Program-made: the position numbers and the translations under genes
Shown here: piece after piece, positions 1-64,000 of the stretch
Numbering within the stretch: the first letter of the stretch is position 1
Layout: each line of letters begins with the position of its first letter
Source of the DNA: Chrysomallon squamiferum
Taxonomy: Eukaryota > Animalia > Mollusca
Assembly (NCBI GenBank): GCA_012295275.1
Contig: CM022672.1
Coordinates: 3,968,001 to 4,032,000, forward strand
Direction of reading: 5' to 3'
Length of the DNA stretch: 64,000 nucleotides
The notes under the pieces: generated by a model
The model's database searches: none
Seen by the model: only the letters and a program-made list of their open reading frames with translations
Told to the model about the DNA's origin: nothing

Positions 1-4804
<4,804 letters not shown>

Positions 4805-5122
4805 TATGATAATGCAATTTAGTTTTCCTTTTCAATATTTCTGTATATCATCATTCTTTACAAATTGTAGGATAAACAGTGTTGATAAATCACAAAAAAC
4901 TTATATTCCACAAATGGCGGTAAATCAGAAATTGGTCACTTATGTTAATTATAACAAAACAAATTTCGATAAAGATATGAAAAACATTTAAAATTTATTT
5001 TTTAAATGAGATAAATATATATATATGGTTCTCTTAATTGGTAATAAACTCTAAATTCTTTATTTTCACTATTTTATAATTTCGCATGCGACGTGAAGGG
5101 ACATAACTCTTCCCATTCATAA

Positions 5123-5135
5123 TTTTGGCGGGAAA
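5123..5135. promoter_or_regulatory. E2F-type site in the SMC3 promoter
   Basis: TTTTGGCGGGAAA about 320 nt upstream of the SMC3 ATG; a YY1-like AAATGGCGG lies at 4912-4920. Confidence 0.5.
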
Positions 5136-5226
5136 ATAACCATGGAGTTTTTGTGTTTGATTTTAAAAAAAAGTTTGGTTTGTTTGTACTGATAATTTTT
5201 ATTATTATTATTGTTTTAATATTTTT

Positions 5227-5418
5227 TCCCATTTCGACTGCATCTCTTGCATTATAATATTACAGGAGATTTTTTTTTTTTTTTTTTTTTTAATTATAAT
5301 ACTGGTAATTTTTATTATTTTTTTTTTTTGTTATTATCATTTTTTTATTATTTTCTCCCCCCCCCCTCTCCCATTTCGACTGCATCTCTTGCATTATAAT
5401 ATTACACGAGATTTTTTT
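5227..5418. repeat. Local direct repeat, two copies of about 50 nt
   Basis: TCCCATTTCGACTGCATCTCTTGCATTATAATATTACA(G/C)GAGATTTTTTT at 5227-5277 and 5369-5418. Confidence 0.9.
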
Positions 5419-6039
5419 GTTACTGTCCCCTTAGAGAATTTCTTATGCCGCGAATTCCGACTATACCTGCTCTGGGTACCACCCCTGTTCTGTTAATCGT
5501 AACCGGTGTTTGTATTGCAATATCCTTGATTTTATCACCATTTTCATCACTTTATTGCTGCACAGTTTTAGTAAAAACATGCAGAAATATGACATTCATT
5601 CACTTTTATAAACCTCGCCTTGATCTAACAACTTACACGCAAGCACTTAGGCCTTCACATCCTGCAATGGGAACAGAAAAGTTTACCTTTTGACTTAGTT
5701 AACTTATATTTCAGTTCAATTTCGTATTGAAAACAAAAAATATATTTTTTTCTTTTTGCAAATTTAAAAAATAAATAATAATTCATAAATAAAACAAAAT
5801 AAAATAAAAATGTACAACGATGTATGTAGGAAGAGAATGCGGAAATTAAAAATGCAAATTATCACATCAACTTCCACATCCCCATAATCTTCAGTCGATG
5901 TCTCCAAAACTGAAATGACACTGCATTTGTTTTCACGTTTATAAATTGACACTCATCAAGATCGGCAATTGAAAAAAATAATAAAATGAAAATATTTTTT
6001 TTTATATTAATATATTTTATATTTTTTCCAGATGACAAC

Positions 6040-6073
<34 letters not shown>

Positions 6074-6325
6074 ACTGGAATTTAGGCATTTTCGAATTCG
6101 CGAGCATGCGCTTTCTTGCTGATCGATATTCTAATTAACGACTGTTAATTACCATATTCTGTCCGGAACTGGTCAGAAAAACAAAAGGATGTTCAATAGC
6201 AGAGCACGGATAATAAATGAAAAGGGATGGAAACGCGGAAAGGTACGAGAACTGATATACATCACTGCAAGCCGGAGTGCGCATATTCTACAACACTGTG
6301 AAACACTACCTCAAGGGTAAATACG

Positions 6326-6358
<33 letters not shown>

Positions 6359-6659
6359 TAATGGTATGATATCGGATGTTAATAACGTATCCTAGTTTTG
6401 CATTAAATTAAATAAAACAAAAGCATTTCTTTTATATCACATACAGTTGTATTTTTATATTGTAAATTTAAAATGATTATTTGGTATGTGTGAAAAATTA
6501 CAAGGAGTCACCCTCCCCGAATACTCTTAACTATTTGGAAAACTTAATTTCGAAGAACTCTTCAGCTTTTATTCTCTGAGCACTCAAAACATTTTAAATT
6601 TATTATTACTTTTCATTATAGATATGACTAACAAACATACAGGTTACTAAAGATGAAGC

Positions 6660-6800
6660 CAGTTACCGCTTTGTAATGGGTTACTCTTTATCCTTTAGCA
6701 GCGGGTTATCTTTTATAAGCACCTTCACACAGACAGCGAATCACGTGCCAGTCTCTGACAATAGCAGATATGGGTCGGGAATTAGCCAAAAAAGCAGCTA
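6660..6800 (-). mobile_element. Decayed SINE-like repeat fragment, inverted relative to 44920-45135
   Basis: TACTCTTTATCCTTTAGCAGCGGGTTATCTTTTATAAGCACCTTCACACAGACAG aligns by eye with the reverse complement of CTGTATGTGGGATGGTGTATATATGAGAATCTTTGCTGCTAATAGCAGGAAGTAGC near 44990-45045. Confidence 0.55.
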
Positions 6801-8477
6801 GCATGTATTCAGGATACGGACGAGATAGAAAGGGACGCCGATCGTTACTAAAGTTCAGTAGCACCAGACGAACGTGCTGAAAGCATTCTGATAAAGATGT
6901 CAGGGTCACATGTCACTGAACCTTAAACAGATCGGTCATTTTGCCAGTTAACTGGGTCAATAAAATATGAGAGAAATTAAAAAAAAAAAGAAAAAAAAAA
7001 AGAATCGTAAATGGTTAAATGATTCTCAGGTCTTCACAGTGTTTTCAGTTAATAAAAATCACCTAATGACTGTGCGGCACTATGCACTCCGCGAACAAGC
7101 CTGTACCCAGAAATTAATATGGAAGGTTGCGTAATCGACGGCCCAAAGGCTCTAGGGAGGTCTAGAATGAAGGAAATGCATTTTCCTGTATTCTTTGAAG
7201 TAAATTTGAAATGTTTACACGACATGGTATCCGCCATAACAGCGATAACTTCATATAGTTTACGTCGTCAGATTATTGGTAGTTTTTTTTTTGGTTGTTG
7301 TTGTTTTTCTCAAATCCACGGACAAACCTTGGCAGACAATACGGAGTGCGTACGCACCCGTCGTATCTTATCTTACGTACTAGCCTGAATATGAATGAAT
7401 GTATTTATGAAATGTCGTCGGGAAAAAAACTGAATATCCAAATAATCTCTTAAACTTGCGAATTATATTTTAATTTATTTTTAATATATTTGTGGGTTTT
7501 AGTCTGCACGAATTTTCTTTATGACCAGTAGTTTACACATTCTATGGCTGTAATATTTAACAGATACTGCGACACAGTGTACAGGCATCGTTGTATATAA
7601 TTATATCTGAGGATATGCATGTATTTAAGACGTAAATTATATACATGTATAATGTGCTGTGCGTGATTTGTGTGTGTATGTATATATATATACATATATG
7701 TATATATAAAGAACTATGCGTCCATAATTATTATAATAGATATATTAAAAATAAAATGTAATGTTAACAATTCTTAGAAGACTTTGTACTCTATTTTTCC
7801 ATCCTTGCAGTGACCTTTTGACCTTTGTCCGTCTTCTGTGTGTGGAAATATACTAAAGTTATCAGATGTAATAAAGTTTAATTCAGTTCAAATAATTATA
7901 TTTGCTGCTTAAGTATTAAATATAATGTGAACCATTTTTAATGTTTATATTTATTTACTTTTTAATTTATTTATTTGTTAACATCATCACCTCATTTTTA
8001 TCATCAATTTAATTATTACTATTATCATTATTATTTTTATTTTTTTATAATTCTTTTGTTATTATAAACAAACACATAGACATATATTTTGAAGTAATTA
8101 TGACAGTAAATGGATTCAGAATTCGATCAAGCAATGTCTTTCTTGTTTTTCTTCTTATCTTCTTCTTCTTATTATTATTAATATAAATTTTACAGCACTT
8201 ATTAAATCTTGACTAAATTGGGGTTATCAAAACAAAGATAACAAAAACACATAATCTAACAATCTGCATAAACGCATTTTTTTTTTTTTTTTTTTTTTTT
8301 AAACTGCAGTCAGTTATTTCCATTTGTCAGGTTAAGTGGCGAAAGAGCACTTTGTAAGGGTAAACATAATACTGATAATGTCATACGCATATTAAACACT
8401 TGTCCACTTAGAGAGATCTCGTCGTCTTGGTTAAAGATTAGAGAGAATAGATGAATAGTTTTCAATATCCACTATTA

Positions 8478-8771
8478 CCGGCTGAGGATCCCTTATCCGA
8501 TATATCGAAACCCGAAAGCTCCAATTTCTGAAACTTTATCAGAGAAGCATAAATAATGATATCTTACAGTTTTAAGATTGTTTTACATGCACAAACTTTA
8601 TTTGTTTGACAAAATTATTAAATATGTCCTGCAGACTATTTGTATTAGCTGTATATGAAATATAAATATAATTCGTATTTTAATTTAAATCCTACTCTCG
8701 GACTATATCCTTATAGTCCAAAAACCAAAGCATTTTTGGTCAAAATTATTTTGGATCAGGATTTTTTCCTG
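8478..8771 (+). mobile_element. Non-autonomous pogo/Tigger4-like DNA transposon (MITE), decayed
   Basis: Begins after TA with CCGGCTGAGGATCCCTTATCCGA and ends TTGGATCAGGATTTTTTCCTG (degenerate inverted termini). Internal blocks resemble my recollection of the Tigger4a/MER46 consensus; not verified by search. Confidence 0.6.
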
Positions 8772-9421
8772 CATTAGATGTCTGTACTAACAGTACCTCG
8801 GATACTGAAATAACGAATGCAATATATGTATTCCCCTTTATAATATGATACGATAGAAGAAACATGCAGACGCACATTAATGGACATTAATTTTTTTCAG
8901 GATTGGAGAAAGGATTCTTTTATACGTATTTTCCCGTTAACAAAAAAAAAAAAAAAGAAAAGAAAAAAAGAGAGAACATGACACGAAGATCCATATTTTT
9001 TTTCATATTGTTAATAAAATAATTTGATAAATTTATTTGCCATATATCGTCGGTTTGGTTTTTATTGTCGTCGTAGTAGTCATCATTTGTATTTTCCAGT
9101 TTCTGATTAATTAATTAATTTATTTATTGCTATATAAATTTATTTATTTACTTAATTCTTCCCATTTCTTTTTTTGCGCAATAGATTAAGAAATGCATTG
9201 ATAAACTACATAATTTATTACGTACAAGTGTACTTTTAGATAGGAAATCTGTTTCAGACAAAAGTCTGATTCCCGTATCACGCCATTTCATCGACTTACA
9301 ACAATAATAATCAAATTTGAATAGGTACAAATTCTCATCTGATAACAAATCCGAAACCTGCACGTCTTTGCGAAACGTGCCCTACAGTTATGTTAGAACA
9401 AGGGAAGTAACTCCAGAGGAG

Positions 9422-9429
9422 TATATAAA
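9422..9429 (+). promoter_or_regulatory. TATA box of the ferritin gene
   Basis: TATATAAA about 70 nt upstream of the ATG at 9499. Confidence 0.65.
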
Positions 9430-9498
9430 TTTAAGTGCACCAGATCATCCGAATATCCCAATTGTAGCGACTCGATCTAGCATCACCACAAACCGAAA

Positions 9499-10222
9499 AT
9501 GCGTTCGCTGGTATTTTGTGCATTTTTCTTTGTTTGTTTAACACTTACAGCTGGATATGATGGTAAGTCTTGTTTAAATACTTATTCAATTTAAAATATC
9601 TATATCTATATATATATATATTTTTTTTTAAATTATAAAAATACTTTCATATATATATTTTTAGAACAATTTGTAATAATTTAAACTATAATGTTTCTTT
9701 AATTTACATTTTAACTGAAGAATGTAAATATTCCATTCTTATGCTTTCAAAATGGATTTTATTGTTGCTGTTGTTGTTTTTGTTTTTGTTGTTATTATTA
9801 TTATTATTGTTATTATTATCTTGTTCTTCGATCGAGCTTTTCTATGTACTAAATAAATTCATGAGAGAAAAGAAAAATATGTTAGCTCCACGAATCTCAG
9901 CGATTGTTGTTTCATTGTCGTATCACATAAGTTCCATGTAAATATCAAAATATCAGTTACTAATAATGATTTTCAGTAGTCGTACCAGCATCATGTCTTT
10001 GAGAACTGCAACTGATCACTAACTGAGTAATGTAGCGTTTTTCTTCAGAAACTCATAGGCGGCAACTGCTATATGAAGCAAAACATAATCCAATAATTCA
10101 TCTTTGGTTAGGGTTTCGCGTTCGACACTTATCTTAATTTATTTTTATTATTTATTAATATTTTATTTTATTTATTTTATTATTAATTTGTGAGTGTATT
10201 TTCAGTATATTTATTTGCTTAC

Positions 10223-10306
<84 letters not shown>

Positions 10307-13225
10307 TTAATTTCTAGGAATGGTGAAAGGAGTTACACAAAACTACAACTCCAAAATTAACAACCAAATCAACCAGCAGATAACACTCGAACTTCAGGCC
10401 AGCTATTTATACAAGTCTTATGTAAGCGACATACTGAATGATACGTCGCCTTTTTTCATTTTTACCTAATTCCCTGTTTTCATTCTCAACCTCATTCTGT
10501 TCAATTTCATCACCATCTTATTCCTGTAAATAAACAATATTTAACAGCTAAAACTGAAAATCTCACATTCAAATTCTAGCAGAAACATTATACCTAACAC
10601 CTTCCATATTAATTCTTCAATTTTTTCAATCTTCCTCTGGTCATGTCGTCGTCATAATCATCATCATTATTGTTATCTCTAATGTTTTGGAATCGTCCAG
10701 AAGAGAGTTTTCTTCAGGCGTGTTGCTTCTGTTTTAGGGGTTTTTTTCTGTTTTTTTTTTTTATTGCGTGTTTTTTCAGTATTGATTATTAACCTAACTC
10801 GTTCCCAAGAGGTAAAGAATTAAAAGTTATATATATGTTTCATTCTCTTGGAAGATGCATGTCAAAGATTAATTATTGCTAATCGGTAAAAATGATTAAA
10901 AGAATAGCTGCAGTAGATTTCTCTTCTGTTTTAGTATCATTAAATATTCTCCCACACTTCTGCCTTCATCACTTGCTTCCGTCGTTCCTTCTTCTCCTTT
11001 CTATTATTATAACATGTTTCTTTTATTTATTTATTTTTTAATATTTTTGAAATTTAGTTATTATAGTTATTTCAGTTTGTATGTACTTATTTATTTACAA
11101 CAAAGGACTGACCTTGAAAAGGTTAACATACAATGGATTCTTACGTTTAGAAAAGGAAAATTTCGTGTGATCTTGTCCTTGAATTTGATCACGTTTAGCA
11201 TTTGAAGACAATCCAATTATGTTCTCAAGGATTATCATTTCATTCAAGCTAATCATTCAGAGAGATGAAATGCTCTGAATCAGTTCTTGCAATGTGTATT
11301 ATGATTATTATTATTATTATTATTAAATATTAATAGTAGGGAGATAGAAAAAAAAATGAATGTATTTAGGGGTCACCTTTAGGGGTCACACGAGCACGTT
11401 CGCAGTTCAGAAACAGAAATAAGACAGTTGAGAGATTATCACGTGACCCTCTCTGTGTATTATCACCAAACAAAAGGTTATAAATACATTTATATTTAGT
11501 CATGTAAATTTTTTTTTTTTTTTTTTTTAACAAATAGCTGAAATATTTAAATGTAGGGTATTGTATAAAAGACATAATTTTAAAATATGTTTCATGAAAG
11601 TTACTATTTGATTATGTTTTTAAAATTTTGTTTTATAATACAAGAAAATGACGGAATAACTGTTTTAGCGCTGTTAAACTGATTTTAACGTGAACTTCCT
11701 TGCTAATTAATATACAAAAAATTAAATGCTTTGAAAAATTATGCCCTTACGCAGGATTTTTGCTGTTACTAATTTTAAGAATTTTATTTATTTATTTATT
11801 TATTTATTTATTTTAACAAGACGGTGTTGGCGTCCTGATATTTCTTGGACAAATTGTATATCGAAAATTGCATTTAATCATATATTCTTATTCTTATTTA
11901 GGCCTCGTATTTCGACCGAGCTGATGTAGCTCTGAAGGGTTTCAGGAAGTTTTTCACTGACATGTCGAAAGAGGAGAATGAACATGCTGACAAACTGATC
12001 GAGTACATCAATTCCAGAGGAGGCTCTGTTCAGTACAATGACATTGAGGCAAGTTCGGTTTTGTACAACTAATTCTGAGTTATCAATTCTCGTTTGCAAA
12101 AATAATTTTCATTGGTCACTTTCTTTGCAAAAGAAATTTTTATTGGTCAGTTACTTAAATTGATTGGTTGTAAAACGAAATTTTGCTTATCCCTTGTAAA
12201 GTTATTCCAAAGTTTTGACTTTAAATATATATAGATATTATATAGAGATATTGATATAGATATTATATAGAGATATTGATATAGATATCATATAGATATA
12301 GATATAAATCGACCCAAAATACGGAGATAAATTGGTATATATGCGACATGAATCAGAGCATGGATTCTAACATAAGCAAAAACAAAACTCTATTAATTCG
12401 ATTATTTTCATATTTTGTCATTCAGAAATAAACAGATGAATACATTAAATATATAATATTTATCATTATTTCAAATTAAATGCCTCTTTATTTGCTGAAC
12501 GATTATTATTATTAATTTTTTTTTTCAGCTTGCTGGTGTCTGCAACAGAATCAGAGAACAAATCAGGACTCTGAAGAACAGTTTGACAATGCAAGGAAAC
12601 CTCAGAGACAGTTTCGCACCCCAAGACGACAGGGAGTACCCATGTGTGAGTGGTTTACTAATAATGTTTTATTTTTATTTATTTATTTTTTAATTTAAGC
12701 TATAAGACAAGCATGAAGCGAATGATAAGATATGTTTGATTTAATTTCAACATTTTATTATTCTTCTTTTTATTTTATTAATTAATTAAGAATTAAAATA
12801 TGTTCGGTTTTTTCTTCCTAATAATTTCGTTTTTGTTCGATCAGTTCTACGTGTTTATATAGCTATATATTTTTGTTTATTTAGATCTGTTACTTCATGA
12901 CACAGAAACGAGATGAACTGAAGAGAGATCCTGCTTGCTCAATGGTAAGTTAATGGACAGGACAAGACAAGACAAGGCAATTTTTGTTCAGTATAAAGAC
13001 CATAGGCCCTTAATACAGTCAGAGACTGTTATACAAGTTTTCACACGAATAGTGTTTTCCCATTTCACTATACGTAAACTGATTTAATTTTCTTTTATAT
13101 CAGTCGAGTTACTGATTAATCAAAATAGAACAACTTTAGGTTCATCGTCTTTTATTTATTTGTTATTGTTTTTCTAGTTATTATTTTAATCTTGCAATTT
13201 TAAAAGGGGATAATTATATATTTAT

Positions 13226-13294
<69 letters not shown>

Positions 13295-13526
13295 TATTAT
13301 TATTATTTATTATTAAATTTTTTTTATGTTCTTGCATGTTCTTATGCGTGATAAACTAATGTTATACAAAGAGAGAATCGTTTTTTGTTTCAGGGCACAC
13401 AAGAAGACTGGAAGAAAGGACTGATGGCAATGGAGGACAGTTTGGTCGTTGAGAGATATGTAAATGAACAGCTCCTTAATCTACACAAGAAAGCAGCCCA
13501 ACTTGGTGACTCCCACGTAAGTACAG

Positions 13527-13601
<75 letters not shown>

Positions 13602-13994
13602 ATACACAAAGAAACAGACGTCTTCTGTTAATTATTTATATAAATTGCTATAAGCTAATTTTTAATTTCACCGCATAAATTTCACAACAAAATAAAAGTA
13701 TTTTTTTATTCTAAAGAGTTTGTGTCCTCCTTGCCTTTGCTTACAGAATATTTTTCAGGCGTGGCATAGTTTATTTAAATACAAAAATAATATAGTTATC
13801 ACACATTGAAATTTTAATATGATCATTAATTTATCTTTCTTTTTATTTTTCAGCTGACACACGTACTGGAGCATGCTTTCCTGGACGAACAGATAGAATC
13901 AATTAAGGAGTTCGCAGATTACATTACCCAACTCAGAAAGTTCAAGACCGATTACAATATGGGCGAATACCTTTTCGACCAGAAGCTTCAGTAA
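9499..13994 (+). CDS. Secreted yolk-type ferritin, about 251 aa, with signal peptide and Cys-rich BC-loop insert
   Basis: Exons 9499-9562 ([21 protein letters not shown], signal peptide), 10318-10421 ([30 protein letters not shown]), 11902-12048 ([41 protein letters not shown]), 12529-12645, 12885-12944, 13394-13516 ([28 protein letters not shown]), 13854-13994 ([27 protein letters not shown]...[10 protein letters not shown]). AATAAA at 14012-14017. Confidence 0.95.
13529..13599. repeat. (TC)n microsatellite in ferritin intron 6
   Basis: About 35 TC units just after the donor at 13517. Further (ATT)n and (TA)n tracts occur near 10230-10305, 13230-13310, 22190-22240, 24613-24656 and 35890-35960. 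Confidence 0.95.
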
Positions 13995-16900
13995 CTTTCA
14001 TTATCACAGTCAATAAACGTTAACACAACAAAATCCAGTATAGTGCAATATTTAACGAACAAATGAAATGGTTTCTGAAAAATAAAATGAAAATTAGCTG
14101 ACAAAGCTTGTGAGTGATTTTTTTTTTCTAATCAAGAGTTGTCTTTCCGTATGTCGCATAATTGCTGGCTGTTTGATTTTTGTAGAATTAGATCCAATTA
14201 TCCATGCGCAATTGGTAACAGTTGATTTTGTTGGTAAAAGACAATAAAATAAATAAAATGTTTTACTGCTAAAGACACGCACATACATACATACTAATTA
14301 ATAAAGAAAACCAATCACAAAATGTTCACATATCCAATGTCATGACTGCCTTGAATGATTTTATACACAATAAATCAGCATTTAAAAATCAAAATATATG
14401 GGTTTTTTATTTTTTTATTTTTTTATTTTTTTTTACATTCTTCTTCACTTCATTGGTTTATTCATCCAGTTCTTAAATAGATTTCAAAAACTTTAAAAGA
14501 ACTATTTTATTGATTCCATATGCGTGGATAAAAAAATAATTACTATATTTATAAACTATATATCCTTTTTTTTTTTTATCATTGATATTTATTTATTAAT
14601 TTTCGTTTATTATTATTTTTTTTTTTTCTTTCTGTCGAATAAATAATTTCATTTCGAGATACTGATCATTCAGAAAAGATTTTTATTTTTTATTTTTATT
14701 AATATATATATATAACACTATAAATGACAACACAAAAAGTACCAAGCAGTAATACATATATTCCAACCATTAAATATACTTACATAATTATTGTGTAAAA
14801 TAAAACATTCAACCATTTTTGACTGGGACATATAACAGCTCTGTTACTGTATCCGGGATGAATTAGGTAAGTAAAAAGCATTTCGGTGAGTAAGTAAAGT
14901 TGAAGCATATCGACTTGGATTAACTATCTCTTAGTTTATTTTAATCTCCAGCATTTTTGTTCGCATTGGTTATTAATTTAATTAAAGCAAATTCTTCTTC
15001 AGCTGGTTAGCGGGAAAAAAATCAAAAGTTTATTCAGTTTGTTTAGTTACACAACTGAGTTTTATTTTCCAAGTTTCGATGTATATTTTAGCTCGCCTTA
15101 GTATTAAAATAAATTATTTTATGACAATGGAAAAACAATCTGCCAATATTTTATTAAAATTATTAATTTAAAAGAAGAAGAACCAGAAAAAGACCGTATT
15201 GAAGTCATGCTGACTGAGTACGGAAATACAACTTAGTTGCCTCCCTTAAAAGTGATCTTTAGGTCTATGTAAGAATCTTTAGACATTTTTTAAAAATAAA
15301 ATTAAAAACAATTATTGAAATTTTCATGGCTGTTTTTAAGTGCTTCTTGATAATCTGCGCTAAGGGAAAATAATTAGTTGGCCTCCAACGCCAATTCAAC
15401 TCAAATGTGTTCCTTTAATTCAAGATTTCGAGTGCATTATGGAAATAGTTAACTATTACATCTTAATTAAAAAATAGATGGAAAAATTGCTCTCCATTCC
15501 ATATTCGGTAACATTCAAAATTTTAAAATAACCAGCTCCTTTATCGTATGCCTCAAAGACTCAAGTATAAGGCGTAGTACTGAGAAATATTATGAGAAAG
15601 GAAGATATTCTGAATACGTAAACACGGACGAAACGTAAAATAAACGCTTTATTCGCTTTAGATATAAATCAACCAGATTTATTAAATTCTTCTCTCTGAT
15701 TGGATGCCCGGGGCAACTGACCCTTCGCGCCCTACGCACTGGCTAGAGGGTTTCAATTTAGTTTCTGACAGTGCAAATGTAAACAAAAATATATTGAAAT
15801 GTTCCCAATGAAAAGTAAACATGGGTGTTTGTATACACAAATGTATTTGTCACTGTCCACGGAATGTATGAATGGACTCGATATGTACGTATGCATGTAT
15901 ATTTGTAAATGTATGGATGCTTGTATTTTTCATTCTTTTTCTTTTTATGTCTGTGTGCATGTGTTTGTATTTAAGTGCGTGTGATTAGATTGTAACACTT
16001 ATTCTTTAATCTTTCTTCTTATTCTTCAGTCTTCTTTCATTATTCTTGTATCTTTGTGTATATATATGTTTGTATGTATGTGTGTGTGTTCATGTAGATA
16101 TTCTTCATTCTATATTTCTTTCGTTTGTCTTCTTATTGTGCAGTCTTCTTTCTTCCTTCTTATTGTTTTTTCTTTCTGGTTATATGTTAGTAGACGCAGG
16201 CATGTATTACTCATTTTTCTTTCTTTTTGTTTTTTAATCTTTTTTTGAACCTGTTATGTTATACTGTTTATTTCAGTATTCGACTAATGCATTAAAGGTA
16301 TCTTAAAAGATGTATAACTAACTAAAGGAATTAAGAAGAAAAAAGAAAAGAAAGTAAAGCTTAAATGTGACTGGCATTTCATACACATCTGGTAATCAAC
16401 GACAATCTTTAATATCGTCAAAAATATGGACAGCAAAAAGAGTGTTACACACTTTAAAATTATATACCTCAGATATACCCATTGTCCAAGGTATACACAC
16501 TATTTGGTTCATTTTTATCAATTACATAATAATACAAAGATCAAAAACTAGCTAAGTGCTCTAGCATATTATTAATACACTTCATGATTGTAGAAGCTGA
16601 GAATGCATTGCTTTTAGGCCAGCTTTTAAAAGTGGTTGAATTAGCATCATTTTCAAAGATGTGGAATTACATGGTGATTTTCATTTACAACAGATTAACA
16701 ATGTTTTGTTCGCAGGATAGTATGACAGCAGGTAGAGGTCCCTTCACTCCATTTAAATGCTTGTTATGTACATTAAAACAAATTAATTATTTATAATACA
16801 AGCATCCATTACTTTTTCTAATAAAATCCAAAACAAATACTGTACTGAACTCCATTCACATAGACTAGAATACAGAAATCTACACTTTCCATGTTATTAA

Positions 16901-18104
16901 AATAAATAGTTTTCACAATACATAAATGTTTGTAATAAAAAAAACCAAAACAACCAGATTCTCTAAAAATTTATTTTTAGAAGGACAGAAACACATTTAT
17001 TCCATTTTTGACGTATACAATGTAATATTATAACATCTTTTTCAATGTTTGTTGATAAATAATGGATCATTCTTAATACTTAGTTTAAGAAAAATAAAAT
17101 AATAAATAAAAATTCAAATTCTTAACATTATATTCTTGCACGTGGTTTAGAAACAAATATATACATTAAAAAAATCTGATGCATCTACAAGCAAGTTTCA
17201 TAGCACTGATAACAAGCACAATTTTCATCTGTAAAATTAATTTCTTCACAATTAGTGTTAATTTTAATAACTTGTATGTTTCATTGTTTGTGTGCTGAAA
17301 TAAATTCTTCTCAACACTTACAATAAAAGACAAAAGATTTGCAATTACTCCTTTCATTTTTACAATTTAAAACGTATTTAAAAAAAAGAAAGAAAAGTGA
17401 GCAATATTTTTAAAACAAATTTTGTTTAAATACACTTATAAATATTTGACAGTGTTCTATATTCAGTATCCAAATACTAATGCTTTGAAATTACAGAATT
17501 TTTTTTTTAATTACCATTATGTTTTTTTTAAATGTTTTATTGTTATGCATACTTTCTAAGTTATTATTTATTTATTTATTTATTTTTCATACAATTTATT
17601 TATCTATTTATTTATTTGACAATATTGATATTCTGGATGCAAAATTACTTAACAAAAAATGCAAAAACTATAATAGAGCAGCACTAATAAATTTTCTTTA
17701 ATTTCCTTTCTAGTTCCCATCTGTATCAAAGTGTTTTATTAAAATATTTAGAAGTTTCTATTATTTCCTAATAAAGCAGCCAACATATGCTTATAAATTT
17801 CCTTTATCACTATGTCCACAAGCAAAATGAGATCAAAATATTTATGTTGTTGGTTTTTAATAACAAAAGGGAAAAAAGTGAGTATCATTTTAGAATTTAT
17901 TAGTAAATGTAAGAAAATTGTTAAAATTCTATCAAAAGAAATTTGAAAATTACTAATTTTTTATTATTAGTATTTTGTTCCCATTTGTGGTTTGAACTAC
18001 AGCACAGAGACATGTTCACTAACATAAAAATGTTGATTTATTATTAATTGGGGGTTGGATCCACACTGAAGTCCAGTAACTATGATCACAATGAAAAGCT
18101 CTAC

Positions 18105-21100
18105 TTAGTTTTCTCCCTTCAGTGTACTCTCCAATTCTCCCCCTTCCTTCAGTTCCTTCAAAAAAAAAAAAAAAAAGTGTTAGTTTAAATTGTGAAGCAG
18201 CTTCATGCAGTTAAAATTATTATCAAATTTAAATTACATCTTTCCATGAAGAGCTAAAATTCAGTTTTCAATAAAATATACCTGACCCAAGAATACTTTG
18301 ACGAGCACAGATTCTGTGAGCCATCACTCTAAGGTTAGCTATCAGCCACTGCTCTATACTGCACCTTCAGGATCATTTCTTTCAAAAACCAAAATAAACT
18401 TCAGAATCAATCCTGATTCATTACATAAAATTTAACACCTGGGTAATCCATTTATGACTCTCACGAGCATAAATTTAAAATTCAACAAAAAAGAAGGCAG
18501 AGAATAAAAACAACGACCCATTAATGGAATATGGATGTATTTAGGCCATTTGAACTGTACAAATTAAAATGCATTTCAAGATTAACACAATAAACTATCT
18601 GAAATCTGAATGCAGTAAAATGCTCACTTTTATGATGTCCAAGCCACCAACCAGCTCGCCTTTGACATACACCTGCGGATAGGTGGGCCAGTTGGAGAAC
18701 TTCTTCAACCCCTGTCGGATTTCCTCATCTGTTAGAATATCAAAGGTGCTGAATGGAATGCTGTAATAACAAATTAATAAATGACAGACTTTGGAAGACG
18801 AAAAGACTTTATTGGCAAAGCTGTACTATGATTATCAGGTTTAAAACACAAAACACAACAAGAACTCATGTTGATAAATGAAGCAACATCTTAAAAACAA
18901 TGATAAAATAATAACCTGTACACTTCTAAGTTTTATTATTTTATTGCTGTAATTTATTAGTACTAAAAGTTAATGTCATTATAAATAAATCAGTTTGATG
19001 ATCATACTTTGACCACTTGTTTGTACCACTTACTGTATAGTACAGTTTCAGTTTCAACATAACAAATTAGATTATCCATGTCACAAATGATGTTTTAAGA
19101 AATGAAGTTTTAAATACACACCCAGTTTCCTTGAGAATCCCAACCAGAGTTTTACTGAAGCCACACCTAGGAGCATCTGGCTCACCCTTCATAAACACCA
19201 TCACTTTGGATTTGTTTATAAGTTTTTTAAGTCTGTAATAAAATAATTAATATATATATATATGTATTTATATATCAGAGGATTTTAAAAATGCAACCTG
19301 CAACATACCCTGAAAAAATTAAAATCAATATGCCTTGAAACTATTATGGTTTATTATTATTCTTATTATAAAATAAATAAATAATAAATAAAAATTAATA
19401 TTATTAATCACAACTGTTTTATTTTTGGGGACTTTTTATTTTATTTTACCTTCTATGGATTGGGTGTTGCCATTATCATTTCCTTGCAAGGTTTTATACT
19501 GGAAAAAATGTCATATTAATTTATCTTCATATTTTATATATATATACATATATATATATGAAGACAGACATCCAAGGATGACAATGTATAGCTCTTGAGA
19601 CCTCTACAAGTTCACAGATTCATTTACGATCAGGCCATCTTTAAAAAAAATTCATATTACAGAAAATTCAGTTTATATCAGTAGGAAAAAATAAAAATAA
19701 ATATTGTCAAGGATGGCATGTTGTTATTTAATATTCCCAAAGACTCGTATAAAACAGGTGTGCATGCATAATGAGAAATGACTCATAAACAATTCACTAT
19801 CATCTGTGTTTGCCAGTCACACACTTTGTGTACTGGAATACAGCTTGGTTAAAAAAATGTTTTTTTGAAGGGTGGTTTGGGTTTCTTACATATCAAATTT
19901 TATATTCAAGTTTAAGTAAATCAGTTTGCAGGCTGCTAAGTATTCAGTGTGAACACAAATACATTTTTGATGTGAAATGTGATGTGTAAAAGTAAATACA
20001 CATATATATGTATTTTGAAAGGTGATCCTGATACAGACAAACATTTTATGTAACCTGATGCAAATGCTACTAATACACTTTATTTGTATTTGTAAATGTG
20101 AAGTCGAAAATTGTTTCCAGTTCCTTAAAGTTGAATATTTCATGTTTAGCATGAGCAATAGTTACATTATCAGTTCATCTCAGTATACAGCACTTTATAT
20201 TTTCTTTTTCAGTGTTTCTCTGCTGGTATATCATACATTAAATATTTAGCTTCTAAATATATGCTATTACCTTGAAGTGGTTGTGGGAGACTCTCTCAAA
20301 TACAATCATTACAAAATTACAAGCATTAACCAGCACCGATAAAGATATTAAAATTATTTTAAAACATTATATATTTTTTATTAACTGTATTCAATAACAG
20401 AATATTTTGACATTTTCTTGTTTTGAATATTTCTATACTTTTGAAATCTGACAAAATGGTACTGAATTATATCATAAATTGTAATTCAAACGTAAAAAAT
20501 AAAACAAAATAATAAATGAATAAATAATAATTTAAAAAACAATACTAATAACAATAAAATAAATTTTATTCAGGAACTTTCTATTTTTAGTTAATTAAAA
20601 ATTAAAATTAAATGAAATTAAAAAACAAAATAAAATAAAATTTTAAAAAAGTGCTTTCTATTTTTATTTTTTATTTTTTATATTTATTACATAGAAACAA
20701 TGGAAAGCCTGAGATGCCATCACTGATTTGTAAATAATAGATGTAAATTATTTTGTGCTTTTGAAATGGATTGTTTTTGGCTGAAGAACTCTGCAGAATT
20801 TAATAACAATAATTAATAAGTAGATGAAAAAGAAGAGAACAATGAAATTGTCTGCATTTATTTATGTGCAGTAAACAACCAATGCACAATACAAATAAAC
20901 AAATTGAATATTGTAATGCAACTATATAACTTATGAATAGAAACTATTAAAAATGCACAAATACTTCAACTATGTAAATTGTATAAACTTCAACACTGTA
21001 TGAATACATTTAAACATGAACTTCTATGGGATAAAAATATGTTTGACTACAAAGAACAAAACATTGTAAGGCACATTCCATAAAGTACATGTGCCCTGTA

Positions 21101-22192
21101 AGGTAGGAAATAAAAAAAATAAAAATAAAAAATAAAATAAAAATTATAATGTTGTGCAACTGAAAATTCAGTAAAATTAGGATTCTTAAGATCAACCAAA
21201 TGTCACCTTAGCTGAAGACATTAAATTGATTTATATTATATGAGGAAAAAAAAATCAGTAATAAGATGTATGTAATCTATGACTATAATCTGTGAATGTA
21301 GGAATGTAACTATTAGACACCAAAGTGGAGGATGTAACTTTTGGTTGTTAAAAATATCAGATTCTGGACATATGTACTTTATGGATGCCCCAATATTTTC
21401 AGCAGGTCTATATTTCATACAGTACAACGTAATAATTAAAATATTGAACCACACTTAGAATCAATATCTTGACTAGTTTATATAAAAATTATACTTAAAT
21501 GTGGGATGCTAAAACTGCAAGGATATTTTAAGAAAGTCTGACAAATGTGTCTCCATTACCTTATTTAAAAAATAAATACAAAAAAACAATTTTATAATTT
21601 CAAAAAAGATATAATATAAGATTAAAACTTTATAAAATTTTTCCAAGAAAAGACAATAAAATTTTAAGAAACAGCAGTATGAGATTAACTACACAATCAG
21701 ATTTTATGATAGTAAATATTATTTTTAGAAGATGTTTAATTGGTAATTTAAAAATCCTATATTTATCAAGATCTATTAAGGGTAATTACTCCATGGTTGA
21801 ATTTATGATTATATTTATATACAATTTAAGACATAAATTATGATTTAAAACAGTGATTAATTACATAATCCAGATTAAAACTGCAAGCCATCTAAATTCA
21901 AATGACAGAATATAATTTTGGAAAGATATATTAATATATATGTTTATATACCACATTTAATAAGAATTAATATCAGATAAAAATAATAATAATTAAAATT
22001 CAAACTGCAGTGAGGGAATAAAATGGATTAAGATAGATTAAATGCATGATTAATTATAATTTCAGGAATACTGGATACAAGAATTAACAGAATAATCACT
22101 TTTTTAACTTTATTAAGTAATTTAAGTGCGACCATCTTGAAAAAATAATGCACTAAAACATTTATTTTATTTATTTATTTACTTATTAATAC

Positions 22193-22240
<48 letters not shown>

Positions 22241-24608
22241 TTTTTTTATCTGCAACTGAAACTGAATTCAGTAACATTATCAGAATGGTACACTGATTTG
22301 CTAATTACTATAATATAGATACTTTTAATTGTTATACAACATTTTTTAATGTTGTTCTTCAATAATAGTTTTTCTACACTTATAAAAGGTCAATTCAGGG
22401 GGAAAAAGATTTATAATTGTTACGATTTAATACTAGGAAATTGTCAAAAATATTCACATAGCACTGTCACTGTCAAGATTAATGTGCAATAATTTCATTT
22501 GGAACTGTTATATCATCAAATATGTATTTTTATGTTTTTGGACTTACTGAATACATGAAAACTGGAAAAAATTTATTAAAATTTTATACATCTTTTGTGA
22601 GAAAGGGTAGCAGATGTAACTGACATTATGATTACAGATAAAAAGTACTTGAAACATATGTTTTTAAGGCAATCTTTGCAGCTGAAATACTGTCCACTGA
22701 GGTACAGAAAATATTCATCTGTTCTTAATTTTTTAGTCAAATCCAAGAATACATAAAAATATTATGTTCTGTTTGCATAATTTAATCCAGTATATTTATT
22801 ATAAATAGATGATAAATGCTTGTGAAAAAAAAAAATAATAATAATAAATTACCAGCTAAGAAGTATAATTGTACCATAAAAAATTACATTTTTATAAATA
22901 ATTACTTCATCATCTTTCTTCATTTCATTTTTTTATAAAACATAATTAGCACAAATAGTAGTTAATTAACAAGGAAAATGCTGATGGTCTGTCTGATTTA
23001 CATTTTGAACTAGATGATCTTTATATTTATATGGCTTTGGTGTTAAAAAAGATTTAAAAAAAAAAAGTACATTAAAACAGAACAGGTCTTCCCCCACCCC
23101 TCCTCAAACTCTCCATTATTCCTTAATGAGAAGCATCCAATACAGCAGATGATTCATTGCCATCAGAAACTGATTCATTATCATCAGAATCAGATGAATT
23201 TTTGAAATTCTGAAACCGCAATCTGCTGTCTTTTTTATTTTTCTTTGAATTAGTTTCTGGTTTACATGGTTCAGAGTCCATAGAATCATCATAATTTTCA
23301 TCATACACAAATTTCAGTTTTTTAGCACTGGAGACATCTCTTAAATTATACCCGCTAGTCTTTTTGTCTTTGGTTAGTTTTGATCCATTTGGCTCCCGAT
23401 CCAGTTTTGAATAAACACTGAGAATATCCGAGGTTACTTTATTTAAATCTTGCACTATAGGATCGCTGGATCCATCTGCAATGGACTGAGACATTTCAAA
23501 ATGAAGCCCTTCAATGTCACTCTGGGAATCATCTGAATCAACATTTTGGTTCTTTTTCTTTGATTTTGGCCGAGAATGGCGACGTCTTTGCTGCTGCCGT
23601 CTTGCCTGATCATACTCTGGATAAAGACAGCGTAGTTCAGACTCCCTTGCTCGATGAAGTCGTTTTCGTTCCAGATCTCTCTGTTTTTTCTGTTCATATT
23701 TGTCTTTATAATCAGGGTCATTTTTCAACCTGTCCCTGTAATTCCGAGCTCGATTTCTATTCTGTTCTCGGTACTCATACCCTTTCATCATCATCTCTGT
23801 CAACTTCAGCTCAAAAGCATGAGGATCGAGAGATGTTTGACCAGGTAATAACGGCATGGGGCCGATCAACTGCTGAACAAGAAGCAATTGCATTGGGGTG
23901 AGCTGGGCAGCAATTCCTCCAGGGACTGGATCAAGATGTTTGGGGTTGGGATCCAGCTGAAGAAATCGGTCACCCATTTTATTTTGAAGTATTGAAAGAT
24001 GATATATAAACCATTCTTGAGCCCGTTTCACAGTACCAGGGTCATGTAATACAGTGCTGGTGACTTCATCTTGCAAAAATGATTTACTGATATCTATTTC
24101 AGTGGTTTCTAGATCACTACAGGCTGACACTGCATGTGTTGTGTTTGTTTTTCTAGGTGTAGAATGCCTGAAAATCAAAATTGATCAGCTTGAATAAATA
24201 AATAAAGAAAAGACATTCTTCATATTATTTGAAATTAAGAAATTGAGCTGGTGGAGAAATAAGTCTTACACAAACAATGTGAAGATTTTAGGGCCAAAAC
24301 TGATGTAAGTTACAATTTGCCTGAAAATTATATATTTTCCAATACAATCTTGAATTTTATGTTGTTATTATAATAATCAGATTTTTAAAATAAATTTTTA
24401 AAGCCTTAATGCAACTCATTATTTCACTGAACTGCTAAGACTCATTATTTTAAGACTGGCCATCAGATGCAAATAAAACAAAAAGCTAAATGTTCACAGA
24501 AAAAGTCTAGTGTAACTGTAATTATGAGTGAATTTAGAAAAGTGTGTCCTGTTGGTGAATTATTATTAATATTATTTTTTTATTTTTTTATTTATTTATT
24601 TTTATTAT

Positions 24609-24662
<54 letters not shown>

Positions 24663-27600
24663 CATAATGGTGATATTCAAAAGGATCTATTTACCTACCT
24701 TGAAATACTGCCATTTTCACACAATGCTGCATCATCGTGACTAGAAGCTACTGACTGGGAAGATGAGGTTAGGACATTAGTTACAGCATTCTCTGCAGAT
24801 GGTTCATCCTCAAACAATGATGGAACAATTCTCATAACACTGGGAGACACCAACTGGGCAACAGATTGTGAAAAGTTTATCTCCAAATTTTCCTCTTCCT
24901 TATTATCAACTTCCATCTGAATATCCTGTTCTTCATTTGAATCAAAACCTTTAGGTAGCCTTTCCATTTCCTCTGGGGAAAGTTCAGTCTTTACTGCATT
25001 GTTAGTATCACATGCATTGTCGCTGCCATTTTGTAGATGTTCTGTTACAGATTTTTTAGTGTTTGGCTCCCCTTCACTGACAACAGCAGAGTTGGACAGA
25101 CTGAAGCTGGAATCATTGGAGGAATACCCTGACATATTTACACTTGAATTGGACAAAACAGAATTATGAAGGTAAGCAGATGATTGATCCTGGGAAGGTT
25201 TCTGACCTCTTTCAGTATGGTCAAATGTTTTATTATTGAAGTCAGGGCTTCCCAGTGAAAACATAGAAAGTAATGATTTGCTCACAAATGATGCATCTGA
25301 TACTTCTTTGCCAGAAAAACCAGCTACCAGGAGTGAAGGATCTAGAGAAGAGTCTATAGATTTTGTTGAATCAAATAATCCCATACTTTTCTTCCATCTT
25401 TCCATCTGTTTCCTTAATCTTTCTTTTTCTTTGAAAGCTGCAGCAGCTTCAGGATTCTCTTTTAACTTGGCTCTTCTTTGTCTCATTCTTTCTCTATCTA
25501 GAGCTCTCTTCCTTTCAAGCTTCTCTCTCATCTTCACCAATTCTTCAGTTAAATGTGGAACTGCTGGTGCTAGTGATGGGTCACAACTGTTCAGTGATGT
25601 GGATGGAAGATGACCTGATGACAAAGCTAGAAGATTTGGTAGCTGAAAAGGGACATTTTCTCCTTCAGTTATAGAGGCCATTGTCACTCTGACCAGTTCA
25701 TCAGGAGGCAAGGAAAGCAAAAGAGTATTCCTCCTCCTTTCGATTCTCTTGCGAATTTTCTCTCGTTCTCGTATAGCTGCTGCCTGTTCTGGATCCTTCT
25801 CTCGAAGTTCTGCTCGTTTTCTTCTTACTCTTTCAGCTGCCTCTGCTCTCTTCATTTCCAGATGAGCCCTCAATTTAGCCAGATTTGCTGCTGTTTCTGA
25901 ATCTAGAGGAAGCTGTTTCAGCAGACAGTTTCCAGGTGTACCTTCTGACAAAGATGCTATTGCTGCCTGAAGAATTTCAGTGTTGTTCGCAGCTTCTTTC
26001 AGTGTTTCATCTGGAAGTGAAAGAAGAATAGCATTTCTCTTTCTCTCCTCTCTTTTTTTCAGCTTCTGTTTTTCTCTTTCCATTGCTGCTGCTACTGGAT
26101 CATTTTCCCTAAGTTGTTGTCTTCTTAGTCTCATCTTTTCTCGACTAATTAATTTAATTTTCTCCTTTGTTAATCCATCCATGTTCAACCTCTTCAGTCT
26201 CATTCGTTCACGATTTGTAGCACGCCTCTGTTCCTCCTTCTGTTTAAGATCTTCAATATTATCTTGTGAACTAAAAGGGAAAGGAATCGAAACAGGATTA
26301 CCTTCATCATCCAGGATATCTGTATTTGCTGCAAGTCCAGCTGCTTCAGATAGAAGGTCTGGTGGAAGAGACAACAGCAACTGATTACGTTTTCTCAACA
26401 TTTGTTTTCTTGTTCGGTCTTTCTCTCTTTCTTCTTCAAGCTTTTCAGGATTTGATAATCGAAGCTGCTGACGTCGCCTTCTCCTATATTCTGTATTTTT
26501 CTGTCTCCTAATCTCCTCTGAGAGAGAGTTTTGACGTTTCCTTCTCCTTCGATATCCTGAATTTCGAGGTGACTTTGAGGATATTTGCTGTTTTCTGAAT
26601 TTTTCTTTTTGATCTGAATTAGGAAGCCACTCCTCTCCAATGTCTTCCTGTTCAAACTGAGAATCATCTGACGACTGCATACACATGTCACTTAGGTCAT
26701 CTCCTTGGAAATGCGAGTCAAAAAATGCGTCTTCTATTTCCTGTTTAACTTCAACCAATGATTCTCCTTCTATGAAAGATTCATTCATGTTTTCACGGAT
26801 TTTATTATTGGTTGAATCTGTATCCAAACAGTGATTTGAATAGTTAAGTAATTTTGAACATTTTTTTTGTGAATTTCTACAACTTTTTTCAAACATATTT
26901 CCTTTTTGTTGTAAAACAGAAAGCATCTTGGGATCACTGGTTTCATTTTCAAGCAGTTTCAGTCTTTTCTCTCTTCTTCGCTGGTTTATTCGAAACTGAC
27001 ACAGTTCATTGTAATCTTTTTCTGACTCCATTTTAAGATTTACCTTCCATACATTATTCAGACTTCTTTTTCTCTTATTCCTGCTTGTCAGGTTACAATT
27101 GTTAGAATTATATGAATGAATACCCTGATTACTATTTACATCACCATTGTAATCACTCAGATAAGTCTGGCCCATAACATTTGGGTCATAACAAAATTGT
27201 AATTCACTGTGGTCTATTGGTTCTTGTTTTACTTTATCTAGGCTAAACTGACAAGAATTATCACTACTTTCTGTCTGAGGATGAAGACAGAGCTCCAAAG
27301 AAGCTGAACTATCATCCTCAAGATTCCCACTAGATTTTGCTATTTGTCCTGAACTAATACAATCCTCTTTAAGCTGACTAACACAATCTTCCAATTTTTT
27401 TCTCTTCCGAAAATTCTGTCTGACAGTTTCACTTTTATCACGGCTGGTCTTGTTTTGTCCATGAATCTTAACAGGAACTTGTTGTTGCTTAGCTAGGTCA
27501 GTTTCAGAACATTCATGCTGGCTTTCGCCATCACTGGATTCATTTTTAGTCATATGACACGAATCATTTGTTTTTCTAAGGTGTTTTATTTGAGGTATAT

Positions 27601-30600
27601 CTTTCTCATCACTGCTGTCTGGATTCGAGGGAGTTTAGATCAGGCATTACAATTAGGTTTCTGTCAGGCATCGTCAACGCAGACTCCTGATTCGCAATGC
27701 CATGCCTGAAACAGGAAACAATCCAAAATACTAGAAACATTTAAAATCTTACACTGCTGCAAGTCAGAAAACTCTTTCCTCACCATCTTCATTTTTTACA
27801 TTAACATATTAACAGTACAATGATCCTTGCAGAATATATAACAAACAAAATTTAGAACAATTAAATATTCAGTAATTAGACAACCCTTTTTATATATTAC
27901 TAACATTATAATATATACATCAATAAAACTTATAATATTAAAATACAATGATGAAAATAAATTAGGTGAGAGCGATTTTAAATGAAATTCTAGTTTGGAT
28001 TGTTTCCAAAAATGCTATCTAATTTTCTGCTTCAAAACATAAACAACAAATTCCATCATATTAAAAATATTTTTAATAACCCACCTGTCAATGTGTCATG
28101 TATATAGTAAATAAAGTAAAACTAATCCCAATATTAAATGAATTTTTAATAAAATATTTTGAGAAAACCTGTTCTGTAATTCTGACAAAAATCACATCTT
28201 CCACACAAAAACATAAACAACAGAAAATCATTTAATTTTTTTTCCCTATAATTTCTGCAGATGACACAAAATTATGTGTTCCATCATTTTCGTGCATAAT
28301 GAAATAAAAATATATAACTGAACAGGTTTTTTTTTTTTTAAATATTTTATGAACAGCACCAAAGCATTTAAACAATCTTATTTGAAACATTATTATTAAA
28401 AGTATTGTGGTAAATATATTTAAACTGTTTATTTAATTCTTGATTTGGTTCATTAAATAGTAACAGGTTATAGCCCAACTCAAAAGCTGAGTCAGTGTAA
28501 TAACAATAATTATTTTCTTACACAACCATACGATTTATATTATTAATATCTATTTCAAACCAAACACAAACACTGAGCTAGTCTTAACATCATTCCTATT
28601 AAATACTGTTAAATTCAATAATATGACTTCTACGTCAGTGAGAGAGATAGTGTAATGTATTTTGGGGGTAAATAATTTTTGAAATCAACATTAAAAACTT
28701 ACCTTTCTTCCAAGCCACCGTCTCCCCCGGCTTTAAGCTCAGACTCAAGTTGGCCTGTCTCAACAAGCTCCTTGATGATATCCAGCCCTCCGACCAGTTC
28801 TCCTTTACAGTATACTTGTGGGTAGGTGGGCCAGTTTGAGAAGGTCTTTAATCCTGTAATTAAAATAATCAACTACAAGATACATTCTCAGTTATCATAC
28901 AAGACACACTCAGTTGATTTTCAGTTTTATTATCATTCAAGGTACATTTATATTTTAAGTAAGTAATTTTTGCTTTAACAAGTATCAGGAAACCCACTGA
29001 AACCTGAAGTTATTCTTAATCATTAGCAGCAAATGATATTTTTTTAATCAATTTTATTCCTTTTATAATATCTGCCACTTACAGAAATGGTGGAAAGCAG
29101 TCCACTGGGGATAGAGATGATTTATCTGTGATTCATTATGTATCATTAAACTATATAAAACTTGAATTTATATGACTACCACATGCTGCAGAGTTTTTAA
29201 AACTCACCTTGCCTGATTTCATCATCTGCCAAGATGTTGAAAAAACTGTATTTAATATTCTTGTCATTCAGAATCTGTATCAGCTGACGGCTGAATCCTG
29301 AAATCAATGGTTTATAAGCGTATAGCATTAAACTAAATAATTTTCATCTCTGAATTTGTCAAATATGCAACAACCTTTTAAAATAATAATGTTGTAATAA
29401 TTTTTTCAACTTAACACATGTTCAAGAGATCTTCAAATTTTAACATCTAATAAATTTCAATTTTATATGTTAGGAACATTTTAAAAAATAATAATAAAAA
29501 TTTAACATTACTGAAAAGGTTTAATTCAATCTGTCAGCAATTTACATGACTATGTCCTTTAAAAATTGTATTTTATAACTACATTTCAGTGGTTAACAAA
29601 AAGAAAGCATTCTAATAACATATCCAAAATAGGAACGTGCAGGTGAATATTTGCTCTGTTACTATGGGCATAGCTATTATGAAAAGGCCAATGAACAGTA
29701 AACAACAAACCACATTTAGGTTCCTCAGGAGTTCCTTTTATGAATATCATGATGGGAGCCACATTGATCAGAGTCTTCAGTCGTGTGTTCAGATCCTACA
29801 ACAGTATTAATGTCATTTAGTAAAATGTTATTTACTATGAAAATGGTTTAAACGTGGGCATGAATCTAGCAGATTTAAGAAACCATTCAAGTAGTAAATA
29901 ATTAATTCATGTAAACAAAATAAATTTATCATTTTCTTTTTCTTTTTCAAAACTTCTATGTGTACACACACACACACACATACACATACAAACACAAACA
30001 TAAACATAAACAGATTAAAAAACACACACACACACACATTTCAGTGCTAATGTGTGTATGCATCTGCATGTGTGAGTGTGCACATATTCCTAGGTAGCAG
30101 CTGGTTAAAGAAAACATTATAATTCTGAATTACACTACCTGATTAAGAACCAGTATTTTATGTAAACTGCATAATTCTCACCGGTTTTTCAACAGACTTG
30201 GGTGGACTCACAGCATCCTTCCCCACAGATGCAAGCTGTTTTACTTTCTTGCTCAACTCAGCCACTTTGGCACCATCAAGACGATCAATCTTTTTCTTGT
30301 TCTTAACACAAAAACACACACAAAAAACACATAGATTAAAATCACAAATATAGCACTTTTATCATTAAGTAAGAAAAAAAAAAAAAAAAAAATTCTAAAA
30401 TAAATTATAATTTAAAATGTAGTCATATATTCTTTCAAACACTCATTTTATAGTTATCACAAAATTAATCTGAATATGGTGATGAAGCTTGCTACTCTTT
30501 AGATGTCAAAAACATCTACATTTTCTATTGAATTCCAATATTAATCCAATATAATTATATATAATTTAATTACCTTAAAAAACAAGCATGTCGGTACAGC

Positions 30601-33600
30601 AACTACCTGATATTTCTGAGAAATTTCAGCCAGTCCTTCTGCTTCAATCTAAACATAAAATAGTATATTTATAATTAGGTTAAACGTTTGTCCTTTTTAC
30701 CAATAATAGTAGGATAATTGTTAAAACAAAGATATCATTGTAGCTTTAGGAGATTATTTTAATTTGTGAAAATGTATTTGCATGTATTCAAGTAAACTGT
30801 AACAAAACAATTATCTGAAAGTATACAACACATTTTTAAGCAGTTTGTTGGGACCTGTTGAACAGTAAACAATCAAAGCGAATATTTGTAAATATACAAA
30901 ATGTATTTAAACTTTAGTTAACAAATATACAGACCTCCACAAATTTAACATTACTGAGCTGAGAATCCTTCGACAGCTCTGTCATGACATCATTCATCTG
31001 CTGGCACTGTGGAGCCCATGGAGCCGAGAAGTGAACAACAACCAGAGTGCTATAAAATAAATAAATACATTAATTCTGTTTAATACCTTAACAAATTTAA
31101 CATTAACAATCATGTAAAATATAGGGGTGGGTGATGTTTTTTGTTTTTTAATGAAGATGATAACTTTAATTTTCTTACATTATAAAACAAATTTAGAAAA
31201 AGAAGAAAATAATGGTCAGAAACCACTTGGGAAGCAATGAATTCAGTGGGGAAAAAAATAAGGCTCTGCTAACAATGAACACAACCCAACATTCCATCAA
31301 AGAACTATAATCTACTCCAGTAAATAGCCAAACATTCAAGCCATTTTTTTTTTCTAAATGAAAATATATGTATTACATAAATTGGCAGCCATACTTAATT
31401 TATACATTCCTGAAATTGCACATTATTTACTGTGAACACATGTATTATGTGCACAAATGTTTTATGTACCACCAGTTGTATCGTGAAAGTAATATATTTT
31501 GTATTTACTTTATAAAGAATTAGTTTTAAATAAAAAATATCTCTTGATGAATGAATCATGGATTTGTTTTTTTACATAGAATTTTAATTTTTTTTAAAAT
31601 AACAATGAAAGAAGCAAAGAAAAATAATAATAATGATGATAAAAGGAATAATGAAAAGGACAATATTAACTGGTAAAAGACAACAAAATTACTAAAAGAA
31701 AATTATCACAAGAAAATATAAATGTATTGTATACACTAACTAATTTAAATTTTACATAATATATTTAATTGAAAAAATATAGAGTTTAAACTTTAATATC
31801 AACTTGCTACAAATGTTCATGTTTTATTTATGAAAGTAATTTCACATTCAGAATGTACCTATGACAAGCTGTCATTATTGAATTGTGGCAAACTGATGAT
31901 TAAACATCTATAAATATATTCATAAAAAAACCCGCATGGACACTTACTACTGGTACCTGCTAATATTTTAATGAATTAGGGGATACTGAAGTAGATGTAT
32001 CACAAGAGTACAACATTAGAGGTATAGGTGCACAAGAACATATAAATATTAAATATTAAGTAAAAAAAAAAAAAAAAAAGACAAACAAACAAATGTGCAT
32101 TATTGTGTTATGATTTATGTTGCTGTTTTGTTGTTGTTGTTGTTTTGGGGTTTGTTTGGGTTTTTTTACATCTTTTTATATATTTTATCAAAATAATAAA
32201 ATTATCTGGATTAAGATATTAAGCATTCATGTAAAAATTTAATTTTCACATTAAAAATATTTATGGATGGACCATCTTTTTTATATGATTGTTTCAGCAT
32301 AGTATAGTAAAATTAATTAACCTAGAATAAATTAAAAACATCTAATTCTGTATTGCAAAGATGGCTTGCCATACAAAAAACTTCCAACATTTCTATGAAG
32401 GGAAACATTACACATTAAACCTTCTAGAAAAAGGAAATGGAAGAATTGATATATTAATTACAAAATTAAGAGTTAAGACATAGTAAAAATATAGAAATTG
32501 TACATTATATTTAAACTGGTTTATTCATTACTGTAACACATTTCTGGCAATTACTAAGCAGAAAATGGCTTTGCTATTAAGCAATCACTGTTTGTTTTTT
32601 GTTAAGAATCAAATCTAAAACACTGACAGTGACACACTGTTAGTTAGGCAGTTAGATGATGAAAAAAGGAATAATAAAAAAAATTATATTTAATTATAAT
32701 GCACTTTACCTAATTTGAATCTGTGGTGATAAGATGTTTTATTTATTTAATAAGCATATAAAGAAACATGAAAAGAGAATTAACACAAAAAAGAAGTAAA
32801 TAATAACAAATTCATAAATTTATATTATGGTAACATTAAATCATAATATTATTTGATATTTAAGACAAAAAAAAAAAAAAAAAAAACAATATTAATTTAG
32901 CTTTCAACTATTTCAGGGTTGTTTTTTTTACAGGTTGAGGATTTTTATTTATTCATTTATTCATTAATTTATTATATTTTTTATTAACTTTTTTCTTCTT
33001 CTTCCTTTTTTTTGTTGTTCTTTGTTGGGGGTTTTCTTGTAAATAAAACTGCAGTGTACAAGAGGAAGTCATCTAATTATGGTATTAATGGTAAAAAGGT
33101 ACAATAGCAAGTTACAATTTTTGGAATTTTCAAGCTAGAATTTGTACAAAACAGTATTGAACTGTATGTATTAAAGCATCAATATATTAAACATGTCTAA
33201 ACACAACCGAGATACAAATAATAAGGATGAAATTTGTGGTTGATTAAACAAGCACCATAATTTGAAGATATTTTGAATTATATAAAAATAAAATTATTCA
33301 GAGGTTAGGGCATTTTTCATGTCCATTGGAAATGATAAACTCTTTTTTTTTATGATCTTATTTACAAATTCCTTATGATTTTTTTTTTGATTTTTTTTAC
33401 TGTAATTCTGCAGCTCAAAGTATTTAATTTACTGAATTTATCAGCTGCTTCAGAAAAAGTTTTCATCAGAACTCATTTAGTTTGTAACATCTTAATTCTT
33501 TTCAGTATTTGCTTGTGTTGAAATTGTGCTTACTTACATAGTAAGTTACATGCTTATAAGCAATATGATATACATATGATTTTGATAGTAGAACTAGAAG

Positions 33601-34168
33601 TATTCCATGTTCTATCAGTATCACACAAACACTTTATTATCAGCCTCATGTTTAAACTATCTTATGTAATACAGGTTCTAAATAATAAATGTTGAAAGAA
33701 CATGCAACCGTTATCACACTAACAATAACTATGTGGTATGTAGCACTTGGGACGTTGGGTCGTGACTTGTCAAAATATTAAAAATAAAATGATTAAAAAT
33801 CTTTATTTTTCGGATATGTTGTATACTATACAGTATAGTCGTTGTTCATTTCGAATATCAAAATAATATCTGATCACAGGTGATATATAACAAATTAAAA
33901 CCACCGGTTTCTTTTGTGCTATCAAAATTTAGAACGAGTTAGATTTGGGTCAATTCAGTATAATAATAGTATTCATAGACTGACGAAATACCTTGGACGG
34001 TGTGTTTTGTGTCAAGTTCTAATAAAGAATAAAAAATATATGTGGTGAAAATAAATATCGGACAGCTTGAACAAAAATGTAGAGTTCGTAAAATAATTAT
34101 TACCTGTCAGAATCTGCCAGTAATTTGTTGAATTCTTCTGTCTTCTCAACTTTAACTACGGCAGCCAT
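18105..34168 (-). CDS. GLRX3: Glutaredoxin-3 (PICOT): Trx-like domain plus two monothiol CGFS Grx domains, about 331 aa
   Basis: Exons 34168-34104 (MAAVVKVEK), 31049-30935 (WAPQC), 30648-30574, 30301-30182, 29795-29711 ([11 protein letters not shown]), 29297-29208 (GFSRQ), 28853-28703 ([10 protein letters not shown]...GGLDIIKE), 19232-19122 ([14 protein letters not shown]), 18760-18628 ([10 protein letters not shown]), 18155-18105 ([16 protein letters not shown]). Total 996 nt, in frame. Confidence 0.97.
23123..24167 (-). CDS. Terminal exon B of the nested protein
   Basis: Acceptor ATTTTCAG|GCAT at 24167, phase 2, in frame with exon A (R-HSTPRK...). About 348 codons to TAA at 23125-23123. 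Contains a further basic module ([39 protein letters not shown]). Minus-strand AATAAA near 22795-22800. Confidence 0.85.
24699..27553 (-). CDS. Large exon A of an uncharacterised ~1299-aa protein nested in GLRX3 intron 7 (basic helical repeats, probably nuclear)
   Basis: 952-codon ORF in AT-rich DNA. It ends at a strong phase-2 donor AAG|GTAGGT (24699) and the frame stays open upstream to 27634. Strong acceptor TTGTTTCCTGTTTCAG|G at 27705. Four Arg/Lys/Glu repeats, NLS-like RKRKK, and psi-K-x-E motifs (VKQE x2, LKME, VKTE). Confidence 0.88.
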
Positions 34169-35897
34169 CTTTCTTTCTTTTTTTTTTTTTTTTTTTTTTT
34201 TTTCACTTTTTTTTCTCCCACCGGTTATTAACGAATATTGGGTTATCTCCCTTACAATATGTACAATAACTTATCAAAAGATTCACATATTGTAATAACA
34301 CGATATTCGCTAACTTGTCAAAATGTAACTTCTGACTTATTTAAACAAAAAAATAATAAAATAAAATAACAACAACAACACAATCAGCGATAAAGAATAT
34401 GAAAAAATTGTTCTAGCAAACGGCTGCGTAACTAATTAAACTGTAACAATAACTCTATTATCTATAAAAGTTTTGTTGTTGTTGTAGCTTTGCACATATT
34501 CGAAGTTATCATCATCCAGTTCAGTCACAGAGTATCTCAGTATGTGGATTACTATTTTTATCTATCGTATAAGTGTCTGTTTATGCCTGCAGAGTGGTGA
34601 ATGTTAAAAGAATATTTTGACTTACATTTGTTGAAGGAGGAAAGATAACTCATTTTAAGAATAAGGCGGGAAGGACGTTGGGAGATTGCGAATTGTTGTA
34701 ATCAAAGTTATGTAATAAAATGAATATTTTCCGGTCCTGAGTGTGGCTTTCAATCGTTCCGGTTTGGTGAGAACATTATATTGTTACAGGTTTAACTGGA
34801 GCAATTTTATCTTTTAGAATGGTCTCACAAATATATCCTTTCAAGTCTCGTTTGATTTATGATAAAGAAAGTCATTGTTTGCATACATAATAGTATATGT
34901 TTTAGAAGTTGAATGTCTTTGGTTTTAACAAATGAGTGAAAATTTAATTTCTAACTAATTTTTTTATACAACCGGTTGACGGACCATAATTTTTGTTTTG
35001 TTTGTTTTTGTTTTTAATTTTCTTTTGTAAAACTTCATCAAGCGTTATCAAGGCAATCATTCAAATAACATGATCAGTTTGCTTTTTACATGTAAATACC
35101 ACCTCTAATGCACTGAAAATGGAAATAAATAATTTAAAAAAAGAAGAAGACGACGAAGAAGAATTATAAGTTTCAAGTATCGTTTTACAACTACATTCTC
35201 AGAAATGTCCGCTATGGAGTTTTAGCAGAGTAACGTGTCCACATTATGGTACCTAATGAAAATAGTCATCTTCATATTCACGTGCCAGTGTTTGAGGAAA
35301 TTATTTTATTTTATTATTAAATTTTTATTTTTTGGTTGGCGATGTCATAATATCTGAAAAATATATATTGTACGAAACGTGTACAAGATGGCATGACGTC
35401 AAAGTTATCCCCCCCCCCCAAAAAAACCAAAAAACCAAAAAGGTTTCGACCTTTGCAGCCATGAACTCACGGAAATTTTTAAACTTCCAAATTCAGTTAC
35501 TTAACGTCTGTTTTCTGAACATTTTATGATTTACACTGATAAAGATTAGAAGAGTTGGTCATATTAGCAAACCATGATGTCGCGAGCCTTTCGTAACTAC
35601 TTTTTCAGTTAATCAAACGTCAAACTGGATTATTTTTGTGTGAATGCGTCGTGCATAATAAACTAAAATTATAATTCGGAAAAATATTAATGTATTAACT
35701 TTTGTAGTTGTCAATGTTCCCCCGTCAGAACCCAGCAGAAAACAACATTTAGGTGTTATTTGTACCCATTAAATTTGCGAAATTTCTTTGACATAATTTG
35801 TGACGTTACGCCTTATCGTTCCATGCTAATCAAAGTGTCTGCTGCAGGTGAGTTTTGTCTGGTTCTGTGAATTATATTCTTTACAAAAAATATATAT

Positions 35898-35965
<68 letters not shown>

Positions 35966-37026
35966 TTTATTTTTTTTTTTTTTTTTTTGGAACTTGCATA
36001 TATTATATATACGTACGTGTGTGTGTGTGTGTGTGTATGTGAAAATCGTCGCTTACATCTATTTTGTTTAAGGACGATACATGGACTGCTGAGCCTGTAA
36101 AGTGCAAAACAATGGTTGACAGCCAATCTAAATGAACGGGTGGCGGATACTGCTGACGAATGTCGTGCGAACTCGTCGACCTTTAAATTTGGTTTTCAAT
36201 TTTCTGTTGTAAAACTGCTATCAAGCATTGTAATGAATGTATCAAGGCAATCATTCAAATAACGTGATCAATTTGCTTCTTACATGCAAGTACCACCTCC
36301 AATGCATTGAAAATGAAAAGAAATATAAATAATAAAAAAAAAAAAAGAGAAGAAATTCAAGAATTATAATTGTTTCTAGCTACAGAGCTTTAGCACATTA
36401 TGGTACCCAATGATAATCGTCATCTTCATATTCACGCGCCAGTGTCTGTGAAAATTATTATTATTATTATTATTATAATTTTTTTTTTTTTTTTTTTTTT
36501 TTGCTGGCGAAGTAATAATATTGGAAAACAAATGTACACTACGAAACGGGTACGAGATGGTATAACGTCAAAGTATCTACTTTTTCAACTTAACATTTCA
36601 AACTGGATTATTTTTGTGCAAATGCATGCATAATACACTAAAATTATTATTTGGTATAAGATTAATGTATTCCCCGTGTCAGAACGCAACAGAAAAGAAC
36701 ATTCAGGTGTAGTTCGCGCCTATTAAATTCTGGCGGCATGTTTTCCGGTGATGTGATTTGTGCCGTTGCGAGTTATCGTTCCTGTTGGTCGTTGCTACTT
36801 CCAGTATGTTGCGAGACCTTTGTCGTGAATTATGATCATGCTTACATTTTTGTAATTGTTTCACTTTATGATTAAATTCAGTATAAAATTATAATTCTTT
36901 AATGTTAAAATTAAATTACATGTAGTGTTATTTAAGTGGCAAAATTCAGGACGTCTAACTCTAAGGCCAAAAAACAAAACTTCATTAAACTTATGTTTGC
37001 AGAACCCAAATTCTCGGGAGATTGGC
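34169..37026. promoter_or_regulatory. Divergent GLRX3/NUP107 promoter and 5'UTR region
   Basis: Head-to-head genes. GGCGGGAA at 34665-34672 and CCGG-containing motifs. Candidate + strand non-coding first-exon donors at 34766 (TTG|GTGAGA) and 35847 (CAG|GTGAGT); acceptor TGTTTGCAG at 37002. Confidence 0.55.
35020..36785. repeat. Diverged tandem duplication (about 35020-35825 and 36200-36785)
   Basis: Shared collinear blocks such as TATCAAGGCAATCATTCAAATAAC, GTCATCTTCATATTCACG, CAAACTGGATTATTTTTGTG and TTATCGTTCC. Copy 1 has an extra ~190 nt. Confidence 0.85.
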
Positions 37027-40000
37027 ATGGAAGGAGATTTTGTTCCTGAGAGGGAGGAGACGAAAGGAAGGGTCTTCAAACGACAGAGCAGCAATCTCAG
37101 TTATAATATATGTAAGATATTTTGTAACTAATTTGTGTAAGATGTACTGTATCTGAAACTGGTTTAAAATGTGTTGTAACTGCTTGTGTAAGTGTATTAT
37201 AATTATGACTTGTCTGATATATAAACTAATGTTGATTAAATTAAACTAAATAGTACATTTCAAAATATTTTATAAGGTTTGCCACTGGATTGTTTTGTTT
37301 TTGACCAATCTTTTTTCTTAATATATATCATCACTTTTCTATAAGAGCTGTGTTATTTTGCATTTCCACTGACTTTAGAAGTAAATCCATTTTTTACTCC
37401 AAAAATGATGATCTTAATATTTATTATTTAAATATTTCAGTAGATGATTTTCTTTACTGATCACTAATTGAATTTATAATTGCCTTTTCAAAAGCAAGTT
37501 GATCTTTTTTGTAGCTGAGGTGTGATGTGCAATATAGGACTGAATTCAAAATATACTTCACTGTGACTATCCAAAAATATCAGTATTTTTTAAAATATAG
37601 AGTAAAATGTATTTAATACACGTTACTAAGCCATCTGTAATTCTTCAGCAAATTTAATTTTTTTTTTTTTTTATCCTGATTCATTAGCTGTTAAAACAAA
37701 TTACTTAATTAGTCTGAACTACTGCAAACATTGTTTTTCAGTTTATTAACTGATATTAATCATTATTATATTTTAACATTTTCAGCAAAACAACTTCTAG
37801 ATAGTGCAGTGGGAACCTCAGCATCACTGTCAAAAACACAAAATGGAAGACAACTGCGTCACAGTCGCTGTATGTATCACATTTTCTACACCACTCATTT
37901 CAGATACCTTCTATATTGGGTATTTAATTAAAAGTCTTTTATATTGTGCTTCATATTTTTGACATTGTAAGAAAGAAGGCTAGAGTACATGTTATAGTGA
38001 CACTTTTATTATTATATGTTTTAAATTTTAATTTTAAGTTTCTTTTAACTTTTGTAGATACTCCAATACCAGTGCCAACATCTCCTAATTTAGATGTTTC
38101 TCATATGTTTGCTCCAACACCCCAAAAACCTGAGATGGTAAATAATAGTCTTGACATATTTCAAATGTTAATACATTTGTTCGTTTTTTCTTAATGTTGT
38201 GTGTATTTAGATATATAAATATGAAATATATAATGTAGCTTGTAACTGACGATAAACATTTGTTTTGGGGTAACTATTCTTTTTACCAGACTGACTATAT
38301 ATTTGGAAAGACTCTCTTACAGACACACTGTATTTATGGAATTATTTTCACTTGTTAGTAACTTGATATGACAAAAGGAATCTTATTGCTTCTTTTCAGT
38401 ACTTTAGAGTATGATTGTCAAAGAAAATGTACATCATGCATACCTTGCTGGTCATTGAAAAAGATTAGCTTATAACATATTGAGTTAGGTCGCCCTTATG
38501 ATGTTTAACTTCAGATCTGATGCTGTGTAAGACAGCTTACTTGAGTCATGAAGCATTTCTTTCTTACTTAGCTTTGTGTGTCAAAATTATCAAACTTTGT
38601 GCTGTATATGTTCATGAAGTAAAACTTTTAATATCACATAATAATCATGGATATTAGTGTTAAAGGCAAATTCAACAGAAGTTTTTGTAATTATAGGATG
38701 ATGTGACTGAGGATCTAACAACAACAAACCTTGACTTGCTTTTGGAAGAAGACCCCGGTGTTACAGGTAAATATATTTTTACAAAATATATAATATATCA
38801 ATTTTAAGTATAAATAATTTACCATTTTGAATATCGTTCAGTTATAGTTTTATGATATTAACAGTAAATTAATATGAACATGTTCCTATACTATTTTATT
38901 TTTTTAATTAATATTTACTCTAACTAAAATTTATCATAGTTTATGTTTATATGCATTGGTTTTAATTATTTTCTTGTTAATTTTATTTTTCATTATTATT
39001 ATTATTATTATTGTTTATAAACATTAACTATCATAAATTTTAATTACAATAAATATTAATTTAAAAAAAAAATAGAGAGAGTAATATATATTTAATACAA
39101 ATGTTATTGTTACTATTATCATCATTATTATTAGAAGTAGAATATTTTAGGCATAGGATACTTTTTTCAAATACTTTTAATAACTTTTATATATATATAT
39201 ATATATATTTCATTTACAAGTGAACTTTCTCTTTTCATTTATTTGTTTATAAACAGCTTCTTCAGGTCTTTATAAGGATTTCCAGCTGAGTATGAAGCGA
39301 TGTCCTGCCCAACACCAGGTTCTTGATCTTCTACATGACTATGAAAACATCTGTAGGGACCAGGTGCTCGTGTTAAAGAAACTTGTCCAGAGAGCTGTTC
39401 CTCAGCAAGAAAAGTACAGTTTATATTTGGCTATTATATATACAGTTTGAAAATCCCTTACCTGAAATAATGAGATCCAAAAATTCACAATATCCTAGTC
39501 TTGTTTGTAGTTGCTGAGGTAGTTATTGCTTCGCTATCTGATTGCTTTCATTTCACAAGATTATTAAATATATCACAAAAAACAGCCTTCCGGCTATGTG
39601 TAAGATGGATCTGAAATGTAAACAGATTTCATGGTTGAAGTCCATTTTCAAGCCCTGTTATTGTTTATTTATTTATTTATTTTAGATTTAGGAAAACATT
39701 TAAGACTCTAGACTTACTGGACAAGGAGAAAATTACATGGCAGCTAGTGAGAGCTCTGTATCAAGATAGACTGGAGTCTGAAGTTAGAAAACAAGACAGC
39801 AAAGATGAGGATATGATTGTAGACCTTGACAAAAAGGTGAATAGTTGCTATTGTTCCATTTACTTCAGTATAAGCAATTAGAGAAGATATCCTTAGCATG
39901 ACAATTTTAATTTGCCATAGTTTAGAGTATAAAATGCAAGACATTGTTATTGCAGTTGTTCTGGCTGCCGCTTTTTGTTGGAGTAACCAGTACATATGTT

Positions 40001-42002
40001 AAATGTGAATGAGTTACTAATTTTTTTTTTTTTTTTTTTTTGGTGTATGTATGTGTTGCTATATAGGTAGTTAAATAAAAAAAAAAAAATCATCATTTCA
40101 GGTTCGGCATCTTAGTGACAAGACTGTAGTGATCAACCTGTATGAGAGAAATGACAGTTTGCGTCAAAGTCAGGTAGGTGTTTTAAATTTTCTCTTTCAC
40201 CCATTTTTCATTATAAAATAATAATGTTGTTCTTGTTTCCATTCAGAATGAAACTAATTTTTAAAGCAGTAATTTATGTAACTTCTAGTGTTAATAAGAT
40301 TCTTCTAAATCCTTTAGCGCCTTTTGTAAAATGAGTGTAATTATATATTTCATATGTATATAAGCTATAAAGAACAAATAAACCTAAATTTGTGTTGGTG
40401 AAAAATAAATATTGTCTGGTTTTTGTTACACATAATAATAAATCATTGTTGAAGAAGTTAGACTGATTGTTTCATTTGCATATTGGCTTGACTGGATAAG
40501 GAAATAGTTGTTCTTTTTACTTAGCTTGTTATTGATTGGCTGGAGAACTCTACTGCAGAATGCCTGGAATTGTTAGCTCAGAAAGTAAACTTTTTCACTG
40601 ATGTGCCTATTGCTTGGTAAGAATACATTTTTAAATATTTTAAAGTTGTATATAATTCACATTATCTAAGCATCATATTTTATTATCATCATAGGATGGT
40701 AGCTAGTAATGAACAACAAAGAATATTAAAAAATTATTTAATCTGTTTTTTTTTTCTTCTCATCTGTACATTTCAAGTTATAGCAATCAATACCTAAACC
40801 AGAAATTGTTATTATTTTTTTTTAATTGCATAATTTATATAATTTGTATTTTTAGGGAGAACACTCTTCATGAGTTGCAAAATAGAGCCAGAGGAATTCC
40901 CAGTTCTACTGACCGACTCCTTGTTGATGAACTGGTACATTTAAACTTTTTTCTGTGTCTCTTACTCAGGGTTAAATATACAAGCATATCATACAAATGT
41001 GGAACCACATGAAAACTGTTATATTCTTACATTTTACTCTAATTATTCTTTCAAGTTGCCTGCTGGGTTTTTTAAATATATAATTAGATGTGTTTATTGA
41101 TAACAGGGGCTAATTTTCTTTAATAAAAGCATTTATTTTGAAATTGAAAATATTTTTTTCAAATCTATTTTAAAAATTTATAGCATTCAGAATAGCCTTT
41201 GTGTATTTATTGTACATATTTAAAAAATATAAAGATAATTCTTTTCTTTTTCTTTTATTGATATATTAATTTATTTTAAAGGATCCTGATGCTCCAATTC
41301 GCCAGAACGGAATCTTGGATGATTTGGATAAAGAGGATGAAGACAGACTCTTACAACATGTGTTTGTCTGTTTGCGAGCTGGGCAGCTAGACAAAGTATT
41401 ATTATTTAATTGTTTGAAAAGTCAACTTTAAAAATATAACCTAAAAATAACTGTTTTTAAAATACACTTCTGTTTTGCATACATTTAAATTATATATACG
41501 GGTGGGTGGGTGTGGGTGTATGTGCATACACATATAAATGTACTCTCAAAAACTATAATTTAAAATATTTGTTTGTTTCTTTAAGCTTGAAACAATCATT
41601 ACAGCATGATAGCATGTCAAAGTCTTGATATTTACAAAACTTGCCCACTGTATAAGCAGGTTTCCTTTCTCCTTGTTTTTATTGTCCCTTACAACATAGA
41701 TTTCACTTCCTACAGTGAACTGTTAATGTGCTCCTCCTTCCTTCAGGCTCAAGAGGCATGTCACAAAAGAGGACAGCATTGGCGTGCAGCAACAATGGAA
41801 GGATGGAAACTCTACCACGACCCCAACTTTGAAAAATTAGGCCCTGATAATCAGTTGGCACCAGTAGAGGGCAACCCAAACCGCGATGTTTGGAAGAAAG
41901 TGTGCTGGAGAATGGCTGCTGATGTAAGCATGAAATAAATATTTATAGAGTATTAAAATGCTTTTTAATTTTTATTTTATTTTAATTTTATTTTTATTTT
42001 AC

Positions 42003-42039
<37 letters not shown>

Positions 42040-45000
42040 ACACCTGACAGAAATATAAGATTTATTTATTGAATGACAATTTTTGGGAAGCCATTATTTA
42101 TATATATTTTTTATGTCATTTGGGTTTGCTTTATAGAATTATATCAAGCTTTGTTTCAGAGTGGAAAGTGAAATAATCATTCAGCTTATAATTTCTTTTT
42201 AATTCTAATAGAATCTTTAAAAATGATGTTTTAAATATTCTACCTGAATACAGCATTTTACCTATAATACACTAAATGATTACCTAACAGTGAAATAGTT
42301 TAAAAAAATTGTTTTGCGATTTCAGTTTTCAGGTTTTTTAATTATTGATCTTATATGCCATCATGTTTAATTTTAAAATTTAAATTTTTTTTTTACTACT
42401 GACTTTACTTTGCAATATGTATTTGTTTTTCTCATAGCCTAAGATGAGTGTGTGTGAGAAAGCCATATATGCTGTATTCAGTGGTAATTTGCGAACCTTA
42501 CTTCCCATGTGTTACTCCTGGACAGACTACTTGTGGGCATATTTCAAAGTGATGGTTGATGTACAGGTTGAGAAGGAAATTCGAATGAATGGAACCTCAA
42601 ACAGAACATTTGAGGAACTTCCGTCATCTTACTGGGATAATCTGTGAGTAGAGATTTTCAACAGTTTTAAATATCTCTAAATATCTAAATATCACATTCA
42701 CTTGTGTATTGTATTAGTTTTGGTTATACTGTCCAGGCAGGGGTTTAGAAATTAATTTTATAAAATGAAGGCACAGTAAAAGATGTCAAAGCAAAATGGT
42801 GGAATAATATTCATTTATGATTAGTTAACCTTGGGAATTACAAAGTATAGTTTGATAGCAGTAGTATTCTACTTGATGCTTACATTTACGTATCATAGTA
42901 TTCTTTGAAAATCAAGTTTTTGAGGAACATGGTGTTCAGAGCTCTATAGTAATTTTTAAAAGATATCTATAAAATTTCAGTGCTACAAATTTAACTTTGT
43001 TCCTAAGATATTTTTAACTTTTCATGCTAAAAATAAACATGAATTCTTGAAAGAGTTAAAATCAGATTTATGAAGATAGAAAATTTAGTTTTCAAATGTT
43101 TATGCATTTCAATATTTTTTGTATCTATGTTTATTAGAATGGAGCCTCGCCAAGTCTTTGAACAAATTGAAGCCTGTCCAAATGAAGTAAGCTTTTGTTT
43201 AGTTTATGTTTAGACAAGCAGAATATGTGACACAATTTATGTGAAAATTCACTCTTATTATTTATCAGGTGCTACCCATATGTGTAACTAAGCAGTGATT
43301 ACATTAGAAATTCAGAATAGCAGATGAAAATGTAATTACAAATATTATGCATTTTTTTTTAATCATGTTTGCATGTAAAGACCTATTCAGTGAAAAACTG
43401 GGACTGTTTTTGTAGAGTCATTCAGTTTTGCTTTTAGCTTAAAAAGCACTTGGAGATATCAGTGACAAATGTAATCAAGGATCAAGTAGTGTTATTTTTT
43501 TAATTTTTCATACATTTATGAAACAGATGACAAAAAATTAGTCCCAACTTTTAATCCTTTTTATTTAACTGTTTTATTATGGGGGTTTTGGGGGGGGTGG
43601 ATGTTTTTTTAGTATTTCTTTGAAAAATATCCTGTCAAAATTTATTTGGAAGCGTTCACTAAAAATCTGAATAATACATGTGTAAAGTTTATATATAAAT
43701 TGTTTTTTATTCTGCCTTTTACAACAGGTATTTGAATGCTGTCAGTATCTGAATAACTGAAATTGAAAAAAGGATTTTTTATGTGTATACATTTTCTTCT
43801 TTTTCTTTTTGTAGATGGTGCGCAAGGAATCAAAGTATTGGTTTTGTGTCATCCAGAAATACATTATCCTTGGTGACATTGACAGTAAATACATTAAATT
43901 ACATTAACCATCAAACAGTGTATATCTGGCTGTTATTTTACTTTTGTTGGTAAAAATATATACTTCTTCAGAATCATGCACATATTGTGAAACAATGTTT
44001 AATAACAGATTAACCCAATTTTATAATTAACAATGATTCCTTATCCAAATGTATGTCTACATTTTATTTATTTTATTTGTCATCATTATTTATTCAAAAA
44101 TTTAATCAGTGTTTATAATTTCTATTTTAGTGTGTAACTATTGCATAATTGCAATGATTGTTATAACATTTTCTAACCACTGTTTAAAATTAGATCTTAA
44201 TTTGTAACCAATATTAATTTAATGTTTCAGATTTAATAGAAGTAATGCACAGCTGGGTGTTCAAAACAAAAGAGCAGCTTCCTGGTCATTTTATCAGATT
44301 CTTGGCTCATCTTGTTCTGTTTCTTCAGTCAGTTGGCCATGCCACGAAGGTAATCGTAGTAGTATCTGTTTTTAATAATTAAAACATTTAATTTAACTTG
44401 GGTCCTTTATGCAAACTTTCTTATTACATAACAAAATCCGAAAATAAATTTGATAAAAAAAGTTTTTATTTTTATTGTCAAGGAGTTACAAATTGCATAT
44501 GCCAATATAGTTGACTTATTTAATAATTTTATTTCTTTATATATTTTCTTACTCTGATTTACTTACTCACTTTCTTAATTCAGTCTAATTTAATATTTAC
44601 TAGGAAGAACTGTAGCACTGAAGGTCTGTGATGAAACTATAATTTATTTCATTTTATTAGGAAGAATTGTGTACCACTATACTGGAAGCCTACGTAGAAC
44701 ACATAATCAACATTAACCAGAGTCGACTGGTAGCACATTACGTTGCCAGTCTACCCCGACAGATTCAAGTGATGTGGTATGCCAAGTTCTTAGAAGGTAA
44801 GAGTTTTCTGAAAAATATTCGGGCTTATGTAAAACCACTATAATGACCTTTGCAGAAAATGTGTATGTTGAGCTTAGAGAGCAAAACAAAGCATTTGAGT
44901 TCCAGTGATATTTGGACATCTTGAGCTATTTCTGGTTCCAACCAGTGCCCCACAACTGGTTTAACAAAGGCCATGGTTTGAGTTACACTGTATGTGGGAT

Positions 45001-48000
45001 GGTGTATATATGAGAATCTTTGCTGCTAATAGCAGGAAGTAGCAACATTATCTTGAATGGTACTTAACCATTTGTTCCTTGCCATACAGGTATTAATAAA
45101 ATTGTATTTTTTAACTAAAACATATCCTCCTTTCCTTGAAGTGCTTTTTTCAGTTTTTCCACGGATTATGATACTTATACTGAAAACTTGTTTTTCAAAA
45201 ATAATTGTTAATTAGACAGACTGCTTTAGCATTTAATGTTTTTTGTTTAATAAAATTATGTCCTTTGCGTTTAATATTTTTTTATTATTATTATTATTCT
45301 AAGCAAGCCTATTTTGTTTTTCTTAATTTCTGTAATTCCACTGATCCCTGCCACTAATCTTATAAATAAAATATTTTAAGGCGTTGAAGATCGTGATGAG
45401 CGAGTTCAGTGTCTGCAGCAGGCAGAAAAAGAAGGTCTTGATATTCCACTTATCACCAAAACAGTGGTGGAGAATATTCGTCATCGTGACACCAGCAGTG
45501 TGGCAGCTGGTGCCGAACTACCACCAGAAACTACAATCTCTGAGGTTTGTTCAGTTTATAATAAAATGTTTTTGATTCTTTTTAACTTGCTTTTGTTTTA
45601 AAAAAAAAAAATATATATATATGTACACACGTGTGTGTGTACATATATGTAAGCGTGCATGCATGCACAGACACACACATACACATATATGTATAGAAAT
45701 TGTCAAGTGGTAAATAGTAATTTTGTTCCATTAAACATTAGAGCAGACTATAAATCATTTCTGTGATACTTGTTTGAGGAGAGATGGTCTTTGGTTAATC
45801 CTTTTTATTGTAACCGTGCCTGTCAATAAAAAAAAATCCTGAATATGGGAAAGTGAATTCCTAACTTTAGTTTGTTTAAAGAATAATTTTTAAAACTCAA
45901 AATACTAATAAAAAAATATTGTGTTATATATTAATAACTGTTGATAAATGAAACTGGTTTTCATTCAATCATTTCAGACAATTATCTTCTTATCATCATT
46001 ATCATCATATTATAGACAATTTTTGTGAACATTTTTTAATTTAAAATCTTTCTTTTTTAAATTTATGTTATTTCTATTCTGTACAGGAGGATCGTAAAAA
46101 GATTGAGGCTATTGACTGGTTAGTGTTTGATCCTACACAGCGACCAGAAGCCATGAAACAAGCTAATGCTGTAATGAGATCTTTCATTGGTCAGTTCAAA
46201 AATATTACTATAAATAATAGTGTTTTGAATGTTATCAACAAGCAATATAATAAAAAAACATATGTTTTAAATATATCAATTCAAAAGGATTGTAACTTTC
46301 CTAAATCTTCAGTCAGTAATGGATACAAGACAGATAAAAACAAAAGTAACTTTTTTCTTATTACTGTTACTATTTACATTAATGAATAAAGTGCGATTTG
46401 TACAGTCTAAAATGTTTTAAAATATCTTCAGGAAAATAAAGTAACAAAGTGCAAGAGTGAAAAAAATTATTAAAAATTAATTTGTATTATTGATATTAAA
46501 TTTTATTTATATATTTATTTACTTGTTTATTATTATTATTATTATTATTATTATTGTTGTTGTTTTCCAGCTCTTAAAAAGAACATAGCTGCTAGAGAAG
46601 TGTTTAAAAAGTTGCCTTCAGATTCTGTCGACTTAATTATGAAAAAATGGCACAAAAGGGTAAATATAAGTTTAATACATTATATTAAATCTTTATTAAA
46701 AAAAATATTTAGTATTTAAAAAAATGTGGGTATGGGATGGCTGTGAGAATGTGCGTACATTTGTCTGCATCCATTCCTGTTTGTGCATTAAATCTGATGT
46801 TTTATTTTTTATTTTTTTCATTTTTTTTAATTGAAAATTGAATTGTTGCAAATAAAAAAATGAAGAAAATAGGTTTTTGGTCATATATCTTAACATAAAT
46901 TTTATTTTGTTTTTATTTTAAATTGTAGACAGGATCTCTTGATTTGCCACCTTCAGATGCCAATGCTATCAGAGAATACCTGTGTATTAAAACTTACCTG
47001 GTATGTGACTTTTCTTTAATATATTTTCAATTTATTATAAATTATATCTTAATCAATAGCTTTTATTCTGTAATACATATGGCATTTACTTGTGTGGTTT
47101 TTTGTGGAGGGGATTTTGTGTGTGTGTGTTTATTGGTTCTTGTTATTTTTATATGTATTAGATTTTGTCTGTTTAATTAATATTTTTCTTTATAAGAAAC
47201 AGTAATATTCAGGATAACAGAAGGTGCAGTGGAAATATTAAATGTTTTAAAAAAAAACCCATCATTTTAGATGAAATTTTACAAGAATGTTTAATATTCA
47301 CATTTTATTTATGTGGTACAGTACACTGGTTTCTAACTGATACCTGAGAATAAATGTAAGTCACTAAATCATAAATTACTTCACTAAGTCTGACGGTAAT
47401 ATCAGTTGATGACATGAATGACAGTCACGAATGAGAATGCTGTCCTTATCAAACTGTTTACCATATAGAAGCACAATCGGAACAAAAACACTGCCAGTTA
47501 CAAGATTACATATTATTATTATTATTATAACTTATTTATTATTTTTTTATTTTTCTAAATAGGATGCTGTAGAAAGTTTTAACAGATGGTTTACACTGTT
47601 CCACCATGACAAGCCAGTGAAACCTGATCAGATTAAGGGTGGAAACTTCACTGAACGTGTTGCGCATGAACATCGACTAAAACAGTATCAGGCTGAATAT
47701 GACAGATGGCAATACAACGTTGCTCAACAGACCAAGGTATGTATCAATTTTGTAACAGTTTAAATTAATCTCAGTGGCCTCACTTTGAGATAATAATGTT
47801 CTCCACAAAAATATGTTTGACAGTTAACTCTAATAATGGATAAATAGTTGTCTATGCTAAACTCATCTTGAATACACATTTTGACGCTCGTCATTAATTA
47901 TTGTGCAAGTTGCTTGGTTCTTGAAACTGGTCATGATGACACAAGTAGTTTCTACAATACTAGTTTAGCAAATATAGCAGCCATTATGCTGGGTGATACA

Positions 48001-49858
48001 AATTTATGAAAATAATTATCAAATTTTGTTTCAGTTTTTAATGTAGTTAACGGAAGGTATAATCCTATTTTATTTGCTTCCATTAAATTTACACAAAGAA
48101 GAAATGTCAGAAATACTGAGGGTTTGATATAGTTTCACATAAATATAGGCAACAAAGTAAGGACAACATTTCAGTTAACAGCCTTTCTGTTTCACAGTTA
48201 CATTGTTTTGATCAGATTAAAACCAGAGCATGAGCAGTGTGTTAATACTATGACAGTCATTTTCATTTGTTCTGGTCGCTTTTTGAGTGTCTTTTTAATT
48301 TTGGGGAATTTTTTGGGGTTGTGTGCAAATTTATTATTGTTTGTAGTTGCACTAAAGAATATTTATACAATAAATTAAGTGAACATATCTACATTATTTA
48401 TATTAATTCATATTTAGGCATCATTTCATTATTTTTCATGTTTTTATGGTTCACACTGAAGACTCCCCCGGCACTATTATAATATTAGTAAACTGAGTAA
48501 TACTGTCAGGCATTTTCTAACATCATTATTATATGAATGCTTTGTGTTTTACAGTATTCGTCTAGAACCACTCATTGTGCTTGTCATTATCGTATCTATT
48601 CTCCTCATACATCACTGAAGTATTTTTCTTGTCAGTCAGAGCTGAGGAGCATGCCATTCTGCTACGGAAAGCTGCATTATAAAAATAATCCATGAAGTGG
48701 TTGCAACACACTTCCTTGTATATAAAACCAAAATTAGGTTTGATACAAAATAACTTGATATTAAAATAGGTTTTATTTAATTTCTGTTTGCAGATGACAA
48801 AAGATAGAATCTACAATGTTTTGATGTTTGCTGATGGTGGCTGGATGAAAGACCAAAGAGATGTAAGATATAATATTTAACATAATATTTATGTAATTCA
48901 GTCTTCAGACACATTACCATATTAAACCATTTCATGAATTAAAACTGATGTCCTTTAATTATAAAGTAGCTATTATTATAAAAGCCAGAAGAGTGGGATA
49001 TCTAGTCTTAGATTTTTAAAAGGATGAATAAAATCTCAGTACATATTATAATTATATTTTAATTTTCGTGAACGACTTTGTAATGAAAGTAACAGATCAC
49101 TTTATTATATATTTCAGGATGAAGGTGCTGATCCATCCCGTCAGCTTCAGATGTCATCATTAAGGAAGTTAGTCTTGCCAGGACTGTGTTTCAACCTCCA
49201 TTACATCCTCCATTCCACTGACCAGAATGCTGAGTGCATGCAAATTGCTGATATCGTTGCCTCAGAGCAGTACATGCTGTATACGGTATTTAATAAAGAT
49301 TTTTTTTTTTTTTTATATATATATTATGTTTATTGAGTTTGTGTTACAGATGATGATGCTTTTTATCATATTTACTATTCCTTAAGACCAGCTGATTTAA
49401 ACTAGAATATTTCTCTCTAGCAATTTACAAAATTAATTTTTGGTAATTTTTAGCAAAATTTTATGAGTTGAACATTGTCGTTGTTCTAGAAAATATTATA
49501 AAAACTTAATTTTTTTCTCTTTCTCTAACAGAAGATTTTTATTTAATAAGGTTAAATGTCTACAGTAATTTGTTGTTGGATATTGTTGGTTGTGTATTTT
49601 AGCAGCACAAATAATGACAAATGGAGAGTAGCTGGTGCAGAACATTTAACATTCAACTTTCTCATACACAAAAGAGCCAATTGAAATTCTGAGTTTAAAA
49701 ACTAAGACAACAGGTCCTTAATGAATCACACCTTAAATTATTTTTCATTTCAGGATTTTACTAAAGACGAAATTCGAAGACTTCTTCATCTGTTTCGAGA
49801 ATCGTCACTGGTTCTACTGGATCAGGGCAAAGATCCACTCGGCTATGAATTAGTTTAA
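37027..49858 (+). CDS. NUP107: Nuclear pore complex protein Nup107, about 894 aa
   Basis: Exons 37027-37111, 37786-37869, 38058-38137, 38697-38766 (LLEEDPG), 39257-39413, 39686-39836, 40102-40173, 40525-40616 (LVIDWLE), 40856-40934 (WENTL), 41282-41395 (DPDAPIRQ...LRAGQL), 41747-41923 ([19 protein letters not shown]), 42438-42643, 43138-43186, 43815-43884, 44231-44349, 44661-44796, 45381-45544, 46087-46189, 46571-46659, 46929-47000, 47563-47736, 48794-48862 (DGGWM), 49118-49285, 49754-49858 ([14 protein letters not shown]). The N-terminal exons are less certain. Confidence 0.95.
44920..45135 (+). mobile_element. Decayed SINE-like interspersed repeat in a NUP107 intron
   Basis: GC-richer block TTGAGCTATTTCTGGTTCCAACCAGTGCCCCACAACTGGTTTAACAAAGGCC...TTGCTGCTAAT...CTTAACCAT. 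A second, inverted copy lies near 6660-6800. It resembles an abundant gastropod repeat I recall (unverified). Confidence 0.55.
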
Positions 49859-51599
49859 AGTTGAAATTCATTCAAGTCGTTCCATTGTGTTGGCATTATT
49901 CACAGTCGTTTATTTTTTGTTTAAATCACCAAGAGAGTTCATAAAAAAAAAAGATGTCATTAAATTGAAGAGTTGTGAATTAGGATCTGTTTTGAAGTTG
50001 AGAGTTAATATTTTCCTGAAACTAATAGTTCAACTTATACCTGTTCATCTTGACTCCAATCTAAACAATACATCTGTTGTATTGGTAATAATACATGGTT
50101 TGCAGAATATCAAAATTACATTTAAATCATAATATTAGAAAAAGGGCTTGAGGGTGTGGTAATCAGTTGAGGAATGTGACGAACCTTATAAAAACGACTG
50201 CTGATGTTATTTCAATTCACGATCAGAAATATAGTTTGGTGCTAAATCAAAATTTTTATTGTTTATTAGGATTATTATTTTTTTATTATTAACAACGTTT
50301 TCATGAGGATGTTGGTTTTGTTTTTGCATATCCTTGAAAACTGATAATATCAAGATTTCTAGATACACCTAGAACTCGGATGAATTTTTTAGATGTTCAT
50401 GTTTTTAAAGAGATGAATATCCCACAAAATTCAGCCAGGAGAGTTATTTTACACTTCTACTTATTTAATCATTTGGAGAGTATAAAATAAACTATATAAC
50501 TGAATCACACTTCATTATTTTATATTTTAAAAGAACGTTATTATCTTCTGGCAGTGCAAATGTTAGAGACTGTTCGAAGTTTTTGGATTTATTCAAATGT
50601 TTATATTTTGTGAAAATAAAAGCTGGAGATTAATAATGCCTGTGTGTGTTTTTATGACTAAATCGTGGCGTTTATTACCGTGATAGTGTTATTTACAGTG
50701 TGCGAAAAGTCCCACGTTTGTGTACACAACGTCATTGTTTAAAGCATGTTATATATCCATTTGTTCAAAAAAGTAAATAAAAACGACCGTCCGAAAGCAA
50801 TAAAACAATATTTAAATAAGATCACCAATGTAGCTTATTCATATTTAAAAAAAAAAAAAAGTAATAATTAAAAAAATAAAGACAATGCCTTATTGTGTTC
50901 TAACTATGCGAAAAATCAGGCCTCACGGTTTATTTTTATTATTATTATTATTATTGGTTTTACTTTATTGCGTGATCTACACGTCTAGTGATTTACACCG
51001 AGCAAATTCTACGCGTTTATTTTAGTTATTTTGTTTATTCTAAAGTTAACAATATAATATCTTTAAAGTGACATTTCCTGTTGAAGGAATATTATCCGTT
51101 CTAGTCGTCCTTCAAGTTGTAGATCACACGCCAAAGATTTCACGACGCGTAGATTACATGCAGTAGCTCGTTATTATTATGTATCTACGACATATTTTTC
51201 TTTAGGTATACAAATTTATTTATAATAAAATTTATATTTACAAAAATAGTGCCTTTTTTATTTTTTAATTGTGATTCTGTCCTGAATACTTAGCATTTAA
51301 GGTAATAAAGATGCATTCTACTTTTAGCATAAAAACGACACAAATATAAAATTTCACTGTAAATTTTATCACCAATAATGTAGTTAGTAAAAGACTATCC
51401 ATATCTTGTGACTGCATATTCTGATATAGCCTATTACAATTTTTCCATTCAAATTTCAATACTCGGATTACATTAAGGTATAAACACAAACAATAAATTT
51501 CCACGGAATATACAGTCCTTTTATATTATTTAATTTTTGATCGTTTACCAAAGTACTTAATTCGCATTAACAGTCCAAAAAGGAAAAATATCTATGATT

Positions 51600-52211
51600 T
51601 CACGATACTGATGAGTTGACAGTTTTGAACTTGCTTAAGCCATGTCTAAGATATCGACATTCTTTCAGGTCCTCCCATTCAGAATCACAAATAGGGCCCC
51701 TGGGATACGTCGGTGTCAGCAGCAGACGAGGATGAAGAGGTGCTGGCTTCACGGTGTAAATTGGCGGCAACAGCATGGGTGGTAAACGTAGCGGTCTTTC
51801 GCGTGGCTCCAGTGAAACATTTTCTTCCTGTTTTATTTTGCGGTTCACAGGCTGCTGATGCAAATCCAAAGACGGTAAAGGCTGTGTTCCTGAACTTCTT
51901 TTTCGTCGTTCGTGACCTTCGTTTCGCGATTCCCGTCGTATCTTTAGTTTTTCCTCTGAATTATCTGCAGTAGAAGAATCGCTGAAGTTGCTGCTAGAAG
52001 CAAAACTTGCCTTAGAATAAGACTGATATGAACAAATGCCGTATCTCCTCTGCCGACTGTTTTTCCTTCGCGTCAACAATGGCTTGTTAGTGGCGTCAAC
52101 AGACAAGATTCTTTCTAAAATCTGCAAATCTGTGCCGAATCCTTTACGCTTTTCACTGCTTGAAAATAACTTCTTTTCAGGTTCAAATCTATTACCGCGT
52201 TGAGAATACAT
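51600..52211 (-). CDS. Uncharacterised single-coding-exon 203-aa basic, low-complexity protein
   Basis: Intact ATG-to-TGA ORF, GC-richer than its flanks. Motifs RRYGIC, RLPPMLLPPIY and C-terminal WEDLKECRYLR. Minus-strand AATAAA near 51257. Confidence 0.75.
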   Translation of the reverse strand: MYSQRGNRFEPEKKLFSSSEKRKGFGTDLQILERILSVDATNKPLLTRRKNSRQRRYGICSYQSYSKASFASSSNFSDSSTADNSEEKLKIRRESRNEGHERRKRSSGTQPLPSLDLHQQPVNRKIKQEENVSLEPRERPLRLPPMLLPPIYTVKPAPLHPRLLLTPTYPRGPICDSEWEDLKECRYLRHGLSKFKTVNSSVS

Positions 52212-54669
52212 TTCTGTATCACGTTCCTTACAATTCCACTGTTATAGTACTATGATGTAATATACAGACAACTGCTTGTTACTGTCCCGCTTTCCTCGGT
52301 AGTATTGTTTAATTTGCCTGATTGTCTCTACAAACAGTTTAGCTAGTGTGATTTATTGCGGTAAGAACAAATCAGACGACAGCACTTCATGTTCCAAATA
52401 CTTTTAATTTATAGTCCTACTTCACTATATGCTAAGTTGTTAATGTCAGAAGCCCATAAAAAAAAGTCATATACGAATAAAAAAAAGGAGCATACTTCAA
52501 AATATCAGTAAATAAATTTATACTGTAGTTATCACTGATATCTGCTGATAGAAAAATATGTTTGTCAAATTCACATTTCAAAATTAAATCAAGCTTGTAA
52601 AAATAAAGAAAACCGTTCCATAATATAAATCCTTATTTGAAGGTAACAAATAATGATATAGAAAAGATTCCCTGATAAATTATCCTATTAATCATTTCAA
52701 AATGTTCACAAGCAAGCGCTTTTTATAGCCGAGAAGTCGTTTAATCTCCGGCGACACAAGTTAAACAGAAACGTCAATATGATGATCCTTGGCACGTCAG
52801 TTACAAACAAGTTTCGCTTGGGTTATGAACTTTCAGCTATCCCATCGCACAACACAGATTTGATTTTTGAAATTATGTTTATGCATACATAATGATTCAT
52901 TTAGCGAAGGCCAATCCTAGACAGATGCAAGGGGCGGCGTAAAATAATTCTTGACTCTGCGGATTATAATGTCACACACCATCAAGCAGTTGGCGACTTT
53001 CCGATGACCTTATGTAAGCGTTGTCTTAGCTTGACCACTCACGACCACGTAACTGACAATGACCAATGGTCTTAGGTATAATAGGTGACCCTTCGTGGAG
53101 TCTAAAAATTTGTTTGTTTGACAGTGGACAATGTCGTTTTTCATTGGTATTCACACAAAAGTTAGAAGGAGTACGACAATAATACGAATCAACCCTATTG
53201 TTGCATTCCAGAAACGCTAACAAGACTGTCGTTGATTTATAATAAATATATTATATTTCTTCAAACGTAAAAAAACTAAAACAAAAAATGCTGTAACATT
53301 ATACATGGGTATTGTTAGTATATCAATAAAAATGAGATTTACAGTCACGCACTGTTCCCGAAACGAAACAAAAACGGAGCTATGAAGAGTGGTAGTTTAT
53401 TAGCAAATGAATATAAACGTGATCAACATTGTTTTTCCTATTTTAATAGCAGTCCATAATGATATTTCTTAAGTCCAAAAGTCATTTTAAAATAGATCTG
53501 GTTTAATTTTTATCATTTTATCAAGAATTTACAGATTTATACATGTATATACGAGTCGTATTTGGTTTTTTTTTTTTTTTTTTTTTTTTTTGTCTTTTTT
53601 CGGGAGTGAGATTGTGCATTTATTTATTTATTATTATGTTTTATTTATTTATTTTATATTATTATTATTAGCATTTATTTATTTATTTATTTATTTATTA
53701 TTATTATTTTAAATTTTTTTTTGCTATGTGGAAACATAAATCACTGAAATCAAGAGAGAGAAAAAAATAAAATAAAGGTGTAACGCACAAATACGCTAAT
53801 ATCCTTTATTAAGGTAACGACAGAACATAGATCCCACGATTAATTCATCCTGGCGTTGCTGTTGTTAGAGGAGTTGCCCACGGTAGTTATATGTGTAGTG
53901 CCAGTAGCCAGTTTCCTTTTTCATTTTATTATCTGACCCAGAGTCATTAAAATAATTATTCTTTCAATGGGAACTATCCATAATTACTGTTACATAAACT
54001 GTTATAAATTAAATTCGCTAAGTATTCATGCAATATCTTCTTAAAGATAATTTTTTATTTATACAGGTAAGATTAGTCAACTCTTTTGGTTAGCCATATT
54101 GAATGATTAAAGAACCCGCAACAAAAGTATTTATATCTACATATACTGGTGTGTATCAAAACCGTGCTTATTGGCAACTGTTCTGAAGGATAAAAGACCC
54201 GAAACAGAAGTACGTGTATCTGTAAACACTGATGTTGATCAGAACTACTAAAACTGACCCCACAAACGCCATTGCAATCCCTGGATAACAGGAGATGTTT
54301 AAGATCATGATGACTGCTCATCTTTCTGGATGTTTGTGCGAGAGAAACGTGTTTAATGAATGTAATGCCTATTAGATTACTTAATTCACTATATTAACAT
54401 ACTAAAGGGGCGTAAACCTGTAGTAAAATTAAGGAAGCACATTTCAGTAAAACACAAATAGAATGCACTGACGTTTAGCGTTTTTTATGCTTGGTTATCT
54501 GTCGCATTGAATGTTGTTGTGGCTTTTCGTAAGTTATTAGTGTCTGGGCTCTTGACCGTTAGATGTCATCTACATTAAATAACACTTGAAGTTAGACGAA
54601 AACAAGCAGTAACCTTAAACACGAACTTTAATAACTGTTTTGTTGATAATTTATGTTTTTCACAATACT

Positions 54670-54704
<35 letters not shown>

Positions 54705-54813
54705 CGCCAGAAAGTAAAATAAATTATCTACTAAGCTGTAAATTATTAAAGTACAATTACCTAAATATCCTCTGTCCAGGGAGGTTCGTGGGTAATTTCC
54801 AGGGGAAGGCAGT

Positions 54814-54844
<31 letters not shown>

Positions 54845-55304
54845 CAATTAACTATAGAAAATATTAGTAGCTTAAATATACATAAAATACAGAGATTAAA
54901 AAACCAACAACCCCAAAACCACCAACAACAACAACAAAAAAAAAACCTATAAATATGCTGGGACTGAATGGTACGTATAAACTGGTATTCAACCAAATTC
55001 CAAATCGAGATCCAATGCCACCTCTTTCTGACGCCTGTGCTTTTACCAAAGATTTATTAAGTGAAAAGGCCATGGTTCAGTGTTATATATTTGAAACTCG
55101 ATAGCTGTTAAGTCAAGAGACAATATTGGGGGACGGGGGAACGAGCAACGAGCACAATATAACAAAACAAAGAGTGAGACCCATATTTTGTTATAGTTGA
55201 TAAGCAGAGCACTTGAAGAAACTGAATTCAGTTGCAATTATTATTAATTTTTTTGTTCTTCCTTATTTATTTATTTGTTTATTTTGTCGTTGTTTTGACG
55301 TTAA

Positions 55305-55335
<31 letters not shown>

Positions 55336-56560
55336 GGTATGATCTTTTCTTTACAATCTTCCAGTTTTTTTTGTTTTTTTTTTTAACATTTTCTTCTTTG
55401 AAGGTTATTTATGTGTAACCTAAAACTTCTTACATATCTGATAATCGATTTATAAAAAATATAAAATAAATTAAAATAAATAAATAAATTAAAATAAATT
55501 AAAATAACAATTGAATAATAATTTAAATTTTTTTATTTTTCCCTTTCATTTCTTCATCTTCATTTTTTCTTCTTTATTTATTTACCCATACAGTGTTGTT
55601 GTTTATTTTTGTTTATTTGTTTGTTTTGTGTTTTTTATTTTTATTTTTTCATCACCCCATATAATACTATAATGTTCACTGACAGTTATGCCAAATACAG
55701 TAAAAAGCGGCTGTCTTGTATACAGAGACAACTTGTTCAGATCTAATTACTAGATATTTTATAGAAACAATGCAAAATGTAAAGTAAAAAAGAATGTGTA
55801 ATATTTTTAATAAAAATGGAAAAAAAAAAAAAACAAAACAAAAAAAAAAAAAAAAAACCACACACACATTATTTTAGTATTAACTTTAATTTCAATATAT
55901 TAAAAACTTCCAGAACGAAATAAAGATGATGATGATAATGATGATGATTAATAAACTAGCTAGCACCTTTATCTGGCCCACATAAATGTGCTAGCTGGGA
56001 ATAATAATACTACTACTAATAATATTTTACCACCTCTTTATTATTATTATTATTTTTTTTTTTTCCTTCAACTTCGTTTGTGTTACATTGTTAATTTAAA
56101 GGCACGATTTTCTCAAACAATATTGATAATGGAAAAAATATTTTAGAAATCAGGAAGTCAGTTTTAAATTTATTATTATTATTATTATTTAATTGTTCTT
56201 TTTGGTCTTTTTTAAGAAAAAGAAATTGAGACATTTAAAGAGGTCGGTTGCATATATCACTGACAAACATTTGATAACGAAATGTTCAATATTAGCAATT
56301 AGATTTATAAATTACAGTGGAAAAAATCTTTGCTAATAATAAATTTTGATTCCACATACCAGATTTCTTATTATAATTTTTTAAACATTTGAAATTGAAT
56401 AATTAGAAAAGAGTTTATTAATATATTTTTTTAAAACTACATAAGTTATATAAAATTAAATTAGTAGGTCCTTTAAATATATCTAATAAATTTTAATTTA
56501 TTATCATTTTATTTTCTTCTTCTTATTTTTACCTCTTTCCCAAATTCACATTTTTGTATA

Positions 56561-56570
56561 AACCGGAAGC
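56561..56570 (+). promoter_or_regulatory. ETS/GABP-type site upstream of DHX15
   Basis: AACCGGAAGC about 75 nt before the ATG at 56643; a similar AACCGGAACT lies at 56777 in intron 1. Confidence 0.45.
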
Positions 56571-56642
56571 AGGTGATCATACGGGCATTTTCATTAGAAA
56601 ATAAAAAGTTTTTTTGTCTTGTGCAGCGTATTAAAATCAGTT

Positions 56643-64000
<7,358 letters not shown>

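Follow-up and report, generated by a model that had tools for sequence, protein, structure and literature searches.

Alternative last exons nested in GLRX3

We found that exon 7 of GLRX3 in the snail Chrysomallon squamiferum has two alternative splicing partners, exon 8 or a pair of large exons, A and B, nested within intron 7, and that these nested exons are genuine parts of a GLRX3 transcript. Together with exons 1 to 7 they predict a 1,584-residue fusion consisting of a thioredoxin domain, one complete CGFS glutaredoxin (Grx) domain and 1,350 further residues with five basic helix-kink-helix modules. The features lie in the 64,000-nucleotide stretch of DNA analyzed here, which we call the window (Table 1).

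Table 1. Features of GLRX3 and of the nested exons, in window positions
Feature	Position	Strand	Description and basis
GLRX3 exon 1, coding part	34104..34168	-	Start codon at 34168; spliced frame compared with G. aegis GLRX3
GLRX3 exon 2	30935..31049	-	Thioredoxin-like domain; spliced frame
GLRX3 exon 3	30574..30648	-	Spliced frame
GLRX3 exon 4	30182..30301	-	Join to exon 5 appears as a loose end in 3/3 RNA runs
GLRX3 exon 5	29711..29795	-	Grx domain 1 begins; CGFS motif split across exons 5 and 6
GLRX3 exon 6	29208..29297	-	Joins 5-6 and 6-7 in 3/3 RNA runs
GLRX3 exon 7	28703..28853	-	Grx domain 1 ends; one phase-2 donor serves exon 8 and exon A
In-frame intronic ATG	27738..27740	-	11 codons upstream of the acceptor codon; might begin a separate transcript; outside the RNA contigs
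Nested exon A	24699..27705	-	3,007 bases in window, 3,009 according to reads; both ends in phase 2; RNA contigs
Two-base gap of the window	27620..27621	.	Both bases present in 4/4 runs
Invariant 17-residue block	27359..27409	-	Basic NLS-like run, then Cys-x7-Cys; invariant in 3/3 lineages
Repeat core	25340..26539	-	Four basic helix-[N/D]P-helix modules, spacing 102-117 residues; net charge +26
Nested exon B, coding part to stop	23123..24167	-	Alternative last exon; RNA contigs and spliced frame
Fifth basic module	23567..23791	-	Within exon B; profile score and predicted model
Likely 3' UTR of fusion message	22795..23122	-	First AATAAA at 22800-22795; putative poly(A) site
GLRX3 exon 8	19122..19232	-	Grx domain 2 begins, second CGFS; RNA contigs and spliced frame
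GLRX3 exon 9	18628..18760	-	Spliced frame
GLRX3 exon 10, coding part to stop	18105..18155	-	Spliced frame

The RNA evidence comes from one study, as assembled contigs rather than reads, which were compared over 24670-29900; exon B, exons 8 to 10 and the 3' end were followed through loose ends and contig sizes. Contigs of all three RNA runs contain the join of exon 7 to the 27705 acceptor of exon A, and all three also use the join of exon 7 to exon 8. The exon A-exon B join is present in two of the three runs, the third having no piece that extends there, and a single 4,225-base contig (X2) runs from exon 7 through the whole of exon A into exon B. The fusion contigs have depths of 28.9, 11.2 and 9.0, compared with 187.6, 64.5 and 46.2 for the shared exons, a hint, from what is a poor measure of expression, that the fusion is a minor isoform. 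The exon 7-exon A join is shown in this one species, where the nesting within intron 7 is also read directly. By length bookkeeping, one RNA contig extends to about 22983 at the 3' end.

Taken directly from the window sequence, the 27705 acceptor leads into a frame other than that of the 979-codon open reading frame, and a stop follows after 31 codons. However, all four runs (three RNA runs and one that is unlabelled and intron-spanning) carry two extra bases behind 27620, and with these bases exons 1 to 7, A and B form one continuous frame with a single stop. The two-base gap is therefore probably an assembly error, or alternatively a rare allele. Exons 1 to 7 comprise 701 coding bases and end in phase 2; exons 8 to 10 complete the ordinary GLRX3 of 331 residues, of which 276 are identical to those of Gigantopelta aegis GLRX3. 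Like animal GLRX3 in general, this isoform has two Grx domains, which are separated by intron 7 (28702-19233).

The spliced frame bore out the coordinates and phases that the first-pass annotation gave for the GLRX3 and nested exons, and GT or AG is present at every splice site it named. The exon 7-exon A join gives RNA-level support to its proposal that a monothiol glutaredoxin is physically coupled to the nested protein, but the isoforms it emphasized were different ones. Exon 7 joined to exon B gives an open frame on paper (582 residues), as do exons 7, A and 8 (1,334 residues), whereas neither the 7-B nor the A-8 join occurs among the RNA contigs, in which rare forms are lost; we rejected both as main products. 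Since the isoform found consists of exons 1 to 7, A and B, the junction peptide proposed earlier (GGLEERHSTPR) is the wrong search target. It had also considered that no reads might join GLRX3 to the nested exons, or that these might be a recent insertion absent from the GLRX3 of relatives; instead, exon 7 is spliced to them, and an orthologue apparently sits at the GLRX3 locus of G. aegis.

Domains and basic repeats of the fusion protein

The fusion breaks off from ordinary GLRX3 exactly after Grx domain 1. Its thioredoxin-like N terminus is present, as exons 1 to 4 align to G. aegis GLRX3 (Pfam Thioredoxin at 6-106), and KGTP (145), CGFS (153), WPTYPQ (191) and GGLD (205) are all retained in the fusion frame; KGTP, WPTYPQ and GGLD presumably bind glutathione. 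The fusion carries a single CGFS and lacks the two-Grx-domain feature of animal GLRX3. In human cells, Trx-GrxA alone is reported to rescue GLRX3 knockout, the CGFS cysteine being required (PMC12375892), and this report and the intact motifs suggest that the fusion would bind a [2Fe-2S] cluster together with either glutathione or BolA2.

The repeat core is invariant at 326 of 400 residues in all three lineages compared, demonstrating that the nested frame is not a chance one, while the flanks are invariant at 125/365 and 86/213. Two psi-K-x-E motifs (SUMO-type) occupy the same columns in 3/3 lineages, and the core contains five runs of four or more K/R. Autocorrelation gives peaks at 102-125 (z up to 6.5) and a weak one at 22 (z 2.7); within the modules, the helix-proline-helix spacing is fixed at about 23-24 residues. 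The fifth module scores 21.2 bits on a profile built from modules 1 to 4, a value reached by 0/300 shuffles, and is helical in the predicted model. Long helices interrupted at proline turns are predicted (pTM 0.21), the models being weak overall (pTM 0.21 and 0.37) and built on three-sequence alignments. From composition, motifs and this low-confidence modeling, the fusion is likely to be nuclear and to bind nucleic acid, DNA or RNA; the basic run of the 17-residue block is what we take to be a nuclear localization signal.

The modules could not be placed in a known family. N-x7-R, which we take to be the bZIP basic-region motif, is visible by eye in three of the basic helices, with a proline turn within about 25 residues in 5/5 modules; we rejected bZIP membership because there is no unbroken leucine zipper and no bZIP Pfam match. 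The STPR repeats of FMBP-1 and ZNF821 are described as basic helices arranged in tandem, interrupted by short kinks and spaced about 23 residues apart, with Glu1, Thr/Ser2 and Arg9 as the signature of each repeat (PMC4856987). The snail modules share the near-23-residue spacing and, if the low-confidence model is right, would also consist of basic helices joined by short kinks, but their helices are paired and 102-117 residues apart rather than strict tandem 23-mers, and they have no Pfam match. The STPR signature occurs at one site in the 1,584 residues, outside the modules; with signature and strict tandem repeats both absent from them, STPR membership was rejected.

For the nested protein, Pfam gave no family above the cut-off, the best ESM Atlas scores (0.80 and 0.77) were at chance level, and the PDB sequence searches returned two matches each at E 0.38-1.4, also chance. 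Foldseek with the core model found 0 matches at E 0.001, and the VIA-wide searches found single long helices only, with a best Z of 4.9 for exon B (rmsd 2.3, 57 aligned) and 5.7 for the core (rmsd 1.9, 55 aligned). Such blank structure searches do not demonstrate a new fold.

Relatives and alternative explanations

G. aegis has an orthologue of the nested protein, 64% identical, which RefSeq lists as a separate 1,375-residue protein without Grx. This orthologue (XP_041368686.1) and G. aegis GLRX3 (XP_041368687.1) bear consecutive accessions, each on a contig of 91,665,651 bases; the orthologue thus appears to sit at the GLRX3 locus. A third lineage (P0127) shares the acceptor context, with seven identical read-through residues, and keeps the frame; both early exon A methionines of the window are replaced there, the first methionine being at residue 73. 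No wider homologue was found among 1.84 billion representatives, and scans of JGI metagenomes gave no relative (54 and 412 pattern matches, 0 confirmed). Judged from these sequences, the nested protein seems to be lineage-restricted, found so far in the window species and two close relatives. Among the 120 Grx matches listed of 1,005, no protein exceeds 567 residues, and a GLRX3 isoform with GrxB swapped through an alternative last exon was found nowhere else in the searches; one alignment search took in proteins of 2,408-5,000 residues only and is uninformative at the size of the fusion.

It seems to us distinctly improbable that A and B form an independent gene starting within intron 7, with splicing to GLRX3 as a by-product. 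The separate RefSeq model in G. aegis would agree with this, as would the in-frame ATG at 27740, which has a methionine counterpart in P0127, the two early methionines of exon A (residues 12 and 20), and a low-depth RNA contig within intron 7 (28080-28323). However, this contig is unconnected to exon A, the contig containing the 5' end of exon A continues straight into exon 7 in 3/3 RNA runs, no listed RNA piece extends from exon A past the 27705 acceptor into the upstream intron, and the third lineage lacks both early methionines. A promoter scan with a bacterial model, irrelevant to animal DNA, gave 6 sites against 8.2 expected. The idea of a recent transposon insertion, or of a decaying pseudogene captured by splicing, is largely refuted and stands far lower in our estimate. 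The homologues found are confined to three lineages and the window does contain a frameshift, but 4/4 runs are free of it, conservation is strong and domain-focused, and the nested exons are divided by an internal phase-2 intron. Five proteins of the nested family matched no Pfam transposase or reverse transcriptase family at E up to 1; no terminal repeats occur among the matches listed (25 of 166 inverted pairs, 20 of 28 direct families), and the listed repeats of intron 7 are essentially AT-rich microsatellites and short AT-rich pairs. The nested gene has one copy within the 64-kb window and is present in two other lineages; we rejected a recent transposon. Some transposon proteins have basic repeats of similar look, so an ancient transposon origin could still apply.

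The remaining alternatives accept the fusion as real. We consider it unlikely, but worth serious weight, that a young nuclear gene borrows the promoter, first exons and start codon of GLRX3, with the Grx having no control over it. The nested gene lacks a conserved start of its own, so the join would need no iron function to explain it; Grx1 is set apart from the first module by about 390 residues of poor conservation (the 125/365 flank), which gives no reason to expect direct allosteric contact; and conservation of the Trx-Grx1 exons is already accounted for by ordinary GLRX3. On the other hand, the break point retains exactly the unit that suffices in human cells, which, being kept whole, should let the fusion still bind clusters and partners wherever it is located, and the invariant Cys-x7-Cys block is close to the join. 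It is improbable, in our view, that the Grx matters while the basic helices are RNA, nucleolar or microtubule binders or stiff single-helix spacers, the fusion delivering clusters or anchoring GLRX3 with no role in transcription. The abundance of E, R and K in the modules is a trait of single alpha-helix domains too, and nothing ties the modules to any DNA-binding family; yet the +26 charge of the core, the conserved SUMO-type motifs and the 23-24-residue helix-proline-helix spacing better fit chromatin proteins.

Proposed mechanism and comparison with known systems

Our preferred reading, an alternative-last-exon fusion that is likely nuclear, likely DNA-binding and carries its own iron-sulfur-binding module to its sites, is tentative, and we put it somewhat short of an even chance. 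Exon 7 is spliced to exon 8 or to the two large exons of intron 7, and the second message would be translated to the 1,584-residue protein. The basic runs may direct its nuclear import, and the five modules would bind DNA much as STPR helices do, which sit in the DNA major groove. Through its CGFS cysteine, the protein could share a [2Fe-2S]/glutathione bridge with another copy of the fusion, with ordinary GLRX3 or with BolA2; the iron-sulfur supply would then control the dimer state, which in turn would govern how far the protein occupies or acts on chromatin. In its fullest form, the reading says that Gigantopelta-lineage vent snails made a one-chain regulator from last exons captured inside GLRX3, with DNA binding by an undescribed repeat family switched by the iron-sulfur cluster of its own Grx, reinventing in one animal polypeptide the fungal Grx4-transcription-factor iron circuit; this we hold to be rather unlikely.

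Animals sense iron mainly post-transcriptionally, via IRP proteins, whereas in fungi Grx3/4 relay iron-sulfur status to transcription factors. An animal version of this relay has a direct candidate in a GLRX3 isoform that attaches the functional Trx-GrxA unit to a conserved protein of basic repeats; if this is true, the isoform would supply the nucleus with a built-in iron-sulfur sensor. The lineage lives in iron- and sulfide-rich vent fluid, and its family includes the scaly-foot snail with its armour of iron sulfide. Even without iron control, an essential housekeeping gene has gained a new 1,350-residue C terminus, masked here by the probable two-base assembly error and, for G. aegis, apparently annotated as two genes in RefSeq.

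In fungi, Grx and its partner transcription factors are different polypeptides, the factors having GATA or bZIP domains. As described for Grx3/Grx4/GrxD with Fep1, HapX, Cir1 and Php4, the fusion likewise places one Trx and one CGFS Grx beside a presumed transcriptional regulator, but in one chain and with a partner region of no known family. Arabidopsis GRXS16 is reported to combine a GIY-YIG endonuclease with a CGFS Grx, the two regulating each other by a disulfide to the CGFS cysteine (PMC5890173). Both proteins thus fuse a CGFS Grx to a DNA-acting domain, DNA action being predicted in the snail; however, GRXS16 is plastidial and constitutive, with an N-terminal nuclease and without Trx, whereas the snail fusion gains C-terminal non-enzymatic repeats by alternative splicing. 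Compared with animal GLRX3/PICOT (Trx-GrxA-GrxB), the ordinary isoform is a plain member, while the fusion retains Trx-GrxA and, through its alternative last exons, carries 1,350 unrelated residues in place of GrxB. Human PICOT is itself reported to be in part chromatin-bound via EED (PMC6746821).

Two splice routes leave GLRX3 exon 7

GT-AG splicing of the minus-strand gene for glutaredoxin-3 (GLRX3, PICOT) yields a protein of 331 residues, which in the alignment agrees with Gigantopelta aegis GLRX3 at 276 of them. Because exons 1 to 7 sum to 701 bases, intron 7 is in phase 2, and it holds two long same-strand frames, which measure 979 and 353 codons between stops. The open reading frames of at least 100 codons listed for 15000-40000 number six, including both nested frames and antisense shadows of them (two opposite exon A, one opposite exon B). 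Every donor and acceptor named by the first-pass annotation was found in the window, all in phase 2.

Features of the GLRX3 locus and its surroundings (window positions)
Feature	Position	Strand	Remark
GLRX3	34168 to 18105	-	ten exons
GLRX3 intron 7	28702-19233	-	separates Grx domains 1 and 2
Exon A	24699-27705	-	four modules
Exon B	23123-24167	-	coding part; one module
Two-base gap	27620-27621
End of intron before exon A	27706-27740	-	last 35 bases; ATG at 27740
X1 intronic contig	28080-28323		276 bases, depth 5.8
Similar blocks	~35000-35800, 36200-36800		upstream of GLRX3; by eye
Exons presumably of SMC3	1100-3900	-
Exons presumably of NUP107	37900-49300	+
Exons presumably of DHX15/PRP43	57200-64000	+
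S/K/R-rich frame	51603-52241	-	213 codons

Of the five runs that cover the stretch, four are RNA from a single study and one, from another study, is unlabelled. Four of the five, the RNA runs X1, X2 and X3 and the unlabelled X5, were compared with the window over 24670-29900 as contigs, in which rare forms are lost and start sites invisible. In all three RNA runs compared, contigs pass from the exon 7 donor directly to the acceptor at 27705, skipping 997 bases with GT-AG borders, while X5 crosses the whole stretch as one DNA-like piece without this join. Loose ends past the exon A donor match the start of exon B exactly (X1, X2), and loose ends past the exon 7 donor match that of exon 8 exactly (X1-X3). 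The joins exon 7 to A, A to B and exon 7 to 8 were all found in RNA, and two splice routes leave exon 7. An X2 contig of 4,225 bases carries the final 31 bases of exon 7, the complete exon A and 1,185 more bases, a length consistent with exon B followed by some 140 bases of 3' UTR. The joins favoured earlier, exon 7 to B and exon A to exon 8, had no loose end among the 18 of 34 rows listed, although rare forms escape contigs. None of the RNA pieces listed runs past the 27705 acceptor into the intron. The intronic X1 contig, beside an A-run and unjoined to exon A, is most simply pre-mRNA or DNA, and may be an alternative first exon.

Reading frame and start of exon A

As given, the window sets the 27705 acceptor out of frame with the 979-codon frame, and exon 7 read through it meets a stop after 31 codons, leaving a 265-residue product. 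All four runs compared carry two additional bases behind 27620; with these restored, exons 1-7, A and B form a single 1,584-residue frame with one stop (the fusion), the CGFS domain is whole in it, and, once repaired, the stretch aligns with its orthologue from G. aegis. The gap is most simply explained as an assembly error and may instead be a rare allele of the assembled animal; annotation made on this assembly would split or truncate the gene there. In an ENA contig of a third lineage, exon A is cut in two (gene calls P0127 and P0128) at the first module, probably by a further assembly frameshift.

P0127 runs across the acceptor. Over the intron end it shares seven residues with the window without a mismatch, and in the eleven codons that follow neither frame nor length has changed. 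Other residues stand in place of the window's methionines 12 and 20, the first methionine being residue 73. Since acceptor context and frame are kept and the methionines are not, the simplest explanation is that translation enters exon A from a coding exon upstream. The methionine of P0124, another gene call, is taken as an alternative start call, because P0127 has valine at that place. Against the upstream-exon reading counts a methionine 11 codons ahead of the acceptor codon in both the window and the third lineage; from its ATG the frame stays open to the intron end, and most codons match the third lineage. This methionine could start an independent product, or the conserved segment could merely be an intron end or splice signal. 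At the other end of exon A, P0124 stops at the arginine that terminates exon A in the G. aegis alignment, so that its sequence is consistent with an A/B intron common to the lineages.

Relatives and modules of the nested protein

Searched with exon B, a set of 3,369 candidates (609-2,000 residues) yielded one match, G. aegis LOC121383017 (XP_041368686.1; 1,375 aa, E 2e-142), which aligned along the entire nested part with 905 of 1,409 columns identical. Its accession and that of G. aegis GLRX3 (XP_041368687.1) are consecutive, and each is placed on a contig of 91,665,651 bases, which points to one locus, without indicating the intron. A phmmer search with 843 residues of this orthologue against 1.84 billion representatives gave two matches, P0124 and P0125, unnamed ENA gene calls corresponding to exons A and B of the third lineage, whose exon A is identical to the window at 603/956 positions and to G. 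aegis at 700/970. No other mollusc matched at E 0.001 in phmmer, whose sensitivity biased composition reduces, and the nested part therefore looks lineage-restricted. The window would accordingly come from a vent snail near Gigantopelta, of the family Peltospiridae.

Pfam gave no family at cut-off for the nested protein. In each of its five modules two basic helices flank an [N/D]-P turn; against a profile built from the other four, the exon B module scored 21.2 bits, more than any of 300 shuffles. Residues invariant in three lineages number 326/400 in the four-module core (net charge +26), 125/365 before it and 86/213 after it, and include a 17-residue block in which a Cys-x7-Cys stretch adjoins a basic run. 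In all three lineages the same columns hold two psi-K-x-E motifs, putative SUMO sites (shuffle P 0.004-0.03 per species). AlphaFold2 models from three-sequence alignments have long helices interrupted at the turns (mean pLDDT 68; pTM 0.21 and 0.37). STPR repeats are successive helices wrapping the DNA major groove (PMC4856987). The modelled helices broken by short turns resemble them, and by analogy the modules may work alike; however, the modules follow no strict period of 23 residues and lack the signature of Glu1, Thr/Ser2 and Arg9, and the protein is not an STPR member.

Readings of the fusion, novelty and surroundings

We consider it very probable that the fusion is real and translated and, if so, likely that it binds nucleic acid. 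Our best explanation as a whole, held tentatively at somewhat under even chances, is that the translated protein would enter the nucleus and its modules bind DNA, while Grx1 would form cluster-bridged dimers through which iron-sulfur supply tunes it. True iron-switched transcriptional control seems doubtful. As its main rival, Trx-Grx1 would be a passenger, borrowed along with the promoter. In human cells lacking GLRX3, Trx-GrxA is enough for rescue, for which it requires the CGFS cysteine (PMC12375892), a fraction of human PICOT sits on chromatin (PMC6746821), and in plant GRXS16 a nuclease and a CGFS Grx are coupled and control each other (PMC5890173).

The fusion is a real variant of GLRX3 that appears to be undescribed, and its extension is an orphan that probably binds nucleic acid. 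Full-text searches, with subscription journals mostly outside coverage, gave no paper combining glutaredoxin 3 with Gigantopelta or scaly-foot snail with glutaredoxin. Peltospiridae did not appear in the 15 matches listed out of 665, nor glutaredoxin 3 in the 15 listed out of 78, and no title among the 20 listed out of 173 concerned a GLRX3 isoform. None of the 120 Grx matches listed (of 1,005) exceeded 567 residues, and a survey of Grx domain fusions, in 12 of 28 passages, names no Trx-Grx-basic-repeat architecture (PMC2679010).

For the S/K/R-rich frame, Pfam gave no family above cut-off. Judged by their peptides, the neighbours of GLRX3 look like ordinary housekeeping genes. The two similar blocks, several hundred bases each, are probably a dispersed repeat.

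Follow-up and report, generated by a model that had tools for sequence, protein, structure and literature searches.

Iron sensing in animals is known mostly as a post-transcriptional process (IRP/IRE). GLRX3/PICOT and the yeast proteins Grx3 and Grx4 have in common an N-terminal thioredoxin-like (Trx) domain and CGFS glutaredoxin (Grx) sequence, and the GLRX3 family is described (PMC9202360) as binding Fe-S clusters with glutathione ligands in both the cytosol and the nucleus. Fungal Grx4 is outlined in PMC10704371 as a Trx plus single-Grx module acting in [2Fe-2S] transfer on a DNA-bound regulator. Chromatin-associated human PICOT binds EED, of PRC2, according to PMC6746821. The locus compared here with these systems lies in a 64,000-nt stretch of Chrysomallon squamiferum contig CM022672.1 (the window, whose first letter is position 1). 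Its GLRX3 gene has a short form of 331 aa with the usual Trx-Grx-Grx order and two CGFS motifs, as in GLRX3/PICOT, whereas a long form keeps the Trx-like domain and the first CGFS Grx, with one CGFS, and has ~1350 residues (the tail) in place of the second Grx. The reading frame of the long form is broken in the assembled sequence, and we hold with high confidence that the break consists of two missing bases, most likely an assembly error, and that the restored frame encodes a predicted 1584-aa GLRX3 in which a basic helical-repeat tail that may bind DNA replaces the second Grx.

The second GLRX3 isoform arises by alternative last exons, one donor being joined to two downstream exons (Table 1). 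All three runs showing spliced joints (X8, X9, and X6) have contigs that join the exon 7 donor at 28703 to the acceptor at 27705, so that the use of this acceptor by GLRX3, proposed in the preliminary description, was borne out; loose contig ends at 28703 in the same runs equal 19232-19203, the start of canonical exon 8. Since the contigs end at the branch, the shorter flank supporting the exon 7 joints measures 31 letters. In X9, a single 4225-nt RNA contig includes both joints and runs over the last part of exon 7, the whole of exon 8L, and exon 9L. The 3′ untranslated region (UTR) of exon 9L extends at least to 22300, and there are 15 AATAAA sites from the stop to canonical exon 8, the RNA ends themselves being beyond what contigs can show. 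Contig depth was 7-29 over the long exon and 65-188 over the shared exons, which hints at a minor isoform but is not a valid measure of expression.

Table 1. Features of the GLRX3 locus, in window coordinates
Feature	Position	Strand	Evidence
GLRX3 exon 1, coding part, ATG 34168	34104..34168	-	sequence; joint 34104/31049 in X8
GLRX3 exon 2, thioredoxin-like domain, WAPQC	30935..31049	-	sequence; joints in X8
GLRX3 exon 3	30574..30648	-	sequence; joints in X8
GLRX3 exon 4	30182..30301	-	sequence; joints in X8
GLRX3 exon 5, first Grx domain begins, Cys153 of CGFS	29711..29795	-	sequence; joints in X8
GLRX3 exon 6	29208..29297	-	sequence; joints in X8
GLRX3 exon 7, last shared exon	28703..28853	-	donor to 27705 or 19232 in X8, X9, X6
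Long-isoform GT-AG intron, 997 nt	27706..28702	-	spliced joints
Alternative exon 8L, 3007 nt assembled, 3009 nt in runs	24699..27705	-	X9 contig covers whole; translation
Missing-base site, 2 nt without counterpart in window	27620..27621	.	7/7 runs
Basic helix-(N/D)P-helix units 1-4	25382..26503	-	motifs, predicted helices, alignment
Long-isoform GT-AG intron, 531 nt	24168..24698	-	joint in X9, X6
Alternative last exon 9L, TAA 23125-23123, then 3′ UTR	22300..24167	-	contigs X6 22300-24166, X9 22982-24166
Basic units 5-6, in exon 9L coding part	23770-23549	-	
Canonical GLRX3 exon 8, second Grx, CGFS	19122..19232	-	loose ends match first 30 nt; translation
Canonical GLRX3 exon 9	18628..18760	-	sequence and translation alone
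Canonical GLRX3 exon 10, coding part	18105..18155	-	sequence and translation alone; short isoform 331 aa

As assembled, exon 7 spliced to the 27705 acceptor gives a 265-aa product ending at TGA TGA (27611-27606), and the +1 frame has 979 open codons from 27634 onward (952 counted from the ATG at 27553), with a computed overlap of 23 nt between the two frames; these features of the preliminary description were reproduced, and they belong to the assembled sequence only. Sequencing runs were considered as assembled contigs for X1, X3, X4, X5, X6, X8, and X9, which comprise six samples from three studies, both DNA and RNA (X2 and X7 were left out). In 7/7 of these runs, two letters that the window lacks stand between 27620 and 27621, supported by the full depth of the contig that covers the site; they are GC on the plus strand and placeable equally as GC or CG on the minus strand. 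The apparent stop and the frame overlap are produced by the absence of these two bases from the window and vanish with the bases that the runs carry. Exon 8L is one open frame once they are counted, and the path from exon 7 to 27705 and on through 24167 is then a single 1584-codon frame whose sole stop is terminal, for a predicted coding sequence of 4755 nt; among the variants listed, no further coding indel distinguishes the runs from the window. The earlier suggestion that a 1-nt assembly indel hides a fusion of ~1580 aa was right about the fusion frame, now 1584 aa, and wrong about the indel, which is of 2 nt.

Since one frame results from restoring the two bases, neither frameshifting nor reinitiation nor minor acceptors are needed. 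A programmed +1 frameshift at the TGA, or termination followed by reinitiation at the ATG at 27553 on a bicistronic mRNA, presupposes an mRNA that contains the break, for which the assembled sequence is the entire support; the break is absent from the three runs with spliced contigs and from the four others, and instead of preserving it, orthologs read through the site in one frame. We give these mechanisms virtually no chance of being correct. A simple indel, which the contigs show, is the outcome that the preliminary description had named as refuting recoding; the recoding claim is an artefact, and the gene model needs a 2-nt correction. The AG dinucleotides that would open an exon at 27614 or 27611, skipping the stop to reach the fusion, are indeed in frame with exon 7 as assembled, but no joint at either place occurs among the joints listed (contigs tend to lose rare forms), the 27705 joint seen in all three spliced runs is itself in frame, and the segment that these minor acceptors would remove aligns with the European Nucleotide Archive (ENA) ortholog P0006. 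Their use as the route to the fusion is extremely improbable.

A deletion of two bases could also be genuine, a rare loss-of-function allele of the assembled animal in a species where the long isoform is normal, the allele yielding the 265-aa product and likely being subject to nonsense-mediated decay. It was seen in 0/7 runs, although contigs drop rare variants, and X8, which is otherwise identical to the window over 25071-27704, has the two bases. Genuine indel polymorphisms are present in neighboring untranslated and intronic sequence (23112 and 33827), and consensus errors more commonly take forms other than the loss of 2 nt outside a homopolymer; however, the variants indicate that the tail is under purifying selection, 14 of 19 being synonymous against an expected 21% (p = 1e-6), or 34% when only transitions are considered (p = 5e-4), with no stop variant among the 19. 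The two variants upstream of the break, at 27673 and 27679, are both nonsynonymous. Taken together, we consider a rare allele very unlikely and prefer an assembly error. The loss of the two bases may stem from miscalling of a methylated CpG by long-read sequencing, which fits the CG placement; a literature search on such miscalls as the cause of gaps of this kind found nothing.

Orthologs provided a second view of the junction. From the corresponding acceptor stretch, P0006 continues across the break site in one frame, with a local alignment score of 141 over 83 residues when the two bases are included and 81 over 32 residues when they are not. Gigantopelta aegis P0001 aligns with the long form from residue 254 and across the break, with 64% identity over 1366 columns. 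Gene models from three Haliotis species (P0003, P0004, and P0009; all predicted) combine Trx, one Grx, and the same tail, and their switch to the tail follows the E-(D)-R position that they share with the long isoform. The N terminus of the long form is 64-65% identical to Haliotis residues 1-223, which match PF00085, and five of the six basic units match the Haliotis unit of the same rank best, same-rank pairs being 35-72% identical. These comparisons indicate that a second, conserved predicted product of GLRX3 with a large unannotated basic tail occurs in two gastropod subclasses, including abalone, and such a product from an ancient Fe-S chaperone gene is worth noting beyond the artefact. 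A literature search, mostly outside subscription journals, found no paper describing a long GLRX3 isoform.

The annotation treats P0001 as a protein in its own right that lacks Trx-Grx. The tail could be mainly a stand-alone gene nested in the window's GLRX3, driven by a separate promoter within intron 7 and starting at an in-frame ATG (27671 or 27647), with the fusion to GLRX3 arising as a side product of splicing, and this would be compatible with an assembly error. The 1375-aa P0001, whose first Met aligns with 27647, is consistent with such a gene, as are low-depth RNA contigs within intron 7 (27971-28462 in X6 and 28080-28323 in X8), but X8 also has contigs of equally low depth in introns 1 and 2, a pattern that pre-mRNA would give. 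Contigs over the start of exon 8L run into exon 7 in 3/3 spliced runs, P0006 conserves the acceptor stretch, and the three Haliotis models are fused. We judge a mainly stand-alone gene unlikely and treat the tail as part of a GLRX3 isoform.

The spread of this architecture was examined by searching with both halves of the protein. The Trx-Grx region matched 22 proteins of 766-2438 aa among 3120 candidates, and among those 22 only two Haliotis clusters were also found by searches with the tail; the other long Trx-Grx proteins, from plants, nematodes, and fungi, have different Pfam families or no Pfam family at all. A search of 50% representatives returned only P0002, a word-limited profile search with the tail recovered the same four proteins among 7983 scored candidates and overlooked none already known here, and a scan of metagenome contigs gave 599 pattern matches, none of which was confirmed.

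The Trx-like domain of the long form has WAPQC at residue 33 and thus no CxxC, and the Grx domain has CGFS, WPTYPQ, and GGLD at positions 153, 191, and 205, the last two of which we take to be motifs of the CGFS glutaredoxin domain. The basic units of the tail are spaced ~100-120 residues apart, each a predicted helix pair, and a LLSLP motif follows each of units 1-3. The repeat regions, at residues ~620-1010 and ~1360-1450, have pI values of 10.4 (with 24% R+K) and 9.8, contain several K/R runs, and are predicted to form long helices kinked at prolines (single-sequence model, pTM 0.23); the model shows no defined tertiary fold. A Pfam scan of seven tail-bearing sequences found no tail family above the curated cut-off; matches of the tail to Anticodon_1 (E 0.014-0.018) were rejected as reflecting helical composition. 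A sequence search of the PDB with the tail gave two rows, the best at E 0.41, and Foldseek with the tail model returned no hit with an E value of 0.001 or lower. Since the Pfam, PDB, and fold searches yielded no accepted match, the proposal of DNA binding draws on the charge and helicity of the tail and on a weak atlas lead, the neighboring ZNF821/STPRs cluster (0.77).

The STPR domain of FMBP-1 and ZNF821, which binds the DNA major groove, resembles the tail in being basic and all alpha, with short turns between helices (predicted helices for the tail). Its tandem repeats are described in PMC4856987 as strictly of 23 residues, with Glu1, Thr/Ser2, and Arg9. STPR consists of four abutting repeats, whereas the tail has separated helix pairs. 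A classification of the tail as STPR was rejected: no E[TS]x6R pairs 23 residues apart occur in the long form, P0001, or P0003, PF21107 is absent at E values up to 1 from the seven tail-bearing sequences, and autocorrelation of basic residues in the tail gave no clean 23-residue period.

The long-isoform protein would be made from the spliced transcript, and its remaining CGFS domain, like those of other GLRX3/Grx4 proteins, would bind a [2Fe-2S] cluster ligated by glutathione. Whether the tail brings the protein into the nucleus and into contact with DNA or chromatin we regard as an even call, and control of that binding by cluster occupancy would be a speculative extension. Fungal Grx4 with Aft1/2, Fep1, and Php4 serves as a working analogy; no homology of the tail to any of these factors was found. 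The fungal glutaredoxin and transcription factor are separate proteins, whereas in the snail they would be one chain generated by alternative splicing. In the fullest form of this proposal, which we put forward tentatively and with more doubt than belief, the vetigastropod and neomphaline splice form would be a one-chain Fe-S-sensing transcription regulator composed of a Trx-Grx sensor and an undescribed six-unit basic helical putative DNA-binding domain, a covalent animal counterpart of Grx4-Aft/Fep1/Php4 control that alternative last exons switch against the cytosolic chaperone form. If true, a glutaredoxin tied to a DNA-binding module would offer a testable transcriptional route for iron sensing in animals. 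Binding of EED by human PICOT is a precedent for GLRX3 acting on chromatin, although PICOT reaches chromatin by way of a partner bound to its Grx domains and not through a fused basic tail.

Two mRNAs arise from alternative acceptor choice after exon 7 of a ten-exon GLRX3 gene on the minus strand, which runs from an ATG at 34168 to a stop at 18105. The canonical exons, with exons 8-10 joined from sequence and translation, would encode a 331-aa Trx-Grx-Grx protein, and two large open frames sit between exon 7 and canonical exon 8. In contigs of sequencing runs X8, X9, and X6, the exon 7 donor is joined to 27705 across a GT-AG intron of 997 nt (short side, 31 letters), and in the same three runs a loose end at 28703 matches 19232-19203, the first part of canonical exon 8. 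X6 has no record as RNA, yet it contains spliced joints. The donor of the alternative exon 8L (24699) is joined to 24167, the start of exon 9L, in X9 and X6, and a single X9 contig of 4225 nt covers the end of exon 7 together with both long exons. The long form has 4755 nt of coding sequence for 1584 aa, terminates in the last exon seen, and has a UTR that extends at least to 22300 in an X6 contig.

Positions of GLRX3 exons, intervening open frames, and repeated tail units
Feature	Position	Strand
GLRX3 exon 7	28853-28703	-
Open frame, 979 codons	27634-24695	-
Open frame, 353 codons	24184-23123	-
Canonical GLRX3 exon 8, start	19232	-
Tail units 1-6	residues 653, 770, 872, 985, 1387, 1419 of long form	

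As assembled, the sequence contains what the preliminary description reported: a 265-aa product of the exon 7 to 27705 splice, ending at TGA TGA (27611-27606), a 952-aa frame from 27553, and a 23-nt overlap between the frames. The minor acceptors it proposed at 27614 and 27611 do have an AG in frame with exon 7; joints to either were absent from the complete X4, X5, X6, and X9 table and from the joints listed for X1, X3, and X8. The window was compared with contigs of X1, X3, X4, X5, X6, X8, and X9 (seven of nine runs with the stretch; six samples, three studies). All seven carry two additional letters behind 27620 at the covering contig's full depth, placed equivalently as GC or CG, and over 25071-27704 X8 is otherwise identical to the window letter for letter. 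Restoring them converts L-E-S-R-Q-Q-stop to L-E-S-A-D-S-S-D-E-K. No frame break exists in the contigs of any run compared, which refutes recoding; because a 2-nt loss mimics a +1 shift, the earlier picture is explained. On this comparison of contigs, the missing bases are most likely an assembly error, and a rare true allele is unlikely. Elsewhere, X8 has 12 additional nt at 33827 in intron 1, and at 23112-23120 in the long 3′ UTR 8 nt are absent in X6 and one base is additional in X5 and X9; this added base lies within a homopolymer and could be either polymorphic or a second error of the consensus.

The tail comprises the ~1350 residues after exon 7; a search with tail residues 300-750 identified four proteins among 7993 scored candidates: P0001 (Gigantopelta aegis), P0002 (an unnamed ENA protein), P0003 (Haliotis asinina), and P0004 (H. 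cracherodii), whose cluster includes H. rufescens P0009. A conserved frame break was not found, since P0001 and P0006 both cross the position in one frame. P0001 aligns with residues 254-1560 of the long form at 64% identity. P0006, a P0002 cluster member called from genomic DNA, begins inside the intron, shares the acceptor stretch W-I-V-S-C-F-R, and continues unbroken; its alignment covers 83 residues at a score of 141 once the two bases are included, and ends at 32 (score 81) without them. All three Haliotis predicted models combine Trx, one Grx, and the tail, departing from GLRX3 after the same arginine as the long isoform. The animal of the window is probably related to Gigantopelta. Neomphalina and Vetigastropoda are separate subclasses, and the fusion is therefore likely old. 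Further protein searches, limited in length range and sensitivity, detected the tail in no other molluscs. The abalone fusion is present in RefSeq as 'uncharacterized protein', and the literature searched held no description of a GLRX3-tail fusion. P0001 is annotated as a stand-alone gene (LOC121383017) with no Trx-Grx, and may be the unjoined tail of a G. aegis long isoform. One ENA contig divides the orthologous tail within unit 1 into 430- and 585-aa pieces (P0006 and P0007), probably by another assembly frameshift; three other cluster members are intact at 990 aa.

Nineteen single-letter variants are listed for exons 8L and 9L. With the frame restored, 14 of them are synonymous (random expectation 21%, p = 1.3e-6; expectation for transitions 34%, p = 5e-4), and none creates a stop. 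Both variants upstream of the break are non-synonymous, so this linker shows no constraint in a small sample (n = 2).

The tail has two basic regions (pI 10.4 and 9.8) flanked by acidic, poorly conserved stretches (pI 4.6-5.5). The basic regions contain six units laid out as basic helix, (N/D/H/Y/F)-P, basic helix, whose order is kept in P0001, P0003, and P0004; for five of six, the best match is the Haliotis unit of the same rank (same-rank identity 35-72%). In a single-sequence model of units 1-4 (mean pLDDT 72, pTM 0.23), the predicted helices are long, with kinks at the prolines. Neither Pfam, with its cut-off applied, nor the PDB sequences gave a match, and a fold search with this low-pTM model found none either. 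Atlas neighbours, which are leads only and score within the range of shuffled sequences, were uncharacterised clusters (0.80 and 0.78) and, at 0.77, a 'putative bZIP' and a ZNF821/STPR cluster. The tail lacks the STPR consensus and was rejected as an STPR domain.

The long protein would retain one CGFS domain, which in Grx3/4 and PICOT binds Fe-S (PMC9202360). Nucleic acid is the likely ligand of its basic helical units, which would contact it in the manner of STPR helices, described as binding in the major groove of DNA (PMC4856987); the tail may equally well serve as a plain coiled coil or scaffold. Nucleic-acid binding may be controlled by cluster occupancy, after the model of Grx4 acting on Aft1/2, Php4, and Fep1 (PMC10704371); human PICOT on chromatin (PMC6746821) is a looser precedent. 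That the long isoform is an iron-sensing transcription regulator we consider doubtful.

Nup107/Nup84 exons (Pfam PF04121) lie at 41591-46389 (+), directed away from GLRX3 on the opposite strand. DEAH-box RNA helicase exons (DEAD and Helicase_C matches) at 58173-60043 (+) presumably resemble DHX15/Prp43. Between them, open frames at 51600-52241 (-; 213 codons) and 54073-54393 (-; 106 codons), with no significant Pfam match, are possibly a small opposite-strand gene. A 107-codon frame at 13355-13678 (+), coding-like before a dinucleotide repeat and with no Pfam match, may be part of a gene that runs toward the 3′ end of GLRX3. Upstream of GLRX3, two diverged blocks similar by eye (35100-35760 and 36300-36720) are probably copies of a non-coding repeat.
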